Translations under genes and position numbers: made by a program
Shown here: piece by piece, positions 1 to 64,000 of the stretch
How the letters are laid out: each line of letters starts with the position of its first letter
Position numbering within the stretch: position 1 is the first letter of the stretch
Assembly (NCBI GenBank): GCA_035325445.1
Contig: DAOKZW010000011.1
Coordinates: 39,815-103,814, forward strand
Source of the DNA: Flavobacteriales bacterium
GTDB lineage: Bacteria; Bacteroidota; Bacteroidia; Flavobacteriales_F; PHOS-HE28
Reading direction: 5' to 3'
DNA: 64,000 bases
The notes under the pieces: generated by a model
What the model saw: the letters and a program-made list of their open reading frames with translations, nothing else
Database searches by the model: none
What the model was told of the DNA's origin: nothing

Positions 1-1
1 G

Positions 2-151
2 GTAAAGCTCACCGAGAAAGGTGGCGCCACCGTGGACGATAAGAAGGGCCTGCTCACTTGGAACCTGGCCGTAGCGCCCAAGGAGACGAAGAAGCTTGGC
101 TTCACCTACACGGTGAAGCACCCGAAGGACATGCCGATGGTGCTGGAATAA
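2..151 (+). CDS. 3' end of a CDS cut by the window edge (about 49 aa; DUF4139/MuiA-like tail)
   Basis: The frame is open from the window edge to TAA at 149-151: KLTEKGGATVDDKKGLLTWNLAVAPKETKKLGFTYTVKHPKDMPMVLE*. The family call rests only on my memory of the C-terminal pattern. Confidence 0.4.
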   Translation, partial: VKLTEKGGATVDDKKGLLTWNLAVAPKETKKLGFTYTVKHPKDMPMVLE

Positions 152-308
152 GGCTCCGGGCCGGCCCCAGGTGACCGCACCTCTTGCGGCCATCATCGGC
201 CGGCCCGGGGGCTTCCGCCGCTTCATCGCGCCACGGCAAAATCACGGTTTTAGGGTATTTTCACCGAAGGGCCCGTTGCGAATTTTGGGGCATCCCAACC
301 GTTCATGC

Positions 309-947
309 ATGGCGACGATACTGATAGTGGACGACCAATCGATCATTCTTGATGGCATGGAGGCCATCCTTTCGGGCATGTCCGATGTAGAGGTGGTGGG
401 GCGCTGCGCGAACGGGTCGGAGGCGGTGGAATTGGCCCGTGAGCTGAAGCCGGACCTGGTGTTGATGGACGTGAACATGCCCGACATGGACGGCATAGAG
501 GCCACCCGCCACGTGTTGAAGGCAAGCCCGGACAGCCATGTGCTAATGCTGAGCATGTACGGGCACCGGGAGTTCGTGCTGGAAGTAATGGCTGCCGGCG
601 CCTCGGGCTACCTGCTGAAAAACGCGGGCAAGGAGGAATTGCGCATGGCGATGGACCAGGTCTTGAAAGGAGGGCAATACTTGAGCCCGCAGCTTCGCCA
701 ATTGTTGGAACAGGGCGACCAATACCGCGACCGCGGGGGCGAGCTGAACTACACCCCTTTGAGCAAGCGGGAAATGGAGGTGGTAAAGCTCATCGTGCAG
801 GAACTCACCAACCAGGAGATCGCCGACCGCTTGTTCATCAGCGTGGACACGGTTGTGACACACCGTCGCAACATCATGCACAAATTAGACGTCCGCAATA
901 CCGCCGGCCTGGTGAAGTACGCGGTGGAACGCGGTTGGGAGAAGTAA
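309..947 (+). CDS. Response regulator, NarL/FixJ family (REC + LuxR-type HTH)
   Basis: REC motifs (ILIVDDQ, DLVLMDVNMPDMDG) plus a LuxR HTH (LSKREMEVVKLIVQELTNQEIADRLFISVDTVVTHRRNIMHKL). I trimmed the start from the ORF-track GTG at 171 to ATG at 309 (MATILIVDD). Confidence 0.9.
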   Translation: MATILIVDDQSIILDGMEAILSGMSDVEVVGRCANGSEAVELARELKPDLVLMDVNMPDMDGIEATRHVLKASPDSHVLMLSMYGHREFVLEVMAAGASGYLLKNAGKEELRMAMDQVLKGGQYLSPQLRQLLEQGDQYRDRGGELNYTPLSKREMEVVKLIVQELTNQEIADRLFISVDTVVTHRRNIMHKLDVRNTAGLVKYAVERGWEK

Positions 948-975
948 TAACCCTCATCCATAAGCACGGATACCC

Positions 976-1368
976 ATGGCCCGGTCATTCAGCATCACCA
1001 AATTCATCCCCAAGGATCATCGGGGCATTGACCAATACTTCATCGCGGTGACGCATGCCGCCGACCTGGTCCATACGGGCAAATGCGGCGACACCCTTGA
1101 TTACGTCTCCACGCAAGGCTTGAAGCTGGGCTTCAGCGAGCAATCCGCCCCTCCTGATGCTCCCGACCAGGTCTCCATCTTCGCCTTGGGCATTACGGGT
1201 GAGACCTTTGAGGGGAAGGGCTCCTTCGCGCTCACCGTCGTGTTCCAGGTGCCCAACGAGCCCGACCATCCCGAGGCGGTGGAGATCTTGCGGCTCGGAG
1301 CAACGGGCAGCGGGCCGGACGAGAAGGCGTTGATCGCCCGGTTCATCGGTTCCTCGTCCTTGACCTGA
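976..1368 (+). CDS. Hypothetical protein (130 aa) between the response regulator and the histidine kinase
   Basis: Intact ORF with GC-rich third codon positions like its neighbours. Short gaps separate it from both flanking two-component genes. I recognise no motif. Confidence 0.55.
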   Translation: MARSFSITKFIPKDHRGIDQYFIAVTHAADLVHTGKCGDTLDYVSTQGLKLGFSEQSAPPDAPDQVSIFALGITGETFEGKGSFALTVVFQVPNEPDHPEAVEILRLGATGSGPDEKALIARFIGSSSLT

Positions 1369-1397
1369 CAACAACACGGCCTAAAGCGGCCAAGGGA

Positions 1398-3431
1398 ATG
1401 CCCCAACATCACCGGTGGATAGCCTTCTTGCCATTGCTGGCCTGTTGCATGCCGCATGCTGCCCCGCGGGCGCAAACGCCACAGGAATTGGATGCTTATG
1501 TGCAGGCCTCCATGCGCTGGCAGACGGATACCATGCGGGCGATGGAAGCCCGCTTCAGCCGGTCCGATGCGGTTTCCGGGCGGGCGTTGGGCCTGTTGAT
1601 CTCGGCCCAGATCGATCACCGGGAGAGCCGTGATGCGGCCTGCATGCAAAAGCTGGACAGCCTGCTGCGTCTGCCTTTCAAGGAGCCATCCGAGATCCGC
1701 GCACGTGCCCACCGGCTGAAGTGCGTGGTCAACACCGAGCTGCAGTTCATCCAAGAAGCCGTGAAGGAGGCTGAAATGGCGTTGGCGCTGGTGGATAGCA
1801 TGGCCGCGCCTGCCCTTTATGCGGAAGTGCTGTTGTCCAAGGCGGAAGCCTTCGCCGAGATCCCCGACTACAACCAGGCCCATGCCCTTTCCACCCAGGC
1901 CTACCGGATCGCCCGGCGTGGCGGGAGCGATCGCTGGATGGGGGCCTCGCTGATGTGCCTGGGCAACATCCAGTTCCGCCAAAGGAGCTTCGCCAAGGCC
2001 ATCGCGAGCTATCGGCAGGCCCTGGAGCTGGTGCAGGACCCGAACAGCCAGATCGCCGTGCACACCATCACCAACCTGGCCTCGGCATCCGTGATGGACG
2101 GCCAGTTCGGGCTGGCGGAGCACATTCTGGACAGTATGATGGCGGCATTGGGGCCACGCGACCCCGCTGCCCGGTTCCTTTGCCTGTCCACCAGCGGCTA
2201 CATCCGAAGCCGGCAGAAACACTACGACGAGGCGGTGGTGCGGCTCCGGGCGGCGCTGGCCCTGGCCGACTCGGTAGGGCTAACCGACAAGAGGCCCAAA
2301 ACGGTGCAGCTGTTGGCGACCACGCTGTGGAGCATGGGTAAACGCGACGAGGCCCTGGCCTTGGCCCAAGAGGCCTTGGTGCATGCCCGGCAAGACAAGG
2401 ACGTGCTGCTGCAGACCGACCTGCACCGGCGGCTGGGGGCTTGGATGCATACGTTGGGCGACAACCGGGCCGCCTATGAGCATGCACTGGCCTACAACAC
2501 CCTGTCCGACTCGCTGACCAAGGCCCGCTTCAACCAACAACTGGTTCATGCGGACATCCTTTTCGACACGGAACGCAGGGAGCACCAGATCTCGCAGCAG
2601 CAACAAGCGCTGGAGCTGGCCGCTGCCGTGGACCGTCGGAAGAACCTGCAACGGCTGGCGCTGGTGCTGGCGGTGGTGGCCGTCGCCATCATTGCCCTGC
2701 TGCTTTGGCGCTCGCTCCGGCGCAGGCACAAGCTGGCCGAACAGGAGCGGCAGCTCCATATCCAGGAAGTGGACGACCTGATGCACCGCAATGAGATCAG
2801 CACCATGCAGGCCATGCTGGACGGGCAGGAGAAGGAGCGCGAACGCACCGCACGGGATCTCCACGACCGGCTGGGCGCCATGCTCAGCACCATCAAGATG
2901 CAGGTGGGCGCCTTGGAAGACAAGGTGGAACTGGCGCACCAGGGCCAACGGGCGCAGTACGACAAGGTGACGCACCTGCTGGACGAGGCCGTGGGCGAGG
3001 TACGGCGCATCGCGCACGACATGGCCACGGTGACCCTGTCGCGCTTCGGCCTGGCCAAGGCCCTGGAGGACTTGTGCGACAATGTGCGCATCCATGGCAA
3101 GCTCGCGGTGGAACTGACCCTGTACGGCCTGGAAAACCGGATGGACCCTTCCCGTGAGATCATGACCTACCGGATCATCCAGGAATTGATGAGCAATGCG
3201 ATGAAGCACGCCCACGCCAAGGAGATCAGCGTAAGCGTGACCCGCGAGGCCGGGCGTTTCAGCGCCATGGTGAGCGATGATGGCCAAGGCTTCGACCCGA
3301 CCTCGGCCGCCGGCGGCATCGGCCTGGAGAACGTCCGCCACCGCGCCGCCTCCATGGGCGCCACCGTGCGGGTGGACAGCACGCCGGGCCACGGCACCAC
3401 CGTGAGCATCGAGGGGCCCGTGCTGGAATAG
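1398..3431 (+). CDS. TPR-containing sensor histidine kinase (HisKA_3 + HATPase_c, NarL-partner type)
   Basis: N-terminal signal-like segment, TPR-like helical repeats and a TM segment (LALVLAVVAVAIIALLLW). His box ERERTARDLHDRLGAMLSTIKMQ. ATPase motifs (QELMSNAMKHA, DDGQGF, GIGLENVRHRA). Confidence 0.88.
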   Translation: MPQHHRWIAFLPLLACCMPHAAPRAQTPQELDAYVQASMRWQTDTMRAMEARFSRSDAVSGRALGLLISAQIDHRESRDAACMQKLDSLLRLPFKEPSEIRARAHRLKCVVNTELQFIQEAVKEAEMALALVDSMAAPALYAEVLLSKAEAFAEIPDYNQAHALSTQAYRIARRGGSDRWMGASLMCLGNIQFRQRSFAKAIASYRQALELVQDPNSQIAVHTITNLASASVMDGQFGLAEHILDSMMAALGPRDPAARFLCLSTSGYIRSRQKHYDEAVVRLRAALALADSVGLTDKRPKTVQLLATTLWSMGKRDEALALAQEALVHARQDKDVLLQTDLHRRLGAWMHTLGDNRAAYEHALAYNTLSDSLTKARFNQQLVHADILFDTERREHQISQQQQALELAAAVDRRKNLQRLALVLAVVAVAIIALLLWRSLRRRHKLAEQERQLHIQEVDDLMHRNEISTMQAMLDGQEKERERTARDLHDRLGAMLSTIKMQVGALEDKVELAHQGQRAQYDKVTHLLDEAVGEVRRIAHDMATVTLSRFGLAKALEDLCDNVRIHGKLAVELTLYGLENRMDPSREIMTYRIIQELMSNAMKHAHAKEISVSVTREAGRFSAMVSDDGQGFDPTSAAGGIGLENVRHRAASMGATVRVDSTPGHGTTVSIEGPVLE

Positions 3432-3493
3432 CCTGCGGGCACTTGCCGCCACCCACCCGTGCCACCTAGTTTCGCGTCCCATCCCTGCGGGAC

Positions 3494-5581
3494 ATGATCA
3501 ACCTGCCTTCCCCTGCCCTCGGGCTTCTTCTTTTCTTCGCGCCGTTGGTGCTCGATGCCCAGATCTTCACCGGCACGGGCGCACCCATCCCGGCCAATGG
3601 AACACCCTTGGAATTGCCCTTGGAGGTGACCGGCCTGCCCGCGCCCTTGAGCACGGCCGGCTTCGGCCTGGAACAGGTCTGCATCACCATCAACCACAGC
3701 TGGCTCGCCGATGTGGAGGCCAGCATCGTGGCCCCCGACGGGACGGCCCGCATCCTCACCACGGGCCAAGGCTGGGACACGCACGACTACGACAACACCT
3801 GCTTCCGTTCCGATGCAGCCATCCGCATCGAGCAGGCCTATCCGCCCTACAACGGCACCTTCCGCCCCACGGAAGAGATCGGCTGGATCAACAACGGCCA
3901 AGACGGCAACGGCACGTGGAAGCTTCGCGTGGTGGATACCTACCCTTGGAGCGACAACGGCTCCGTGATCGGCTGGTCCATCACCTTCGGCAACGCGCCG
4001 GCCGCGCCCTACGTGCTGGCCTCGTCCGACCTGCCCATCGTGGTGATCAACACCGGTGGCCAAACGATCCCCGCCAACGGGAAGATCACGGCGGATATGC
4101 AGATAGTATACAATGGCCCCGGCCAGCCGAACTTCCCGGCAGGCCCGTTCAACGAATACAACGGCTTGATCGGGATCGAGCTGCACGGCAACTCCTCGAT
4201 CAGCCTCTCGCCGAAGAAGTCGTACACCGTGGAGCTGCGCGATGCCTTCGGGCAGGACCTGAACGCCCCCTTGCTGGGCATGCCGGCCGAAAGCGACTGG
4301 GTGCTGGTGGCCAACTACTTCGACAAATCGTTGATGAACAACACGCTCACCTACCACCTGGCGCGGGCCATGGGGAGCTATGCGCCGCGGCACCGCAACG
4401 TGGAAGTGCTGGTGAACGGACAGTACATGGGCGTGTACATGCTCGTTGAAAAGATCAAGCGGGGCGGTGGCCGCCTGGACATCGCGAAGCTGCAACCCGA
4501 TGAAACAATGGGCGACGGCCTGACGGGCGGATACATCTTGGCGGTGGAGCGGGACGAAGGCCCGAACAACGGGTTTGTCTCACCCTTCCTCCCGGCCTAC
4601 AGCGGGGGTGGGCAATACATCTACCTGAACTACAAATACCCCAAGCCCTCCAAGATCGTTCCGGAACAGAAAGCGTACATCCAAGCTTACGTGGACAGCT
4701 TCGAGACCGCGTTGGCCGGTCCCGATTTCCTGGATCCCGTTACCGGCTACCGGGCGTACGCGGACCCGGCCTCCTTCGTGGACATGTTCCTGCTGAATGA
4801 ACTGAGCCGCAGCGTGGATGCCTACCGGCTGAGCAGCTACCTGTACAAGGACAAGGACAGCCGCGGCGGGAAGCTGCATGCCGGGCCGGCATGGGATTAT
4901 GACCTGGCCTGGGGCAATGCGGACTATTGCGACGGCTGGTCCACGCAAGGATGGGCCTACCAATTGGGCGACTACTGCTCCGGCGAGTTTTTCCAGATCC
5001 CGTTCTGGTGGTCGCGGCTCCTGGAAGACCCGGATTATGCCAGCGCCGTGCGGTGCCGTTGGAATGAGTTGCGCGACAACATCCTTTCGCCGGCCTACGT
5101 GTCGGCCTACTGCGATTCCGTGGCGGCCCAACTGGACGCGGCCCAGCAGCGCAACTTCGCCATGTGGCCCATCCTCGGCCACTATGTATGGCCCAACCCG
5201 TCGCCCATACCCACCACGTATGCCGGGGAGGTGCAGGAATTGAAGGATTTCATGAACGGCCGCTGGGCCTGGCTTGATGCTCATTTGCCCCAAGCCCCGG
5301 CCTGCGACCCCGAGGTCCGGGTTGACGAGCTGCCACGGGCGGCCGGCAGCCCCTATCCCAACCCATTCGTGGATGAGATCATTTGGCAAAGCCCTTCAGG
5401 CCTGGCAGCGACCGCGAAACTGATGGACCCGCTGGGGCGTTTGGTGCGGCAGTCCGAGGCGGTCGGCGGCAACAACACCATGCAGCGGTTCCCGGTACCC
5501 GCCGGCCTGCCGCAGGGCATCTATCTGTTCCTCATCTCATCGGCGAACGGTACCAGCACCACCTTCCGGCTGGCCCATTGA
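3494..5581 (+). CDS. Secreted P-domain + CotH-family protein with T9SS C-terminal sorting domain
   Basis: Signal peptide. Proprotein-convertase P-domain-like block (ITINHSWLADVEASIVAPDGT...GNGTWKLRVVD...GWSITF). CotH core (SDWVLVANYFDKSLMNNTLTYHLARAMG...VEVLVNGQYMGVYMLVEKIKR). T9SS tail (PYPNPFVDEI...GIYLFLISSANGTSTTFRLAH). Confidence 0.8.
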   Translation: MINLPSPALGLLLFFAPLVLDAQIFTGTGAPIPANGTPLELPLEVTGLPAPLSTAGFGLEQVCITINHSWLADVEASIVAPDGTARILTTGQGWDTHDYDNTCFRSDAAIRIEQAYPPYNGTFRPTEEIGWINNGQDGNGTWKLRVVDTYPWSDNGSVIGWSITFGNAPAAPYVLASSDLPIVVINTGGQTIPANGKITADMQIVYNGPGQPNFPAGPFNEYNGLIGIELHGNSSISLSPKKSYTVELRDAFGQDLNAPLLGMPAESDWVLVANYFDKSLMNNTLTYHLARAMGSYAPRHRNVEVLVNGQYMGVYMLVEKIKRGGGRLDIAKLQPDETMGDGLTGGYILAVERDEGPNNGFVSPFLPAYSGGGQYIYLNYKYPKPSKIVPEQKAYIQAYVDSFETALAGPDFLDPVTGYRAYADPASFVDMFLLNELSRSVDAYRLSSYLYKDKDSRGGKLHAGPAWDYDLAWGNADYCDGWSTQGWAYQLGDYCSGEFFQIPFWWSRLLEDPDYASAVRCRWNELRDNILSPAYVSAYCDSVAAQLDAAQQRNFAMWPILGHYVWPNPSPIPTTYAGEVQELKDFMNGRWAWLDAHLPQAPACDPEVRVDELPRAAGSPYPNPFVDEIIWQSPSGLAATAKLMDPLGRLVRQSEAVGGNNTMQRFPVPAGLPQGIYLFLISSANGTSTTFRLAH

Positions 5582-5588
5582 GGCCCTG

Positions 5589-6674
5589 CTACGCGGCCTG
5601 GCCCACGCGGCGCAGATGCACCAGGTGTGAGCGGAGCGCGCTGCGCAACGTCGGGAATTCCGAGTAGCGCACGTTGAACTCGGCACATACCTGCTTCAGC
5701 CGCTTATTGATCTCCGGGTAGTGCACGTGGCTCACCAACGGGAACAAGTGGTGCTCCACCTGGAAGTTCAATCCGCCGAACAGCCAGTTCCACACCTTGT
5801 TCCCGGTGGCGAAGTTCACCGTGGTGTTCACCTGGTGGATGGCCCATTCATTGCCGATCTCCCCTCCATCGGTCGCCGGGTCCACAAACTCCGCCCCTTC
5901 CACCACGTGTGCCAGCTGGAACACCACGGCAATGAACAGGCCTGTCACGAACACCATCACGCCGTATCCGAGCAGCACGGGCAGCACGCCCACCTTGTAC
6001 ATGGGCAGGAGCAGGAATATGGCCACATAGCCCAGCTTGGTGGCCCAGAATACCAGGTGCTCCTTTGCCTTCAGCGGCTTCATGCGCGTTTCATGGCTCA
6101 CTTTGCCGGTGAAGTACTTGCGCATATCGTTGTAGAAGATCCAGAACAGATAGGTTGTTCCGTATAACGGCAGGGCGTAGATGTGCTGGAACCGGTGGTA
6201 CCACCGGCGTTGCTGGCCCGCGTGCACGCGCACCCACGGTTCGATGTCGATGTCATCGTCCATGCCTTCCACATTGGTGAAGGTGTGGTGGTTCTGGTTA
6301 TGCTTGAGCTTCCAGAAATAGACGCTGCCTCCCATCAGGTTCAGCGAGTGCCCCATGATCTCATTCACCCATTTGCGGCTGCTGTAGCTTCCATGGGCCC
6401 CGTCGTGCATCACGTTGAAGCCGACGCTGGCGAGCACCAGGCCCAGGAGGGCGCAAAGGGCGAGTGCGAGCCACGCTTGGGGCGGGGTGAAGAAGACGAG
6501 CACGACGTACAGCCCCACCATGGCGGTGAGCAGGATGGCCGTTTTCCAGTACAGGCGTCGGTCGCCGGTCTTCTTCAGGTTGTTCTCCTTGAAATAGGCC
6601 TCGGTGGCTTGGCGCAAACGGGCGAAGAACACGGGCGGGGTCTTCGCGAAAGTGGTGGACGACATGGGGTGCAA
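5589..6674 (-). CDS. Membrane fatty-acid desaturase family protein
   Basis: Three histidine boxes (HDGAHGS, HNQNHHTFTN, QVEHHLFP) and several hydrophobic segments. Confidence 0.85.
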   Translation of the reverse strand: MHPMSSTTFAKTPPVFFARLRQATEAYFKENNLKKTGDRRLYWKTAILLTAMVGLYVVLVFFTPPQAWLALALCALLGLVLASVGFNVMHDGAHGSYSSRKWVNEIMGHSLNLMGGSVYFWKLKHNQNHHTFTNVEGMDDDIDIEPWVRVHAGQQRRWYHRFQHIYALPLYGTTYLFWIFYNDMRKYFTGKVSHETRMKPLKAKEHLVFWATKLGYVAIFLLLPMYKVGVLPVLLGYGVMVFVTGLFIAVVFQLAHVVEGAEFVDPATDGGEIGNEWAIHQVNTTVNFATGNKVWNWLFGGLNFQVEHHLFPLVSHVHYPEINKRLKQVCAEFNVRYSEFPTLRSALRSHLVHLRRVGQAA

Positions 6675-6878
6675 AGGTACCGGTCGGCGGCATAAAACGG
6701 CCTTGGCGCCCCTCCCCTTGGCCGTCCGTTCCCGGAAGTGCCCCGGAAAAATATCGCGCTGCCGGTTGGAAATGACCTGCGGGCCTGTACATTCGCGCCG
6801 CTTAAACCGTTCGGACTTTGGCGAGAACGATCGGCGGCGGCAAAATTTAAAACCACACTCACTCAGTCAGTCGAACTC

Positions 6879-7244
6879 ATGAACATTTACGTCGCCAACA
6901 TTGCGTACTCCGCAAAAGACCAGGATCTCCGCGAGCTTTTTGAAGCCTACGGCGAAGTGACCTCGGCCAAGATCATCATGGACAAGGCCACCAACCGCAG
7001 CCGTGGATTCGGCTTCGTGGAGATGTCCGACGATAACAGCGGGCGCGCTGCGATCGAAGCCACCAACGGCCATCCGTTCCACGGCCGCGACCTGGTGGTG
7101 AACGAGGCCCGTCCCCGTCCGGAAGGCGGCAACGGCGGCTTCCGCAGCGGCAACGGCGGCGGCGGCTATCGCGGCGGCAACGACCGCGGCGGGTATCGCC
7201 GGGGGGACCGCGGCGACCGCGGCTACCGCCACGACGAGTATTGA
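6879..7244 (+). CDS. RRM-type RNA-binding protein with Gly/Arg-rich tail
   Basis: RNP motifs: MNIYVANIAY (RNP2) and RGFGFVEM (RNP1). C-terminal GGNGGFRSGNGGGGYRGGNDRGGYRRGDRGDRGY. Start trimmed to ATG at 6879. Confidence 0.9.
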   Translation: MNIYVANIAYSAKDQDLRELFEAYGEVTSAKIIMDKATNRSRGFGFVEMSDDNSGRAAIEATNGHPFHGRDLVVNEARPRPEGGNGGFRSGNGGGGYRGGNDRGGYRRGDRGDRGYRHDEY

Positions 7245-7268
7245 ACCACGATACTGCACAACCCAAAA

Positions 7269-7295
7269 GCCCTCCGGTATCCGGGGGGCTTTTTC
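7269..7295 (+). terminator. Rho-independent terminator after the RRM gene
   Basis: GCCCTCCGG-tat-CCGGGGGGC stem of 9 bp (one G-U pair), followed by TTTTT. Confidence 0.65.
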
Positions 7296-7377
7296 GTTGG
7301 TGGCTTTTCCCGCGCCGGTGGATAAAGGTTGCACCCAACCCGCCGCCCGCTGGCATGGCCGCTACATTTGCCCCCCC

Positions 7378-9870
7378 ATGTTCAGGTACTTGTTCCTTGC
7401 CTTGTTGGCCCTTGGCCCCTACATCCCGGCAATCGCCCAACGCGGGCCTGGTGCTTTCCGCCCCACGGGCCAGGCCTATGGCAAGCTGGTCGACGACCAA
7501 CGCAAACCCGTGCCCTTTGCCAGCATCAGCATCATGCGCGGCGACAGCGTGGTAGGGGGCGCCCTGGTGCAGGAAAATGGCTTTTTCGACGTGCCCAACC
7601 TGCCGTTCGGCCTGCTGAAGCTGAAGGTGGCGGCCATGGGCTACGCTCCGCTGGAGAAGGAATTCTCCCTTTCCGCGGCCCAGCCCTCCCTCGACCTGGG
7701 CAACCTTCGGCTGGCCACGGATGCGGTGGTGCTTCAGGCCGCCGAAGTGACCAAGGAACGCACCACCCAAGTGCTGCAGGTGGACCGCCGCGTGTACAAC
7801 GTGGAGAAGGACATCAGTGTGGTGGGCGGTGACGCCACGGACGTGATGAAGAACATACCCGGCTTGAGCGTGGATGCGGACGGCAACGTGGAAATGCGGG
7901 GCAAAAGCCCTCGGATCTTCGTGGACGGCCGGCCCACCATGATGACCCTGGACCAGATCCCCGCCAGCGATATTGAGCGGGTTGAAGTGATCACCAACCC
8001 AAGCGCGGCATTTGATGCGGATGCCACGGGAGGCATCGTGAACGTGGTGCTGAAAAAGACCACGCGCCCGGGTTTCAGCGGCCAGGTGCAGGCCGGTATC
8101 GGCACCAACGACCGGTACAATGCCAACGGAAGCCTGCTTGTGCGGCAAGGCCGCAGCTCTTTCAGCAGCGGTTTGGGCTTCGGGCTGGGCCGCCCCCCGG
8201 GGTCGGGCTACAGCCACCGCACCGACCTGGCCGACGGGCAGCCGGCGGGCTATTTCGACCAGGAGAGCGACCGGGTGAACGAATTCTTCCGCCGCAATGC
8301 CCGTTTGGGCTGGGACTACAAGCTCAGCGTGCGTAACACCATCAGCTTGATGCAGAGCGTACACGCGGGCAACCGCGACAGCCGCGAAGAGCAGCTCTTC
8401 TTCAACCGCGACGCCGCCCAAACGATCACCGGTCAAGGCCGCCAGCTCAATATTTCCGAGGGGCGCTTCCGCGGGCTCACTTCCCGTGCGGGCTTCCGGC
8501 GCGCCACCACCAAGCCCGGCAGGGAATGGAGCACCGACCTCACCTTCAACCTGGGCGACCGCCGCTCACCGGCGAGCACCGAGCAGTTCAACGAGGGGAA
8601 CAACGCCGTGCCGGTGGCACACAACCTGCAACAAAGGGCCAACCGGGGCCAAGACCACGAATGGACGTGGCAGGCCGACGTGGTGGATGCCTATGCGGAC
8701 AACCGCAAGCTGGAGTGGGGCTTCAAGGCCAACTACGAAAAGCAGCGGACGAGCATGGACGTGACCAACATGAACGACACGTTGCCCGGCCCCACGGCGG
8801 ACCCCTTCCTGAGCAACGGCTACCTGATCCGCACATACGTAAATGCCGCATACGTGAACTGGAGCACGAAGCTCACCGACCACTGGTCCATGCAATCGGG
8901 CCTCCGGGTGGAACAGAACAGCATGGCGGCGGAGCGCACCGACCAAGGCTTATCCTTCAGCTACAACTACCCCGATGGGCTGGACGACCTGGGCCGGATC
9001 TTGTTCCCCTCGGTATACCTGAGCCGCAAGTGGGATGCGGAGGATGGCAAGCTGCAGCGGGAGATGCAGGTGAACGTGTCGCGGAAAGTGAACCGCCCGA
9101 ACCACTGGCAGTTGATGCCATTCATCATGCCGGTTGATGCGCGTGCCTACCGGCAGGGCAACCCCTTGCTGCTGCCCGAGATGAGCACCATCCTGGAGGT
9201 GAACCACCTGCTGCCCTTGGGCGAAAAGGGCAACTGGCTGTCCTCGCTGTACGGCCGGTTCACGCAGGACGTGATCACCAGCTACACGGCCCCGTTGGAG
9301 AACAACGCGGACATCCTGTTGACGAGTTACCTGAACGGCAACAACAACCAGGGCTACGGTTGGGAAAACACCGTGAAGCTGACCCTCTGGAGTGGTTTGG
9401 AGGCCACGTTGAACGCCAACGTGCAATGGGTGGAGATCGGCCTTACGGCCAATGGTCGCTCCTTCACCAACACGGGACTGAACTATGATGGCAAGGCCAA
9501 CCTTTCGCAGAAGCTGCCCAAGGGTTGGACCCTCCAGGTGAACGGCGATTACAGCGGCCCCCGCGTGATCCCGCAGGGGCATACGCTGGAGCAGTATTCC
9601 ATGGACATCACCGTGCGCAAGGAGTTGGGCAAGCAGTTCTTCATCACGGCCAGCGCGGAGAACATTTTCGACTCGCGCGGTTGGGGCTCCTACTACGATA
9701 TGCCCACCTTCCGCCAGGAGAGCTACAGCACCTGGGGTAGCCGTGCCTTCATCCTATCGGCCACCTGGCGGTTCGGCAAGCCGGACACCTCGTTGTTCCG
9801 GCGGCGGCAAGGCCCCGCGGAGCGCACCGTGCCCAGCACGGGCGGTGGCGATGGCGGCGGCATGGATTGA
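7378..9870 (+). CDS. TonB-dependent-receptor-like outer-membrane beta-barrel protein with carboxypeptidase-regulatory-like N-domain
   Basis: Signal peptide (MFRYLFLALLALGPYIPAIAQ). Plug-like block (DATDVMKNIPGLSVDADGNVEMRG...IFVDGRP...IERVEVITNPSAAFDA). Long beta-strand-rich C-terminus ending in an aromatic-rich segment. Start trimmed to ATG at 7378. Confidence 0.8.
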   Translation: MFRYLFLALLALGPYIPAIAQRGPGAFRPTGQAYGKLVDDQRKPVPFASISIMRGDSVVGGALVQENGFFDVPNLPFGLLKLKVAAMGYAPLEKEFSLSAAQPSLDLGNLRLATDAVVLQAAEVTKERTTQVLQVDRRVYNVEKDISVVGGDATDVMKNIPGLSVDADGNVEMRGKSPRIFVDGRPTMMTLDQIPASDIERVEVITNPSAAFDADATGGIVNVVLKKTTRPGFSGQVQAGIGTNDRYNANGSLLVRQGRSSFSSGLGFGLGRPPGSGYSHRTDLADGQPAGYFDQESDRVNEFFRRNARLGWDYKLSVRNTISLMQSVHAGNRDSREEQLFFNRDAAQTITGQGRQLNISEGRFRGLTSRAGFRRATTKPGREWSTDLTFNLGDRRSPASTEQFNEGNNAVPVAHNLQQRANRGQDHEWTWQADVVDAYADNRKLEWGFKANYEKQRTSMDVTNMNDTLPGPTADPFLSNGYLIRTYVNAAYVNWSTKLTDHWSMQSGLRVEQNSMAAERTDQGLSFSYNYPDGLDDLGRILFPSVYLSRKWDAEDGKLQREMQVNVSRKVNRPNHWQLMPFIMPVDARAYRQGNPLLLPEMSTILEVNHLLPLGEKGNWLSSLYGRFTQDVITSYTAPLENNADILLTSYLNGNNNQGYGWENTVKLTLWSGLEATLNANVQWVEIGLTANGRSFTNTGLNYDGKANLSQKLPKGWTLQVNGDYSGPRVIPQGHTLEQYSMDITVRKELGKQFFITASAENIFDSRGWGSYYDMPTFRQESYSTWGSRAFILSATWRFGKPDTSLFRRRQGPAERTVPSTGGGDGGGMD

Positions 9871-9891
9871 TACGGTGGCGGCACCGGTTTC

Positions 9892-10866
9892 TCAAAGGGG
9901 CACTACCTCGAACGTGGGCGACCCCTTCAGGCCCTGGTCGTCGTAGTAGTCCACGAAGTGCAGCTTGTAGAAGTACCCGCTGCGGCTTTGCACGATGTAC
10001 ACTTGGTCGCTGTACACCTCGTATAGGCCAGTGTCGAAGGAATAGTCCTTCCAGTCGTAGCCGATGATGTCCTGGTCCAAGCTGAACGGATGGGCCAGTG
10101 TATCATCCAAGGTAACCTCGGCAAAGTTGCCCGAGAGCTGGGCCACCCGCGCGCCACTGTATCCGTTGAGCGTGCCGGTGACCAGATAAGCCTGGTAGGG
10201 GTCGGGTGGCCGGAACTGCTCCGTGTACTGGGTGAACACCAGATCATAATCCCCTATTGGCGGGGCAATGTGCACCACTTCCCCTGCGGCGAGGCTGAAG
10301 TGGGTGTAAGGCCTGGCGGGGTCTTTCTGCACCACATGCTCCCGGATGTTGGTGCCGTCCATGTTGGCTGTCCGGAAGGTGAAGCTTGTGGCGGAGGCCT
10401 CGATGATCTGGATCTTGCGCAGGCCGATGGGCATGGCCGAGGTATTGTATCCCATGTCCAGGATGCAGATGGGGCTGCCTTGTCGCCAATCGCCCAAGGC
10501 CACGCTATCGGGCCTCCCATCGGGCAGGTCGATCTTCCAGGTATTGCCGAAGCCCACGGTATCGGTGGGCTCGTTCATGGCGGCGCTGCTGCGGTGTGCC
10601 CGCATGAGGCGCGAGTAGTTCAGGCGCACCTGCCATCCGTCCGGGGCACTCTCAAAGGCGAGGTCCCAATCCATCTTGCTGTTCTGGCGCACCACACTGT
10701 ACGTGGCCAGGTCGAACCAAAGCTGCAGGTCGTAGTTGGGCCCCACGTGGGCCACGCATTCCACGGCCCCTCCCCGCGGTTGGCGCGGCACGGGCAGTTC
10801 GTCCTTCATGCACCCTGCCAGCGCCATGGCAAGCGCGGCCATGCTGCATACTGCTGTCCTCTTCAT
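9892..10866 (-). CDS. HmuY-like lipoprotein (putative haem-binding)
   Basis: Lipobox (ALAMALAGC). HmuY-like landmarks (MDWDLAFES...VRLN; GYFYKLHFVDYY). A 4-nt ATGA overlap joins it to the upstream TonB receptor. Start trimmed to ATG at 10866. Confidence 0.55.
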   Translation of the reverse strand: MKRTAVCSMAALAMALAGCMKDELPVPRQPRGGAVECVAHVGPNYDLQLWFDLATYSVVRQNSKMDWDLAFESAPDGWQVRLNYSRLMRAHRSSAAMNEPTDTVGFGNTWKIDLPDGRPDSVALGDWRQGSPICILDMGYNTSAMPIGLRKIQIIEASATSFTFRTANMDGTNIREHVVQKDPARPYTHFSLAAGEVVHIAPPIGDYDLVFTQYTEQFRPPDPYQAYLVTGTLNGYSGARVAQLSGNFAEVTLDDTLAHPFSLDQDIIGYDWKDYSFDTGLYEVYSDQVYIVQSRSGYFYKLHFVDYYDDQGLKGSPTFEVVPL

Positions 10867-13142
10867 GGCTGGTATTCCTTGGGTTTCCCTTTCAGGTCCA
10901 ATGCCAGGCGCAGGAAGAAGGTACGCCCGGTGGCCAAGGGCACGCTTCCGCTTCCCGGCCCGCTGTGCGCGCCTCCTCCGCTGATGGTGGCCTCGATGTT
11001 GGTGATATTGGCGATGTTCTTGCACCCGGCCTGCACGGCGAGCCTTTGGCCCCATACCTGTTTGGATACCGATGCGTCCACCATGAGGTACGGGGCGATG
11101 TGGCCCCGGGTAAGGCTATCGTCCGAAAGGGCGATGTAGCTCTGCTGCTCACCTTGGTACTTGGCGAAGAGGTTGATGCTCCACCCCTGCTTGCGCCAGT
11201 GCCTCGTGGCTTGCAGGTTCACTTGGGGCGAGAACTCGTAGACATTTTGGCCATCCTGCATGGCCAGGGTATCGCGCCTGCCGGTAATGGCCGTTCCTCC
11301 GCCGATGGTCCAATGTCCGGATTCCCAGGAAGCGCCCAGGCTTCCTCCCAAGGTTCGGAACTCGCCGATATTGGTGTAGGTGTACAGCAGGTTGCCCTCA
11401 TCCACGAGGGAGATCATGTTGCGCACGCGATCGTGGAATCCGGTGACCTCCCCCCGCAACACCCCGCGCTGCCGTGCTTTCCGGTAGTTGAGGGAAAGGG
11501 AATAGTTGTTGGATGATTCGGCCAGCAGCCCGGGATTGCCATGGATGTCGTGGTTGACGTCCACGAAATACAGGTGCAGTTCCTTGAGTGAAGGCGCCCT
11601 GAATCCTTGTGCCCACGATGCCCTCAGGGTGAAGGCCGTATCCAGCTGCAGGCGCATGTCCAACGAGGGAACGAGGGGGGCCCTGTACTGTGTGTTGCGG
11701 GCATAGCGCAACCCGGGCCTGACGACGAGTCGTTGCACGGGGTTCCATTGCGCGCTGGCGAATGCCGCATAATCGCCGATGGCCTGTTCGCTTCCATCGG
11801 CTATACGCGCCCCCACGGCTGTTTCCTGGTTGAGGTCGAGGCCGGCCTCGTAGGCCAGTCGCGTGCTATCGGCATGGCTGGCCCATGTTCCCCGAAAGTT
11901 GGTGAGCGCGAACCGGGAATTGTCATCCTCTCCCGGCACGGGCTTCCCTTCCAAGGTGGTGAGGTCGCGCAGCCACATGTCCCGCGTACGCTGGTAGCGG
12001 TCATGTGCGAAGAGGAAATTGGCCTGTCCCTTGGCCAATTTGCCTTGTGCGAAGAGCGCATTATCGATCCTTTGGGTATTGAATTCGGAGTCGAAGGCGG
12101 ATTCGAGGTAGGGTGCCCGCGGCCTCCCCCGGTCCACGATTCGGTCCTTCATCAGTTCGCCCTTGTAGCTCAGCGTCCATCGTTCGTTGATCTCGTACCG
12201 GTAGTTGAGCCTTCCGAAATACTGTTCCCTGGGCTTCCACTTCTGGTATCGGCCGGTGTCGGCCTCGTGGGTGGCAAAGTCGTACGTGGCGGGCTGCCCG
12301 GGCGTCCACCCTCCGAAGAAGTTGCGCCCCAAGCTGACGAGCAGGTCGTTGCTCCCGAATTTTTTCCCTGCGGCCACGGACAGGTTGAGGCGGCCCAGCT
12401 GTTCGGCGTAAGCAATGGCCTTAAGTGACGAGGATCCGCCTGCACTCTTTCGCGTGATGAGGTTGATGGTACCGGCGAGGGCGTTGGTGCCGTAGTTCAC
12501 GCTCAGGGGTCCTTCGAGGATCTCCACCCGATCGATGCCGGTGAGGTCGATCTGCGAGAGGTCCAGGTTTCCGTCCTGCCTGCCGATCACGGGCACTCCG
12601 TCCACGAGGATCTTCACATTCTCGCCCCCCAGGCCGCGCATGCTGAGGGAAGTTCCCAGCATATTGTCCTGCGCCAGGCGCATGTTGAGTTCCTGCCCCA
12701 GCACATCGCCCAGGTTTTGGGCGGCCATGCGTTGGATCTGCTCGGCATTCACCACGTGCATGCGCTGCACCGCCTTGTCCGCCGTGGTGGGGCGGTACTG
12801 GCCTGTAACCACCAGTTCGTCCAGGTTGAAGGCTTGGGCACGCTTGAGCAGGTAGGTGCGCGCCACGGCCGTCCGCAGGGTGTCCAGTACGGGCTCATAC
12901 CCGATGAAGTCGATCCGGATGGCCACTCCTTGGGCGGCCTCATGTGTTCCCCAAGGCACGGTGCATTCACCGGCGGGCCCGGCCACCGCAACACCCTTGG
13001 CCCCTCCATGGAGGGTATTCCAGAGCACATGGGCGTATGGGACAGGTTCCCGTGTGCCGCCATCGCGCACGATGATGGCCACTTGTGCCTGCCCGGCCAC
13101 GGTGGCCATCAGGGTGGTCAATACGAGCAAGGTCTGCCTCAT
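10863..13142 (-). CDS. TonB-dependent receptor (HmuR-like position)
   Basis: Signal peptide, CarboxypepD_reg-like N-domain and plug (DELVVTG...NLGDVLGQELNMR...VKILVDGVPVIGR...IDRVEILEGPLSVNYGTNALAGTINLITRK), then a long barrel. Start trimmed to ATG at 13142. Confidence 0.85.
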   Translation of the reverse strand: MRQTLLVLTTLMATVAGQAQVAIIVRDGGTREPVPYAHVLWNTLHGGAKGVAVAGPAGECTVPWGTHEAAQGVAIRIDFIGYEPVLDTLRTAVARTYLLKRAQAFNLDELVVTGQYRPTTADKAVQRMHVVNAEQIQRMAAQNLGDVLGQELNMRLAQDNMLGTSLSMRGLGGENVKILVDGVPVIGRQDGNLDLSQIDLTGIDRVEILEGPLSVNYGTNALAGTINLITRKSAGGSSSLKAIAYAEQLGRLNLSVAAGKKFGSNDLLVSLGRNFFGGWTPGQPATYDFATHEADTGRYQKWKPREQYFGRLNYRYEINERWTLSYKGELMKDRIVDRGRPRAPYLESAFDSEFNTQRIDNALFAQGKLAKGQANFLFAHDRYQRTRDMWLRDLTTLEGKPVPGEDDNSRFALTNFRGTWASHADSTRLAYEAGLDLNQETAVGARIADGSEQAIGDYAAFASAQWNPVQRLVVRPGLRYARNTQYRAPLVPSLDMRLQLDTAFTLRASWAQGFRAPSLKELHLYFVDVNHDIHGNPGLLAESSNNYSLSLNYRKARQRGVLRGEVTGFHDRVRNMISLVDEGNLLYTYTNIGEFRTLGGSLGASWESGHWTIGGGTAITGRRDTLAMQDGQNVYEFSPQVNLQATRHWRKQGWSINLFAKYQGEQQSYIALSDDSLTRGHIAPYLMVDASVSKQVWGQRLAVQAGCKNIANITNIEATISGGGAHSGPGSGSVPLATGRTFFLRLALDLKGKPKEYQP

Positions 13143-13258
13143 GGGCGCGTGTCGTGGGCGGGCGGCGAAATTCAAAAGAAGCCCCTTTCCCCTTGTCACG
13201 GACATGCAACGGCTGCCGTGGCGCAAGGGGCGTCTTCGCGGCCCATGCCTATTCCGTC

Positions 13259-14497
13259 TTACTTGATCACCAGCTTTCCGGTGGCGATGCCTTTGGCCGA
13301 TTCAATCCGCATGATGTACACCCCGGCCGCCAGCCCGGACACATCGATAGTGCTGCGGGTCAGGCCTTGCAGGCCGGCGAGGTCCTTTGCCAATACTTGG
13401 GTCCCCGCGCCATTGTACACGTGCAGGAGGCCCTTGCCGTCGGGCAGGTCGAGCACCAGTTGCACTTGCCCTGCCGAGGCGGGGTTGGGATAGGCCAGCA
13501 CGGTGGCCGCGGCCGTTTCTTCCCGGATGCCGACCGCGCTCACCAGTTCCTTGGTGAAGCTCATGTTGCCGTTGGCGCTTCCACCATAACCCGTGAAGAT
13601 GATCTTCCAAATGTTGCCGGGCCGGTCCTTCACGAAGTAGGTGGTATCTGAGGCGATGACATAGCTGACCGCCTCAAAATCGTAGCGCTTCCAGTCGGCA
13701 CCCAACGTATTGATCTGGCTGCTGAACGGGGCGGTGGTCCAGGCGGCATCATCCGTGGGCACGCCGTTCACCTGCAGGGCCGTAACCAGCCTATTCTGGA
13801 GCACGCCTGCCACATTGTACGGGGTGGGCACGAAGTCCGTGTACTTGGTGAACAGCAGGTCCCAGCTGGAGCTGGCGGGCTCCCTGTCCATGGATGCGTC
13901 GGTCGTCATGGACCAGTAGGCGAAGTTCTTTCCGGCGAAGGCGGTTTTGTTCACTGCGGCATCCACTTCCGCCGTTCCATCGAGGTTGGCATAGGTGAAG
14001 CTGAACACTCCGTTGATCACGGAATTGATGCGGAGTTTCTTCCAGGTTTCGTCTTGGAATTCAATTGCGTAGACCTTATTGCCGAGCATCTGATGGTTGA
14101 TGGGGTTATACACGCCCCAACCCACATTGAGCCCTTCCGGCAGGTCCATGTCGTTGCCATGGTTCAGCGCCCCCATGTCCCACCGTTCCGGGTCGTTGTC
14201 CACCCGGGTCCAAGCCTCGGGATCGGGCACGGTCAGTGTGGCCCATTCGGCCGGGGCCACGGTTGTTTCATACGCTACAAGCCCTTTGGCCGTATTCACG
14301 CGCACGCCGGCCGTAAGCCCCGTCAATTCAAATGCCAGGTCCCATTCGCTCAATGGTGCCGCGCCGACCTCCCCATTCAACAGGCTATACCAGATCTGCT
14401 CTGCGTTGCCCCCGCCGGTGGAGACGGTCACGGGTGTTTGGGCCATGGTGATGTGGAAGCAGCCGGCCGCTGCCAGGAAGAGGAATGCTTTTTTCAT
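13259..14497 (-). CDS. HmuY-like domain protein with T9SS C-terminal sorting domain
   Basis: Signal peptide (MKKAFLFLAAAGCFHITMAQ). HmuY-like landmarks (SEWDLAFELTG...VRVN; GNIWKIIFTGYGG). T9SS tail (AYPNPASAGQVQLVL...GVYIMRIESAKGIATGKLVIK). Confidence 0.6.
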   Translation of the reverse strand: MKKAFLFLAAAGCFHITMAQTPVTVSTGGGNAEQIWYSLLNGEVGAAPLSEWDLAFELTGLTAGVRVNTAKGLVAYETTVAPAEWATLTVPDPEAWTRVDNDPERWDMGALNHGNDMDLPEGLNVGWGVYNPINHQMLGNKVYAIEFQDETWKKLRINSVINGVFSFTYANLDGTAEVDAAVNKTAFAGKNFAYWSMTTDASMDREPASSSWDLLFTKYTDFVPTPYNVAGVLQNRLVTALQVNGVPTDDAAWTTAPFSSQINTLGADWKRYDFEAVSYVIASDTTYFVKDRPGNIWKIIFTGYGGSANGNMSFTKELVSAVGIREETAAATVLAYPNPASAGQVQLVLDLPDGKGLLHVYNGAGTQVLAKDLAGLQGLTRSTIDVSGLAAGVYIMRIESAKGIATGKLVIK

Positions 14498-14690
14498 GGG
14501 GCACAAAAGACTGGCTGCCTGAAAAAGTCCGGGTCATGGAATTGTCGTTTATCCCCCGGTTCCGCCATGCTCGTGCCATAAAATACCGCGATCGCGGTAG
14601 CGCCGGCGGCCCGGCCGCAATTCGCAAGAGCTGTGAATGCCCTCCATCCCCTCCGCGTCGTGCTGTAACATTGCGATAGCTTGTCGATCC

Positions 14691-16022
14691 ATGCGCAGAC
14701 GCACCCTCGGCATCTTGGTCCTGCTGGCCACATTGAGCTTGGCGGGCGTGGTCATCACCCAAGTGGTGTGGTTGAAGCGCGCCCAGCAATACGAGCAGGC
14801 CCAGCTCACGCTGCAGGAACAACAACAGCAACAGATCGACAAACAGTTCAATGACCGGGTCGTGATCGCCTTGACGGATGTGACCGAGCGGATCCTGTCC
14901 ATCACCAAAGACCCCAGCGACCTGTTTGACGCGGTGAAACAGGAGCGGCCCAACTACTTCCTGGTCACCATCAACGACACGATCCACCCCTACTTGCTCG
15001 AAGCATTGCTGCGGCAGGAGTTCGTGCGGCGCAACATCAACGAGGACTTCGAGTATGGCATTTACGACTGTTTCACGGACAGCATCGTGTACGGCAACTA
15101 CGTAAGCCTGGGGGACAGCCTGCACGCCGACACGGCCCGGCACAGCCAATTGCTGAAGCTGGACAAGGACGGGCACTACTTCGGCGTGTACTTCCCCCGC
15201 CGCGAAAGCGCATCCTGGTCCCCGTCGAACAAAGGCACCATCAACTGGATCTACCCGGCGGTGGTGGCCTTCATCATGTTCTCCTTCTTTGTGTACAGCC
15301 TGTGGGTGATCATCCGGCAGAAACGCCTGGACGAGATGAAGGACGACTTCATCGGCAACATGACCCATGAGCTGAAAACCCCGATCAGCACCATAGGTCT
15401 CAGCAGCGAAGTGCTTTCGGACCCCGCGATCGTTTCGGAGCCTGCCCGCCTGCAGCACTACGCCCGCATCATCCGCACGGAAAACGAACGGCTGCGCAAG
15501 CAGGTTGAGCGGGTCCTTCAACTGGCCGGGCGCGAGCGTGGCGGGCGCCTGGAGATGGAAGCGGTGGACCTGCACGAACTGGTCCGCGAGACCGTGGACT
15601 CCTTTGAGGTCCTGTTGCACGAACGCTCGGGCCACTGCACCCTTGGCCTCCAGGCAGGGGAAACCGTGATCCAAGGAGACCGCGCGCACTTGGGCAGCGT
15701 GCTGTACAATTTGCTGGACAACGCCGTGAAATACTCCAAGGCCCCCCCCGACGTTCATATTGCATCCCGCTCGGATGGGCGGCGCATTTGGATATCGGTT
15801 TCCGACAAGGGGATCGGCATGCGCAAGGAAGACATGCGAAATATCTTCGACCGGTTTTTCCGTATCCACACGGGCAACGTGCACGACGTGAAGGGCTTCG
15901 GCCTGGGGCTCCACTACGTGGCCGAAACGGTACGCGCCCACCATGGGAAAGTGAAAGTGGAAAGCACGCTGGGCCATGGCAGCACCTTCACCTTGGAGTT
16001 TCCCTTGTTCAATACAGCTTGA
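14691..16022 (+). CDS. Sensor histidine kinase (HisKA + HATPase_c)
   Basis: Two TM segments. H-box FIGNMTHELKTPIS. N/G boxes (LLDNAVKYS, DKGIGM, GFGLGLHYV). Start trimmed to ATG at 14691. Confidence 0.88.
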   Translation: MRRRTLGILVLLATLSLAGVVITQVVWLKRAQQYEQAQLTLQEQQQQQIDKQFNDRVVIALTDVTERILSITKDPSDLFDAVKQERPNYFLVTINDTIHPYLLEALLRQEFVRRNINEDFEYGIYDCFTDSIVYGNYVSLGDSLHADTARHSQLLKLDKDGHYFGVYFPRRESASWSPSNKGTINWIYPAVVAFIMFSFFVYSLWVIIRQKRLDEMKDDFIGNMTHELKTPISTIGLSSEVLSDPAIVSEPARLQHYARIIRTENERLRKQVERVLQLAGRERGGRLEMEAVDLHELVRETVDSFEVLLHERSGHCTLGLQAGETVIQGDRAHLGSVLYNLLDNAVKYSKAPPDVHIASRSDGRRIWISVSDKGIGMRKEDMRNIFDRFFRIHTGNVHDVKGFGLGLHYVAETVRAHHGKVKVESTLGHGSTFTLEFPLFNTA

Positions 16023-16027
16023 ACCAC

Positions 16028-16756
16028 ATGACCAACAGCAAACAAACCCCGGGAAGCGAGGCCAAGGCCACCCTTCTCCTGGTGGAGGATGACGAGAATC
16101 TCGGGTTCGTGGTACAGGACGCATTGGGCCGGCACGGCTATGCGGTCCATCTGTTCCGCGACGGGAAGGAAGGCCTGCTGCACTTCAACAGGAACCATTA
16201 CGACCTGTGCCTATTGGATGTCATGCTTCCGCAAAAGGACGGGCTGAGCCTGGCGGAGGACATCCGTGTGACCAACAGCCAGGTACCGATCATCTTCCTT
16301 ACGGCCAAGGGACAGGCCGAAGACCGCATTGCGGGCTTCAAGGCAGGCGGCGATGACTACATCACCAAGCCGTTCAGCATCGAGGAGCTGGTCTTGCGCA
16401 TTGAGGCCATTCTGCGCCGCACCATGGAGAACGGCATCGAAACAGCGGACCGCGACATCTTCAAGCTCGGCGCCTTCACGTTCGACGACCGCAACAAGGT
16501 GCTTATCCATCCGCAGGAGGAGCGTCGCTTGACGAAGAAGGAAGCCGCCGTGCTTCGGTTGCTGAGCCAGCAACAAGACCAGGTGCTGCCCCGCGAACTG
16601 CTGTTGAACATGGTTTGGGGCGACGACAGTTATTTCCTGGGCCGCAGCCTGGACGTGTTCATCAGCCGCTTGCGCAAATACCTGCGGCACGACCCCCGGG
16701 TACGGATCGTGAATGTCCACGGTGTCGGGTTCAAGATGCAGGTGGACCCTGCTTGA
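16028..16756 (+). CDS. Response regulator, OmpR/PhoB family
   Basis: REC domain (LLLVEDDENLG...DLCLLDVMLPQKDG...LTAKG) plus a winged-helix output domain (LTKKEAAVLRLL...RKYL...IVNVHGVGFKM). It starts 5 nt after the kinase stop. Confidence 0.9.
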   Translation: MTNSKQTPGSEAKATLLLVEDDENLGFVVQDALGRHGYAVHLFRDGKEGLLHFNRNHYDLCLLDVMLPQKDGLSLAEDIRVTNSQVPIIFLTAKGQAEDRIAGFKAGGDDYITKPFSIEELVLRIEAILRRTMENGIETADRDIFKLGAFTFDDRNKVLIHPQEERRLTKKEAAVLRLLSQQQDQVLPRELLLNMVWGDDSYFLGRSLDVFISRLRKYLRHDPRVRIVNVHGVGFKMQVDPA

Positions 16757-16773
16757 CCGGACCCCGCCCGCCT

Positions 16774-16798
16774 AAAAACGGCAGCGACGCCCGTTTTT
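16774..16798. terminator. Possible bidirectional terminator between convergent genes
   Basis: AAAAACGG-N9-CCGTTTTT, an 8-bp stem flanked by A and T runs. The stem is weak, with only 3 GC pairs. Confidence 0.4.
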
Positions 16799-16837
16799 CA
16801 ACGTGCGCCGCCACCGTTCCCTACCCTGTGGGCTGGC

Positions 16838-17293
16838 TCAGCCTGCGCCGAGCAATCTCTTCACCATGGCGGCCACGGCAGCCCCTTCCGCGCGGCCGGC
16901 GACTTTCTCATTCACCTCCTTCATGGCGCGCCCCATATCCTTCATGGATGTGGCGCCCATGGCCTTCAACGTTTCCTTGACCAACGCTTCGAGCGCCGCC
17001 TCGTCCATCCTTTCGGGGAGATACCCTTCCAGGATGCGCGCCTGTGCCTCCTCTTCCGTGGCCAGGTCCTCGCGCCCCTGTTGGTGGTAGATCTCCGCCG
17101 CCTCGGCACGTTGCTTGTGCAGCTTTTGGAGGATGCGCTGTGCGGCCTCTTGGCTCACCTCGTGTGAACCGCCCTCCTTGGTCAGCTCCAGCAGCAGGGC
17201 GCTCTTGATGGCCCTGAGCACGTTCAGGCGATCCTTGTCGCGGGCGAGCATGGCGGCCTTGATATCCGCATCGATGCGCTGCTGCAGTTCCAT
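16838..17293 (-). CDS. GatB/YqeY domain protein
   Basis: MELQQRIDADIKAAMLARDKDRLNVLRAIKSALL...ILEGYLPERMDEAALEALV... is typical of the YqeY family. Confidence 0.85.
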   Translation of the reverse strand: MELQQRIDADIKAAMLARDKDRLNVLRAIKSALLLELTKEGGSHEVSQEAAQRILQKLHKQRAEAAEIYHQQGREDLATEEEAQARILEGYLPERMDEAALEALVKETLKAMGATSMKDMGRAMKEVNEKVAGRAEGAAVAAMVKRLLGAG

Positions 17294-17302
17294 TGCTCTT
17301 GC

Positions 17303-18901
17303 TCAGTCCACGTTATCGTGCAGGAACGGGTTGTTCCGGCGGAGCTCCACCTGCCGCTCGCCCATCTCATTCGTTGACTCGCTGAGGGTATATCGGCTCA
17401 CGTTGCTGTCCGTGCTGTGTGGTGCATCGTTGAGGACCACGTTACGGCGCTTGTAGGCCGGTTCCTGCTCCATTTGCACCAACCCGCCCGGGGTACGCAT
17501 GCGCATGCTCACTTCCCGCATCTGCATCAGCCGGTTCTCGGAGCGCTGCTGCTGCTCCGCCGGCGAGATGTGCGTGCCGTGCTGCTGCGCGGCCGCCAGG
17601 TCATGGATGTCATTGGCGGCCTCCTCATCAACCAAGGGATAGACCACCTTTTCCTCCACCACCGGCGGCGGCGGCCTCCGCTCCACACGGGGCTCCGGGG
17701 CGCGCTCCATGTTGGCGTGGTTTTCCTCGAACAGGGATTTGTGCTGGTTCGGCACCGGCGGTTCCGATGCTTTCAGATAAGGCTCATTGGCCACCGGTTT
17801 TGCGGCCACCTCCTGCGCCATGGCTCCTTGCAGGGGGTTGGTCATGGGCACGGTGATCGGCGCGGTGATCATGGTGGGCAGGTCGCTATCCAGCCTGGTG
17901 ACCTTTTTCTCGGGCAGTTTCTGCTCCAAGGTGGCCGAGACCTCATTCTGGCTGAACCCCGTTGCGATCAAAGTGATCCGGATCTTGTCGGCCAGCGCTT
18001 CATCGGTGCAGTAGCCCCAGATCACGTCTGCGGTGCTGCCCGCTGCGTCCTGGATGTACTCGGTGACCTCGTTCATCTCGTCCATGGAGATGTTCTGCGA
18101 ACCCAATGCGATGTTCAGCAGCACATACTTGGCTCCTTGGATGTTGTTATCGTTCAGCAAGGGCGATGCCAGCGCCTCTTCGGCCGCGCGGATGGCCCTG
18201 TTCTCACCTTCGGCTTCGCCCATGCCCATAATGGCCACGCCGCTTCCGGTCATCACGGTGCGGACGTCCTCAAAATCCACGTTCACCTTACCGGTCTTGG
18301 TGATGATCTCGGCGATTCCCCTTGCGGCGGTGGTGAGCACATTGTCCGCATGGGCAAAGGCCTGGTCGATGGCGAGGTTTCCATACAGGTCCCTGAGGCG
18401 GTCGTTGTTGATCACCAGGAGTGTGTCCACGGCCTGCCTCATTTCCTCGACGCCTTCGCTGGCCTGGGTTTTGCGGCGGCGCCCCTCCCACTGGAACGGC
18501 ATGGTAACAATGCCCACGGTGAGGATGCCCAGGTCCCTGGCCGCCCTGGCCACCACCGGTGCGGCCCCAGTGCCTGTACCTCCGCCCATGCCGGCGGTAA
18601 CGAAGAGCATCTTGGTGCGTGTTCCGAGCAGTTCGCGGATCTCCTCGATGTTCTCCTGCGCGGCCATCGACCCCCTTTCGGGTATGCTGCCTGCGCCGAG
18701 GCCCTCGGTGAGTGCGGTTCCGATCTGCAGTTTCACGGGGATCGGGCTTTCGTCCAGCGCTTGCTTGTCGGTGTTGCAAATGATGAAATCCACGCCTTGG
18801 ATTCCTTGGGTGTACATGTGGTTCACGGCATTGCTGCCGCCACCCCCCACGCCGATCACCTTAATGATGGAGGAGAGCTCGTTGGGAAGGTCGAATTTCA
18901 T
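17303..18901 (-). CDS. ftsZ: Cell division protein FtsZ
   Basis: IKVIGVGGGGSNAVNHM, GMGGGTGTGAAPVVA, a long disordered linker and a conserved C-terminal peptide NNPFLHDNVD. Confidence 0.97.
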   Translation of the reverse strand: MKFDLPNELSSIIKVIGVGGGGSNAVNHMYTQGIQGVDFIICNTDKQALDESPIPVKLQIGTALTEGLGAGSIPERGSMAAQENIEEIRELLGTRTKMLFVTAGMGGGTGTGAAPVVARAARDLGILTVGIVTMPFQWEGRRRKTQASEGVEEMRQAVDTLLVINNDRLRDLYGNLAIDQAFAHADNVLTTAARGIAEIITKTGKVNVDFEDVRTVMTGSGVAIMGMGEAEGENRAIRAAEEALASPLLNDNNIQGAKYVLLNIALGSQNISMDEMNEVTEYIQDAAGSTADVIWGYCTDEALADKIRITLIATGFSQNEVSATLEQKLPEKKVTRLDSDLPTMITAPITVPMTNPLQGAMAQEVAAKPVANEPYLKASEPPVPNQHKSLFEENHANMERAPEPRVERRPPPPVVEEKVVYPLVDEEAANDIHDLAAAQQHGTHISPAEQQQRSENRLMQMREVSMRMRTPGGLVQMEQEPAYKRRNVVLNDAPHSTDSNVSRYTLSESTNEMGERQVELRRNNPFLHDNVD

Positions 18902-18947
18902 TGGGAAATGGTTTACAGGGTTCGGGTGTTCGGGAAAGGTCTTTTGC

Positions 18948-20234
18948 TCAGGCTTCGTCGTCGCTGAAGAATTCGAATGCTCCCTTCTTGACGCTGTCGA
19001 AGAAGGCTCCCACGCGGGAAGGCTTGCTGTGGGTGATCACCTTGGTGGCGGCCTGCTTCTCCTTGTTCTGCCTGTTCTCGAGGTGCTCGAATCCGCGCAG
19101 CACCAGGCCCACGCCGGTGGCGTACAGGGGGCTGGTCACGGCCTCCACCTTGCTTTGGCCGAGGTGCTCGTTGGGGTATCCGATGCGGGTGCTCATGCCG
19201 GTGACGTACTCGGTAAGCTGCCTGAGATGCTTGAGCTGGGCGCCGCCCCCGGTGAGCACGATACCCCCGCTGAGCTGCTTCTCCAGCCCGCTGTTCTTAA
19301 TCTCGAAGTACACATGCTCCAAGATCTCCTCCATGCGGCTTTGGATGATGTTGGCCAGGTTCTTCAGGCTGATCTCCTTGGGGTCGCGTCCCTTGAGGCC
19401 GGGTATGCACACCACCTCATTCTCCTTGTTCTCGGAGGCGAGGGCGCTCCCGAACCTGTTTTTCAGCAGTTCGGCCTGGTCGCGGAGGATGGCGCAGCCC
19501 ATTTTGATATCCTCCGTGATGACGTTCCCGCCGAAGGGGATCACGGCGGTATGGCGGATGACCTGATCGTTGAAGATGGCGATATCGGTGGTTCCTCCGC
19601 CGATGTCGACCAACACCACGCCGGCCTCCTTTTCCTCGGCGCAAAGCACCGCTTCGGCACTGGCCAGCGGTTCGAGGATCATTTCGGCCACGTTGAGGTT
19701 GGCCCGTGCCACGCACTTGGTGATGTTCCGTGCCGCGGTCACCTGGCCGATGATGATGTGGAAATTGGCCTCCAGTCGCACGCCGCTCATGCCGATGGGG
19801 TCCTTGATGCCCTGCTCGCTGTCCACCATGTACTCCTGCGGGAGCACGTGGATGATCTCCTCGCCGGGTGTCATGGCCAGCTTGTACATGTCGTCGATCA
19901 GCTGGTCGATATCCTCTTGGCGGACCTCCTCCTCCAGGCTCTTCCTGGTGATCAATCCCCGGTGGTGCATGCTGCGTATGTGTTGTCCGGCGATGCCCAC
20001 GTTCACGGTGGATATTTCCACCCCGGCGCTGTCTTCCGCCTCTTGGACGGCCGCCTTGATGCTGTCCACGGTGCGCTGGATATTGGTGACCACGCCCCGC
20101 GCCACACCATCGCTCCGGCTTTTGCCCATGCCCATGATCTCGAGCTTTCCCTGCTCGTTCTTCCGTCCCACGATGCAGGCGATCTTGGTGGTTCCGATAT
20201 CCAGTCCGGCTACTATTTCTTCGTTGTGCGCCAT
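18948..20234 (-). CDS. ftsA: Cell division protein FtsA
   Basis: Actin-like ATPase motifs (VAGLDIGTTKIACIVG, VLVDIGGGTTDIAIF, GIVLTGGGAQL). It sits between ftsQ and ftsZ. Confidence 0.95.
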   Translation of the reverse strand: MAHNEEIVAGLDIGTTKIACIVGRKNEQGKLEIMGMGKSRSDGVARGVVTNIQRTVDSIKAAVQEAEDSAGVEISTVNVGIAGQHIRSMHHRGLITRKSLEEEVRQEDIDQLIDDMYKLAMTPGEEIIHVLPQEYMVDSEQGIKDPIGMSGVRLEANFHIIIGQVTAARNITKCVARANLNVAEMILEPLASAEAVLCAEEKEAGVVLVDIGGGTTDIAIFNDQVIRHTAVIPFGGNVITEDIKMGCAILRDQAELLKNRFGSALASENKENEVVCIPGLKGRDPKEISLKNLANIIQSRMEEILEHVYFEIKNSGLEKQLSGGIVLTGGGAQLKHLRQLTEYVTGMSTRIGYPNEHLGQSKVEAVTSPLYATGVGLVLRGFEHLENRQNKEKQAATKVITHSKPSRVGAFFDSVKKGAFEFFSDDEA

Positions 20235-20278
20235 GTTCCTATTCTATTGTTCGGGCTTTCGGCCCGGTCTGTTCGGGG

Positions 20279-21079
20279 TTAGGGCCTTTTGGTGCATACC
20301 ACTTGGTCATCAAACCGCAGGTCCACGGTGCTGTACCTGCGCCAATCGGTTTGTGGTATGCCTTGTTCATAGAACATTTTCAGTTTGTCCAGCCGTTGCT
20401 GGAACCGCTCTCCTTTGCCCATTTTCACCTGCATCATTCCCACACCGGGTATGAGGGTGATGCCTCCTTCCGCATCCATCACGGCCTGGGTGAAGAGGGC
20501 ATCCCACAGGGCCTCCTGCTTCAGGGCTCGCGCCATGGCATATATGGCCCTGCTGTGGCCGGGCCCCGGTATGGTGTCGGTTCCTTGTGCCACGTTCACG
20601 GGGGAGCAGTCCGCGAAAGGTTCATTCAGCTGTCCGGTCACCACGAGCACCCTTGCGGCGTAGTTGGATGCCAAGGGCATGGTCCATCCGTCCTTGTCGA
20701 TGTAGAAGCCCGACCCGTCGGCATTCACGACCCTGACGATGGGTTCGCGTTGCCGTGCCTTCACATGCAGTATGCCGTCCATGGTGTGGTACACGTCCAC
20801 GTCGGCCACGCAGGAGATGGTCCTCAATTGCTGCTCGATGGCCCTTTCATCCACCTTTCCGATGGCGGTTCCGATGACGGGCACTGTTCCGGCCGTCACC
20901 TGTTGTTTGAGCACTTCGGCATCGATGAAGTGCATATCATCGGCAGCATTCAGCTCCACGCGGATATCGCGCACGGGCACATTGCTTCCGGAGTGTTCCA
21001 CGAAGCCTAGGGCGGCAAGCGCTGCCAGGCCTGCGGCCACCCGCGCTGCACGACGCATGATATGCTTCGCCTTGCTCAT
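20279..21079 (-). CDS. ftsQ: Cell division protein FtsQ
   Basis: N-terminal TM (AARVAAGLAALAALGF) and POTRA-like region. It lies between murC and ftsA, with an ATGA overlap to murC. Confidence 0.8.
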   Translation of the reverse strand: MSKAKHIMRRAARVAAGLAALAALGFVEHSGSNVPVRDIRVELNAADDMHFIDAEVLKQQVTAGTVPVIGTAIGKVDERAIEQQLRTISCVADVDVYHTMDGILHVKARQREPIVRVVNADGSGFYIDKDGWTMPLASNYAARVLVVTGQLNEPFADCSPVNVAQGTDTIPGPGHSRAIYAMARALKQEALWDALFTQAVMDAEGGITLIPGVGMMQVKMGKGERFQQRLDKLKMFYEQGIPQTDWRRYSTVDLRFDDQVVCTKRP

Positions 21080-22455
21080 TTCCTTCTGTTCAACATGGCG
21101 GCGATGCCCGGCACCTCCCTATCGATATCCCCCGCCCCAAGGGCCAGCAAGATGTCGATGTTCCTGCCCTCGAGCAGCGGCAACAGTTGCTCCTTTGTAC
21201 ACAGCACGGTGTTAGTCCCTTTCACCTGCTCTGCCAGCCATGCCGAGGTAATGCCGGGCAGGGGCTCTTCCCTTGCCGGATAAATGTCCAGCAGGATGAG
21301 TTCGTCCAGCAATGCGAGGCTTTCGGCAAAGCCGTCCGCCAGGTCGCGGGTCCTGCTGTAGAGGTGCGGTTGAAAGATGCCCGTGACCTTCCTTCCGGGC
21401 CACATTTCGCGTACGCTGCGGATGCAGGCTTCGAGCTCCGTGGGGTGGTGGGCGTAATCGTCGATGAACAAGGTGCTCTCTGTCCGCGCCCTCACCTCAA
21501 ACCGCCTATGCACCCCCCTGAAAGAGGCGAGCGCCTTGCGCAGCGCGGCCTCTTGCACCCCCGCATGCAGGGCCATGGCCCCGGCCGCAACGGCATTCTC
21601 CACATTGTGCCTGCCGGGCATTCCCAGCACCAGGTCGTGCACGGTGCGGTCGCCGATGACCAGGTCGAAGTGGTAGGCCCCGTCGCGCACCGCCACATTC
21701 GCGGCGTGGGGTCCTTCGGCATCATCGATGCCATAGGGCACGGCGTCGCGCAAAATGGCGGCATGTTCCCGCAAGCGTTCCAGCACCCTTCGATGGACGA
21801 ACATCCGCCCTTTCACCAGGCCGGCGAAGTCGGCATAGGCGCGGTACATGGAGTCGGCATCCCCGTATATGTCGAGGTGGTCGGGGTCCATGGCCGTGAT
21901 GATGGCCTCCTCGGGATGCAGGGCGAGGAAGCTGCGGTCGTACTCATCGGCCTCCACCACGTTGATGACGGCGTTGGAATTGAGGAGCACGTTGGTGTCG
22001 TAATTGGCGCTGATGCCGCCCATGAAGGCATTGCAGGGTATGCCCCCTTCGGTGAGGAGGTGGGCCAACATGGTGCTCACGGTTGTCTTGCCATGCGTTC
22101 CTGCCACGGCCACGGTGCGCCGGTCCATGGTCACCAGGCCGAGCACCTCGCTTCGTTTTTTGATGGTGGCCCCTTTCTTGCGCCACCACTCGAGGATGGG
22201 ATTGTCCAAGGGCACCGCGGGTGTGCGCACCACGAGCAATTTGGCGGGGTCTGCCTTTTGGAACTCGGCGGGTATGTTGCGCGGGTCGGTGCTATAGCTG
22301 ACATCGATGCCCTCGTGTGCGAGCTGCACGGCCACTTCGCCGGGGGTGCGGTCATATCCTGCGACGGTAGCCCCTTGTCGCCTGAAATAACGCGCCAGTC
22401 CGCTCATGCCAATGCCGCCGATGCCGATGAAATAGATAAGGTCCGGGCGTTCCAT
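21076..22455 (-). CDS. murC: UDP-N-acetylmuramate--L-alanine ligase
   Basis: IYFIGIGGIGMSGLARY and VAVAGTHGKTTVSTMLAHLL (Mur ligase P-loop). Start trimmed to ATG at 22455. Confidence 0.95.
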   Translation of the reverse strand: MERPDLIYFIGIGGIGMSGLARYFRRQGATVAGYDRTPGEVAVQLAHEGIDVSYSTDPRNIPAEFQKADPAKLLVVRTPAVPLDNPILEWWRKKGATIKKRSEVLGLVTMDRRTVAVAGTHGKTTVSTMLAHLLTEGGIPCNAFMGGISANYDTNVLLNSNAVINVVEADEYDRSFLALHPEEAIITAMDPDHLDIYGDADSMYRAYADFAGLVKGRMFVHRRVLERLREHAAILRDAVPYGIDDAEGPHAANVAVRDGAYHFDLVIGDRTVHDLVLGMPGRHNVENAVAAGAMALHAGVQEAALRKALASFRGVHRRFEVRARTESTLFIDDYAHHPTELEACIRSVREMWPGRKVTGIFQPHLYSRTRDLADGFAESLALLDELILLDIYPAREEPLPGITSAWLAEQVKGTNTVLCTKEQLLPLLEGRNIDILLALGAGDIDREVPGIAAMLNRRK

Positions 22456-22456
22456 G

Positions 22457-23602
22457 TCAGCTCTCCTTGTTTTTTGCATCCCTGTTCTGGCCTGCCAGCC
22501 GCACCACTTCAGCCGCGATGGCTTCCGCGGCATTCGCCGTGCCCAGTGCGGCCATGCCTTGGCTGAGCCGCTCGCGCCCGGCGGCATCGCCGATCAGGCG
22601 CAGCACTTCGTTTCCCAGCTCCGCCTGTGCCTGGGCATCCTTCACCATCACGGCCGCACCTCTTTCCACCAGTGCATTGGCATTGCTGGTCTGGTGGTCC
22701 TCTGCGGCAGTGGGCAGCGGCACCAGTATGGCGGGCAGGCGCGTGAGGCACAGTTCGCTTACGCTGATGGCCCCGGCGCGGGCCACCACGAGGTCGGCCA
22801 CGGCATAGGCGAGGTCCATGCGGTTGATGAAGTCGTACACGTGCGCCCCGGCGTATCCGGTCTTTTCCACCTCCTGCTTGGCCTGTGCATAATAGGGGGC
22901 GCCTGTCTGCCAAACGAGCTGCACGCCCGCCTCCTTGAGCTTGGGCAATGCGGCGGACACCCCCAGATTGATCCCGCGGGCACCCAAGCTTCCCCCGGTA
23001 ACGAGCAGCACGGGCGCATCATCGCGCAGGCCGAACTGCTCGAGGCCACGGGGCTTCTTGCCGGCCAGCCGCACCATGTTCTGCCGCACGGGGTTGCCCG
23101 TCAGGCGGATCTTCTCCCGCGGGAAATACTTCTCCATGGCGGGATAGGCCACGCAAATGATGTCGGCCTTCTTGGCCAGCATGCGGTTGGTGGCCCCGGC
23201 GTGGCTGTTCTGCTCCTGGATGAGGGTGGGCACGCCGGCCCTTTGCGCGGCGGCGAGTACGGGCCCGCTGGCATAGCCTCCCACCCCTACGGCCACATGT
23301 GGCCTGAACTTGCGCACGATGCTCCGCGCCTTCCACATGCTCTTGGCCAGCCGCCATGGCAGGCCGATATTCTTCCACATGGCATGCCGCTGGAAGCCGC
23401 GTATGGGCAGCCCGGTGATTTCGTACCCGGCTGCCGGCACCTTCTCCATCTCCATTTTTCCCTCGGCCCCCACGAAGAGGAACCGGGTGCCCGGCCACCC
23501 CTCCTTCAAGGCGTTGGCAATGGCAATGGCCGGGAAGATGTGCCCCCCGGTGCCGCCCCCGCTGATCAATATCCTAAGCGGCTGCTGCATGTCGTTGTCC
23601 AT
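22457..23602 (-). CDS. murG: UDP-GlcNAc:lipid I GlcNAc transferase MurG
   Basis: ILISGGGTGGHIFPAIAIANAL and GGSLGARGIN. The start could instead be the internal ATG four codons downstream. Confidence 0.93.
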   Translation of the reverse strand: MDNDMQQPLRILISGGGTGGHIFPAIAIANALKEGWPGTRFLFVGAEGKMEMEKVPAAGYEITGLPIRGFQRHAMWKNIGLPWRLAKSMWKARSIVRKFRPHVAVGVGGYASGPVLAAAQRAGVPTLIQEQNSHAGATNRMLAKKADIICVAYPAMEKYFPREKIRLTGNPVRQNMVRLAGKKPRGLEQFGLRDDAPVLLVTGGSLGARGINLGVSAALPKLKEAGVQLVWQTGAPYYAQAKQEVEKTGYAGAHVYDFINRMDLAYAVADLVVARAGAISVSELCLTRLPAILVPLPTAAEDHQTSNANALVERGAAVMVKDAQAQAELGNEVLRLIGDAAGRERLSQGMAALGTANAAEAIAAEVVRLAGQNRDAKNKES

Positions 23603-24764
23603 TCAGGTTCCGTGCCGCCCCTTCCGTTCCGTTGGCCGTATCATACACGCTACGGCTGATGCTGAGCATGATGCCGAGCGACAGGCAGGTAAACCACATG
23701 CTGGTACCGCCCATGCTCACCAATGGCAACGGCTGCCCGGTCACCGGCACCAGGTTCACCCCTACCGCCATGTTCACCAAGGCTTGCAGGACGAGGCTCA
23801 GGGCGAGCCCCATGGCCGCCAACGAGCCGAAGGGTTTTTCGCACCGGTTGGCGAGTTTGGTCGCCCTGGAAAAGAGGATGAGGTACAGGAGCATCAGGCC
23901 TGTTCCTCCCAGGATGGACCCATACTCCTCGATGATGAAGGCGTAGATCATGTCGCTCTCGGGGTGCGGCATGTAGTTGCGCGAGGTGCCGGTGCCCGGG
24001 CCGTTGGGGAGGAGCCCGCCGTGAACGATGGCGATCTTGGCGTTGTTCACCTGATAGTTGGCCTCCCTGTCATCGCCGCCATGGTGCGTCAACCGCGACT
24101 GCCATGTGTTCAGTCGGGGCAGCAGCTCGGGGTTGGCCTTGGACAACAGCAACAGGAGCATGCCCGCACCCACGGCCATGCCGACCACGCCCAGCAGGTG
24201 GCGCACGGGCACCCGGGCGATGTACATGAGAAGCAAGCAGGTAGCGAACAACAGGGCGGCCGTGGAGAAGTTGGCGGGCAGGATCAGGCCGCAGATGGCC
24301 CCCAGGGGCAGCATCAGCTTGATGATCACTTCGCGGAACGTCCACGGTTCCTCCCTTGTTCTTCCGAGCACCCTGGCGAGGTACAGCACGATCACTACGC
24401 GGGCCAGGTCGCTGGTTTGGAACGTGATGCCTACGCCCGGTATGGCGAGCCATCGTGATGCTCCGTTCACATTGGTTCCGATGAGCAAGGTGAGGCCCAG
24501 CAGGAGGATGGTGACGGACAGGCCCAATTGCGCGAGCTTGGAATAGGCGGTGTAGCGGATCCTGCTGGCGGCGTACATGATGAAGCCTCCCGCAGCGAGC
24601 ATCAATGCGTGCTTGACCAGTATGCGGAACGTGCCCCCGGTATGCTGCCACCCCATCCACGAGGAAGCGCTATACACGGCCAGCAGGCTGGTGGCGCCCA
24701 GGAGCATGGCCACGACCCAGATGCTGCGATCGCCTTTGAGGTGCTGGTTGAAGAGGTTGTTCAT
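23574..24764 (-). CDS. ftsW: SEDS-family peptidoglycan polymerase FtsW
   Basis: Polytopic membrane protein with SEDS motifs (RWLAIPGVGITFQTSDLAR, PESDMIYAFIIEEYG, PVTGQPLPLVSMGGTS). Start trimmed to ATG at 24764. Confidence 0.92.
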   Translation of the reverse strand: MNNLFNQHLKGDRSIWVVAMLLGATSLLAVYSASSWMGWQHTGGTFRILVKHALMLAAGGFIMYAASRIRYTAYSKLAQLGLSVTILLLGLTLLIGTNVNGASRWLAIPGVGITFQTSDLARVVIVLYLARVLGRTREEPWTFREVIIKLMLPLGAICGLILPANFSTAALLFATCLLLMYIARVPVRHLLGVVGMAVGAGMLLLLLSKANPELLPRLNTWQSRLTHHGGDDREANYQVNNAKIAIVHGGLLPNGPGTGTSRNYMPHPESDMIYAFIIEEYGSILGGTGLMLLYLILFSRATKLANRCEKPFGSLAAMGLALSLVLQALVNMAVGVNLVPVTGQPLPLVSMGGTSMWFTCLSLGIMLSISRSVYDTANGTEGAARNLNGQRHAAAA

Positions 24765-24792
24765 GTTCCTGTGTCCTTGCCTGGCCGGCTGT

Positions 24793-25290
24793 TCAGAGGT
24801 CTTCGACAGCCCGTATGAATTCCGCTGCGCGCTCCGCGTGGTTGGCGGCTTCGTCCGTGCTGGGGCATGCGGGGCTGAACAGGACCCTTGTTCCCGGCTG
24901 CGCCAATTCCCGCGCGGCGAAGACCGCGGTCCGGAGGCAGTCCGCATTATACACCTGCCCGAGCTCGGCGTCCAAGGCATCCACCTGGTCCGCTGCGGCC
25001 TTCCCATAAAACACAATGGCATCCACATGCTGGGCCATGAATGCCTTGAGGCGGTCCTCCATGGCGGCCACCATGGGTGCCCCCGCTATCCACACCAAAG
25101 GCTTTCCGAGGTCGATGATGGACAGGAGGGCGGCGTCGAGGAAGGTACTGCTGCTGTCATCAATGTATTCCACCTCGTCCAGGGTGGCGACGGTACGCAG
25201 GCTATGCGGCCCTTGGCGCGCCTCGGCCAGGCCCTGGTCGCGCATGTCAACCAGTTCTTTCGCCAGCTCGTATGTCCCGGTCTTCTCCAT
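24793..25290 (-). CDS. Stand-alone MurD C-terminal-domain-like protein (165 aa)
   Basis: Collinear, by eye, with the last roughly 135 aa of the adjacent MurD. The matching blocks are HSLRTVATLDEVEYIDDSSSTF / [31 protein letters not shown] / NPVIWVVGG and GTRVLFSPACPSTD...ERAAEFIRAVEDL / [14 protein letters not shown]...[13 protein letters not shown]. It has its own ATG and stop, and codon usage like its neighbours. Confidence 0.7.
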   Translation of the reverse strand: MEKTGTYELAKELVDMRDQGLAEARQGPHSLRTVATLDEVEYIDDSSSTFLDAALLSIIDLGKPLVWIAGAPMVAAMEDRLKAFMAQHVDAIVFYGKAAADQVDALDAELGQVYNADCLRTAVFAARELAQPGTRVLFSPACPSTDEAANHAERAAEFIRAVEDL

Positions 25291-25311
25291 GTCCCTGTCT
25301 TGCCTTCTTTT

Positions 25312-26646
25312 TTACAGGGCACGCACGGCGGCCTTGAACTTCCGGCCTCGGTCCTCATAGTTCTCGAAGAGGTCGAAGCTGGCGCAGGCGGGGCTGAGGA
25401 GCACCACGTCGCCGGGGTCCCCCAGTTCATAACCGGCATTCACGGCCTTCTCCGCGGAGTCCACGTCCACCATGTCCGCCACGATATCACCGAACGCTTG
25501 GTGGATCTTGGCATTGTCCGTTCCCAGGCAAATGATGGCCTTCACCTTCTGTCGCACCAGGTCGCGCAGCTCGGTGTAGTTGTTGCCTTTGTCCACCCCG
25601 CCGACCACCCAGATCACCGGATTTTCCATGCTTTCCAGGGCGTACCAGGTGCTGTTCACGTTGGTGGCCTTGGAGTCGTTGATGAACTCGATGCCGTTCA
25701 CCTTGCCCACGCGCTCCATGCGGTGCTCCACGTTCTGGAAGTCGCTGAGCGCCTCCCGCACCACATCCTTCCTCACTTCCAGCACGCGTGCTGCGATGCT
25801 TGCCGCCAAGGAGTTGTACACGTTGTGTTTGCCCTGCAGGGCCAGTTCAAGGATGCTCATGTTGAAAGTGGTTTGATGGGTGTGGATGTGGATGGTTTCG
25901 TTGTGGAGATAGCCTCCCTGCTCCATGGGCACGCGGATGGAGAAGGGCCATTGGCGCGCGTTCACCGTGTGGCGTTTCAGCCCTTGGATGGTCTGCGGGT
26001 CGTCGGCGTTGTAGATGAAATGGTCTTCCCGCCCCTGGTTCATGGTGATGCGGAACTTGCTGTCCACATAATTCTCCATGCGGTTGTCGTACCTGTCCAG
26101 GTGGTCGGGCGTGATGTTGGTGATCACGGCGATGTGTGGCTTGAGGGTGCTTGTTCCATCGAGCTGGAAACTGCTCAGTTCCAACACGAGCAGGTCGTGC
26201 CGTTCCTTGGCGACCATCGCGGCGAATGAGGTGCCCACATTGCCCGCCAATCCCACGTTCATGCCGGCCTTCTTGAGGATATGGTGCAAGAGCAGGGTGG
26301 TCGTTGTCTTTCCGTTGCTTCCGGTGATGCCGATGATGGGCACATTCACATGGCGTGCGGCGAACTCCACCTCGGCGATCACCGGTACGCCCTTCGCGCG
26401 CAGGGCCTTCACCATGGAGGCCGTATCGGGGATGCCGGGGCTCTTCACCACCTCTGCTGCCTCCATGACCTTGGCCACGGTGTGGCCACCTTGCTCATAG
26501 TCCACCCCGGCCTGGTCCAGCTGCTCCCGGAAGGTGGCCGGTATGGGCCCGGCATCGCTGACAAACACGGGCAGGCCCAGTTTTTTGGCCAGCAATGCGG
26601 CGCCCACCCCGCTTTCCCGCGCACCCAGCACCACGAGCTTCCTCAT
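25312..26646 (-). CDS. murD: UDP-N-acetylmuramoylalanine--D-glutamate ligase
   Basis: [35 protein letters not shown] and [10 protein letters not shown]. Confidence 0.95.
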
Positions 26647-27893
26647 CGCAGTTTCAGGGTTACGATGGTGAACACGGCGAGCATCACGCCCACAATGAGG
26701 AATCGGGTAACGATCTTGCTTTCGTGATACCCGAGCTTTTGATAGTGGTGGTGCAGGGGCGCCATCTTGAAGATCCTGCGCCCTTCCCCGTAGCGTTTAC
26801 GGGTGTACTTGAACCATGAGACCTGCAGCATCACACTGAGGTTCTCCACCACGAACACGCCGCAGAGCACGGGGATCAGCAGTTCCTTGCGCACCAGGAT
26901 GGCCAAGGCGGCGATGACGCCGCCGAGCGCGAGGCTTCCCGTATCGCCCATGAAGACCTGGGCCGGGTAGGCATTGTACCATAGGAAGCCGATGCAGGCG
27001 CCGAGCAGCGCCCCCACGAACACCACCAGCTCACCGATGCCGGGGATGTACATCACGTCCAGGTACTGGGCAAACACGATGTTGCCCCCGATATAGGTCA
27101 ACACGCCCAATGTCAGCACCATGATGGCGCTGCTTCCGGCGGCGAGCCCATCAATGCCATCCGTGATATTGGCACCATTGCTCACGGCCGTGATGATGAA
27201 CACCACCACCAGGACGTACAGCAACCAGGTATACTTGCGCGCCTCCGGCCCGAACAGGCCCATCACCGAGGAGTAATTGAGCTCGTTTCCCTTCACGAAA
27301 GGGATGGTGGTATTGGGCAAGCGGCGATCCAGCAGGTAATGGACGTTGCCATTCTCCTCCACGAAGCGGGTCACCTGCTCCTCGGGAAATTGGTCCGCGA
27401 TCACCTGGGGCACCTCCACCTTGGTCCGGATGGAGGGATGGAAGTACACGGTAAGGCCTATGACCAGGCCGACGCCCACTTGGCCGATGACCTTGAAGCT
27501 CCCCGCCAACCCGCGTTTATCCTTCTTGAACACCTTGATGTAGTCATCGAGGAACCCGATGGCGCCGAGCCAGAGGATGGCGAGGAGCATCAGCAGGATG
27601 TAGATATTGTCGAGCCGGGCGAACAGCAGCGTTGGTATCACCGTGGCGCCGATGATGATGAGCCCTCCCATGGTGGGTGTTCCCTGCTTTTCGATCTGGC
27701 CATGGAGGCCGAGGTCGCGCACGGTTTCGCCCACTTGCTTGCGTTGGAGCAGGCGTATGATGTCCTTGCCGAACCACATGGAGATCACCAGCGATACGAT
27801 CAGTGCCATCCCGGCCCTGAAGCTGATGTAGTCGAAGACCCCGCTTCCGGGGAAATCGAGGCCAAGTCCTTTCACCAGGTGGTACAACATCAC
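26643..27893 (-). CDS. mraY: Phospho-N-acetylmuramoyl-pentapeptide transferase
   Basis: [33 protein letters not shown] and APLHHHY. Confidence 0.96.
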
Positions 27894-29353
27894 TTGTGCA
27901 GCTGTTCGAGGGTTAACCTGAGTTCCTCCACATCGTCGAAGTGGTGGCGGACGCCCTTCACTTCCTGGTAGTTTTCATGGCCTTTCCCGGCCACGAGGAC
28001 CACATCGCCGGGCTGTGCCATTCCCACGGCCTGTCGGATGGCTTCCCGTCGGTCGGCGTTCACGAACACGCGCGCCTGGTCCGGAGGCAGTATGCCGGCG
28101 CGCATCTGGTTGATGATGTCCAGGGGTTCCTCGCTGCGCGGGTTGTCGCTCGTGAGCACCACGTTGCGGCTCATGGATGCGGCTATGGCGGCCATGACCG
28201 GCCTTTTGCCTTTGTCGCGATCGCCTCCGCACCCCACCACGGTGAGCACATGGTGGCGGTCTCCGCACACGGCCGCAATGGTATCGAGCACGTTCTTCAG
28301 CGCATCGGGCGTGTGGGCGTAGTCCACGATGCCGATCACGCCGCTTTTGCCCCGCACCACTTGGAACCGGCCGGGCGGCGGCTCCAGGCCGCTAAGCGCG
28401 GTGAGCACCTCCAGGGCGGGCATGCCCAACAGGACGGCTGCGGCGTACACCGCGAGGATATTGCTTGCATTGAACTCCCCCACCAGGCGTGTGTATACAT
28501 CATGCCCGTCGATGTTGAGCTGCAGGCCCGTCAATTGGTTCTCGATGATGCGGGCCCTATGGTCGGCCATGTTCCGCACGGCGTAGGTGCTCTTGGCGGC
28601 CTTGGTGTTCTGCACCATCACCGCCCCGTGCGCGTCATCGGCGTTCACCAAGGCGACGGCATCCGCCGGCAAGGCATCGAAGAAACCCTTCTTGGCCTGT
28701 ATGTAGGCATCGAAGGTTTTGTGGTAATCCAAGTGGTCGCGTGTGATGTTGGTGAACACGCCCAAGGCATAGTTCAACCCGGCGATCCGCTCCTGCACCA
28801 CGGCATGGCTGCTCACTTCCATGAAGCAATAGGCAATGCCCATCTCGGCCATTTGCGCCAGCATGGTGTTCAGGCTCAAGGGGTCGGGGGTGGTATGCGT
28901 GGCGGGCACCACCACCTCACCCATGCGCACCTCCACGGTTGAGATCAGCCCGCTCTTATGGCCGAGGGTGCCGAAGAGCTTGTATAACAGGGTGGCTACG
29001 CTGGTCTTGCCGTTCGTGCCGGTTATGCCCACCAGTTTCAACTTGCGGTCGGGGTGGTCATGGAAATTGCCGGCCATGATGGCCAAGGCATGCCTGCTGT
29101 CGGCCACGCGCACATAGGTCACTCCCTGCTCCAGTCGCTTGGGCAGGTCTTCGCAAATGATGGCCACGGCACCTTTGCCCACGGCCATATCAATGAACCC
29201 GTGCCCATCGCCCGCGGCGCCGCGCACGGCCACGAAAGCCGTTCCCGCGGCCACTTTCCGGCTATCGAAGGCCAAGGCTTCCACGGCTACGTGGGTATCT
29301 CCCACCACCTGTTCCAGGCAGGTCCGATAGAGTATGTCCTTCAACAGTTTCAT
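27890..29353 (-). CDS. murE: UDP-MurNAc-L-Ala-D-Glu--2,6-diaminopimelate ligase
   Basis: [27 protein letters not shown] and DNPRSE (the DNPR motif suggests meso-DAP specificity). Start trimmed to ATG at 29353. Confidence 0.93.
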
Positions 29354-31464
29354 ATCGCGAGTTCGAGCATGACGGTGGCCCCCTTGGCCGGTCGCGTTCC
29401 TGGTGCCGGGCTTTGCCTTTTCACCATGCCGCTTCCTGAAAGCCGCACGCGCAGGCCCTGGTTCTCCAGTATGTACATGGCATCCTTGAGGCCCATGCCG
29501 ACCACATTGGGCATGAGGCCGGTGCCTTCGTCGGGCACGGCGCGCGTGGCCACCTTCACCACGGTATCGGTAGCGGCGGTTGATGCCCACTCACTCTCCC
29601 CTTCCACGGCCACGGGCACCTTCAGGGCGTCCAGCACGGTGAGCAGGTCGTTGCGGTTGCCGCTGAATGAGACGGGTGTGTGGAACACGGTATCCACTTG
29701 GGCGACGGGGTTCTGCAGCTCCAGGCGGTTGCTGTAGATCTTGTCGGCGATCTCGCGGAATACGGGCCCTGCCACCACGTTGCCATAGATGCCGCGCATG
29801 CTGGGCGAGCTCACCACCACGATGCAGGTGTAGCGCGGTTCATCGGCCGGGAAGTAGCCGACGAAGGATGCCTGGTAGCTGAGCCCGTTCACCTTGTATC
29901 CGGCCTTGTCGGAGGCGATCTGTGCGGTGCCGGTCTTACCGGCGATTCGGAAGTGCGCGCTGCGCAGGTTTACCGCGGTACCCGAATCGACCACGCCTTC
30001 CAAGGCCCCCTTGATCATCTCCAGTGTGGCCTCCGAGCAGATCCGCTCGTTGAGCACCACGGGCGGGAACCGCTCGATGACCTTGCCGTTGCGCGACACC
30101 TGGCGCACGAACTGGGGTTGCACCATGCGGCCGCCATTGGCGATGGCGTTGTAGAAGGTGAGCAGGCGCATGGGGGTCATGCCCACTTCATACCCGATGC
30201 TCATCCACGGGAGGCTTACGCCGCTCCAGTACTTCTTGTCCTCCGGCCCCCGCAGCACGGGCACCCCCTCCCCGGGTATGCGCATGCCCAGCGTGCTTCC
30301 GAAGCCGAGTTCCCGCAGGCCTTCCACAAAGCGCGCCGGGTCATTCTTATAGGCGCTGTTGATCGCATAGGAGATGCCCGTATTGCTGCTCACCTCCAAG
30401 GCGCGACGCAGGGTGATCTTGCCATAGCCTCCATCGTGGGAGTCGCGCATGACGCGGTCGTAGTACACGATCTTGCCGTTGCGGGTGTCCACGATCTGGT
30501 CCAGCGAGGCTCGTCCGTCCTCCAGGGCCACCATGAGCGCGGCCGTCTTGAAGGTGCTTCCCGGCTCGGTGGTGGCTCCGAGCGCGTAGTTATAATCCTC
30601 GGCGTACGTGCTGTCCTTTTGGAGGGTGAGGTTGCTGATGGCCTTGATGTAGCCGGTCTTGGTCTCCATCACCACCACGCACCCGTGGTGGGCGCCGTTC
30701 TTCCTGAGCTGCTCGGCCAACGCATCATCGGCCACGTCCTGCAGGTTCATGTCAATGGTGGTGTGCACATCGCTTCCGGGTATGGGTTCCCTTCCCTCGC
30801 CACCGTCCACGGGCATCCACACCCCTCCGGTCAACCGTCTTTCGAGCCTTTTCCCCGTCACGCCCTCCAACCATTGGCCATAGCCGGCCTCCAGTCCGAT
30901 GGCGGTGCTGTCCTTCAGCACATAGCCCACGGTGCGCGACGCCAATCGCCCGAAGGGCCTGATGCGCACCATGCGCTTGTCGGCGATAAAGCCGCTCTTG
31001 TTCCGTCCGAGGCGGAACAGGGGCATTTTCTTCAGGGCCTGCAACTGCTCGTGGTCGCAACGCCTTTTGATCAGGTGGTACCGCTCTCCTTTTGCATAGG
31101 CTGTTGCCAGCCGTTGGCGGTACTCCTGCATGGATCGGTCGCCAAAGAGCTGGGCGAGCTCCCAGCTGAGCGAATCCACATGGGCGGCAAAGAGGTCCTT
31201 GGTGAGACCGTCGGCCCGCATGTCCATGCGGATCTCGTATTCGGGCACACTGGTTGCCAGCAGGCGGTCATCATCGCTGAAGATGTGCCCCCTCTCGCTC
31301 TGCACGGTGCGCATGGCGGTGGCCACGTTCACGGCCTTGGCCCGCCATTGCTCGGCCTCCGTCAACTGTATGCTGAAGAGACTGAACAGGATGGCGGCAC
31401 TGAAGGCCAACAGGCCCAACTGCACGATCACGATGCGCGAGCGGTATGGATGCTGTTCTTCCAT
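29350..31464 (-). CDS. ftsI: Penicillin-binding protein (FtsI/PBP3-type transpeptidase)
   Basis: N-terminal TM. Transpeptidase motifs (STFK in EPGSTFKTAALM, SSN in ALEVSSNTG, KTGT in AGKTGTAQ). Two PASTA-like C-terminal repeats. Start trimmed to ATG at 31464. Confidence 0.92.
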   Translation of the reverse strand: MEEQHPYRSRIVIVQLGLLAFSAAILFSLFSIQLTEAEQWRAKAVNVATAMRTVQSERGHIFSDDDRLLATSVPEYEIRMDMRADGLTKDLFAAHVDSLSWELAQLFGDRSMQEYRQRLATAYAKGERYHLIKRRCDHEQLQALKKMPLFRLGRNKSGFIADKRMVRIRPFGRLASRTVGYVLKDSTAIGLEAGYGQWLEGVTGKRLERRLTGGVWMPVDGGEGREPIPGSDVHTTIDMNLQDVADDALAEQLRKNGAHHGCVVVMETKTGYIKAISNLTLQKDSTYAEDYNYALGATTEPGSTFKTAALMVALEDGRASLDQIVDTRNGKIVYYDRVMRDSHDGGYGKITLRRALEVSSNTGISYAINSAYKNDPARFVEGLRELGFGSTLGMRIPGEGVPVLRGPEDKKYWSGVSLPWMSIGYEVGMTPMRLLTFYNAIANGGRMVQPQFVRQVSRNGKVIERFPPVVLNERICSEATLEMIKGALEGVVDSGTAVNLRSAHFRIAGKTGTAQIASDKAGYKVNGLSYQASFVGYFPADEPRYTCIVVVSSPSMRGIYGNVVAGPVFREIADKIYSNRLELQNPVAQVDTVFHTPVSFSGNRNDLLTVLDALKVPVAVEGESEWASTAATDTVVKVATRAVPDEGTGLMPNVVGMGLKDAMYILENQGLRVRLSGSGMVKRQSPAPGTRPAKGATVMLELAI

Positions 31465-31865
31465 CAACGGGCTCGTTGGGCTTCCAATTCCTTTTTCCCC
31501 ACGACAATGCGCTTGGGCGGCACCCGGCTCTCGCGGAGCCCCAGGCCACCGATGTCGTCCGCCACTTGGCTCTGGCGCTCGGCGCGCTCCAGGTGGCTCC
31601 GTATGGTGATGTACTCCGAGCGCATTTCCTTGAGCTCGCTGCTGGTGCGGTCCAGCTCGCGCACGGTGCGCTCGGTCCAGTACCCATATCCGATATAGGC
31701 CAGCATGAGGCCCACCACGAACAGCAGGGTGGGGATATTGGCGAGCACCGTTTCGCGGGTGAGGTAGGCACCGCTCAGGATGTTGGACAATCCCCTCGAG
31801 AATGTCCGCTTGGGCTTGTCCCCCCGCTCCTTCTTGGCTGCTATGTCCTTCTTCAACTTGTTCAC
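31464..31865 (-). CDS. FtsL-like cell division protein (Bacteroidota type)
   Basis: Small bitopic protein (TM IPTLLFVVGLMLAYIGYGYW) followed by a coiled-coil segment. It lies between rsmH and ftsI, with a TGATG junction to ftsI. Confidence 0.7.
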   Translation of the reverse strand: MNKLKKDIAAKKERGDKPKRTFSRGLSNILSGAYLTRETVLANIPTLLFVVGLMLAYIGYGYWTERTVRELDRTSSELKEMRSEYITIRSHLERAERQSQVADDIGGLGLRESRVPPKRIVVGKKELEAQRAR

Positions 31866-32776
31866 TGCCTGATCGCTGTTCGCAGGCGCGCGCTGCGCGC
31901 CCGTGGGTTCCTCGCCTGCTCTTCCTCCGATGCCTGCACGGCCTTGCCTCCGGCCGGCTTGAAGGGGCGGAGGTTGTTGCCATACAGGTCCTTGGTTTCC
32001 CGGCCTTCCAGGTCGCCGGTCTTCATCCAGTTCTTCACCAGGCGGTCCTCCAGGCTGTGGTAGCTCATCACCACGAGCCGGCCGCCGGGCCTGACCACCT
32101 TCGCGCTGGCCTCCAGCAACGCCTTGAGGGCCCCCATCTCATCGTTCACCACTATGCGCAAGGCCTGGAACACCTGTGCCAGGAAGGTCCGCTCCTCACC
32201 CCGCCGGGCCAAGGGCCTCAGCAGGTCCGCCAACTGGCCGGTGGTCCTGATGGGTTCCTTGCCGCGTGCTTCCACGATACGGCGGGCCACCTTGTGGGCC
32301 CCGGGCACCTCCCCGTACTGTTGCAGCATGGTGGCCAAGGCACGCTCGTCCAAGGCGTTCACCAGGTCGGCCGCAGTACGCTTGGCGCGCTGGTTCATGC
32401 GCATGTCCAACGGCGCATCGAAGCGGAAGCTGAAGCCCCGATCGGGGGTGTCAAACTGATGGCTGCTGACGCCCAGGTCGGCCAACAGCCCATCCACGGG
32501 CACCTTGCCGAGATAGTCCAAGTGGTTGGCCACCCATCGGAAATCGGATGCGACCAGGGTGAACCGCGGGTCGGTGATGGTGTTTCGCGCGCTGTCCGCA
32601 TCGCGGTCGAAGGCGACGAGCGACCCCTCGGGCCCGAGTTCGGCGAGAATGGCCCGGCTATGTCCTCCGCCGCCGAAAGTGACATCCACATACACGCCAC
32701 CGGGGCGTATGGCGAGCGCGTCGATGCACTCCTTCAGCAGGACCGGCTCATGATATGTCGCCCGGGCCGCTGTCAT
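31862..32776 (-). CDS. rsmH: 16S rRNA (cytosine1402-N4)-methyltransferase
   Basis: YHEPVLLKECIDAL, VDVTFGGGGHS, DLGVSSHQFD and SYHSLEDRLVK. Confidence 0.95.
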   Translation of the reverse strand: MTAARATYHEPVLLKECIDALAIRPGGVYVDVTFGGGGHSRAILAELGPEGSLVAFDRDADSARNTITDPRFTLVASDFRWVANHLDYLGKVPVDGLLADLGVSSHQFDTPDRGFSFRFDAPLDMRMNQRAKRTAADLVNALDERALATMLQQYGEVPGAHKVARRIVEARGKEPIRTTGQLADLLRPLARRGEERTFLAQVFQALRIVVNDEMGALKALLEASAKVVRPGGRLVVMSYHSLEDRLVKNWMKTGDLEGRETKDLYGNNLRPFKPAGGKAVQASEEEQARNPRARSARLRTAIRQ

Positions 32777-33224
32777 TGCCCAAGCTGCCCATCACTTCCT
32801 CGGCCAAGGCCGAGAGGTCCACTTTCTCCTTGCGCATCCGCGCATAGCCGTCCTTGCCCCACACCTCCACCCGGTCGCCCAGGCACACCAGCTTGAGGTC
32901 CTTGCCCAGCTTGGGGTCGTCCATAAGCGCCTTGGGCAAGAGCAAGCGCCCACTGCCATCGAGCTCCAGATGCGTGGCCCCTGCGGTAAAGCGCCGGATG
33001 AACTCCATGTTCTTGCCCACGAAGCGGTTCAGCCTCCCCAGCATGCGGCTGGTGGCCTCCCACACCTGGTTCGGATAGAGCACCAGGCACGGCTGGAAAA
33101 CATCCCGATTGACCACGAAGCCCTTGGAGAGGGTATCGGCCAACTGCTTCTTCAGCCCGGACGGCAGCACCAGGCGCCCCTTGGCGTCCAGCCGCACATC
33201 GTATTCCCCGAGCAGGTTGAGCAT
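32748..33224 (-). CDS. mraZ: Transcriptional regulator MraZ
   Basis: MLNLLGEYDVRLDAKGRLVLPSGLKKQL plus a second repeat LDGSGRLLLPKAL. It is the first gene of the dcw cluster. Confidence 0.93.
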   Translation of the reverse strand: MLNLLGEYDVRLDAKGRLVLPSGLKKQLADTLSKGFVVNRDVFQPCLVLYPNQVWEATSRMLGRLNRFVGKNMEFIRRFTAGATHLELDGSGRLLLPKALMDDPKLGKDLKLVCLGDRVEVWGKDGYARMRKEKVDLSALAEEVMGSLGNDSGPGDIS

Positions 33225-33268
33225 TGGTTTTCATGGCGTGGGGCGGTGGCCGCGAAAGTAGGCCGAAT

Positions 33269-33298
33269 GCCCCACTTTCCTCCCTATAACCCCACTTT
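33269..33298 (-). promoter_or_regulatory. Candidate MraZ operator: three 10-bp-phased direct repeats
   Basis: The minus strand reads AAAGTGGGGT-TATAGGGAGG-AAAGTGGGGC. It lies 44 nt upstream of the mraZ ATG and just downstream of the predicted -7 box. The MraZ operators I recall are phased (G)TGGG repeats. Confidence 0.5.
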
Positions 33299-33317
33299 GT
33301 TCAAAACTATTGCCTTG

Positions 33318-33348
33318 CAAACATAGTTCGTCTTCTTTCATATACCAA
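33318..33348 (-). promoter_or_regulatory. Candidate Bacteroidota sigma-A promoter of the dcw cluster (-33 TTG / -7 TAnnTTTG)
   Basis: The minus strand has TATGTTTG at 33325-33318 and TTG at 33348-33346, with a 20-nt spacer. It sits in the only AT-rich stretch of the region. Confidence 0.4.
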
Positions 33349-33584
33349 TAATCATACGAAAATAGGGCATTTCAGGTTGGTGGGAGAATGTGGGGCAAAA
33401 TGAACACAAGTGTCCTTTTCGGTCTTCCGGCCACCGCTGCCCCTCCTCCTCCGGAACCCTGGCTTCCAGTTGTTTGTATAAGGCCGACATTGCTCACCGC
33501 GAGCGTCGGAATGCAGGAAACACCATCTTCAGCCCCTGCCGCCCGATCGGGTCTATCGCGCATCTTCTTACTTTGCCGGAACTG

Positions 33585-34484
33585 ATGGCAAGCACCACGA
33601 ACGGCCGAGGCTTCCGGGCCAGCACCCTCCCGCGCCTGTTGCGGGTCCATCAATGGGTGAAGAATGGCTTCCTGTTCTTCCCGGCCTTCTTCGCCGGAGC
33701 CCTGTTCGAGCCCGGGGTGCTCTGGCGCACGTCGATGGGGTTCCTGTTGTTCAGTCTGGCGGCTTCCGCGATCTACTTGTACAACGACCTGCGGGATGTT
33801 GAGCAGGACCGCTTGCATCCGGAGAAAAGCAAACGCCCCATCGCGGCGGGCGAGGTCTTGCTCGGGGCCATTCCTTGGGCCAGCGGCCTGCTGGGGCTGG
33901 TGGCCTTGGGCGGCGCCTGGCTGCTGGAGCCGATGTTCGCCATGGTGGTAGGGACCTACTTGCTGATGAACTTCCTGTACACGGTGCGGCTGAAGCGCAT
34001 CCCGCTGGTGGATGTCACCATCATCGCCCTGGGCTTCATCCTGCGGATCTATGCCGGGGGCATCCTCGGGGGGGTGCCCAACTCGCATTGGATCTACCTG
34101 GTTACCTTCCTGCTGGCGCTGTTCCTGGCCTTGGCCAAGCGGCGCGACGACCTGGTCCAGGCCGGTGGCGGCACCGGCCTGCGCGCCAGCCTCAAGGGCT
34201 ACAACCTCGCCTTCGTGGATGCCTCCATGATCACCTTGGCGGTGCTAACGGTGCAATCCTATATCATGTACACGGTGAGCGAGGATGTCATCGCCCGGCT
34301 GGGCACCAACAAACTGTACATCACCAGTGGCTTCGTGGTGTTGGGCATGTTGCGCTACTTCCAGATCACCTTGGTGGAACTTCGGAGCGGATCACCTTCC
34401 AAGCTGGTCTATACCGACCCCGGGCTCCGCTTGGTGCTTCTGGGCTGGATCATCTCATTCGCCATCATCCTATATGCACGCTGA
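33585..34484 (+). CDS. UbiA-family prenyl-phosphate 5-phosphoribosyltransferase (DPPR-synthase-like)
   Basis: RVHQWVKNGFLFFPAFFAG and YLYNDLRDVEQDRLHPEKSKRPIAAG (NDxxDxxxD plus KRPIAAG, as in mycobacterial Rv3806c). Multiple TM segments. Start trimmed to ATG at 33585. Confidence 0.75.
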   Translation: MASTTNGRGFRASTLPRLLRVHQWVKNGFLFFPAFFAGALFEPGVLWRTSMGFLLFSLAASAIYLYNDLRDVEQDRLHPEKSKRPIAAGEVLLGAIPWASGLLGLVALGGAWLLEPMFAMVVGTYLLMNFLYTVRLKRIPLVDVTIIALGFILRIYAGGILGGVPNSHWIYLVTFLLALFLALAKRRDDLVQAGGGTGLRASLKGYNLAFVDASMITLAVLTVQSYIMYTVSEDVIARLGTNKLYITSGFVVLGMLRYFQITLVELRSGSPSKLVYTDPGLRLVLLGWIISFAIILYAR

Positions 34485-36576
34485 ATACGGCAGGTGGAGC
34501 AACTGGGGCTTGTACCCCGAGATCACCGGCACCGTTTGGTCGCCGGTCAACGAGGAGGAATCACGCCATTTGGTCGGCTCCCGCCCGGCCCTCGCTCCCC
34601 GCGGCAACGGGCGCAGCTACGGCGATGCCTCCCTGGGGCGCCGCATGGTCAGCGGCATGGGGCTGGCCGAGGTCTTCGAGCTGGACCGCGACAAAGGCAC
34701 CCTGCGCTGCAGTGCCGGTCTGCTGCTGGACGAGATCCTGCTGCGCATCGTGCCACAAGGCTTCTTCCTGCCCGTAACGCCCGGCACCCGCCTGGTGAGC
34801 ATCGGCGGGGCCATCGGCGGCGACATCCACGGCAAGAACCACCACGTGGACGGCAGTTTCTCCGCCTTTGTGGAAACGATGACGGTGCTGACCGGCGACG
34901 GCACGGCCGTGACCTGCTCACCCACGAAGAACAGCGATCTGTTTTGGGCCACGTGCGGCGGCATGGGGCTCACCGGCTTCATCCTGGAGGCCACCATCCG
35001 GTTGAAACCGATCACCTCGGCCTACATCCGCCAGCGCAGCATCAAGTGCGGTGACCTCGATGAACTTTTCGCCCAATTCGAGGAACACAAGGATGCCACC
35101 TACAACGTGGCCTGGATCGACCTGATGGCCAAGGGCCGCCACCAAGGGCGCTCCGTGCTGCTGCTGGGCGAACATGCCGAGGCATCGGAACTGAAAGGAG
35201 CGATGGCCAAGGCGCCCCTGCGCCCCCATGGCAAGACCCGGCTGAAGGTCCCGTTCTTCTTCCCCGGGTTCGTCCTTTCGCCCTTCACGGTCAAGATCTT
35301 CAACTGGCTGTACAACTGGAAGGCCGACGGCAGCGGCCGCCCCTCGTACGTGCATTACGGTCCCTACTTCCATCCGCTTGATGCCGTGCATGAATGGAAC
35401 AAGATCTACGGTCGGCGCGGCTTCGTGCAATACCAGTTCGTGGTGCCCTTGGCCAACGGCCGCGCCGTGATGGGCGAGGTGCTCGAGGAGCTTCGCCGGA
35501 ACGGGATGGTAAGCTTCCTGGCCGTGCTGAAGCGTTTCGGCCCCGGTGCGCCCGATGCCCTGCTGAGCTTCCCGGCGGAGGGCTATACGCTGGCCTTGGA
35601 CATCCCGCTGCGGAAAGGCACCCTCGACGTCTTGGACGAACTGGACCGCAATGTGGCCGATGCCGGCGGACGGATCTACCTGGTGAAGGACGCCCGGATG
35701 TCTGCTTCCATGATGGCGAAGACCTATCCGCGCCTGGATGAGTTCCGCGCCATCGCCCGGCGATATGGCCAAGGTCGGTTCCGTACGGCCCTTTCCGACC
35801 GGCTGGGCCTGCTGGATGAACCGGCCCCGGCCCCATTCTTCGACCCCAACCGTGTGCTGATCCTGGGGGCGGGATCGGGCATGGCCACGGCCTTGGCGCG
35901 GTGTTATGCCCGCGAAGGACACTCCTTGGTATTGGCCATGCGGGACCAAGCGGCAGCCCAGGCCCTGTGCGACGGCATACAGGCCGAAACGGGTGCGAGC
36001 TGCACCCCCGCGGCCTTCGATGCCGAGGACACGGGCAGCCACGCAGCCTTCTATGCAAAGCTGGATCCCCGGCCCGGCATCGTGGTCTGCGCCTTCGGCC
36101 TGCTGCCCGACCAGGCAACGGCGCAGGATGAGCCCGGCGGCGGCCTGAAGGCCATCGCGGTGAACTACACCGGTGCCGTAAGCATCCTGGAGGAAGCCGC
36201 CCGCGACCTGGAGCAACGCGGCGAGGGCTCCATCATCGGGATCTCCTCGGTGGCCGGTGATCGCGGGCGTGCCAGCAACTACTTCTATGGCAGCGCGAAG
36301 GCGGGCTTCACGGCCTATCTCAGCGGATTGCGCAACCGCCTCCAAGCCTCCGGCGTGCACGTCCTCACCGTCAAGCCGGGCTTTGTGCGCACGGCCATGA
36401 CCGAGGGTTTGCCGCTGCCGGCACCATTGACGGCCAGCGCGGAACAAGCCGCCGAAGCCATCCACAAGGCTTGGCGCAAGCGGCGCAACACCGCGTACGT
36501 GCTGGGCCGGTGGCGATGGATCATGCTCATCATCAAGCTGCTCCCCGAAGGGGTCTTCAAACGCCTGAAGCTTTGA
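34474..36576 (+). CDS. Fusion of a DprE1-like FAD oxidase and a DprE2-like short-chain dehydrogenase
   Basis: N-terminal half: PRGNGRSYGD, GGAIGGDIHGKNHH, FWATCGGMGLTGFI, YNVAWIDL, GFVQYQFVVP and GGRIYLVKDARM. C-terminal half: VLILGAGSGMATALA, ISSVAGDRG and YGSAKAG (SDR catalytic YxxxK). It overlaps the ubiA-like gene by 11 nt. Confidence 0.8.
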   Translation: MHAEYGRWSNWGLYPEITGTVWSPVNEEESRHLVGSRPALAPRGNGRSYGDASLGRRMVSGMGLAEVFELDRDKGTLRCSAGLLLDEILLRIVPQGFFLPVTPGTRLVSIGGAIGGDIHGKNHHVDGSFSAFVETMTVLTGDGTAVTCSPTKNSDLFWATCGGMGLTGFILEATIRLKPITSAYIRQRSIKCGDLDELFAQFEEHKDATYNVAWIDLMAKGRHQGRSVLLLGEHAEASELKGAMAKAPLRPHGKTRLKVPFFFPGFVLSPFTVKIFNWLYNWKADGSGRPSYVHYGPYFHPLDAVHEWNKIYGRRGFVQYQFVVPLANGRAVMGEVLEELRRNGMVSFLAVLKRFGPGAPDALLSFPAEGYTLALDIPLRKGTLDVLDELDRNVADAGGRIYLVKDARMSASMMAKTYPRLDEFRAIARRYGQGRFRTALSDRLGLLDEPAPAPFFDPNRVLILGAGSGMATALARCYAREGHSLVLAMRDQAAAQALCDGIQAETGASCTPAAFDAEDTGSHAAFYAKLDPRPGIVVCAFGLLPDQATAQDEPGGGLKAIAVNYTGAVSILEEAARDLEQRGEGSIIGISSVAGDRGRASNYFYGSAKAGFTAYLSGLRNRLQASGVHVLTVKPGFVRTAMTEGLPLPAPLTASAEQAAEAIHKAWRKRRNTAYVLGRWRWIMLIIKLLPEGVFKRLKL

Positions 36577-37163
36577 AGACCGTGGCCCTCTTCGACCTTG
36601 ACGGCACCATTACCCGTGCCGACACGATGCTGGAATACCTGGCCTATGCCCACGGGCGTGCCAAGCTGGCCTGGTGGCTGGCCCTTGTGTTTCCGGCATG
36701 GGTGCTGGCGAAGCTCGGGCTGGCACACCACGATACCCCTAAGCGGATGCTGGTCCGGTTGGCTTTCGCGGGGCAACAAGTGGCCGAACAGGAAAAGACC
36801 GCCCACCTGTTCACCCTTGACAAGATGCCCGGCCTCTTGCGGGAGGCCGCCTTGGAGCGCATTTGGGAACACAAGCGGCATGGGGCCACCGTCGTCATCG
36901 TCACGGCCTCCTGTTCGCTGTGGGTGGAACCGTGGTGCCGGCAGCACGGGCTTGAGCTGCTGGCCACGGAGCTTGAAACGGGGGATGGCCGCTATACGGG
37001 CCGGCTGCGCACCCCGAATTGCCGGGGAAAAGAAAAGGTGGCACGCATCCGCGCGCATCTGGGCGATCTCTCCGGTCTGGACATACACGCGTACGGGGAT
37101 ACGCCCGGCGACAAGCCCATGCTTGCCTTGGCCAGGGAACCTCACTACAAGCCATTCCGTTAG
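36573..37163 (+). CDS. HAD-IB family hydrolase (candidate phosphatase)
   Basis: VALFDLDGTIT (DxDxT), VVIVTAS and GDTPGDKPML. No in-frame ATG lies near the domain start. The likely start is TTG at 36573, overlapping the upstream TGA as TTGA, or alternatively GTG at 36582. Confidence 0.7.
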   Translation: MKTVALFDLDGTITRADTMLEYLAYAHGRAKLAWWLALVFPAWVLAKLGLAHHDTPKRMLVRLAFAGQQVAEQEKTAHLFTLDKMPGLLREAALERIWEHKRHGATVVIVTASCSLWVEPWCRQHGLELLATELETGDGRYTGRLRTPNCRGKEKVARIRAHLGDLSGLDIHAYGDTPGDKPMLALAREPHYKPFR

Positions 37164-37187
37164 AGGGGCCCGGAAGTCTCTTTCCTG

Positions 37188-37652
37188 ATGCTCCAGCCAC
37201 CACGCAACGGCATATCGTTCCGGCACTTGGCCGGCTTCGCGGCATTCCTCGCCTTGCTGATGGCCATCGCCGTCAAGATCACTTGGTACCCCATACCCCG
37301 CTCCTCCGTCGTAGGCACCTATGTGCGGCCCTCATCGGTCCTGCTGCCCATGTCCGGCCTGCCCGACACCGTTGTATTGTACGATGATGGCACGCTGATC
37401 TTCTCCGAGGCCACCTCGGGCGTTCTCTTCAAAGGGCCATGGCACTGGGATGAGCAGGAGCGCGTGGTCCGTACGGAGGTGCACCGTTGGGACCGCCAGT
37501 TAAGCATGCGCAGCACGCTGTTCGGCCCCCGCTTGGCCATGCGTATTTGCACCACCCCGGTCAACGAGGACCTGGAAGAACGCGACGACGAGGTCGATCT
37601 GCGCAGGATAGGTCCGCCCATTCCGGGCTTCCCCCACATGCCGTCCCCATGA
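37188..37652 (+). CDS. Hypothetical small membrane-anchored protein
   Basis: One N-terminal hydrophobic segment (LAGFAAFLALLMAIAV). An ATGA overlap joins it to the downstream GT-C-like gene. I recognise no motif. Confidence 0.5.
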   Translation: MLQPPRNGISFRHLAGFAAFLALLMAIAVKITWYPIPRSSVVGTYVRPSSVLLPMSGLPDTVVLYDDGTLIFSEATSGVLFKGPWHWDEQERVVRTEVHRWDRQLSMRSTLFGPRLAMRICTTPVNEDLEERDDEVDLRRIGPPIPGFPHMPSP

Positions 37653-39310
37653 GCCGCCCATCTCCCCAACGGACCATGGAGGGGCGCCAAGTGCAATGGC
37701 TGGCGATCATGTTCTTCCTCTTTATGCTGGTGCTGGCGTTCATACCGGCGATCCGGTCCGTATCGGGCCTCCCGTGGGGTTCCGTGATTGATTTCCATCG
37801 CGACGAATCCTTTGTGCGCGCCTTGCTCGAAGGCCATTATGGCGAGGACCCCACCTACTTGGGCGACCACCTTTGGTATCCGCCCCTGCTCACGTGGATC
37901 GAGTCCGCCCTGGTTGCCATCACCGGCTTGCCCCCCTCCACCATCATTGTTCAAATGGGGCCGTATGCCAACCTGCTGGCCCCGATCACTTTTTTCCTGA
38001 TGGCCTGGTACTTCCTGGGCGCGGGCCATGCGGCGCTGAGCACGGCCGCTTACCTGTTCTTCTCCGTGGGGCAGGAGCCGGGTTACGCCATCGCCACCTA
38101 TTCGCCGCGCTTGATCCCGGTATCCTTTGGCCAGGTTTTTTTCTACTTGGAGATCATCCTGGTCGATCGGGCCTTCCGCTCCACCCGCCTGATGCCCTCC
38201 CTATGGGCCGGTGCCGGCGCAGGCATCGCCTTTCTGGCCCATCCGGCCCCGGCGCTGATCGCGGTGCTCATATTCGCCGGGTACACCGCCGTGGATGTCA
38301 TCCGGGCCTTCCGGCAGGGCGACAAGGCCCACATACGGCGCCGTATTTCCGCCAGCTTCTTGGCCGGTGCTGCATTCCTGGTCACCACCTTGCCCATCAC
38401 GTGGTACATCATCGGCCACTACGGCATGCACACCATCAACCGGGCCGGCTTCCTGTTCACCTACTATGCGCTCACCCTGCACGACCTTGGGCTCTTCCTC
38501 AATTACAACCTCACCTTCTTCAGCATCATCGCCCTGCTGGGCGCCTGGCTTGTTTGGCGCCGGCAAGGCCAGGACACCATGGCGCCCGGTTCCCGACGGA
38601 TGCTGCTATCCTGGCTGCTGATCAGCTTGGTGCTGTTCGCCTACAGCTACACGGTAAGCGTGCTGGACAAGCATGCGGGCCTCAGCCTGCCCGGCACGGT
38701 GCCCACCTTCCACTTCTTCTTTTACATGAAAGCCACCATGGCCCTGTTTGCGGGCATCGCGGGCTGGGAGCTCTTTGCATGGGCCTGGCGCCTGGTCACC
38801 CGCACCTCGTCGTGCACCCCTCTGGCCCTGCAGCCCAAGCCCGCACTGGTCCTTTTCTCCATCACCGCATTGGCGTGCACGCTGAACTACCCGTCTTACG
38901 CCACCCGCCGCGATGTGCGGCTATCGCACAACCGCGACCGGGCCTTTTTGGAAAACAACCCGGGCATTGAAGTGGCCGAAACATTGGGCACGTTGCTGCC
39001 CTGGGGGGCGGTGGTGCTCTGCGAGATCAAGCACAGCGGCTGGCCCGTGCTGCCCACGGCGCGCCACGTGGTGGCCACCGAATCCACCTTCGGCAACCCC
39101 TACGTGGACCAGCGGCAACGGGAGACCGACAACGCCCTGCTGCTGCAAGGCATGAGCGCCCCTCGCGGCGATACGCGGGGGCTGCTGGAGCAATACGGGG
39201 TGACCAACCTGCTGGTGAGCCCCGAGGAACTGGAACAGATGCCCTTGGCGCATGGCTGGTTCCCGCAGCAGGTTTTTCGCAATGATGGATTCGTGCTGTT
39301 GGGCCGGTAA
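37649..39310 (+). CDS. Polytopic membrane protein, GT-C-fold glycosyltransferase-like
   Basis: About a dozen hydrophobic segments by eye. There is an acidic motif in the first loop (VIDFHRDESF) and a roughly 130-aa soluble C-terminal domain. The architecture and operon context resemble ArnT/Emb/Aft/TfpW-type enzymes. Start trimmed to ATG at 37649. Confidence 0.55.
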   Translation: MSRPSPQRTMEGRQVQWLAIMFFLFMLVLAFIPAIRSVSGLPWGSVIDFHRDESFVRALLEGHYGEDPTYLGDHLWYPPLLTWIESALVAITGLPPSTIIVQMGPYANLLAPITFFLMAWYFLGAGHAALSTAAYLFFSVGQEPGYAIATYSPRLIPVSFGQVFFYLEIILVDRAFRSTRLMPSLWAGAGAGIAFLAHPAPALIAVLIFAGYTAVDVIRAFRQGDKAHIRRRISASFLAGAAFLVTTLPITWYIIGHYGMHTINRAGFLFTYYALTLHDLGLFLNYNLTFFSIIALLGAWLVWRRQGQDTMAPGSRRMLLSWLLISLVLFAYSYTVSVLDKHAGLSLPGTVPTFHFFFYMKATMALFAGIAGWELFAWAWRLVTRTSSCTPLALQPKPALVLFSITALACTLNYPSYATRRDVRLSHNRDRAFLENNPGIEVAETLGTLLPWGAVVLCEIKHSGWPVLPTARHVVATESTFGNPYVDQRQRETDNALLLQGMSAPRGDTRGLLEQYGVTNLLVSPEELEQMPLAHGWFPQQVFRNDGFVLLGR

Positions 39311-39369
39311 AAAATGAAAACACCCTTCGTCTGTCCGTAGCCGTTACATTTGGACATCCACGAGCGAGC

Positions 39370-40134
39370 ATGGGGCCACAGGTGAAAGAGGCGGGGGAGT
39401 TCCGGTACATCGACGTAGGCGAGGGCCCGCCCTTGGTATTCCTGCACGGTCTTTTCGGCGCCCTGAGCAACTTCCAGGACACCACGGAGCACTTCTCGAA
39501 GAATTACCGGGTGGTGATGCCCATCCTGCCCTTGTACTCGCTGCCCATGCTGAACACGAACGTGAAGGCGCTGGCCGAATTCCTGGACCGGTTCCTGCAG
39601 CACTTGGGGCTTCGCGACATCAACCTGCTGGGCAATTCGCTGGGGGGCCATGTGGCCTTGGTGTACAGCAGCCGGCACAGTTCCAACATCCGGACGCTGA
39701 TCCTCACCGGGAGCAGCGGCCTGTATGAAAACGCCTTCGGCGGCAGTTTCCCCCGGCGTGAAGACAAGGAATTCATCCGCAAGAAAGTTGCGGTCACCTT
39801 TTACGATCCGGCCATGGCCACGGACGAGCTGGTGGATGAGTGCTTCGTAACGGTGAACGACCGTGCCAAGCTGATCCGCATCCTGTCGCTGGCCAAGAGC
39901 GCGATCCGGCACAACATGGCCGAGGTGCTTCCCACCCTGAAGATGCCGGTCTGCCTGATCTGGGGCAAACAGGACACCATTACGCCGCCGCACGTGGCGG
40001 AAGAGTTCCATGAGCTCATTCCGCAAAGCGAGCTGTATTGGATCGACCAATGCGGCCATGCGGCCATGATGGAGCGCCCCGAGGAGTTCAACGCCATCTT
40101 GGGAGACTGGTTGAAGAAGACGCTGGCCCGTTAG
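39370..40134 (+). CDS. Alpha/beta hydrolase fold protein
   Basis: PLVFLHGLFG, nucleophile elbow GNSLGG, and C-terminal DQCGHAAMMERPEEF. Confidence 0.85.
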   Translation: MGPQVKEAGEFRYIDVGEGPPLVFLHGLFGALSNFQDTTEHFSKNYRVVMPILPLYSLPMLNTNVKALAEFLDRFLQHLGLRDINLLGNSLGGHVALVYSSRHSSNIRTLILTGSSGLYENAFGGSFPRREDKEFIRKKVAVTFYDPAMATDELVDECFVTVNDRAKLIRILSLAKSAIRHNMAEVLPTLKMPVCLIWGKQDTITPPHVAEEFHELIPQSELYWIDQCGHAAMMERPEEFNAILGDWLKKTLAR

Positions 40135-40149
40135 GCAAGGGGCCTGCCG

Positions 40150-40776
40150 GTGCGCATGAAGAACCTGAAGGCTGAACACTTGGGAAGCGGGCGCCTCGCC
40201 GCGCACTGGCCGAAGCCCACGCTGCCGGAATACGCCTTCATCGGGCGGAGCAATGTGGGGAAGAGCTCGCTGATCAACATGCTGGTGGGCATCCATCGCT
40301 TGGCGCGGGTAAGCGGCACCCCGGGCCGCACCCGCAACGTGGAGCACTTCCGTGTGGAGCCCGTGGCCGGACAAGGGCCCGCCTGGCTGCTGGCCGACCT
40401 GCCCGGATACGGCTTTGCCAAGACCAGCAAGGCGGAGCGGGCGACATGGCAGCAGATGGTGCACACCTACCTACGGGAGCGGGAGAACCTGCAATGCGTG
40501 TTCCTGCTGGTGGACGTGCGGCACGAGCCGCAACAGAACGACTTGGAGATGATCCACTGGTTGGGCACCGAAGGGATCCCGTTCGTCATCCTGTTCACCA
40601 AGAGCGACAAATTGAAACAGCCGGCGATCATGAGTAACGTGGCACTCTACCGGCGTACGCTGAAACGGACCTGGGAGAACCTGCCTTACCTCATCATCAC
40701 TTCATCCGAAACAGGACAGGGACGCGATGAAATGCTGGGCTTCATCGCCGATGTGAATGCACGGTGGGAAGGGTGA
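40150..40776 (+). CDS. engB: Ribosome biogenesis GTPase YihA/EngB
   Basis: FIGRSNVGKSSLINML (G1), DLPGYG (G3) and FTKSDK (G4). The start is GTG at 40150 or ATG at 40156. Confidence 0.9.
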   Translation: MRMKNLKAEHLGSGRLAAHWPKPTLPEYAFIGRSNVGKSSLINMLVGIHRLARVSGTPGRTRNVEHFRVEPVAGQGPAWLLADLPGYGFAKTSKAERATWQQMVHTYLRERENLQCVFLLVDVRHEPQQNDLEMIHWLGTEGIPFVILFTKSDKLKQPAIMSNVALYRRTLKRTWENLPYLIITSSETGQGRDEMLGFIADVNARWEG

Positions 40777-40783
40777 GGACGGT

Positions 40784-40867
40784 GGCGGTTGGCAGTTGGC
40801 AGTTGGCAGTTGGCAGTTGGCAGTTGGCAGTTGGCAGTTGGCGGTTGGTAGTTGGTAGTTGGTAGTT
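40784..40867. repeat. Heptanucleotide tandem array (12 units)
   Basis: GGCGGTT, then seven perfect GGCAGTT, then GGCGGTT, then three GGTAGTT. It lies between the convergent 3' ends of engB and gldC. Confidence 0.95.
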
Positions 40868-40908
40868 GTCGGCAGTGCTTCGAACAACGGTCAACTGACA
40901 ACCAACAA

Positions 40909-41238
40909 CTACTTCTTCAGGTCCGGCAGCATGTGCTCGGCGAAGTAATCCGCGAAGTCGCGCATCTGGGCCGCCATCTTACCCTCGTTGGTGGCGCGCT
41001 CGAATGTGTCGGCCAACGTGAGGATGTTCTGATGGAAGAAGGCCTTCATTTCATCGGTGGTCATCTCCTTGGTCCAAAGGTCGATGCGCAACGTATTGAG
41101 CTCCTGGGCATCCCAGAAGCTCAACAACATGGCTTTTCCAACGCCTTGCTCCCGGCCGTCCTGGGCCTTCCATTCGATGTGCTCGGGCACGTGGTTTTCA
41201 TCGGTGTGCACACGGATGATGATGTCTGATTCCTTCAT
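40909..41238 (-). CDS. gldC: Gliding motility protein GldC
   Basis: DENHVPEHIEWKAQDG...AMLLSFWDAQELNTLRIDLWTKEMTTDEMKAFFHQ...ADTFERAT. It is adjacent to gldB. Start trimmed to ATG at 41238. Confidence 0.85.
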   Translation of the reverse strand: MKESDIIIRVHTDENHVPEHIEWKAQDGREQGVGKAMLLSFWDAQELNTLRIDLWTKEMTTDEMKAFFHQNILTLADTFERATNEGKMAAQMRDFADYFAEHMLPDLKK

Positions 41239-41319
41239 GGGTCGTGGTGGTGCCATGGTCTGCGGGCTTATACCAAGGCCGGTCATGTCCACCGGTCCCC
41301 TGCCCTTTCACTTCACGGC

Positions 41320-42360
41320 TTACCTGGGTTTATAGGTTTTCAAGATCGCCTGCGCATCACTCTTGTTGAACAGGTCCGCAAAGGTTGTTCCCGGGTGCGC
41401 ACGCAGATAGCTGGCCACCATGCGGTACCCGATCCACTCGCCAATATGGCCGGGGCTTTCCCGTGGCAAACCCGGGGTGAAGGGGCCGTCATTCATGAAC
41501 CGGTCCACCACCTTGGGGTCTTTGGAATACAGCAGTTCCTTGCCCACGATCTCGCGCCAGATATTGAACTCGTTCTCCTCGCACCACTTCAGCTGCCCCG
41601 GGGTGAAGGCGAACAGCAAGACGGGGTCCGTGCCGGGCATCAGGGCATCGAGCAAGGCCATCACCTTGCCGATCACGACCAGGTTCTCCAATAGGCTTTC
41701 GCCGCGCGTATCCCATGTGTAATGCACTTGGAGCCATCCCTTCACCACGCTGGGCACCAGCATTTCGGGGCGCATCCGGTCCTTGCGGTATTGCGGGAAT
41801 ATCTCGGGGGCCAGGTATTGCACCACCGGGCTGTCCTTTCCCACGAACCATTCCACCCCGAAACCCAACACGCTGTCGGTGGGCAGCACACCAAAATTGA
41901 AGCCCGAGTTGTAGGCCACTATCCGCGGTATGAGGCTATCGGGGAAAATGGCCTTCAGCCGTCCGAAGGCTTCGTTGAAGGCAGCCTGCTCCTTGGCCAT
42001 ATCGCCGAATACGCTGTCCGCTCGCTGCTGCACGGCGCTCCAGTCGTGGTCGTGGGTAAAATGGATCAAGGCCATGGGAAGGCGTGGATCATCATAAGCC
42101 GCGGCCTGGAGCACATCTTCCACATAGGTCTTGTAAAACTCGCCGTAGGTGGCGTACAGGCGCATGCTGAAGTTGCCCGATGAATCGTTGGCCGCACGGA
42201 ACAGGTCCTGGTCCAACCGCTCGATGCGGATGTGTGCGTCCACCGGTTTGATCTTCCTCAGGGAGGCCTCATTGCCGCCGCAAGCGGCCAAGCCCAGCAG
42301 GACCGCCCCTGCCGCGAGGGGAGCCCAGTAGCCCCGAGTGCACTTACCTTTGGCCATCAT
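41320..42360 (-). CDS. gldB: Gliding motility lipoprotein GldB
   Basis: Lipobox (LLGLAACGG). The size and the gldB-gldC-nadE neighbourhood match Flavobacterium. Conserved blocks (RIERLDQDLF, YNSGFNFGV, NIWREIV). Confidence 0.8.
   Translation of the reverse strand: MMAKGKCTRGYWAPLAAGAVLLGLAACGGNEASLRKIKPVDAHIRIERLDQDLFRAANDSSGNFSMRLYATYGEFYKTYVEDVLQAAAYDDPRLPMALIHFTHDHDWSAVQQRADSVFGDMAKEQAAFNEAFGRLKAIFPDSLIPRIVAYNSGFNFGVLPTDSVLGFGVEWFVGKDSPVVQYLAPEIFPQYRKDRMRPEMLVPSVVKGWLQVHYTWDTRGESLLENLVVIGKVMALLDALMPGTDPVLLFAFTPGQLKWCEENEFNIWREIVGKELLYSKDPKVVDRFMNDGPFTPGLPRESPGHIGEWIGYRMVASYLRAHPGTTFADLFNKSDAQAILKTYKPR
42345..42352 (+). promoter_or_regulatory. Candidate -7 box (TACCTTTG) for the beta-barrel protein gene
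   Basis: Exact TAnnTTTG match 28 nt upstream of the ATG at 42381. No convincing -33 TTG is present. Confidence 0.3.
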
Positions 42361-42380
42361 TCCAAAACGCCCGCAAACCT

Positions 42381-43061
42381 ATGAAGAAGGTCATCGCCAT
42401 TCTCTGCCTGCTGTCACTCAGCGCTGGTGGGCCGGTCCAGGCCCAGCCCGTCCGCTTTGGCATCAAACTGGCCCCCAATTTCGGTCTCATCAAGCCCGAT
42501 ACCAAGGAACTGAAGAGCGACGGTACGCGGTTCGGCTTCACCTTCGGGTTGATGAGCGATTTCATGATCGGGTCCACGGAGAACTATGCGTTCTCCACGG
42601 GTCTTTTCCTGAACAACGTGGGCGGGAAGACCACCTATCCGTTCGGTGACAAGAACCTGCACACCGAGTCGAAATACCAGTACATCGAACTGCCGCTGAC
42701 GCTGAAGCTGAAGACCAACGAGATCGGCTACATGACCTACTTCGGCCAGATCGGTTTTGGGGCGGCGTTCAACATTGCGGCCAAGAGCGATTTCGACGAG
42801 CCCGATGCCAAGGGGGATATCGTTCGTGTGACCGACGAGGACATCATGGACCACACGAACCTGTTCAAGGCTTCCCTGATCGTGGGCGCCGGGCTTGAGT
42901 TCAACTTCAGCGGCAACACGGCCGCCATGGTGGGTATTACCTACAACAACGGCTTCACGAACATCCTGAAGGACCAGACCATCACGGACGCCTCGGGAAC
43001 GAAAAAATCCATGAAGGCCAAGCAGAACTACTTCGAGCTGTCGCTCGGGATCTTCTTCTGA
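42381..43061 (+). CDS. Outer-membrane beta-barrel protein (PorT/OmpA-like barrel family)
   Basis: Signal peptide (MKKVIAILCLLSLSAGGPVQAQ), alternating beta-strand pattern and C-terminal ...YFELSLGIFF. Confidence 0.75.
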   Translation: MKKVIAILCLLSLSAGGPVQAQPVRFGIKLAPNFGLIKPDTKELKSDGTRFGFTFGLMSDFMIGSTENYAFSTGLFLNNVGGKTTYPFGDKNLHTESKYQYIELPLTLKLKTNEIGYMTYFGQIGFGAAFNIAAKSDFDEPDAKGDIVRVTDEDIMDHTNLFKASLIVGAGLEFNFSGNTAAMVGITYNNGFTNILKDQTITDASGTKKSMKAKQNYFELSLGIFF

Positions 43062-43089
43062 CCCCGGCCTGCACGGGAATACCCGGAAG

Positions 43090-43125
43090 GCCCCGCACGC
43101 CGCCCGGCATGCGGGGCTTTTCTTT
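43090..43125 (+). terminator. Rho-independent terminator
   Basis: GCCCCGCA-N12-TGCGGGGC followed by TTTTCTTT. Confidence 0.65.
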
Positions 43126-43130
43126 GCACC

Positions 43131-43922
43131 ATGTTGAACGTGGAAGGCGCCATCCGGCACATCACCGACTGGCTGCGGCAATACTGCGCCAAGGCGGGCC
43201 AGCAAGGCTTCGTGGTGGGCATCAGCGGCGGCATCGACAGCGCCGTGGTAAGCACCTTGTGCGCACGCACCGGCCTGCCAGTGCTGTGCGTGGAAATGCC
43301 CATCCATCAGCCACCCACGCATGTGGCGCGGGCACAGGAACACATAGCTTGGCTACGGGAAGGCTTTCCCCACGTGTCGGGCGAACGCATCGACCTCACC
43401 TCCGCCTTCGACACGCTGGCGGGTGCCTTGCCCCAAGCAGGCGGACAGCCGGCGATCGACCTGGCCATGGCCAACACGCGGGCCCGCCTGCGCATGACCA
43501 CCCTGTACTATCTGGCCGGCATCCGGCGCATGCTGGTGGCCGGCACCGGCAACAAAGTGGAGGACTTCGGTGTGGGCTTCTACACCAAATACGGCGATGG
43601 CGGCGTGGACCTGTCCCCCATCGGCGGCCTCACCAAGAGCGAGGTGTACGCCTTGGCCCAGGCGCTGGGCATCGTGGAAAGCATCCGGCAGGCCAAGCCC
43701 AGCGACGGGCTTTTCGCGGACGACCGCAGCGATGAGGACCAGTTGGGCGCCACCTATCCCGAACTCGAATGGGCGATGGCGCTCCGGGCATCCGGGGCGG
43801 CACCGGATGAGCCCACCGAACGACAAGCCCAAGTGTTGGCCATCTACGATCACCTGCACAAGATCAATGCCCACAAATGGTCGCCGATCCCGGTATGCCT
43901 GCTGCCGCCGGGCCTGCGTTGA
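43131..43922 (+). CDS. nadE: Ammonia-dependent NAD+ synthetase
   Basis: GFVVGISGGIDSAVVSTL (PP-loop SGGxDS) and GTGNKVEDFGVGFYTKYGDGGVDLSPIGGLTKSEVY. Confidence 0.93.
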   Translation: MLNVEGAIRHITDWLRQYCAKAGQQGFVVGISGGIDSAVVSTLCARTGLPVLCVEMPIHQPPTHVARAQEHIAWLREGFPHVSGERIDLTSAFDTLAGALPQAGGQPAIDLAMANTRARLRMTTLYYLAGIRRMLVAGTGNKVEDFGVGFYTKYGDGGVDLSPIGGLTKSEVYALAQALGIVESIRQAKPSDGLFADDRSDEDQLGATYPELEWAMALRASGAAPDEPTERQAQVLAIYDHLHKINAHKWSPIPVCLLPPGLR

Positions 43923-43992
43923 ACACGAACCCGTGGCAGGCCGGAGAGCATGCCGGGGCCCTACATTCATCCAGTCAATAGCTACACACCCC

Positions 43993-44994
43993 ATGCATTT
44001 GCGCCTTCTTCTTGCGGCACTCCTGTACGGCCTGGTTATTCTGTCCCCGTTGCGGACACAGGCGCAGGCCGACAGCCTGCGGGCCGTGATCGCCTCGCAG
44101 GAGGCCGCCCTGGCGCATGCCGACAGCACGGGCAACCTCATCGCTTCCTTCGAGGCACGGCTACATCTGGCCGAGCTGGCCAGGTCGGCGCAGGCCTTCA
44201 CCTTGCTGAAGGAAGCCTGCACCCTGGCAGACAGCCTCCGGCGCCCCGACCTGGGCGTGATGGCACGGCGCATGCTGGCCAAGCGCCACGCGGCCGCCGG
44301 GCAATACGCCTTGGCCTTTGCCGCAAGCCAGGGCGCCGATTCGCTGGACCATCTCCGCGAACTGGACGAGGCCGCGGAGGTCGCGGCACGGCATGCCGCC
44401 GAACGGCAACAGCTTGAGGTTGCGGCGGACAGCCTGCTGCAGACCGGCCTGCAACGCGAACGCACCATGGCACAAGCCATCGTGGAGCTGCAGACCAAGG
44501 CGGACCGTTGGATGCTCATCGCCTTGGCGGTCCTGCTCCTGGCCCTGTTGCTGGTGGTGTGGCTGCTCTATCGCGCAGGCCGGATGAGCACGCGGCTGCA
44601 GGGCACCATCGAAAACCTGCGCAAGGATGTGGGTGATCGCAAAGTGCGCCCCGTGCCACCGCCGGTCGATGAGGAACCCACTGCCGTACAGGTGCCCCCC
44701 GCCGTGGTGGACGAGGCCATGAAACCCGTGGTGGAGGGCCTTTTCCGGAAGGCCGCCCCGGAACGCCTGCAAACGCTACGCGATGCGCGCCAGCGCCAGG
44801 ACATCGAAAAGACCCTTCGGGTGGTGGCCTCCGTAAAGCCGCAACTACTGGCGTTCGACGCGGAGCGCTTCGGCCCGTTGATCGCGCGCCTCAAGGCGCC
44901 CGGCGCGGCAAGCGATGCCCTCCAATGGTCCGCCGACCTGGATGCCTTGGAAAAAGGGATCGAGGAGTGGAGCGCACGGCAGAAGGACTGGTGA
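43993..44994 (+). CDS. Hypothetical single-pass membrane protein
   Basis: Signal-like N-terminus, an Ala/Leu-rich helical ectodomain, a TM segment (WMLIALAVLLLALLLVVWLL) and a helical cytoplasmic tail. Start trimmed to ATG at 43993. Confidence 0.5.
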   Translation: MHLRLLLAALLYGLVILSPLRTQAQADSLRAVIASQEAALAHADSTGNLIASFEARLHLAELARSAQAFTLLKEACTLADSLRRPDLGVMARRMLAKRHAAAGQYALAFAASQGADSLDHLRELDEAAEVAARHAAERQQLEVAADSLLQTGLQRERTMAQAIVELQTKADRWMLIALAVLLLALLLVVWLLYRAGRMSTRLQGTIENLRKDVGDRKVRPVPPPVDEEPTAVQVPPAVVDEAMKPVVEGLFRKAAPERLQTLRDARQRQDIEKTLRVVASVKPQLLAFDAERFGPLIARLKAPGAASDALQWSADLDALEKGIEEWSARQKDW

Positions 44995-45012
44995 GGACCG
45001 GGTGCAGGGCCG

Positions 45013-45846
45013 TCACCGGGCCGCGAGCAGGCGCATGGCCTCGGCGGGCCTGTCGGTGATCAGGCCGTCCACCCCCATGTCGATCATCCGCTGCATGTCG
45101 GCCGTTCCATTGACGGTCCATGTCAACACACCGATGCCACGTACACGCAGCCACGTTACCAACTCGTCTGAGACCAGGAAAAATGGGGCGCTGTAATAAC
45201 GGGGCGTGAAACGCAGTTTCCCCAGGTTCACTTCAGGGCCGTCGATGTTATCGATCAGCAAGGCCAGCGGGAGCTGCGGCCTCCGTTCGTGCATGGCCTC
45301 CAGCACGGCGGGGTCGAAGCTCTGCACCAGGCACCGGTCCAAGCCGGATGATGCGATCACTTGGAGCACGGCATCCAGCAAGATCGCGGGTTCGGGCTGG
45401 CGCAGGCCATACCAGGCCGGGTCACTTTTCACCTCAATGTTCAGGCCCGGCATGGGCTTCCCACTTTCCCGGGACCATCGCCGCAAGGCCTCCACTACTT
45501 CGGTCAAGGTGGGCTTGGGGGCGCTTGATCCCTTGCCACCGGCGGCCTTCACGCGATAGCGCTGCACCTCGACCAGGGGCATCCGGTAGATGTTGAGGCC
45601 ATGCCCCTGCTCCTCCGATAGGCTTCTCCCCTCCCCGTCCACGCACCACGCGGGATCCATCCATGGTTCATGGCTTATCAGCACGTGCCCATCGCCCGTG
45701 ACCACCACGTCCATCTCCAACCACGGGCAACCCGTGTCCGCCGCCTTCCGGAAGGCTGGGATGGTATTGGGCGGAACGCCATCATCACACCCGCGATGGC
45801 CATGTACCTCGGTCATGGTGACGCTGCTGCCGTTGTCCGGGGCCAT
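45013..45846 (-). CDS. Glycerophosphodiester phosphodiesterase family protein
   Basis: VHGHRGC...PPNTIPAFRKA...LEMDVVVTGDGHVLISHE and TWTVN. The start is ATG at 45846 or at 45816. Confidence 0.8.
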   Translation of the reverse strand: MAPDNGSSVTMTEVHGHRGCDDGVPPNTIPAFRKAADTGCPWLEMDVVVTGDGHVLISHEPWMDPAWCVDGEGRSLSEEQGHGLNIYRMPLVEVQRYRVKAAGGKGSSAPKPTLTEVVEALRRWSRESGKPMPGLNIEVKSDPAWYGLRQPEPAILLDAVLQVIASSGLDRCLVQSFDPAVLEAMHERRPQLPLALLIDNIDGPEVNLGKLRFTPRYYSAPFFLVSDELVTWLRVRGIGVLTWTVNGTADMQRMIDMGVDGLITDRPAEAMRLLAAR

Positions 45847-45902
45847 GCCCTGTGGTTTTGATGGATGCGGCCCATGGCTTGTGTCTTCGCCGCCGGGTCT
45901 GA

Positions 45903-46853
45903 TCAGTACTTCCCTGCGGCCACATCGCGCAGGATCTTGTCCGCCAGCACATTCGCGAGCTTGAAATAGCTCTCCGACGTGATGCCGGCCACGTGGGGGC
46001 TCAGCAGCACCTTGTCGCTGGCATAAAGGCGCTCCAATGTTTCCTGGTCCGCGCTTGAGCGCAGCCCCTTGAGCGATCGTTCCTCGAACTCCAGCACATC
46101 GAGGCATGCGCCGCGTACTTGGCCCGCCCCGATGGCATCGAGCAGGGCCGCCGTATCGGTGATGGGTCCCCGCGCGGTGTTGATGAACCAGATGGGCTTG
46201 GCAAATCCTTGGAAGAATGCGGCGTTGGCATACCGGTCGGTCTCCCCCGTGAGCGGCAAATGCAGGCTCACCACATCGCTGCGTTGCTGCAGCTCTTCCA
46301 GGGATACTTCCTCCACCCGCTCATTGGCAAACCCGTTCCTGTACTTGTCATGGGCCAGCACCCTCACCCCGAAGCCATTGAGCCGTTGGGCGAAGGCGGC
46401 CCCCATGTGGCCGAACCCGATGATGCCCACGTGGCTTCCCTCCAGCTCGCTACCGCTGTTGGCCAGGCGGTCCCAGATGCCGTGGCGCACCTCGCGATCC
46501 GCCCGGGGCATGTGGTTCATCAGTGCCAGCAGCATGCCGATGGCATGCTCCGCCACCGCGGCCCTGTTGCCTTCCGGCGAGTTGTACAGGGTGATCCCGC
46601 GCCGAGCACAGGTCTCCTTGTCGATGTTCTCCATACCCGCGCCACAACGCGCGATGAAGCGGAGCTTGGGCGCGTGGTCCAACACCTTGTCATCGATGAA
46701 CAACCGGCTGCGCACGATCAGACCCTCCGAATCGTGCAGTTGGGCCATCAGCGCATCACCCGCGTGCTCACTGAGGTCTTCGCAAGTATGGCCCGCCACG
46801 GTAAGGCGGGTGCTGAGCACGGGATGGACGGTGTCGATGAAGTTGATCTTCAT
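45903..46853 (-). CDS. D-isomer-specific 2-hydroxyacid dehydrogenase (SerA-like)
   Basis: VGIIGFGHMGAAFAQRL (NAD fold), FINTARG and SPHVAG. An ATGA overlap joins it to mgtE. Start trimmed to ATG at 46853. Confidence 0.85.
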   Translation of the reverse strand: MKINFIDTVHPVLSTRLTVAGHTCEDLSEHAGDALMAQLHDSEGLIVRSRLFIDDKVLDHAPKLRFIARCGAGMENIDKETCARRGITLYNSPEGNRAAVAEHAIGMLLALMNHMPRADREVRHGIWDRLANSGSELEGSHVGIIGFGHMGAAFAQRLNGFGVRVLAHDKYRNGFANERVEEVSLEELQQRSDVVSLHLPLTGETDRYANAAFFQGFAKPIWFINTARGPITDTAALLDAIGAGQVRGACLDVLEFEERSLKGLRSSADQETLERLYASDKVLLSPHVAGITSESYFKLANVLADKILRDVAAGKY

Positions 46854-48244
46854 GCCAGGATCTGCCGCATGAACACGGCTGCGATGCTGAAGTATATCAC
46901 CAGGCCGGTGACGTCCACGAGCGTGGCTACGAAGGGCGCCGATGCGCTGGCCGGATCCATGCCGAATCGTTTCAGCAACAACGGGAAGAGCGACCCCACG
47001 AGGTTGCCCCACACCACCACGCCCATCAGGGCCAGGGCCACCACGAACCCCACGAGCATCCAGTGCGGGCCGTACAAGTTCACGAACTGGCTCCATACGG
47101 CCACACGCGTGAACCCGATGAGGGCGAGGATCAATCCGAGGGTGACCCCCACCACCAGCTCCCTCCTGAAGATGCGGAACCATTCCCGGGTGGTGACATC
47201 GCCCAAGGCGAGTGCGCGGATGATCAGGGTGCTGGCCTGTGAACCGGTGTTGCCGCCGCTGGAAATGATCAGGGGCACGAACAGGGCGAGCACCACGGCC
47301 TTCTCGATCTCATCCATGTAGAATCCCATGGCGGTGGCGGTAAAGCTCTCGCCGATGAACAGGATGATCAACCAGCCCACGCGCTTCTTCACCATCTCCC
47401 ACAGGGAGCTGGCGCTGTATGAATATTCCAAGGCTTCCATACCACCCATGCGGTGGGTATCCTCGGTCTCCTCCTCACGGATGGCGTCCACCACGTCGTC
47501 GATGGTGATGCGGCCGAGCAACCGCCCCCGGTCGTCGACCACGGGCAGGATCACCAGGTCATATTTCTCCATGATCCGGCTGGCCTCCTTGACCTCCTCG
47601 TACGCCTTGATGCTGATGATGTCCGGGTCGTAGACATCCTTCACCGGCATGCGGAGCGAGGTGGTGAGCAGCGCCTTGATGGGGATGCTTCCCACAAGGC
47701 GGTCATGGTCGTCCACCACCAGGATCACGTACACGTCATCCACCATATCGGCGTGGGTGCGCAGCACGCGCACGCAATCCAGCATGCTTGCGTTGGCGTT
47801 CACCTTCACCAGCTCCTTGGCCATCAAGGCGCCGGCGGTGCCTTCGTCGTAGGTGAGCAACTCGCTGATCTCCTTGCGTTGCTCCTCGTCCTCGATGTTG
47901 GCCAACACCTCCTCCCGCACGTCGTCGGGCAGCTCGGAGATCACGTCCGCGGCATCATCGGATTCGATGTGCTCGATCAGCTCCTCGGCGATCTCCTTGC
48001 CGGTATAGTTCACCAGCAGCTTGTCGCGCTTGTCCTCGGGCACCTCCAACACCACCTCGGCGGCCATTTCCGGCTCGAGCCGTTCGAAGAGGTACTGGGC
48101 TTCCTTCAGGCTCAGCTGGTCCAGCACGTCGGCGATATCCGCCGGGTGCAGGTCCTGCACGGCGGCCAGCACCTCTTGATCGCGCTGCTGCGCGATGTTT
48201 TCCTGGATGCGCTCGAAGTTGGCTTTGCTGAGGACGAAGGTCAT
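46850..48244 (-). CDS. mgtE: Magnesium transporter MgtE
   Basis: MgtE N-domain, tandem CBS domains and a TM domain (SSGGNTGSQAS, ASAPFVATLVDVTGLVIYF). Confidence 0.93.
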   Translation of the reverse strand: MTFVLSKANFERIQENIAQQRDQEVLAAVQDLHPADIADVLDQLSLKEAQYLFERLEPEMAAEVVLEVPEDKRDKLLVNYTGKEIAEELIEHIESDDAADVISELPDDVREEVLANIEDEEQRKEISELLTYDEGTAGALMAKELVKVNANASMLDCVRVLRTHADMVDDVYVILVVDDHDRLVGSIPIKALLTTSLRMPVKDVYDPDIISIKAYEEVKEASRIMEKYDLVILPVVDDRGRLLGRITIDDVVDAIREEETEDTHRMGGMEALEYSYSASSLWEMVKKRVGWLIILFIGESFTATAMGFYMDEIEKAVVLALFVPLIISSGGNTGSQASTLIIRALALGDVTTREWFRIFRRELVVGVTLGLILALIGFTRVAVWSQFVNLYGPHWMLVGFVVALALMGVVVWGNLVGSLFPLLLKRFGMDPASASAPFVATLVDVTGLVIYFSIAAVFMRQILA

Positions 48245-48348
48245 GGCCGGCAGGTTTCCGAGCCCCCGGCAGGCCCGGGGATCGCGAAACTAAGGAAACC
48301 GGCAGGGTGACGCGTGGCCACAAGGCCAGGGACGCGGAAAAAGGGGCT

Positions 48349-49119
48349 TTATCGCGGCGCGCAGATGAGTGCCAAGGCGATCCAATCCTCCACGGACAGT
48401 TCCTCGGCGCGTTTCCGTGCGTATTCCGCCGGCACCCCGGAGGTCAACGGCGCAAAGGACCTCAATGCGTTGTGCAGGGTCTTGCGGCGCTGGCCGAATC
48501 CCGTTTTCACCAAGGTGGCGAGCAGCTTGGCATCGCAGGGAAGCGTTTGTCGGCCATTGCGCTGCATGCGGATCACCGCGCTGCGCACCTTGGGCGGCGG
48601 GATGAAGGCATCGGGCTCCACGATGAACAGATGCTCCACGTTGTACCACAGCTGTGTCAGCACGCTGGTGATGCCGTAGGTACGGCTACCGGGCCCGGCA
48701 CACAGGCGGTCGGCCACTTCCTTCTGGAACATGCCCACCACCTCGGGTATGCGGTCGCGGTTGTCCAGCACCTTAAATACGATCTCGGTGCTGATGTTGT
48801 ACGGAAAGTTGCCGGCCATCCCGATCGGCCCGCGGGCTATGGACCCCAGGTCCATGCGCAGCAGGTCTCCCTCCACCACATGCAGGGCGGGCCACTTTTC
48901 GTTCAGGTGCACCACGGACTCATGGTCGAGCTCGATGCAGGTGATCTCGACATCGCCCCTTTCGAGCAGGTGTTTGGTGAGCGCGCCTGTTCCCGGCCCA
49001 ACCTCCAGCACGTGGTTGTACCCTCCGAAAAGCCTCAGGCTTTCCGCTATGCGGCGTGCGGCCTCCTCGTCCTTCAGGAAATACTGTCCGAGGTGCTTTT
49101 TGGCGCGGACGAAGGTCAT
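48349..49119 (-). CDS. rsmA: 16S rRNA (adenine1518/1519-N6)-dimethyltransferase
   Basis: KKHLGQYFL, VLEVGPGTGALT and GNFPYNIST. Confidence 0.93.
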   Translation of the reverse strand: MTFVRAKKHLGQYFLKDEEAARRIAESLRLFGGYNHVLEVGPGTGALTKHLLERGDVEITCIELDHESVVHLNEKWPALHVVEGDLLRMDLGSIARGPIGMAGNFPYNISTEIVFKVLDNRDRIPEVVGMFQKEVADRLCAGPGSRTYGITSVLTQLWYNVEHLFIVEPDAFIPPPKVRSAVIRMQRNGRQTLPCDAKLLATLVKTGFGQRRKTLHNALRSFAPLTSGVPAEYARKRAEELSVEDWIALALICAPR

Positions 49120-49424
49120 GCCGTGTGTATCACCTCCAACAGGGTTCGGAAGGCCACGGCCTTCACCCCATAGTACTTCTCCGATTCGGCCCGCAGGCGG
49201 TCGGCATGGTGTTCGATGTACTGCTCATACTCGGCCATGTCCTTGCAGGTGTACTGCACGGCATAGGTGAACCCCGTGTCGCCTTCGCTGAGCACGCGAC
49301 AGATGCGGGCCTCTTGGAAGTGGCCGGTGGCCAGCACGTCGGGCAGGTGCGTGTGCTGCATCCAGGCGAGCCACATTTCGTGCACTTCCTTGTCCACGTT
49401 CACGGTAACGTTGTAGATGATCAT
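49116..49424 (-). CDS. DUF4286-like small protein
   Basis: MIIYNVTVNVDKEVHEMWLAWMQHTHLPDVLATGHF. ATGA overlaps join it to the genes on both sides. Confidence 0.65.
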   Translation of the reverse strand: MIIYNVTVNVDKEVHEMWLAWMQHTHLPDVLATGHFQEARICRVLSEGDTGFTYAVQYTCKDMAEYEQYIEHHADRLRAESEKYYGVKAVAFRTLLEVIHTA

Positions 49425-51301
49425 GGGTTGGGGCCGAGTAGGAATTTCTGTTCGGGGGTATCCAGGTTGTCGTGGTCGCCTCTCAGTCTGCGGTATCGTT
49501 CGCGGGCCTCAGCGGTGAAGATGGTTCCGCCCTGCTCGAAAAGGAGTTTCTCGTACCAGGCCATCGCCTTTTCCTTGTCCCCGAGATACTTCTCATACAG
49601 GCGCCCGAGGTCAAACATGGCGTTGTCCACGAGGATGTCGTTGGGATATTGCTCGATCACCTTCTCCAGGAATCCCGCGGCCTCGCCGTAGCGGTGTTGC
49701 GCCACGGCGATGCGGTACCTTGCATAGAGCACATCATCGCCCAGGGATGAGAGGGGGAAGCGGGCCACGATGGTGTCCAGCACGGCCAAGGCACTGTCAT
49801 AGCGGTGTTGTTCCATCAGCAGTTGCGAACGCGCGAAGAGGCTCAGCGCCTCACTGACCGTATCCACGCCGAGGTTGTCCGTGATCAACAGGGACAATTC
49901 CATGGCATCATTGGCGATCAGCTTGCTCGTGCTGGCCTTGAGCACATCCAGCTGGGCCTTGGCCCACAGGAAATCACCGGCATAGAAGCTCACCTTGGCG
50001 TTGCGCATGCGGGCCTCATGGCCGAGCACGTCCTGTTTGAAATCGAGGTCCACTTGCGAGAAGAGCAGCGACGCATCCCAGATATCCCCTTGCAGGATGT
50101 GGATGTCGCCCAACTGCAGCTTCAACTCGGCTTGCTGCTTGCGGTTCAGTCCGGGCATGTCGACGGCCTCCTTCAGCAGGTCCACGGCCCCGGCGACGTC
50201 ATTCAAGTAGTAGGCCTCCAGGTCGGCGAGCCCGCTCAGCAACTTGATATTGGCCGGCGACCGCCCCAGTTCGGCCAAGGTGCCCAAATACAATTGCTTC
50301 AGGCGGTCCAACTCCTCGGGTGCCGGCGCCGCCTTTTCCTTCACCTGGGCGTCCATGGCCGATACCAGCCCCACCTTGGCCGCCCCGTAGTAGGGTTTCC
50401 CGGCACCCAGCGACACCACATATTCATAGCTCTTGGCCGCATTGCCCCAGTCCTTGTTGTTCACGGCCATGTCGCCCAGGGCCATCAGGCGTTGCCCGCC
50501 TTCATTGAAGCGCTTGTCCATGGCACGGCTCTGCACAAAGGCGCTTCCGAGGTCCTTCTGCTGGATGTACATCCAGATGAGCATTTCCGGGTAGACGGTA
50601 TTGTCCGGTTGCTTCTGTACGCGCCGGAGCAGCTCGGTTCGCAGCAGGTCCGACCGTTCGTCCTTGGCGGTGAAATCGATGAAACGCCCCAGCCCGTTCT
50701 GCACGGCCTGCAGGTAGGCCGGGTTGGTCTGCAACAGGTCAAGGTAATCGCTGGTCATGCCCGCGACATCGCCCATGGATGCCCGCAGGTTGGCCGTTTC
50801 GTAGAAGAAGTCGGTCCCTGCCTTCAGCATCTTCCGCCCCCGCTCATAGGCTTGCAGCGCGAAGGCCAGCTCATTGTTGCGGGTGAAAGCGTTGGCCAGC
50901 GTGCGGATCGACGCTTGGTCCGGTTTCAGGTTCTTCAGCGCCTTGTTGAATTCCTGGTTCGCCTTGGCGGTATCGCCCTGTACCTTCAGCACCATGCCGA
51001 TATCCACCAGGAATTGGGGGTCGCCGCCTTGGCGCCGCATACGGGCCTTGGCTAGTTTTTCGGCCTCATCATACCGTTTCACGGCCACGTAGGCTTTCAG
51101 CAACTGCTCATAGTAGAAGTTATTGGGCTGTTTGTCGTGCAGCTTTTCATAGTAGAGGATGGCCTTGTCGTAATCGCCTTGGCGCATGTATTCCGCGGCG
51201 AGTTGCTCATCCGTGCCGGGCTGGGCCCGCAAGGTGGCGGCCGCCGTGCATGCCAGCAGCAGCAGCAGGGCCTGCAGGAATCGGCGTGTGGCGTGCATCA
51301 T
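49421..51301 (-). CDS. Tetratricopeptide-repeat protein (secreted/periplasmic)
   Basis: Signal peptide (MMHATRRFLQALLLLLACTAAATLRAQ) and many TPR-like helical repeats. Start trimmed to ATG at 51301. Confidence 0.8.
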   Translation of the reverse strand: MMHATRRFLQALLLLLACTAAATLRAQPGTDEQLAAEYMRQGDYDKAILYYEKLHDKQPNNFYYEQLLKAYVAVKRYDEAEKLAKARMRRQGGDPQFLVDIGMVLKVQGDTAKANQEFNKALKNLKPDQASIRTLANAFTRNNELAFALQAYERGRKMLKAGTDFFYETANLRASMGDVAGMTSDYLDLLQTNPAYLQAVQNGLGRFIDFTAKDERSDLLRTELLRRVQKQPDNTVYPEMLIWMYIQQKDLGSAFVQSRAMDKRFNEGGQRLMALGDMAVNNKDWGNAAKSYEYVVSLGAGKPYYGAAKVGLVSAMDAQVKEKAAPAPEELDRLKQLYLGTLAELGRSPANIKLLSGLADLEAYYLNDVAGAVDLLKEAVDMPGLNRKQQAELKLQLGDIHILQGDIWDASLLFSQVDLDFKQDVLGHEARMRNAKVSFYAGDFLWAKAQLDVLKASTSKLIANDAMELSLLITDNLGVDTVSEALSLFARSQLLMEQHRYDSALAVLDTIVARFPLSSLGDDVLYARYRIAVAQHRYGEAAGFLEKVIEQYPNDILVDNAMFDLGRLYEKYLGDKEKAMAWYEKLLFEQGGTIFTAEARERYRRLRGDHDNLDTPEQKFLLGPNP

Positions 51302-51840
51302 GGGTGCAGCTGGTTGTCTATGGCCGCCCGGTAGTTCTTGCGGTCGCGGATCAACGCCCCGGTATGCACGTTGATGCTGTCCAGGTCCTGACGCAGCCGG
51401 GCGTTCCATTGTTGCTCCTTGGCCAATGCCTGTCCCCGCAAGGCTTTTCCCATCAAACCTTGTTCCATATCGTGGCGCAGGTTGCGCAACCGCTGGGCCG
51501 TGCTGTCCAGGCGGGCCTGTTCCATCCTTCGGGTTTCCAGCACGGCGGGCAGGCGCTCGTTCATGGCGCGGTAATAATTGCCCAAGACCTCCGCTTCGTG
51601 CGGCAATAGTGTATCGCGGAATCGCTGCTCGATCGCCGGTCGCTCGGCCTCGAACAGGGCGCCCATGTGCCTAAGCGCCGCGTTGTTCTGGCCATTGATC
51701 TCGGCGTTCATGCTGTCGGTATCCTGTATCAGGCGTTGCACGGCGGCCAGCTCGGCGGGGTCGGCATGATGGGTGCATGAGGCCAGCAGGCAGCCGGAAA
51801 ACAACGCGGCCAAGGCCGCCGCCTGCATGGCCCGCCTCAT
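51298..51840 (-). CDS. Hypothetical lipoprotein (180 aa)
   Basis: Lipobox (AALFSGCLLASC) followed by a helical body. ATGA overlaps join it to serS upstream and the TPR gene downstream. This is only the C-terminal part of the 501-aa track ORF. Confidence 0.6.
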   Translation of the reverse strand: MRRAMQAAALAALFSGCLLASCTHHADPAELAAVQRLIQDTDSMNAEINGQNNAALRHMGALFEAERPAIEQRFRDTLLPHEAEVLGNYYRAMNERLPAVLETRRMEQARLDSTAQRLRNLRHDMEQGLMGKALRGQALAKEQQWNARLRQDLDSINVHTGALIRDRKNYRAAIDNQLHP

Positions 51841-53114
51841 TTCTTCACGATCATGGCGAAGCCGGTGTACGGCTGCAACGCCTTGGGTACCCGGATGCAT
51901 TCGGAGGTCTGGTGGTTCTCCAGCAGGGCCGCCACGATGCGCGCCAGGGCCAGCGCGCTGCCGTTGAGCGTGTGCGCCAGATGGGGTTTCTTGTCCTCTC
52001 CGCGGTAGCGCAGCTTCAGGCGGTTGCTTTGGTAGGTCTCGAAATTGCTGATCGAGCTCACCTCCAGCCAGCGCTTTTGCGCGGCCGACCACACCTCCAT
52101 GTCGTAGGTGATGGCGCTGGTGAAGCCCATGTCGCCGCCGCAGAGCAGCAGTTGGCGGTAGGGCAGTTCCAAGGCCTCCAACAGGCCCCTCACGTGGCCC
52201 ACCATCTCCTCCAAGGCCGCGTTGCTGTTCTCCGGCCGCTCCACCCGCACGATCTCCACCTTGTCGAACTGGTGTACGCGGTTGAGGCCGCGCACGTCCT
52301 TGCCGTAGCTGCCCGCCTCGCGGCGGAAGCATGGCGTGTAGCCCACCCGCTTGATCGGCAGCTCTTCGGCCGGCACGATGTCGCCGCGGAACAGGTTTGT
52401 GATGGGCACCTCGGCGGTGGGGATCAGGTACAGGTCGTCCTGTGTGGCGTGGTACATCTGCCCTTCCTTGTCGGGCAGCTGGCCTGTGGCGAAGGCCGAA
52501 TCGGAATTGACCATCAACGGCGGGATCACCTCCAGATAACCCGCCTCGGTGGCACGGTCCAGGAAGAAGCTGATGAGTGCGCGCTCCAGCCGGGCCCCTT
52601 GGCCGATGTACACAGGGAAACCGGCGCCGGTGAGCTTCACACCCATTTCCAAGCTGAACAGCTCGTATTCCTCGGCCAATTCCCAGTGGGGCTTGGCATC
52701 GCCCCCCAGTTCGGGGATGTCGCCGTGCTGCATGACCACCACGTTGTCTTCCGGGGTTTTCCCAACGGGCACACGGTCCTGCGGCACGTTGGGGATGGTC
52801 CACAGGTGGTGCTCCAAGGCCGTTTCGGCGGCCACCAATGCCTCCTTCAATTCGGCGATGCCGGTCTTCAGTTCGGCAGACCGGGCCTTGGCGGCCTCGG
52901 CCTCCTCCTTCTTGCCGGCCTTCATCAGCTCGCCGATGCTCCGGGCCTGCTCGTTCATCTCGGCCAGTTTGGCATCCAACGTGTTCTGCGTGTTGCGGCG
53001 CTGTTCGTCCAAGCGGTCGGCTTCGGCCAGCAGGGCCTCGGCGTTCACATGGCGTTTGGCCAATCGCTTGCGGGCTTCTTCGGGGTGGTTGCGCAAATAA
53101 GCGGTCTCCAGCAT
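51837..53114 (-). CDS. serS: Seryl-tRNA synthetase
   Basis: N-terminal coiled-coil arm and class II motifs (FRREAGSYGKDVRGLNRVHQFDKVE, GSALALARIVAALLE). Confidence 0.95.
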   Translation of the reverse strand: MLETAYLRNHPEEARKRLAKRHVNAEALLAEADRLDEQRRNTQNTLDAKLAEMNEQARSIGELMKAGKKEEAEAAKARSAELKTGIAELKEALVAAETALEHHLWTIPNVPQDRVPVGKTPEDNVVVMQHGDIPELGGDAKPHWELAEEYELFSLEMGVKLTGAGFPVYIGQGARLERALISFFLDRATEAGYLEVIPPLMVNSDSAFATGQLPDKEGQMYHATQDDLYLIPTAEVPITNLFRGDIVPAEELPIKRVGYTPCFRREAGSYGKDVRGLNRVHQFDKVEIVRVERPENSNAALEEMVGHVRGLLEALELPYRQLLLCGGDMGFTSAITYDMEVWSAAQKRWLEVSSISNFETYQSNRLKLRYRGEDKKPHLAHTLNGSALALARIVAALLENHQTSECIRVPKALQPYTGFAMIVKK

Positions 53115-53303
53115 GGGGGTTTGATAGGATGGGCGAAGGTAAGCCTGTTATAAGGCAGTGGAAAGGGAATCGCGGACGGTGAATGACCCATCGCCGGCTG
53201 TCCTTCGCTCGGCCCCTTGGCGGGACCTCAGGGGCACTGGACGGGGCTTAAGCGATGGAGCATAAACCACTCCAAGGCCTGGATGGACCGATTGGCCTCA
53301 GGC

Positions 53304-55535
53304 CTACCGCTTCACGAACCGGGCGATACCGCCATCTTCCAACCGCAGGAGATAGAGGCCGGAAGGCAGGGAAGCGATATCCACGGAAGTACGGGTCCCA
53401 TTTGCTGTTCCCGCAAGCAGGATGCGGCCCTGTGTGTCGTACACCGTGAAAGGAGCAGGTGCCGTTCCCAGCCTTTCCAGGATGAGCCGGTCCGTAGCAG
53501 GATTGGGATGCAGGCGGATCGTCGTGTTGCTTTGATCCGTGATGTCCGTGTGGATCACCACGAAGGGCGCTGACACGGAGGATGCACAGCCAAGCGCATC
53601 CGTCACCACCACGGTGTAGCTGCCCTCTTCCAAGGCCTCGATGCAGGGCGTGTCTCCACCAGTTATCGGCTCGCCGCCCAAGTACCACTGGACCGTGCCG
53701 GAGAGGTCGGTGCAGAGGTTGTCGCCTACTTCCGTGATCACCGGCGTGGGTGTGTTTTGCGGGCAGGCCACCTGGGCGCGGAAGACGTCGCCCCAACGCC
53801 CCACGGCCACGATGGCGCCATCCACGTACGCGGCGTCCATGATCTGGGCGTTGCTGATCGACGGCAGAATGGTGGTCCAGGTCGCCCCGCCGTCAGTGCT
53901 CATCTTCGCCTTTCCCCCGCCGTCCACGGCATAGCCGGTATCGGGATTGGTGAAGATGATGCTTACGGTTGTCATGGACGTGCCATCCATCACGGTCCAG
54001 GTGTCGCCGCCGTCGGTGGTGCGGAGGTTGCGGGTCCAGCCGAGGGTATCGTTAAGGAAGAAGATGGTGTTTCCGCCGCTGGTGCCGGGCATGGACTGCC
54101 AAGTGAGGCCGCCGTCCGTGCTTCGGAAGGCCATGCCGTTCTCACCCACTGCATAACCCTGCATGGAGTTGACGAACCACAGGTCGTTGATGGTGATGTT
54201 CCCGATGTCCAGAACGCGCGTCCACGTGCTGCCACCGTTGTCCGTGCGGTAGATGCCGCCGTTGATTGAGCCGCCGCCCACGAAGTGGACGTTGGCATCC
54301 ATGGTCCAGGTGCAACGGATGGCGATGCTGGGACCGGTGCGGTTGGTCCGTGTGGAAAAGGCATCCGTGGTGGTGGCGAAGGCACCGCTACCGCCGCCGA
54401 GGCAGCCGACGCCCGACGGTGTGAGGTGGATGCCCAGCCCGCCGTTGCCCGCCTTTACCCAGTTGCGGCCACCGTCGGTGGTGCGCAACAGGCCGTTATC
54501 CAGTCCGCCATTGGCCACATAGCCCACGGCCACGCCCACCTGATCGTTCTGGAAGGCCACCTTGTTGAGCAGGGTGTGCCAAGTGCCTTCCCGCCGCAGC
54601 TCCCAGGTGATCCCGTAGTCGCTGGTGCCGTAGATGCGGCCATCGGTGCCGGTGATGCCGGTGCCTTGGGGGCTGAGCGCGATGCTTTGATGGACGGTGG
54701 AACTGGTGCCCACGGTCTGTGCTGACCAGGTGATCCCGCCATCGGCGCTGCGCACGATGCGGCCGCTGTTGCCTGAGGCCAGTATCACGTTGCCCATGAC
54801 GCACAGGCCCAACAGGCTTTGGGTGACGCCCGAGCTGGCCGCCACCCAGGTTTCGCCACCGTCGGTGGTGCGGTGGATGTTGCCGCTGTTGCCCACCACC
54901 ACACCGGTGAGCGCATCGCTGAAGTGGATGGCCCGCGAATGCGTGGGGGCTGCGTCGGTCGTGGGCGCCCACGTGAGGCCGCCGTCGGTGCTGCGGATCA
55001 CGCCCACGGCGTACACGCATGCGTAGGCCGTGTCCGGCGAAGGCATGGACAGGTCGGTGATGGTGTAGCTGGTGCCGACGCCGGTCGGAACCTCGGTCCA
55101 GGTGTCCCCGGCATCGGTGGTGCGGTAGATGCGGCCCGAATTATTGCCGATCAGGCCCAGCGTGTCATTGGCGAAGGCCACGGCGGTGAGCTGCCCGAAG
55201 GTGGCGTTCGTCAGGGTGACATAGCTCTCAAAGCCATTGTCGGTGCGGTACAGGCGCCCGCTGCTTGCCGCCACGATGCCGCGCTGCTCGTCCCACATGT
55301 GGATGGCGCCCGGCGGGTTGATCGCCAATTGGTTCATCCGTTCCCAGGTGTAGCCGCCGTCGCGGGTGCGCAGGATGTCGGAGAGTGTTTTGTCCAAGGC
55401 GTAGCCCAACGTGGAGTTCATCATGCGTACAGCGGAGAATTCGCTGCGGGTCTTCACGCCGGTGGTCAGTTCCCATTGTTGGGCGGAAGCCAGAATGGTT
55501 GCAAGGGAGAGAAGGAGAGTGGAAAGAAGGCGCAT
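53304..55535 (-). CDS. BNR/Asp-box beta-propeller repeat protein with T9SS C-terminal sorting domain
   Basis: Signal peptide. At least 10 Asp-box repeats (xTxDGGxTW). A Cys-rich Ig-like module. T9SS tail (LHPNPATDRLIL...GLYLLRLEDGGIARFVKR). Start trimmed to ATG at 55535. Confidence 0.8.
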   Translation of the reverse strand: MRLLSTLLLSLATILASAQQWELTTGVKTRSEFSAVRMMNSTLGYALDKTLSDILRTRDGGYTWERMNQLAINPPGAIHMWDEQRGIVAASSGRLYRTDNGFESYVTLTNATFGQLTAVAFANDTLGLIGNNSGRIYRTTDAGDTWTEVPTGVGTSYTITDLSMPSPDTAYACVYAVGVIRSTDGGLTWAPTTDAAPTHSRAIHFSDALTGVVVGNSGNIHRTTDGGETWVAASSGVTQSLLGLCVMGNVILASGNSGRIVRSADGGITWSAQTVGTSSTVHQSIALSPQGTGITGTDGRIYGTSDYGITWELRREGTWHTLLNKVAFQNDQVGVAVGYVANGGLDNGLLRTTDGGRNWVKAGNGGLGIHLTPSGVGCLGGGSGAFATTTDAFSTRTNRTGPSIAIRCTWTMDANVHFVGGGSINGGIYRTDNGGSTWTRVLDIGNITINDLWFVNSMQGYAVGENGMAFRSTDGGLTWQSMPGTSGGNTIFFLNDTLGWTRNLRTTDGGDTWTVMDGTSMTTVSIIFTNPDTGYAVDGGGKAKMSTDGGATWTTILPSISNAQIMDAAYVDGAIVAVGRWGDVFRAQVACPQNTPTPVITEVGDNLCTDLSGTVQWYLGGEPITGGDTPCIEALEEGSYTVVVTDALGCASSVSAPFVVIHTDITDQSNTTIRLHPNPATDRLILERLGTAPAPFTVYDTQGRILLAGTANGTRTSVDIASLPSGLYLLRLEDGGIARFVKR

Positions 55536-55656
55536 GGGGGTAAAGATCGGGGTTGGGGAGGAAGTGGGCAGTGAACAGTCCGCCTGCGGCCGGACAGTGA
55601 ACAGTAGCGCCGACCCAGCGGGTCGACCTACCGGATGGATGCGGTGCCTGGGCCCT

Positions 55657-57099
55657 TCACCACACCACCTTCGCCGCAACGCGTTGTCCGCCCTGTTGCA
55701 GGCTGATCAGGTGCAGACCGGGCGCCAGGTCCACCTTTATCCGGACTGGGCCGCCCCCGACGCTGACTTGGGCCTGGTGCACCAGCTGCCCGGCGCCGTT
55801 GTGGATCAACAGGTGGGCTTTACCGGACGTGTGGAAGGGATCTGCAAGCACCAGCTCGCCGTTTGCGTGATCCACGATGACGTTCCATACGTTGGCCGGA
55901 TCCTGTTCCAAGATCCCCGTGACCCCTTGCTTCAGCCGGACCAACTGCCGGTATTGCATTTCGGTATCGATGAATCCGAAGCGCCCGCCCACCAGGATCT
56001 TGCCGTCATTCTGCACGGCAATGCTGCGCACGAAGGCTGTGTTGTCGGGGTCTGTCGGCAAGATGCCTTGGCCCAGGCCGAAACCGTCATCGCGGCTACC
56101 GTTTGCCTGAAGCATGGTCAGGCGGTTCGGGCCGCCCACATTGGGGCTGTACATGGTGGAGGTGTATTCGCCGCCTGCCATGATGTGCCCATCGGGCAGC
56201 ACGTTCACCGCCCGCACCGATGCATAAGGGTAGAACGGTGAGGCGAATCCGGCGTCCCGCGTGCCGTCCAGGTTAAGCCGAATGAGGCCGTTCGCGGGTT
56301 GGCCGTCATGGTAGTTGAAGCTGCCCGCCACCAACAGTTTGCCATCGGGTTGCATGGCCAAGGCCCGGGCCGGGCCGCCGACGAGGCCGGGGTCGTTGTC
56401 CATGGAAGGATCATACGGTCCAGCGGAACTGAGCAAGGCCACACGGCCGCACATGTTGCCATTGTACTGGGTGAACTTGCCGGCGCAGAGGATGCTTTCG
56501 TCCGGCAGGATGTGCAGGTCGTACACCGCATCGTTGAAGCCGGTGCCGATATCAAAGTCCAGGTCCAGCGAGCCGTCTTCGTTGAAACGGGTGATGTAGG
56601 GCTGGCTGTGCCCGTAGCAGATGAAGAAATCACCGGCGGCGACCACCTTGTTGTCCTTGTGCAGCGCCACAGCGTTCACGGCGTTGTTGATGGAATTGGG
56701 CGGGATGTTGAAGCTGGCATCGCGCAGGCCGTTGGGCAATAGCCGGGCTACGAAGTACACCGGGCTGCCGTTGTAGGTCACGAAATTCCCGGCGATGAGG
56801 ATGCGCCCGTCGGGCATCAGGTCGATGTCCGATACCAGATGGTTCGGGCCGATACCCCCGGGATTCCATGCGGGATCCACGGTGCCGTCGCTGTTCAGCC
56901 GGACCAGGTTCTGCTTGCCGCTTCCCGCATAGTTGGTGAAGGATCCGCCCACGAGGATCTTCCCGTCTGGCTGCACCACCACCTTGTTGACCAGGCTGCT
57001 GGGCGGGACCGCGAGGAAGTCGTAGTCGATGATGGGAAGCTGTTGGGCCTGAACGAGTGTGGCGAGGGCCAGTGTGGCCGGGAGTAGGAGGGGGCGCAT
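55657..57099 (-). CDS. Delta-60-repeat protein with T9SS C-terminal sorting domain
   Basis: Signal peptide (MRPLLLPATLALATLVQAQ). Repeated blocks of the form QPDGKILVGGSFTNY...LVRLNSDGTxDxxF. T9SS-like tail (...GLHLISLQQGGQRVAAKVVW). Start trimmed to ATG at 57099. Confidence 0.75.
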   Translation of the reverse strand: MRPLLLPATLALATLVQAQQLPIIDYDFLAVPPSSLVNKVVVQPDGKILVGGSFTNYAGSGKQNLVRLNSDGTVDPAWNPGGIGPNHLVSDIDLMPDGRILIAGNFVTYNGSPVYFVARLLPNGLRDASFNIPPNSINNAVNAVALHKDNKVVAAGDFFICYGHSQPYITRFNEDGSLDLDFDIGTGFNDAVYDLHILPDESILCAGKFTQYNGNMCGRVALLSSAGPYDPSMDNDPGLVGGPARALAMQPDGKLLVAGSFNYHDGQPANGLIRLNLDGTRDAGFASPFYPYASVRAVNVLPDGHIMAGGEYTSTMYSPNVGGPNRLTMLQANGSRDDGFGLGQGILPTDPDNTAFVRSIAVQNDGKILVGGRFGFIDTEMQYRQLVRLKQGVTGILEQDPANVWNVIVDHANGELVLADPFHTSGKAHLLIHNGAGQLVHQAQVSVGGGPVRIKVDLAPGLHLISLQQGGQRVAAKVVW

Positions 57100-57160
57100 G
57101 GTTGGGGGGAAGACGGGGGAGAGGGGAGCGGGGTTGCTTATTGGTGGATAGTTGACAGTA

Positions 57161-57345
57161 GGCAGGAGGCAGGAGGCAGTGGGCAGTGGGCAGTCCGCCT
57201 TCGCAGGGCTACGGCGGGACGCAGTGGGCAGAAGGCAGAAGGCAGTGGCAGTGGCAGTGGGCAGTGGGCAGTGGCAGTGGGCAGTGGGCAGTGGCAGTGG
57301 CAGTGGGCAGGAGGCAGTCCGCCTTCGCCAAGGCTTCGGCGAGAC
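57161..57345. repeat. Composite GGCAG-seeded 6/7-nt tandem array with two copies of a 32/33-nt core
   Basis: About 19 units (GGCAGGA, GGCAGTG, GGCAGAA, GGCAGT). They are interrupted at 57189-57220 and terminated at 57313-57345 by GGCAGTCCGCCTTCGC(A/C)..GGCT.CGGCG.GAC. The 20-bp block GGCAGTGGCAGTGGGCAGTG occurs twice in tandem (57247-57286). Confidence 0.95.
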
Positions 57346-57428
57346 GAGAGGGGACGAACCCAACAATGTACCCTGCCAATTGTTGCCTGTGCAAGGAGGG
57401 GTTCCAGGCAGGCCTTGTAACCTGGGCC

Positions 57429-57436
57429 TAACTTTG
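57429..57436 (+). promoter_or_regulatory. Candidate -7 box (TAACTTTG) for queD-folE
   Basis: Exact TAnnTTTG match ending 17 nt upstream of the queD ATG. The nearest TTG (57415-57417) is too close to serve as a canonical -33 element. Confidence 0.35.
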
Positions 57437-57453
57437 CGTATCTAATCCGTTGC

Positions 57454-57873
57454 ATGGCTACAGTCCACATCACACGCAGGGAGCGTTTCAGCGCGGCGCA
57501 CCGTTTGGGGCATCCGGAATGGAGCGCTGAAAGGAACCTCGAAACTTTTGGGAAGTGTTCGAACCCGAACTGGCATGGCCACAACTACGAGCTGTGGGTG
57601 ACGGTGAAGGGGGAAACGGACCCGGAGACGGGCTTTGTGATCAACCTGTCGGCGCTGAGCCGGATCATGCACGAGCATGTGATCGACCTGGTGGACCACA
57701 AGAACCTGGACATGGACGTGCCTTTCATGAAAGGGCTGAACAGCACCACGGAGAACCTGGCCGTGGCGATCTGGAAGCAACTGGAGAAGCCGGTGGCGGC
57801 GATCGGTGGGCGGCTGCACCGGGTGAAGATCCAGGAAACGGAGAACAACAGCGTCGAGTATTTCGGCGAATAG
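57454..57873 (+). CDS. queD: 6-carboxytetrahydropterin / 6-pyruvoyl-tetrahydropterin synthase
   Basis: FSAAHRL...[20 protein letters not shown]...[11 protein letters not shown]...[12 protein letters not shown]. Confidence 0.88.
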
Positions 57874-57881
57874 CAACAACG

Positions 57882-58556
57882 ATGAAAGAGAATTTGAAAT
57901 CGCCCGCCGTGCACAGCCGGCTGGCCTCGGACGAGGTGGACATCCAGGCACCGATGGACGGCTACCAGCGGATCGACAAGTTCGACCCCAAGGCCATTGA
58001 GCGGCTGAGCGCCCACTACCTGGAAGTGCTGAAGGAGATCGGTGAAAACCCGGAACGGGAAGGCCTGGTAAAGACGCCCGAGCGGGTGGCCAAAAGCATG
58101 CAGTTCCTGACGCACGGCTACGAGGTGGACCCGGCGCAAATCCTGAAGAGCGCCATGTTCAAGGAGGAATACAGCCAGATGGTGCTGGTGAAGGATATCG
58201 AGCTGTACAGCATGTGCGAGCACCACATGCTGCCGTTCTTCGGAAAGGCGCACGTGGCGTACATACCGGACGGACATATTGTCGGGTTGAGCAAGATCCC
58301 GCGGGTGGTGGACGCTTTTGCACGGCGTTTGCAGGTGCAGGAGCGCCTGACGAACGAGATCCGCGATTGCATACAAGAAACTTTAAGACCCTTGGGCGTG
58401 GCGGTGGTGATCGAGGCATCGCATCTTTGCATGCAGATGCGCGGCATCCAAAAGCAAAACAGCGTGACCACCACTTCCGCCTTCACGGGCATCTTCCTCA
58501 AAGACCACCGCACGCGGGAGGAGTTCATCAAGCTGGTCGCTTCCAAACTTCATTGA
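57882..58556 (+). CDS. folE: GTP cyclohydrolase I
   Basis: [58 protein letters not shown] and HLCMQMRGI. Start trimmed to ATG at 57882. Confidence 0.95.
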
Positions 58557-58583
58557 CAAACCAAGAGAACCCCGACGATACGC

Positions 58584-59330
58584 ATGTTCCGCAGTTCCCT
58601 TTCCAACCTGACCGAAGGACAATCCCTTGAGCAGGCCGCCCTGGTGGCCAACCCGGATGATGTCCGTGCCTTCCTAGGCAAGGTGTTCACCTACATGACC
58701 ATGGCGCTGGTGATCAGCGGTGGCGTGGCCTACTGGTTCGGCCACGACATGAGCCTGATCGGCCGCTTGATAAACTTCGAGACGGGCGGCATGTCCATCC
58801 TGGGCTGGGTGGTGATGCTGGCCCCGCTGGGCCTGGTGCTGCTGATGGGCACCATGATCAACCGTCTGAGCGGCCCGATGCTGCTCACGGTCTTCGTGGT
58901 CTATTCGGCGCTGACGGGCGCCAGCCTGTCGTTCATCTTCCTGGCCTACACGGCCACGTCGATCGCCACGATGTTCTTCGTTACTGCCGCGGTATTCGGC
59001 CTGATGGCGGTGGCGGGCTACACCACCAAGACAGACCTGACGAAGCTGGGCAGCATCCTGTTCATCGGCCTCATCGGGATCATCATCGCCATGGTGGTGA
59101 ACATGTTCATGAAGAGCGACACGATGAGTTACGTGATCAGTGTGATCAGCGTGATCATCTTCACCGGGCTGACGGCCTATGACATGCAGCGCCTGAAGCA
59201 CTTGGGCGGCACGGTGATCAGCGGCACCGAGATGGCCCAGAAGATGGCCCTGATGGGTGCCCTGAGCCTCTACCTGGATTTCCTAAATCTGTTCCTGGCG
59301 CTGCTACGCCTGTTCGGGAAGCGGGATTGA
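58584..59330 (+). CDS. Bax inhibitor-1/YccA family membrane protein
   Basis: Seven hydrophobic segments, with a family-typical FLGKVFTYMTMALVISG N-terminus and ALSLYLDFLNLFLALLRLFG C-terminus. Confidence 0.85.
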   Translation: MFRSSLSNLTEGQSLEQAALVANPDDVRAFLGKVFTYMTMALVISGGVAYWFGHDMSLIGRLINFETGGMSILGWVVMLAPLGLVLLMGTMINRLSGPMLLTVFVVYSALTGASLSFIFLAYTATSIATMFFVTAAVFGLMAVAGYTTKTDLTKLGSILFIGLIGIIIAMVVNMFMKSDTMSYVISVISVIIFTGLTAYDMQRLKHLGGTVISGTEMAQKMALMGALSLYLDFLNLFLALLRLFGKRD

Positions 59331-59345
59331 TGGGATCAAGATTTT

Positions 59346-59381
59346 GCAAAGGGCGGGGAGGCTGGGCTTTCCCGCCCTTGC
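59346..59381 (+). terminator. Hairpin downstream of the YccA-like gene (possible terminator)
   Basis: GCAAAGGGCGGG-N13-CCCGCCCTTGC, about 11 bp with one bulge. There is no clear downstream T run. Confidence 0.4.
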
Positions 59382-59390
59382 TCATTGCAC

Positions 59391-59544
59391 CACGGCCCGA
59401 TGCATATCGGGTGCTCGCGTGGGATTGAGGGCTGGGAACCACGGCCCGGTACATATCGGGCCACACGAATGGCCACGGAAGGGAAGACTTTCCATCGGAT
59501 CACGGTATGTCATCCTGTCCGCCCGATCCTTATCGGGCCTGTCC
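59391..59544. repeat. Three dispersed copies of a small hairpin (GCCCGAT-N4-ATCGGGC)
   Basis: CCCGAT-GCAT-ATCGGG (59396-59411), GGCCCGGT-ACAT-ATCGGGCC (59443-59462) and GCCCGAT-CCTT-ATCGGGC (59521-59538). The first two are both preceded by CCACGG. Confidence 0.85.
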
Positions 59545-59624
59545 ATCCTGTCCATCCTGTCCATCCTGTCCATCCTGTCCATCCTGTCCATCCTGTCAAT
59601 CCCGTCAATCCCGTAAATCCCGCC
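59511..59624. repeat. Nonanucleotide tandem array interrupted by a hairpin
   Basis: One CATCCTGTC unit at 59511-59519, then the third hairpin, then six perfect CATCCTGTC units (59544-59597). The array ends in degenerate AATCCCGTC, AATCCCGTA and AATCCCGCC. Confidence 0.95.
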
Positions 59625-59745
59625 CAAACGGACATCCTCATCTCACATTCAAGCAATCGTGTCACCCGGCTTCCAAGGTGTAGCTTAGCGGGTCCTTCCG
59701 TCGGCTGAGCTATTTTTCGGCCGGACCTGTTCCATACCCCATACC

Positions 59746-60621
59746 ATGAACGCATACGTTTTTCCCGGTCAAGGCAGCCAGTTTCCCGGCATGGGCAAGG
59801 AGCTGTACGAGACCGACAGCAATGCCCGCGTGTTCTTTGAGCATGCCAACAACATCCTTGGGTTCAACATCACGGATGTGATGTTCACCGGCAGCGAGGA
59901 AGACCTGAAACAGACCAAGGTGACCCAGCCGGCCATCTTCCTGCACAGCGTGATCAAGGCCAAGACCATGGGCGATGCCTTCCAACCGGACATGGTGGCG
60001 GGGCACTCCCTGGGCGAGTTCAGCGCCTTGGTGGCGGCCGGTGCCATGGAGTTCAGCGATGGGCTCAAACTGGTGGCCGCCCGCGCCAACGCCATGCAGA
60101 AGGCGTGCGAGGCCCAGCCGGGCACCATGGCCGCCATCCTGGGCATGGAGGATGAGAAGGTGGAGGAGATCTGCGCCACCATTGACGGTGTGGTGGTGCC
60201 GGCCAACTACAACTGCCCGGGCCAGCTGGTGATCAGCGGCACGTTGGAGGCCGTGAACGCGGCCTGTGAGGCCCTGAAGGCCGCCGGTGCCAAGCGGGCG
60301 CTGCTGCTGCCCGTGGGCGGTGCCTTCCACAGCCCCTTGATGGAGCCGGCCCGCGCAGAATTGGCCACGGCCATCGCCTTTACGCCCATCCACGACCCGC
60401 GCTGCCCCATTTACCAGAACGTGGATGCCTTGGGCCGCAAGGACCCGGCCCGCATCAAGGCCAACCTGATCGCCCAGCTGACGGCCCCCGTGCGCTGGAC
60501 GCAGACCATGCGCAACATGTTGGCAGACGGTGCCTCCAATATCGTGGAATGCGGGCCCGGCAATGTGCTGCAGGGGCTGTTCCGGAAGGTGAGCCGGGAG
60601 GTGGCGACGAGTGCAGCGTAG
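59746..60621 (+). CDS. fabD: Malonyl CoA-ACP transacylase
   Basis: FPGQGSQFPGMG, VAGHSLGEFSALVAAG and GAFHSPLM. Confidence 0.95.
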   Translation: MNAYVFPGQGSQFPGMGKELYETDSNARVFFEHANNILGFNITDVMFTGSEEDLKQTKVTQPAIFLHSVIKAKTMGDAFQPDMVAGHSLGEFSALVAAGAMEFSDGLKLVAARANAMQKACEAQPGTMAAILGMEDEKVEEICATIDGVVVPANYNCPGQLVISGTLEAVNAACEALKAAGAKRALLLPVGGAFHSPLMEPARAELATAIAFTPIHDPRCPIYQNVDALGRKDPARIKANLIAQLTAPVRWTQTMRNMLADGASNIVECGPGNVLQGLFRKVSREVATSAA

Positions 60622-60660
60622 GGGCTGTGAGCGTTGTATTTGTGACTATTGGCCAAGTTC

Positions 60661-60703
60661 GAACCCTGCAATTCTGAGATCTAATTTCAGAATTGCAGGG
60701 TTC
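60661..60703. terminator. 17-bp perfect inverted repeat between convergent genes (possible bidirectional terminator)
   Basis: GAACCCTGCAATTCTGA (60661-60677) pairs with TCAGAATTGCAGGGTTC (60687-60703), leaving a 9-nt loop. No U tract lies on either side. Confidence 0.5.
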
Positions 60704-60726
60704 CTGCCTGATCACCGGGGTCTATC

Positions 60727-61476
60727 CTAAAGCGTCGGGTTCAACAGCTTCCCGCTTTCCACCACCTTGTGCAAGTAAGGCTCGGTGCGGGTGGCCTCCA
60801 TGGCCGCAATGTGCTTCATGCTGTGGCAATCGCTGCCCACCAGCTCGTACCAGCCCTTGTCCACGATGCGCTCGGCGGCCTTTTGGGTGGATGGCCCGTA
60901 GGCCCCGCCCAAGGCGATGATGTTCAGCTGGAAAAGCACGTTGCGGTCCTTGAGCTGCTCCATGGTGTCCATGTTCACATGCCAATACTGGTAGCGCTCG
61001 GGGTGGGCCAGCACCGGTGTGTAGCCTTGCGTCTGCATCTCGAACACCATGTTCATCAGCACATTGGGCTCGCTGATGAACGGCAGCTCGAAAAGCACCA
61101 TGTCGTGGCCGATGGTCAGCACTTTCTGGGCGGCCACCTTCTCTTGCAAGGCATGGTCCAGGTAGTACTCGGCGGCCGCGTCTACCTCCATGGGCAACTT
61201 GGCCTCCTGCACCGCCCGGCGCAGCTTCTCCAGTCCGCCCAGGATCACTTCCGGCGGGTTCTTGTAGCCGTCCGCCATGCTGTGCGGCGTGGTGATCACC
61301 TTGCGGTAGCCCAGGTCGTACATGGCTTGCAGCAGTTCCATGCTGGCTGCCAGGTCCGGCGCGCCATCATCAATGCCGGGGATGAAGTGTGAATGGACAT
61401 CACACTTCAGCACGCCGTAGTCCAGCGGCGGTACCGCTTGCCTCTTTTTGCCGAAAAGGTTGCTGAACAATCCCAT
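60727..61476 (-). CDS. CpsB/CapC-type PHP-domain tyrosine-protein phosphatase
   Basis: DVHSHFIPGIDDGA, VITTPH and LAHPERY. Start trimmed to ATG at 61476, with a TAATG junction to rfbB. Confidence 0.8.
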   Translation of the reverse strand: MGLFSNLFGKKRQAVPPLDYGVLKCDVHSHFIPGIDDGAPDLAASMELLQAMYDLGYRKVITTPHSMADGYKNPPEVILGGLEKLRRAVQEAKLPMEVDAAAEYYLDHALQEKVAAQKVLTIGHDMVLFELPFISEPNVLMNMVFEMQTQGYTPVLAHPERYQYWHVNMDTMEQLKDRNVLFQLNIIALGGAYGPSTQKAAERIVDKGWYELVGSDCHSMKHIAAMEATRTEPYLHKVVESGKLLNPTL

Positions 61477-62534
61477 TAGCGGTCGCCGTACTGCGCTGCG
61501 TAATACTCGCGGTAGGCGCCGGAAGTAACGTCCTGCAGCCATCCGTCATTCGCAAGGTACCAATCCACGGTCTGCTCCAGGCCCCGCTCAAAGGTGATGC
61601 TCGGCTTCCAGCCCAGTTCCCGCTCGATCTTGCCCGCGTCGATGGCGTAGCGCAGGTCGTGGCCGGCCCGGTCGGTGACATAGGTGATCAGCTTGGCACT
61701 TTCACCCTCGGCACGCCCCAGCTTGCGGTCCATGATGGAGCAGAGCAGGTGTACCAGGTCGATGTTCTTCCATTCGTTGTGGCCACCGATGTTGTACGTC
61801 TCGCCGTCCACGCCTTTGTGGAAGATGAGATCGATGGCGACGGCATGGTCCTCGACCCAGAGCCAGTCACGCACATTCTCACCCTTGCCATAGACCGGCA
61901 GTGGCTTGCTCTGTCGGATGTTGTTGATCATCAGTGGGATTAACTTTTCCGGGAACTGGTGGCTGCCGTAGTTGTTGCTGCAGTTGCTCACCACATAGGG
62001 GAGCTTGTAGGTATTGCCGTATGCCCGCACGAAGTGGTCGCTGGCGGCCTTGCTGGCGCTGTAGGGGCTTTGCGGGTCGTAGGAGGTGGTCTCCAGGAAG
62101 AATCCGCCATCGTGCAGCGAGCCGTACACTTCATCGGTGCTGACGTGGTAGAACCGTTTGCCTTGGGGATCATCCTTCCACAGTTCCCTTGCCGCGTTCA
62201 GCAGGTTCACCGTGCCGGTGACATTCGTTTCCACGAAGGCCATGGGATCGCTGATGCTTCGGTCCACATGGCTCTCGGCAGCAAGGTGGATCACTCCGGC
62301 GGGTTTGTGCTCCGCGAAGATCCGGCGCATGGCTTCCGCATCGCGGATGTCGGCCTTCACGAACTGGTAGTTCGGTTCACCCTCCACATCGGCCAAGTTC
62401 TTCAGGTTGCCGGCATAGGTGAGTGCGTCGAGGTTGACGATGCGGTAGTGGGGGTACTTCCTGACGAAGCGCCGCACCACGTGGCTTCCGATAAATCCGG
62501 CGCCGCCGGTGATCAGGATGGTCTTGCGGTCCAT
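61476..62534 (-). CDS. rfbB: dTDP-glucose 4,6-dehydratase
   Basis: ILITGGAGFIGSH, LDALTYAGN, STDEVYG and YSASKAASDH. Start trimmed to ATG at 62534; an upstream ATG at 62654 is less likely. Confidence 0.92.
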   Translation of the reverse strand: MDRKTILITGGAGFIGSHVVRRFVRKYPHYRIVNLDALTYAGNLKNLADVEGEPNYQFVKADIRDAEAMRRIFAEHKPAGVIHLAAESHVDRSISDPMAFVETNVTGTVNLLNAARELWKDDPQGKRFYHVSTDEVYGSLHDGGFFLETTSYDPQSPYSASKAASDHFVRAYGNTYKLPYVVSNCSNNYGSHQFPEKLIPLMINNIRQSKPLPVYGKGENVRDWLWVEDHAVAIDLIFHKGVDGETYNIGGHNEWKNIDLVHLLCSIMDRKLGRAEGESAKLITYVTDRAGHDLRYAIDAGKIERELGWKPSITFERGLEQTVDWYLANDGWLQDVTSGAYREYYAAQYGDR

Positions 62535-62659
62535 GTGCTGGGCTTGCCGGTCTTCCCGGGGTCGTTCTTCCTTTCCTTTCAGATTGAACGGGTGGATGCG
62601 CTGGCCGGCCCTCTCTTCCGGGTTCTCCTTCGGGATGAAGGTCTCGAAGGCCATCCGGT

Positions 62660-63982
62660 TCAAAGGCTCCAGTAGGCCAGTTCGTTGATCCGCTTGCGGT
62701 AGGTGCCCTTCAGGTCCACCAGAATTCCTTCCGGCTTGAGGTGCTCCTTGAACCAAGCCTCATCCAGGTCGGCGTAATCGCGGTGGTTCACGGCCACGAT
62801 GATGGCATCATAGGGGCCTTGGATGTCCGTGGCCAAGGAATAGCCGTATTCATGCTCCACCTCGTGGCTGTCGGCATGCGGATCGGTCACGTCCACATAC
62901 ACGCTGTAGCTGCGCAGTTCCCGCACGATATCGGCCACCTTGCTGTTGCGGATATCGGTGACGTTCTCCTTGAAGGTGGCGCCCATGATGAGCACCCGTG
63001 CCTTGGCGGGGTTGGTACCCGATGAGATGACCTTCTTCACGGTCTGCTTGGCCACGTAGCCACCCATGCTGTCGTTCACGAAACGACCGGCGTCGATGAT
63101 CTGCGGGTGGTAGCCCTTCTCCATGGCCTTGTGTACCAGGTAGTAGGGGTCTACGCCGATGCAGTGGCCGCCCACCAGGCCGGGCTGGAACTTGAGGAAG
63201 TTCCACTTCGTTCCCGCCGCTTCCAGCACGTCGTAGGTGTTGATGCCCATCCGGTTGAAGATGATGGACAGTTCGTTGGTGAGTGCAATGTTGACGTCGC
63301 GCTGGGTATTCTCGATCACCTTGGCGGCCTCGGCCACCTTGATGCTGCTGGCCCGGTGTACGCCGGCCTTGACGACCAGCTCATACACCTTGGCCACGGT
63401 CTCGGCGGTTTCCGGGTCGCAGCCGCTGGTGATCTTCACCACGTTCTCCAAGGTGTGGTTCTTGTCGCCGGGGTTGATCCGCTCGGGGCTGTACCCCACC
63501 TTGAAGTCCGTCATGTACTTCAGCCCGCTGATATCCTCCAGGACGGGTACGCAGTCCTCTTCCGTGCAGCCCGGATAAACGGTGCTTTCGAACACCACGT
63601 GGTCGTTTTTCTTCAAGGCCAGGCCCACCGTGCGCGAAGCGCTCAGCAGGGGGCGGAGGTCAGGGATGTTCTGTTCATCGATGGGCGTGGGCACGGCCAC
63701 GATGAAGAACTCCACATCCTTCAGGTCATTGATGTCGGCGGTGAAATGGATGTCCGCACCTTCGAAATCCGAGGCCTCCAACTCATTGCTGGGGTCCTCA
63801 TTGCGGCGCATCATCTCCACCCGCTTGCGGTTGATGTCGAATCCCACCACCTTGATCTTCCGTGCGAAGGCCAAGGCAATGGGGAGCCCCACATAGCCGA
63901 GTCCGATCACGGCCAACTTGGCCTCCTTTTTCACCAGGCGCTCATAAAGGTCGCTCATCCCTCTTTTGGTAAATGCGTTCAA
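62660..63982 (-). CDS. UDP-sugar 6-dehydrogenase (TviB/WbpO/VipA-like nucleotide-sugar dehydrogenase)
   Basis: LAVIGLGYVGLPIALAFA (NAD fold) and LVGGHCIGVDPYYL (catalytic Cys). The start is ATG at 63982 or the internal ATG at 63958. Confidence 0.88.
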   Translation of the reverse strand: MNAFTKRGMSDLYERLVKKEAKLAVIGLGYVGLPIALAFARKIKVVGFDINRKRVEMMRRNEDPSNELEASDFEGADIHFTADINDLKDVEFFIVAVPTPIDEQNIPDLRPLLSASRTVGLALKKNDHVVFESTVYPGCTEEDCVPVLEDISGLKYMTDFKVGYSPERINPGDKNHTLENVVKITSGCDPETAETVAKVYELVVKAGVHRASSIKVAEAAKVIENTQRDVNIALTNELSIIFNRMGINTYDVLEAAGTKWNFLKFQPGLVGGHCIGVDPYYLVHKAMEKGYHPQIIDAGRFVNDSMGGYVAKQTVKKVISSGTNPAKARVLIMGATFKENVTDIRNSKVADIVRELRSYSVYVDVTDPHADSHEVEHEYGYSLATDIQGPYDAIIVAVNHRDYADLDEAWFKEHLKPEGILVDLKGTYRKRINELAYWSL

Positions 63983-64000
63983 TGATGTCGACCACCTTCA

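Follow-up and report, generated by a model that had tools for sequence, protein, structure and literature searches.

ORF165 is a 165-residue open reading frame on the minus strand of the 64,000-nucleotide stretch of DNA that was analysed (the window), and it occupies positions 24793-25290, from an ATG start to a TGA stop codon at 24793-24795, as read from the ORF list and the sequence. It is located between murD (25312-26646, minus strand, TAA stop), from which it is separated by a minus-strand spacer of 21 nt (25291-25311), and ftsW (23574-24764, minus strand, ATG start, 396 residues), which follows after a spacer of 28 nt (24765-24792, minus strand). An ORF with its own start and stop at this junction is what the original prediction had described. 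The upstream murD encodes a three-domain protein of 444 residues, which scored 419 bits on the NCBIfam MurD model TIGR01087 (curated cut-off 211.95) and was matched by Pfam MurD_N, Mur_ligase_M, and Mur_ligase_C. The ftsW gene was assigned from the ORF list and tblastn synteny, and the Pfam family FTSW_RODA_SPOVE matches the orthologous gene in related loci. The codon-position GC of ORF165 (GC3 0.78, GC2 0.43) agrees with that of the adjacent genes. An Rfam scan of the window returned no match, terminator-like sites found by scanning the sequence were not above those in shuffles, and the sigma-70 promoter scan is uninformative for Bacteroidota.

Relationship of ORF165 to MurD domain 3

Comparison of ORF165 with the neighbouring MurD using BLASTP produced a single gap-free alignment of residues 15-165 with MurD residues 294-444, the last 151 of that protein (28% identity, E 6e-19). 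The alignment runs to the last residue and contains the blocks [38 protein letters not shown] and [22 protein letters not shown] that had been cited for collinearity with domain 3 up to the C-terminus. The motifs common to the two proteins are H, D-S-x-x-T, V-L-x-S-P-A-C, and R-G/A..F..V. On TIGR01087, ORF165 covered model positions 297-440 of 441 (E 5e-25) with a score of 88.4 bits, which is under the curated cut-off, and on Pfam Mur_ligase_C (PF02875) it reached 21.7 bits, below the gathering score of 28.4; PF02875 was matched by 29 of 40 family members, the best at 9.7e-12. A phmmer search of the PDB returned MurD at E 4e-10. At the sequence level, the similarity is far beyond chance, and the Mur ligase C-terminal domain is recovered by TIGR01087 for ORF165 and by PF02875 for most of the family members compared. 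Neither MurD_N, the N-terminal UDP-MurNAc-binding domain, nor Mur_ligase_M (PF08245), the central ATPase domain with the P-loop, was matched in the 165 residues, TIGR01087 being covered over 297-440 only, and the profile searches found no Pfam or NCBIfam model dedicated to the family.

The AlphaFold model of ORF165 (pLDDT 86) superposed most closely on MurD domain 3, and Foldseek comparison against the PDB placed MurD chains at all of ranks 1-33 (TM 0.58-0.68 on the query), with 7sy9_A as the best match (E 7e-9, TM 0.68 on the query). The predicted fold is the six-stranded alpha/beta fold of Mur ligase domain 3, of which structures exist for P. aeruginosa (7sy9) and E. coli (1uag, 2uag, among others), and both this fold and the collinear sequence to the last residue are common to the two. 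AlphaFold, Foldseek, and phmmer agree on an alpha/beta core equivalent to domain 3 at residues 30-165 (24796-25203, minus strand), whose blocks mostly have pLDDT values of 89-98, falling to 62 at residues 141-150. The core is preceded by an N-terminal segment, residues 1-29 (25204-25290, minus strand), in which a variable tip is followed by a helix at 5-25 with a pLDDT of about 60. This helix is homologous to the linker helix between MurD domains 2 and 3, and tblastn alignments to MurD reach back to MurD residues 254-284 in many loci. ORF165 is a stand-alone, single-domain MurD paralogue made up of the domain 2-3 linker helix and domain 3; unlike MurD, it is without domains 1 and 2, and it is translated separately and encoded beside murD.

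Individual motifs, all encoded on the minus strand, were compared with MurD using alignments and column statistics. The linker-helix arginine R17 (codon 25240-25242) is invariant in alignments A1, A2, and A3, and it alone is nearly fixed across the family (98%) without being so in MurD (45%). D44-D45-S46-S47-S48-T49 (25144-25161) corresponds to the N-D-S-K-A-T loop of MurD; across the family the D-S-x-x-T loop has D in 95-98%, S in 90-92%, and T in 89-97%, and the position of the loop lysine is K in 100% of MurD and 80% of low-GC members, R in 58% of the high-GC clade, to which the window belongs, and S in ORF165. V66-W67-I68-A69-G70-A71-P72-M73-V74 (25069-25095) is a degenerate counterpart of the MurD strand and GGxDKG loop. 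In the HMMER alignment to P. aeruginosa MurD, GGDGKG faces GAPMVA of ORF165, which places V74 at the position of the D-Glu-binding lysine of MurD, E. coli K348. MurD conserves the second G of GGxDKG in 100% of sequences, the K in 94%, and the G after it in 89%; all three are gone from both subgroups of the family, in which the degenerate region shows no new conserved motif. The helix L119-RTAVFAARELA-A130 (24901-24936; AlphaFold helix 119-129) has R120, F124, A126, R127, E128, L129, and A130 invariant in A1, and its positions were classed as 'hiGC-only' in a three-way comparison; it is nearly all invariant in the high-GC clade, the equivalent MurD positions are variable, and some of the invariant positions must face solvent. 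S139-PACPSTDEAA-N150 (24841-24876), the equivalent of the MurD [13 protein letters not shown] loop, retains both S-P and the counterpart of E. coli S415, a serine.

The D-Glu-binding residues of MurD domain 3 are E. coli T321, K348, S415, and F422. In ORF165 the T and S are kept, the K348 equivalent is lost family-wide, and the F/Y is lost in the subclade of the window. The replacement of the loop lysine by serine and of the tail aromatic residues, which the original prediction had noted, therefore holds for that subclade but does not extend to the family, most members of which keep K or R in the loop and F..NY in the tail. D, S, T, S-P, R154, and F158 are retained in all groups. Slowly evolving low-GC members retain H-R and the K of DSKAT, which are ATP-facing residues, without the D-Glu lysine, and the residues equivalent to R302 and K319 vary in the high-GC clade, so that any ATP-facing contact is not universal. 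Relative to MurD, the GGxDKG loop has been lost, the linker-helix arginine has become fixed, and the clade of the window has gained two invariant helix surfaces.

Distribution, selection, and origin

Related loci were examined using tblastn synteny, and the order murD, intact ORF of 158-177 residues, ftsW was found in 84 of 84, with no case in which the small ORF was absent or disrupted. In most of these loci murD is full length, a few copies being cut at a contig end or disrupted. The spacer between murD and the small ORF ranges from 2 to 176 nt, with frame offsets of 0, 1, or 2. As the offset varies and a stop codon is present at every locus, the small protein is not a readthrough product, and a readthrough or frameshift extension of MurD was ruled out. 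Homologues formed 116 clusters of 120-194 residues (nearly all 145-183) with 41-72% identity, and relatives are encoded by at least 136 GTDB species representatives of uncultured Flavobacteriales. Beyond what had been predicted from the window, the murD-ftsW slot of lower-GC lineages, one of them labelled Salibacteraceae, contains a copy that has diverged less and is closer to MurD. Carriers are common in activated sludge and among lower-GC metagenome-assembled genomes; the homologue and GTDB searches returned no cultured carrier, all named matches being metagenome-assembled genomes, which makes the gene testable mainly by heterologous biochemistry. Database proteins of 165 and 182 residues with an intact GGxDKG were left out of the family as ordinary MurD fragments starting at an internal Met, as was a frameshifted long-read assembly (L086).

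Family proteins are annotated as MurD at JGI, and their names at NCBI vary between cyanophycin synthetase, 'glutamate ligase domain-containing protein', and hypothetical protein. The present finding corrects the naming of these proteins as MurD or cyanophycin synthetase. A literature search found no paper dealing with a MurD C-domain encoded as a separate gene and none on the product name used by NCBI, and the stand-alone domain-3 gene of the murD-ftsW slot has apparently not been described previously.

Values of dN/dS were 0.02-0.29 in the closest pairs and 0.12-0.28 between the window copy and its nearest relatives, compared with 0-0.14 for the MurD C-domain. The small protein evolves about twice as fast as MurD (41-71% versus 58-85% identity in the same loci) and persists in lineages between which MurD C-domain identity is only 56-80%. 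Expression has weak RNA evidence: RNA contigs cover ORF165 and its junction with ftsW, including a metatranscriptome contig (24697-24896) that spans the 28-nt spacer. The gene is thus shown to be a real, vertically inherited protein-coding gene under purifying selection, and that ORF165 is both a MurD domain-3 paralogue by identity and a real gene is very nearly certain.

In no case does a small copy resemble its own MurD more than MurD proteins from other lineages, and these flat identities rule out independent recurrent duplications or gene conversion; together with the dN/dS values, they also bear out the view that the strong divergence is not the scar of a recent duplication. In a neighbour-joining tree, 189 stand-alone proteins split from 76 MurD C-domains with few exceptions, and both subgroups have in common the fixed R17, the loss of GGxDKG, and the change of VLLSP to VLFSP. 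Because the same slot is filled in the lower-GC lineages, MurD identities are flat, derived characters are shared, and the tree is split in this way, these sequences are best explained by one old partial tandem duplication of the murD 3' end, which would have taken place in an ancestor of this set of uncultured Flavobacteriales.

Proposed function and alternatives

Because the UDP-MurNAc-binding domain and the ATP-binding P-loop domain are absent, as had been noted originally, and the GGxDKG loop, and with it the lysine for D-Glu binding, has disappeared family-wide, ORF165 cannot act as a ligase on its own. With a multi-domain enzyme as its apparent origin, its catalytic parts lost, and purifying selection acting on it, it can be classed as a putative pseudoenzyme or truncated paralogue. 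Truncated paralogues serve as regulatory subunits in the case of HisZ for HisG and of the eukaryotic 'microProteins'; the principle of a partial enzyme duplication that lost catalysis and kept an interaction surface would be the same, as an analogy only and with no homology. A non-enzymatic binding or regulatory role is probable. As a whole, the best explanation is that ORF165 serves the cytoplasmic synthesis of wall precursors as a binding or regulatory subunit without catalytic activity, to which we assign a probability of roughly 0.5.

As such a binding module, or pseudoenzyme subunit, ORF165 would use a conserved set consisting of the D-S-x-x-T loop, the SPAC loop, the starts of the helices that follow them, and the linker-helix arginine, joined in the clade of the window by the RTAVFxARELA helix. 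Judging from fold topology, these residues would map to the surface of domain 3 that is turned, in MurD, towards the central domain with its bound ATP. With this former active-site face the protein may dock onto another component of cytoplasmic wall-precursor synthesis, modulating or scaffolding the pathway with no catalytic step. The first candidate partner, proposed only tentatively, would be a Mur-ligase central domain, either that of MurD itself or that of a different ligase, with the domain 3 of the ligase swung open. Mur proteins contact each other mainly via their central domains (Shirakawa et al. 2023, PMC10214165). After removal of background, the residual distance co-variation of the small protein was weak (0.30 with MurD domains 1-2, 0.36 with MurG, and -0.19 with FtsW), and is confounded in that soluble proteins co-vary together and membrane proteins together. 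Among the matches, none was a fusion that would tie the family to a partner; one candidate of 379 residues (P0209) proved to be a canonical MurD-like domain with unrelated extensions and not a family member. Against docking on MurD, a tethered domain 3 should out-compete a free one for the central domain unless the affinity or abundance of the latter is high. The more specific reading, in which ORF165 is a free 'lid' docking on the ATP-loaded central domain of MurD or another Mur ligase and gating precursor synthesis or coupling it to the division machinery across a sizeable uncultured branch of Flavobacteriales, is speculative, though conceivable.

A non-catalytic role has precedents by analogy in the reuse of Mur-ligase folds. 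The Foldseek matches of ORF165 include the plastid RNA polymerase subunit 8qma_O (E 1.3e-4), a MurE-like protein, and the C-terminal domain of MurT is the docking site for GatD. In both, a Mur-type domain serves as a protein-protein surface and not as a ligase; both keep several Mur domains and belong to unrelated complexes, whereas ORF165 is a bare domain 3. The dcw cluster is among the most conserved bacterial gene arrays and its content is considered well catalogued, and a selectively kept extra gene in it that encodes just the mobile third domain of MurD points to a level of control or assembly, not recognised so far, within the cytoplasmic part of peptidoglycan synthesis. The gene adds a bacterial example of a truncated-paralogue pseudoenzyme and offers a natural reagent for work on domain-3 closure in the Mur ligases, which are antibiotic targets. 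If the lid reading is true, ORF165 would be the first bacterial Mur-ligase pseudoenzyme regulator, as we know of no earlier one, and a new conserved member of the dcw cluster.

The MurD2/MurL route likewise has an extra gene beside a murD-type gene, which alters the second step in building the peptide stem. Of its two proteins, MurD2 is a ligase of full length and MurL an ATP-dependent epimerase without known conserved domains; reports of the route come from some Proteobacteria and Actinobacteria, not from Bacteroidota (Ogasawara and Dairi 2021, PMC8788868). A link to this route was ruled out by the lack of known domains in MurL, which has no sequence relation to ORF165, the full length of MurD2, the different distribution, and the bare domain 3 of ORF165; the neighbouring MurD, when tested against a MurD2-type reading, exceeded the MurD equivalog cut-off of TIGR01087.

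Two other functions are unlikely, to a similar degree. The free domain might hold a nucleotide or wall precursor (the ribose-phosphate part of ATP/ADP, UDP-MurNAc-peptide, or D-Glu) as a sensor, buffer, or carrier, in keeping with the conservation of the D-S-x-x-T and SPAC-S loops, which are ligand contacts in MurD and the best-conserved positions outside the core, and with the H-R and DSKAT of low-GC members. In MurD, however, these loops make only half of each site, the other half being supplied by domains 1 and 2, which ORF165 lacks; the lysine loop that holds the D-Glu alpha-carboxylate is gone from the family, the K319 and R302 equivalents vary in the high-GC clade, and the invariant exposed helix and the invariant arginine of a floppy N-terminal helix resemble protein contact surfaces. 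The data lean slightly away from the D-Glu-binding role that had been suggested among others. Alternatively, ORF165 might be a divisome adaptor that links something to FtsW, or to a different membrane protein encoded in the cluster, mimicking MurD-FtsW fusions in trans. The gene directly precedes ftsW, from which 4-30 nt separate it in most loci, and one RNA contig spans the junction. Natural Mur chimeras include MurD-FtsW, reported in Proteobacteria and Actinobacteria, so that a MurD C-terminal domain directly before FtsW recurs and is tolerated in dcw clusters (Shirakawa et al. 2023, PMC10214165); such chimeras join complete enzymes one after the other, whereas ORF165 is an extra, catalytically dead free domain with full MurD still present. 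FtsW here has only about 14 cytoplasmic residues ahead of its first membrane helix, the small gene is parted from ftsW by 2930 nt in locus L048, where a 2.9-kb operon has been inserted, and by 567 nt in locus L042 yet remains beside murD in both, the weak residual co-variation with FtsW is negative, and no fusion of the small protein to FtsW was found among the matches. The data give no support to FtsW as the partner.

It is very unlikely that ORF165 is an alternative domain 3 that substitutes in trans for that of MurD during catalysis and alters the amino acid added. The amino-acid site of Mur ligases is carried by domain 3, and a few residues switch the choice between D-Glu and L-Glu in MurD/MurD2 (PMC8788868), but the amino-acid-binding lysine loop is degenerate without a new conserved motif, and the cognate MurD keeps a complete canonical domain 3 that, being tethered, would out-compete a free one. 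A decaying duplication remnant without its own function, kept at most as its translation helps ftsW expression, would account for the twofold faster evolution and for the several MurD motifs lost from the window copy, but it is already contradicted by the intact, constant-length ORF in 84 of 84 loci, the relatives in 136 species representatives, dN/dS well below 1, the gain of new invariant residues, and retention alongside such diverged MurD C-domains, and it is most improbable. An artefact, in the form of a split or frameshifted murD or a readthrough extension, might be suspected from the position of ORF165 in frame with murD 21 nt past its TAA and from the many 165- and 182-residue MurD fragments and the L086 assembly in the databases, but can practically be dismissed and is likewise already contradicted, since a complete murD, domain 3 included, precedes ORF165, the offset between the two frames varies from locus to locus (0, 1, or 2), and the window sequence was found in at least 8 independent metagenome runs with a word share of 1.00.

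A MurD domain-3 homologue between murD and ftsW

A complete dcw cluster of the Bacteroidota type lies on the minus strand of the window, in the order rsmH, ftsL, ftsI, murE, mraY, murD, a 165-aa ORF (ORF165), ftsW, murG, murC, ftsQ, ftsA, and ftsZ. ORF165 runs from an ATG at 25290 to a TGA at 24793; 21 nt separate it from the murD TAA and 28 nt from the ftsW ATG, and its codon-position GC (GC3 0.78, GC2 0.43) is the same as that of the neighboring genes. The murD gene is intact (444 aa, 419 bits on TIGR01087, the NCBIfam MurD equivalog model of 441 positions) and carries the N-terminal, central, and C-terminal Mur domains. At 25288-25314 murD and ORF165 share a reading frame, with TAA plus 21 nt between them, and readthrough would yield a MurD with two C-terminal domains.

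Within ORF165, about 180 nt upstream of ftsW, a sigma-70-like match (24946-24974, minus strand; TGGACG, 17 nt, TATAAT; 10/12) is of doubtful meaning, as the Bacteroidota promoter consensus differs. The longest reading of murC (21076-22587, minus strand) gives 503 aa from a start inside murG; MurC measures 448-459 aa in the loci of relatives, which probably places the true start about 45 codons further in. In locus L001, which shares its contig with L040, one fused 840-aa gene (7720-10242) was called for murG and murC; they are separate in the window, L002, and L004.

BLASTP of ORF165 against the neighboring MurD produced a single gap-free alignment (15-165 on 294-444, 28% identity, E 6e-19), which exactly contains the matching blocks quoted in the original prediction and bears out the collinearity with MurD domain 3 claimed there. 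TIGR01087 matched through its C-terminal part (model positions 297-440, E 5e-25) with 88 bits, far under the whole-protein cut-off of 212; Pfam Mur_ligase_C scored the window copy below threshold (21.7 against 28.4 bits) and was found in 29 of 40 family members. The ten best of 11 matches in a PDB sequence search were all MurD (top E 4e-10). AlphaFold, given 40 family sequences, produced a model (mean pLDDT 86.4) whose N-terminal helix (residues 5-25) is of low confidence and whose core of alternating strands and helices is confident. Foldseek against the PDB placed MurD structures at ranks 1 to 33 (top 7sy9_A, E 7e-9, query-normalised TM 0.68), with other Mur ligases and a plastid RNA polymerase subunit below them.

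The small protein is a homologue of MurD domain 3, yet it falls short of MurD on every whole-enzyme criterion, and it has no relationship to MurL, the partner of MurD2 in the MurD2/MurL route. No dedicated Pfam or NCBIfam model was found for the family, and full-text literature searches found no paper describing the stand-alone protein. It was classed as a known domain in a new role (stand-alone, non-catalytic, and operon-fixed), a clean, previously unremarked addition to the very conserved dcw cluster, with uncultured carriers.

Residues kept and lost, and proposed mode of action

Alignment columns were compared among 124 high-GC members (the subgroup that includes the window copy), 65 low-GC members (less diverged relatives in the same slot), and 80 MurD C-domains. 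Shared by the three groups are D45, S46, and T49 (ORF165 numbering; the D, S, and T of MurD NDSKAT), together with V89, G96, A122, V136-L137, S139-P140, R154, F158, and V162. Residues lost family-wide and 89-100% conserved in MurD are the one after T (N in MurD), the second Gly, Lys, and Gly of GGxDKG, and the Leu of VLLSP, which became Phe. The GGxDKG lysine of P. aeruginosa MurD, equivalent to E. coli K348, which binds the alpha-carboxylate of D-Glu, aligns opposite V74. MurD and the low-GC members alone keep the H-R arginine and the DSKAT lysine (R302 and K319, both facing ATP); the Lys-to-Ser change and aromatic loss that had been predicted hold in the window's subclade and are confined to it, and are not features of the family. 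R17, in the N-terminal helix, was gained family-wide (98% vs 45% in MurD). Only the high-GC members gained almost all of the helix R120-T121-A-V-F124-x-A-R127-E128-L129-A130, the residues F50-L51-D52-A53 and L55 where the first helix begins, and P143, A149, E153, and D164.

The small protein cannot ligate alone, because it lacks two of the three domains as well as the lysine loop that binds the amino acid; the original prediction had judged a ligase unlikely. In the strand-loop-helix fold, the post-strand loops and the first turns of the following helices appear to share one sheet edge, which in MurD would face the ATP-bound central domain and the substrate. The conserved non-core residues of the family (the D-S-x-x-T loop, F50-A53, R120-T121, and the SPAC-S loop) appear to fall on that edge, the orphaned linker helix, modeled with low confidence, bears the sole family-specific invariant residue, and a whole helix is invariant even at positions that must be exposed, which points to protein contact. 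Segments that fold on a partner are often predicted with low confidence. The favored reading is therefore that the small protein would act as a non-catalytic binding subunit through its former active-site face, the first candidate partner being the central domain of a Mur ligase, either MurD or another; it is plausibly a pseudoenzyme regulator, its function being unproven.

In locus L048 an Mla-like transporter operon is inserted ahead of ftsW, and in locus L042 a 567-nt gap precedes it; in both the small gene stays by murD. Background-corrected pairwise-distance co-variation of the small protein was mild with MurD domains 1-2 (0.30) and MurG (0.36) and absent with FtsW (-0.19), MraY (-0.06), and the MurD C-domain (0.03), a measure confounded in that soluble and membrane proteins each co-vary among themselves. 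Mur ligases touch one another mainly via their central domains, and MurD-FtsW fusions occur elsewhere (PMC10214165). These points weakly support the favored reading. The L048 insert (4700-7287) comprises three genes between the small ORF, itself 23 nt from murD, and ftsW; judged by eye from translations, they encode a 270-aa protein like a membrane permease, an ABC ATPase-like protein, and a 322-aa product similar to MCE/MlaD-type proteins.

Small-molecule binding is a possible alternative to the binding-subunit reading, but only half-sites are left and the D-Glu lysine is gone. An adaptor role toward FtsW is supported only by the position of the gene. A catalytic domain 3 working in trans is unlikely, as the amino-acid loop is degenerate and was not re-fixed.

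Conservation, selection, and expression

A word-indexed search of 5.8 billion proteins recovered relatives in 116 clusters of 120-194 aa (nearly all 145-183 aa, 41-72% identity), whose named sources are Flavobacteriales or Bacteroidetes metagenome-assembled genomes and whose labels are hypothetical or, wrongly, MurD. Database names are inconsistent across family members (P0011, P0092, P0131, P0298, P0436, and others): JGI uses 'UDP-N-acetylmuramoylalanine--D-glutamate ligase' and NCBI 'cyanophycin synthetase', both wrong for a bare domain 3, or, at NCBI, 'glutamate ligase domain-containing protein' or 'hypothetical protein'. With each GTDB species represented by a single genome, 136 genomes encoded a relative, and 80 of these were fetched; no cultured organism was found among the named carriers.

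The order murD, small ORF, ftsW was present in 84/84 loci inspected, and in all of them the small ORF was intact (158-177 aa), with a spacer of 2-176 nt after murD, which was full length in most loci and disrupted or cut by a contig end in a few. The frame offset to murD is 0, 1, or 2 across loci, so the shared frame in the window is coincidental, and a MurD readthrough product was rejected. Nei-Gojobori dN/dS of the small gene was 0.02-0.29 in the ten closest genome pairs (MurD C-domain, 0-0.14) and 0.12-0.28 for the window copy against its nearest relatives (dS at least 1), more distant pairs being saturated and uninformative. The small protein has evolved at about double the rate of MurD (41-71% vs 58-85% identity, same loci). 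Selection acts on its sequence, and the ORF is a conserved gene rather than a recent duplication scar, as had been anticipated; a decaying remnant is contradicted by the intact ORFs and dN/dS, and an artefact by the full murD and varying frame offset.

The exact small-ORF sequence occurs in at least 8 independent metagenome runs (activated sludge, bioreactor, and digester samples). Contigs of one biofilm metatranscriptome match at 99% identity or more over 25083-25260 (within the ORF), over 24697-24896 (from the ORF end across the spacer into ftsW), and in portions of murD and mraY. At low depth and with DNA carry-over possible, these contigs hint at transcription and co-transcription.

Family breadth and origin

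An exhaustive profile search of 1.84 billion representatives gave about 17 above 140 bits and, at 118 bits or less, many more proteins of 160-190 aa interleaved with full-length MurD. The latter are of two kinds, fragments of ordinary MurD and true stand-alone proteins; those with GGxDKG were dropped as MurD fragments starting at an internal Met. Very common 182-aa and 165-aa GGxDKG 'proteins' in collections are such fragments, mistakable for the stand-alone family. An example is locus L086, a long-read assembly with frameshifts where mraY is broken as well as murD (2948-5549 of a 3.75-Mb contig; mraY split into 95, 61, and 256 aa, murD into 201 and 182 aa).

The true stand-alone proteins have N-termini of their own and come from genomes of lower GC (40-50%), one of which is labelled Salibacteraceae; all four checked lie between a full murD and ftsW (L085, L087, L088/L089, and L090). 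They are 40-53% identical to MurD domain 3, vs 25-33% for the window copy. The family is wider than the window's clade; this and the confinement of the Lys-to-Ser change correct the original prediction, whose observation is otherwise confirmed and interpretation supported.

Stand-alone proteins are never closer to their own genome's MurD than to that of other lineages, which argues against recent repeated duplication or gene conversion, and derived characters absent from MurD are common to both subgroups. In a neighbor-joining tree of 271 sequences, 189 stand-alone proteins split from 76 MurD C-domains along a very short branch, with six exceptions, two of them fragments. The best-scoring full-length MurD proteins on the family profile, P0149 and P0151, come from a library without taxon names and may be read as Bacteroidota-type because they share the N-terminal GxGxSGxG of the window MurD. 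The simplest history is one old partial tandem duplication carrying the linker helix and domain 3, with subsequent acceleration strongest in the high-GC clade. P0209 (379 aa) has a canonical MurD-like domain 3 at residues 41-205, with GGTDKG kept, preceded by an unrelated N-terminus and followed by about 175 further residues; it may represent another architecture or a chimera made in assembly.

Follow-up and report, generated by a model that had tools for sequence, protein, structure and literature searches.

The window, the whole 64,000-nucleotide stretch analysed here, comes from an uncultured Flavobacteriales genome whose closest relatives are all MAGs labelled "Flavobacteriales bacterium". 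Read from the sequence, five co-directional genes (g1 to g5; Table 1) occupy positions 33585-39310, as the first-pass annotation had claimed, and the tight junctions that it described are all present. The ATG of g2 at 34474 lies inside g1, whose stop codon ends at 34484, giving an 11-nt overlap; g2 and g3 have TTGA in common at 36573-36576, as do g4 and g5 ATGA at 37649-37652, and a gap of 24 nt lies between g3 and g4. Coding regions that overlap or nearly abut in this way support a single operon. It is flanked upstream by mraZ and downstream by genes for an alpha/beta hydrolase and a YihA-type GTPase, then gldC and gldB. The last two, shortly downstream, agree with the assignment to a gliding, T9SS-bearing Bacteroidota genome, as do the GldC-like and GldB_lipo Pfam domains that the syntenic genes of relatives encode and the T9SS C-terminal sorting domains on two proteins of the window. 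The families to which the operon genes had been assigned were all upheld by Pfam, NCBIfam, PDB and Foldseek comparisons.

Table 1. Operon genes, domains of g2 and the adjoining control region (positions within the window)
Feature	Position	Strand	Length or type
Intergenic region between divergent mraZ and g1	33225-33584	.	360 bp
g1	33585-34484	+	299 aa
g2	34474-36576	+	700 aa
g2 FAD oxidase domain	about 34576-35811	+	DprE1-type
g2 SDR reductase domain	about 35842-36573	+	DprE2-type
g3	36573-37163	+	196 aa
g4	37188-37652	+	154 aa
g5	37649-39310	+	553 aa

The g1 protein, which matches Pfam UbiA (3e-19) and contains the peptide YLYNDLRDVEQDRLHPEKSKRPIAAG quoted earlier, is by its profile matches a DPPR-synthase-type polyprenyl-phosphate phosphoribosyltransferase and resembles DPPRS far more than other UbiA-family enzymes. 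It groups with the DPPR synthases and not with MenA, UbiA or chlorophyll synthase: the three DPPRS models of NCBIfam reach 223, 192 and 133 bits, whereas no other prenyltransferase there exceeds 49 bits. The best of the three, NF008977 (decaprenyl-phosphate phosphoribosyltransferase, 223 bits), falls slightly below its cutoff of 234. Residues 16-292 align with the Mtb Rv3806c structure 8j8j (E 4.6e-36), including NDxxDxxxD...RPIAAG, and a PDB search gave 128 bits for Mtb DPPRS versus 28 for an archaeal UbiA. A paper on UbiA-297/EboC in marine Flavobacteria was set aside as a lead for g1 since it concerns a different UbiA subgroup; among the cultured genera that it surveyed, it reports no enzyme of the DPPRS group.

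Judged by its alignments, g2 is a DprE1-DprE2 fusion that matches both partners over their whole lengths. It scores 414 bits against NCBIfam DprE1 (NF053785, positions 39-445 of 449; equivalog cutoff 500), 197 bits against DprE2 (NF053786; equivalog cutoff 250) and 299 bits against the SDR model PRK07102, above its cutoff of 267. The closest structures are DprE1 4aut (E 2.9e-84) and the DprE2 chain 21gq_C (E 1.5e-29, full length); the FAD domain groups with DprE1, as had been proposed, with 287 bits for DprE1 in the PDB and 57 for the next FAD protein. The FAD-binding GRSYGD, a lysine equivalent to Lys418, the Gly-rich GAGSGMA and the SDR motif YGSAK can all be read in the sequence. Such fusions are common, with at least 100 fused homologues, and every Flavobacteriales operon seen retains both activities in fused form.

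The third gene encodes a HAD-IB phosphatase (PF12710, 4e-35; TIGR01490, 125 bits, above the 98 cutoff) with DLDGT and GDTPGD motifs and only marginal resemblance to the HAD portion of PRK08238, a HAD-UbiA fusion model (E 0.003). It is presumed to act on polyprenyl-P-ribose-5-phosphate, judging from its position in the operon and from the HAD "PRP" domain of Citrobacter youngae ORF15, which is of the same fold class; in the characterised C. youngae system a HAD phosphatase removes the 5-phosphate (PMC11127046).

No Pfam or NCBIfam model matches g5; when 25 family members were compared, no Pfam family consistently reached E<=1, and a profile search of PDB sequences returned no GT-C chain. By sequence, g5 is thus no member of the AftA family (CAZy GT85). 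Its AF2 model (pLDDT 91.5, pTM 0.91) bears out the GT-C assignment by fold, since the top 33 Foldseek PDB matches are all GT-C enzymes, among them AftA, STT3, AglB, ArnT, PglB, ALG9/12, Emb, AftD and PMT. The best is the mycobacterial arabinosyltransferase AftA (8if8; E 7e-10, TM 0.59-0.62), a resemblance of fold only, at 14-16% identity. In the model the C-terminal domain appears as a small alpha/beta domain, with no counterpart of the carbohydrate-binding modules found in ORF12 and Emb proteins. In AftA the catalytic Asp128 is held by Arg132 in the first long loop (PMC10265970). In g5, residues 39-109 form the loop between TM1 and the next TM, in which D48, R51 and D67 never vary and D52 hardly ever does; the D48/R51 pair would be the equivalent of Asp128/Arg132 and have a catalytic role. 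The family is sizeable, with 1012 representatives at E<=1e-3, and on the model g5 is presumed to be a polytopic, polyprenyl-P-Araf-dependent transferase of an unclassified GT-C family.

The small protein encoded by g4 is predicted to be a single-pass membrane protein whose only hydrophobic helix spans about residues 11-36 and whose extracytoplasmic domain measures roughly 110 aa. It has no relative in Pfam, NCBIfam or the PDB, an 18-sequence profile matched no PDB sequence, and an AlphaFold model from a 3-sequence alignment was unusable (pLDDT 44). Its homologues conserve the motif GTY...DG...W.WD..E..R...WDR.IR...GP.L. A g4 gene lies immediately upstream of the g5 homologue in 20 of 25 genome loci (tblastn or blastp), and the pairing occurs in nearly all closer Flavobacteriales relatives. 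In two lineages and contexts (L030-32, L040-49, L053 and L054) g4 and the HAD phosphatase form a single in-frame fusion, a link between g4 and the donor pathway that is compatible with a cytoplasmic N terminus.

Related genomes share the synteny, with homologues of g1 to g5 in unchanged order, and the block also recurs among several unrelated flanks. At least four genomic contexts were found: beside mraZ (L010, L011, L013, L035-39 and L050/51), and three others, seen in L014, in L030/L053/L055 and in L040-49. In the window, L014, L030 and L040 the operon stands alone, outside any polysaccharide locus; in a Chitinophagaceae genome (L033) homologous donor genes lie inside a Wzx/Wzy capsule-type locus. 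A Gemmataceae MAG (L029) has a g1-type UbiA gene directly upstream of a g5 homologue, with no DprE1/E2 match within 10 kb by tblastn. In the genome scan, the majority of g4-g5 pairs lie away from donor genes (L001, L005-9, L012, L015-18, L022), next to a gene for an Rce1-like protease or to metal-efflux genes of the CusB-like and P-type ATPase kinds; the detached pair in L017 is followed by a T9SS-cargo gene. A distant member of the g5 family, L052, stands alone. The putative active-site residues are invariant in attached and detached g5 copies alike. Two genomes, JAMLHB01 and CAVPLQ01, have, besides the donor operon, another g4-g5 pair that is detached from it, the pattern expected of several transferases sharing one donor.

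We consider it likely that the five genes make up a single operon devoted to extracytoplasmic D-arabinofuranosylation, most likely making a lipid-carried D-arabinose donor and attaching the sugar to a target outside the inner membrane. We infer the following enzymatic steps. As a polyprenyl-phosphate phosphoribosyltransferase, g1 would open the donor pathway and g3 would take off the 5-phosphate; the g2 fusion would oxidise C2 (DprE1) and re-reduce it (DprE2), turning polyprenyl-P-ribofuranose into polyprenyl-P-arabinofuranose. The lipid-linked sugar would be flipped by a transporter encoded outside the operon, and g5, together with g4, would move Araf to an acceptor in the periplasm, most likely a surface glycan, with the invariant Asp48/Arg51 in the first loop helix taking the part of the AftA pair. 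The first-pass annotation called this pathway complete, which is too strong: none of the lineages examined has a MATE, SMR or GtrA flippase gene within the operon, and no transporter gene adjoins it in the window, L030 or L040. We found no report in the literature of D-arabinose in any Flavobacteriales glycan. A more elaborate reading, which we think quite unlikely as a whole, would make g4 and g5 a two-subunit transferase in which g4 bridges cytoplasmic donor synthesis to periplasmic transfer. The HAD-g4 fusion would then tether the last cytoplasmic enzymes to the GT-C protein, passing the lipid-linked sugar on to it, and perhaps across the membrane, with no need of a separate flippase, and the detached copies near copper/silver-efflux genes would have another envelope target to arabinosylate, perhaps during metal stress.

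Several of the scores count against the arabinofuranose pathway that we prefer, namely the shortfalls from the NCBI cutoffs of g1 (223/234 bits) and of both halves of g2 (414/500 and 197/250). So do the missing flippase gene, the many g4-g5 pairs that lie apart from donor genes, the solitary L052 and the failure to find D-arabinose reported in a Flavobacteriales glycan. The g2 shortfalls would suit a different sugar, whereby the donor stays polyprenyl-P-ribofuranose or g2 yields another epimer or a keto-sugar. The same may be said of the Gemmataceae locus, with its UbiA gene and g5 homologue and no DprE1/E2 match, and of C. youngae ORF12, which takes Ribf or Xylf donors, so such GT-C enzymes can be promiscuous (PMC11127046). 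We nevertheless regard this as very unlikely, given that g2 aligns end to end with both DprE1 and DprE2 and keeps GRSYGD, the Lys418 equivalent and YxxxK, that no Flavobacteriales operon seen has lost or separated the two activities, and that DprE1/E2 homologues occur specifically in the Araf-glycan loci of Kelly et al. (PMC11127046). It is also conceivable that g4-g5 is a general-purpose GT-C module working with some other lipid-linked donor, its place after g1-g3 being mere gene order; the majority of pairs being detached, beside protease or metal-efflux genes, and the solitary L052 are in line with this. We judge it highly improbable, because start and stop codons overlap within the operon, the block is kept through four unrelated flanks, the HAD fusion physically ties g4 to the donor pathway, a UbiA gene sits beside a g5 homologue in another phylum, the donor operon is also present in two or more of the genomes that have detached pairs, and the active-site residues do not vary between attached and detached copies.

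Two further alternatives concern the acceptor and the role of the operon. The same machinery could O-arabinosylate a surface or secreted protein instead of a polysaccharide or LPS. TfpW, a GT-C enzyme with the same type of donor, has a protein target (bioRxiv 10.1101/2020.04.19.049825), and the solitary setting of the operon, the missing carbohydrate-binding module of g5 and the T9SS-cargo gene in L017 are compatible with such a role. Yet no candidate acceptor gene is consistently adjacent to the operon, no pilin gene flanks it, the Chitinophagaceae donor genes sit within a capsule-type locus, and the systems characterised by Kelly et al. all modify polysaccharides (PMC11127046), and a protein acceptor therefore seems unlikely to us. 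The other alternative is that the operon has a role in cell division or peptidoglycan synthesis because its control region is shared with mraZ and the dcw cluster; from mraZ the first-pass annotation had drawn, as inference, an envelope link. The divergent placement does exist in the window and close relatives, with exactly 360 bp, as had been stated, between the mraZ start (33224, minus strand) and the g1 ATG. On the mraZ side (minus strand, 33275-33325) the region has TAnnTTTG boxes and GTGGG repeats, the latter resembling MraZ boxes; GGTGGGAGAATGTGGGG follows at about 33378-33395 (plus strand) and TTACTTTG some 10 nt upstream of the g1 ATG, and all these elements are kept in relatives. A scan for sigma-70 promoters and terminators gave matches at chance level only, as expected for Bacteroidota. 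The promoter-like boxes of mraZ are, however, about 250 bp from the conserved element just before g1, and mraZ adjacency is confined to close relatives, with the same operon found in L014, L030/L053/L055 and L040-49 away from any dcw genes. We therefore rejected a dcw-linked role, which we consider extremely improbable, and the envelope link through mraZ is unsupported.

If the proposed pathway is correct, members of the Flavobacteriales put D-arabinofuranose on an envelope component. The analysis also delimits a candidate GT-C family of about 1000 clusters at 50% identity and ties it to a likely donor. The g4-phosphatase fusion offers a handle on the route of the donor to its transferase, a question that is open in all DPA-type systems, including those of mycobacteria.

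Within the phylum, the nearest comparison is Sediminibacterium (Chitinophagaceae, L033/L034), whose DprE1-DprE2 fusion is 42% identical and directly followed by a polytopic GT-C-like gene. That system differs in its 445-aa HAD-UbiA fusion, as in C. youngae ORF15, in being embedded in a Wzx/Wzy/Wza/Wzi polysaccharide locus, in lacking g4, and in its 521-aa membrane protein, for which hhalign found no relation to g5. The group IV pilin D-Araf system of P. aeruginosa (TfpW and PsPA7_6246-6249) is likewise Gram-negative, with a DPA-type donor and a dedicated GT-C enzyme; TfpW has been proposed to carry out several steps, translocation included (bioRxiv 10.1101/2020.04.19.049825). Unlike there, no pilin or TfpX-like gene is adjacent to the Flavobacteriales operon. 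With the mycobacterial and corynebacterial DPA pathway (Rv3806c, Rv3807c, DprE1, DprE2, AftA-D, EmbA-C) the operon has in common g1, similar to Rv3806c (4.6e-36), g2, similar to DprE1 (2.9e-84) and DprE2 (1.5e-29), and g5, with AftA as best structural match and a like Asp/Arg pair in the first long periplasmic loop. In contrast, DprE1 and DprE2 are fused in g2, the position of Cys387, the benzothiazinone target, is Ala, g3 is of HAD-IB type where Rv3807c is of PAP2 type, no similarity of g5 to AftA or Emb proteins can be detected in sequence, the lipid is probably C55 rather than C50, and the Gram-negative host has no arabinogalactan.

The closest parallel in principle is the "three-component" pentofuranose glycosylation that Kelly, Duong, Nothof, Lowary & Whitfield (PNAS 2024, PMC11127046) described as widespread, with Citrobacter youngae O1/O2 as prototype. 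With these additional systems the list of established pathways given by the first-pass annotation is out of date; no Bacteroidota example appears in that paper or in the literature searched. As in those systems, a UbiA-type PPPRS would assemble the donor from PRPP on polyprenyl phosphate, a HAD-family phosphatase would remove the 5-phosphate, auxiliary epimerases (DprE1/E2 homologues where the glycan has Araf) would set the sugar, and final transfer would fall to a GT-C enzyme that databases label hypothetical; a GT-C protein is indeed encoded with the donor genes here, since g5 has the fold and overlaps g4. The Flavobacteriales operon departs from them in that its phosphatase is separate, or fused to g4, rather than fused to the PPPRS, and in lying outside an O-antigen or capsule locus, a setting seen only in the Sediminibacterium version with its different GT-C enzyme. 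It also has no MATE/SMR flippase gene, it has an extra conserved single-pass protein, g4, and its g5, which has no CBM, appears to be of another, unclassified sequence family than ORF12 (GT136). The principle is thus not new, such systems being already known as widespread; the new elements are the absence of a flippase in cis, the g4 partner and a GT-C family that lies outside Pfam and NCBIfam.

The most likely mechanism for the operon, and one we regard as probable, is that g1, g3 and g2 would make polyprenyl-phospho-D-arabinofuranose (polyprenyl-P-D-Araf) and that g5, together with g4, would transfer Araf in the periplasm. The interpretation given in the first-pass annotation, a donor pathway coupled to a GT-C transferase, is supported, with qualifications concerning the flippase, the link to mraZ and the range of known systems. 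The five reading frames are co-directional on the + strand (33585-39310) of a window with 62% G+C, and their junctions are as originally described, with an 11-nt overlap between g1 and g2, TTGA common to g2 and g3, and ATGA common to g4 and g5; g3 and g4 are spaced by 24 nt. The peptide quoted for the UbiA protein, YLYNDLRDVEQDRLHPEKSKRPIAAG, is found in g1.

Features of the window and of related loci (window positions unless a locus is named)
Feature	Position	Strand	Remark
g1	33585-34484	+	DPPR-synthase-type UbiA
g2	34474-36576	+	DprE1-DprE2 fusion, 700 residues
g3	36573-37163	+	HAD-IB phosphatase
g4	37188-37652	+	Small one-helix protein
g5	37649-39310	+	GT-C-fold transferase
TAnnTTTG boxes, Bacteroidota-type	33309 and 33325	-	mraZ side, conserved in relatives
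GTGGG repeats, 20 nt apart	after TAnnTTTG boxes		mraZ side, conserved in relatives
GGTGGGAGAATGTGGGG	about 33378-33395	+	Conserved in relatives
TTACTTTG	~10 nt ahead of g1 ATG		Conserved in relatives
CotH-kinase-family gene	3470-5581	+
T9SS-cargo and gldC/gldB genes	13259-14533, 53304-55706, 40909-41292, 41320-42360	- (all)
CpsB/CapC-like phosphatase, NDP-sugar 4,6-dehydratase/epimerase genes, further ORF (62660-63997)	60727-63997	-	Window edge
Rce1-like/CPBP protease gene beside detached g4-g5 pairs	about 8400-9500	-	L001, L005, L006, L008, L009, L012, L016
Very large ORF after detached pair	12104-20722	+	L001
CusB-linked detached g4-g5 pairs	about 6000-11600 in each locus		L015, L017, L020, L022, L024, L025

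Pfam places g1 in the UbiA family, and its top NCBIfam matches are three decaprenyl-phosphate phosphoribosyltransferase (DPPRS) models (223, 192 and 133 bits, the best of them slightly below its curated cutoff of 234), with all remaining prenyltransferase models at 49 bits or less. Residues 16-292 match the M. tuberculosis DPPRS structure (8j8j) at E 4.6e-36 with the Asp-rich motif aligned, and the second-best solved structure is an archaeal UbiA at E 1e-5. For g2, residues 35-446 match DprE1 (4aut; E 2.9e-84) and residues 457-699 match DprE2 (21gq chain C; E 1.5e-29), the next-best FAD protein among solved structures scores only 57 bits, and the best specific NCBIfam models are DprE1 (414 bits) and DprE2 (197 bits), both below their equivalog cutoffs. 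By these scores g1 is of the DPPRS type and is set apart from MenA, UbiA and chlorophyll synthases, and the FAD domain of g2 falls outside the GlcD and gulonolactone oxidases, so the initial reading of both proteins stands, as does that of g3 as a HAD-IB phosphatase (TIGR01490, 125 bits against a cutoff of 98). DprE1-DprE2 fusions are common: nearly 8000 matches were obtained at E<=1e-50, with at least 100 fused homologues among the matches listed. At about residue 375, g2 has Ala at the position of Cys387, the benzothiazinone target of M. tuberculosis DprE1. Benzothiazinones bind that Cys covalently, and the DprE1 domain of g2 is predicted to resist this drug class; the Lys418 equivalent is retained.

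The transferase g5 matched no Pfam or NCBIfam model, even at E<=1 over 25 family members, and a search of PDB sequences with its family profile brought up no GT-C chain. The AlphaFold model, for which 25 homologues were aligned, is of high confidence (pLDDT 91.5, pTM 0.91); about residues 420-553 form a C-terminal alpha/beta domain, a feature of many GT-C enzymes. In a Foldseek comparison with the PDB, the top match of this model is AftA (8if8; E 7e-10, TM-score 0.59-0.62), followed by STT3/OST, AglB, ArnT, PglB, ALG9/12, EmbA/B/C, AftD and PMT; the best 33 matches are all GT-C enzymes and later non-GT-C matches have E ~0.1 or worse, in agreement with the earlier description of g5 as a GT-C-like polytopic protein. 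Membership of g5 in the AftA family by sequence was rejected, the likeness being in fold alone. AftA is the mycobacterial priming arabinofuranosyltransferase, in which Arg132 holds the catalytic Asp128, a residue of the first long periplasmic loop (PMC10265970). In the g5 family alignment, D48, R51 and D67 are invariant and D52 is nearly so; all four fall in the stretch that separates TM1 (residues 10-38) from the following membrane helix, either within the first loop helix of the model (residues 47-60) or beyond it, and the Asp/Arg pair is likely the equivalent of AftA Asp128/Arg132. The family is sizeable but unnamed: when 1.84 billion cluster representatives were searched in full with its HMM, 1012 reached E<=1e-3 and 475 reached E<=1e-30. 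Of ten clusters looked up, six were nameless, three went under 'hypothetical protein' alone and only one named a taxon (Flavobacteriales).

Its partner g4 has a single hydrophobic helix near the N terminus and then ~110 residues predicted to be mostly beta strand. No relatives were found in Pfam, NCBIfam or the PDB, and the structure model was unusable (pLDDT 44). In 20 of 25 genome loci, by tblastn or blastp, the gene immediately before the g5 homologue is a g4 homologue; the motif GTY...DG...W.WD..E..R...WDR.IR...GP.L is conserved, and g4 is a real, conserved gene. In two separate lineages (L030-32, L040-49, L053 and L054), an in-frame fusion joins g4 to the C-terminal end of the HAD phosphatase, with products of 344 and 346 residues. 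This fusion links g4 to the donor pathway and agrees with a cytoplasmic N terminus and a periplasmic conserved domain.

When the g5 family profile was run against one genome from each GTDB species, 25 loci emerged, 20 in Flavobacteriales MAGs, two in 'Bacteroidetes bacterium' MAGs and the other three in Acidobacteriota, Polyangiaceae and Gemmataceae. The synteny survey proposed with the first annotation recovered the whole g1-g5 order in loci L010, L011, L013 and L014, and the same order is on metagenomic contigs L035-39 and L050/51. In the Gemmataceae MAG (L029), a g1-type UbiA gene is directly upstream of the g5 homologue. The start of mraZ is at 33224 on the opposite strand, leaving an intergenic gap of exactly 360 bp (33225-33584); several elements in this region are kept in relatives, including GTGGG repeats that look similar to MraZ operator boxes. 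This shared region had tentatively been taken to suggest an envelope-linked role, but the link to mraZ is not supported. The arrangement mraZ...operon...hydrolase-yihA-gldC-gldB is common only to closer relatives of the window, and in L014, L030/L053/L055 and L040-49 the same block has different surroundings, so the operon behaves as a unit independent of the dcw cluster. In L030, L053 and L055, a gene with the Pfam domain of the Rce1-like/CPBP proteases occurs upstream of the fused-type donor operon, at a distance of two genes.

Many g4-g5 pairs do not adjoin donor genes. A ~50%-identity clade of such detached pairs is divergent from a gene for an Rce1-like/CPBP intramembrane protease; in one of these loci, L001, the pair is followed by an ORF of >2870 residues that runs off the contig end. 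In a clade ~37-41% identical to the window g5, the pair directly follows a CusB-like HlyD adaptor with a heavy-metal-binding domain, near which are genes for a P-type ATPase, or for CusA and outer-membrane efflux (OEP) proteins. This neighbourhood may link the GT-C module to metal efflux, or it may be merely inherited gene order. JAMLHB01 has both a complete donor operon (L011) and a detached pair (L022), and CAVPLQ01 contig_26730 has an operon at 553-563 kb and a detached pair at 268-290 kb. Such co-occurrence is the pattern to be expected if several transferases shared one donor, and is like that of mycobacteria, in which several transferases use one donor.

The acceptor is somewhat more likely to be a surface polysaccharide or LPS than a protein. 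A capsule/polysaccharide-type gene set at the window edge could contribute to making a candidate acceptor glycan, but ~21 kb separates it from the operon. The genome was correctly recognized as that of a gliding/T9SS Bacteroidota, with two T9SS C-terminal sorting domain proteins in the window (one HmuY-like, one a BNR/sortilin-type propeller) and gldC and gldB just downstream of the operon. Another protein encoded in the window is of the CotH-kinase family and carries a proprotein-convertase P-domain; its gene comes after those for a LuxR-type response regulator and a TPR histidine kinase.

Kelly et al. (PNAS 2024) reported that three-component systems adding pentofuranoses to glycans outside the cytoplasm are widespread, consisting of a polyprenyl-phosphate phosphoribosyltransferase that includes a HAD phosphatase domain, a flippase of the MATE or SMR family and a GT-C enzyme founding GT136, with DprE1/E2 homologues where the sugar is Araf (PMC11127046). 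This kind of system is not limited to the three established systems named in the first-pass annotation. The examples of Kelly et al. are from Proteobacteria, Actinobacteria, a Bacillus and a phage, and Bacteroidota are absent from the text and supplement (PMC11127046). The DPPRS group is reported to be absent from a surveyed set of cultured marine Flavobacteria (PMC9235831), and our literature search found no characterised D-Araf glycan or decaprenyl-phospho-arabinose-type pathway in Bacteroidota.

In Sediminibacterium (Chitinophagaceae; L033/L034, 1-17500), a g2-like fusion, 42% identical, comes after a 445-residue HAD-UbiA fusion and before a polytopic GT-C-like protein of 521 residues with EGYDDEFY after its first helix, all inside a polysaccharide locus with Wza, Wzx, Wzy, Wzi and initiating-transferase genes. 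The 521-residue protein has no sequence relation to g5. This locus is a Kelly-type system in Bacteroidota, of which we found no description in the literature searched, and Bacteroidota therefore have at least two architectures of such systems.

The window locus brings no new principle and its source organisms are uncultured; what it offers is a clear testable prediction and a new GT-C family, whose partner protein is itself curious. The locus would work like the three-component systems of Kelly et al., but it has no flippase gene in cis, a lack that the word 'complete' in the first description passes over. Four further differences set it apart from those systems: its phosphatase is a protein of its own or is joined to g4; its GT-C enzyme, closest to AftA in fold, is of an unclassified family; g4 is an additional conserved partner; and no glycan locus surrounds the operon, which stands by itself.
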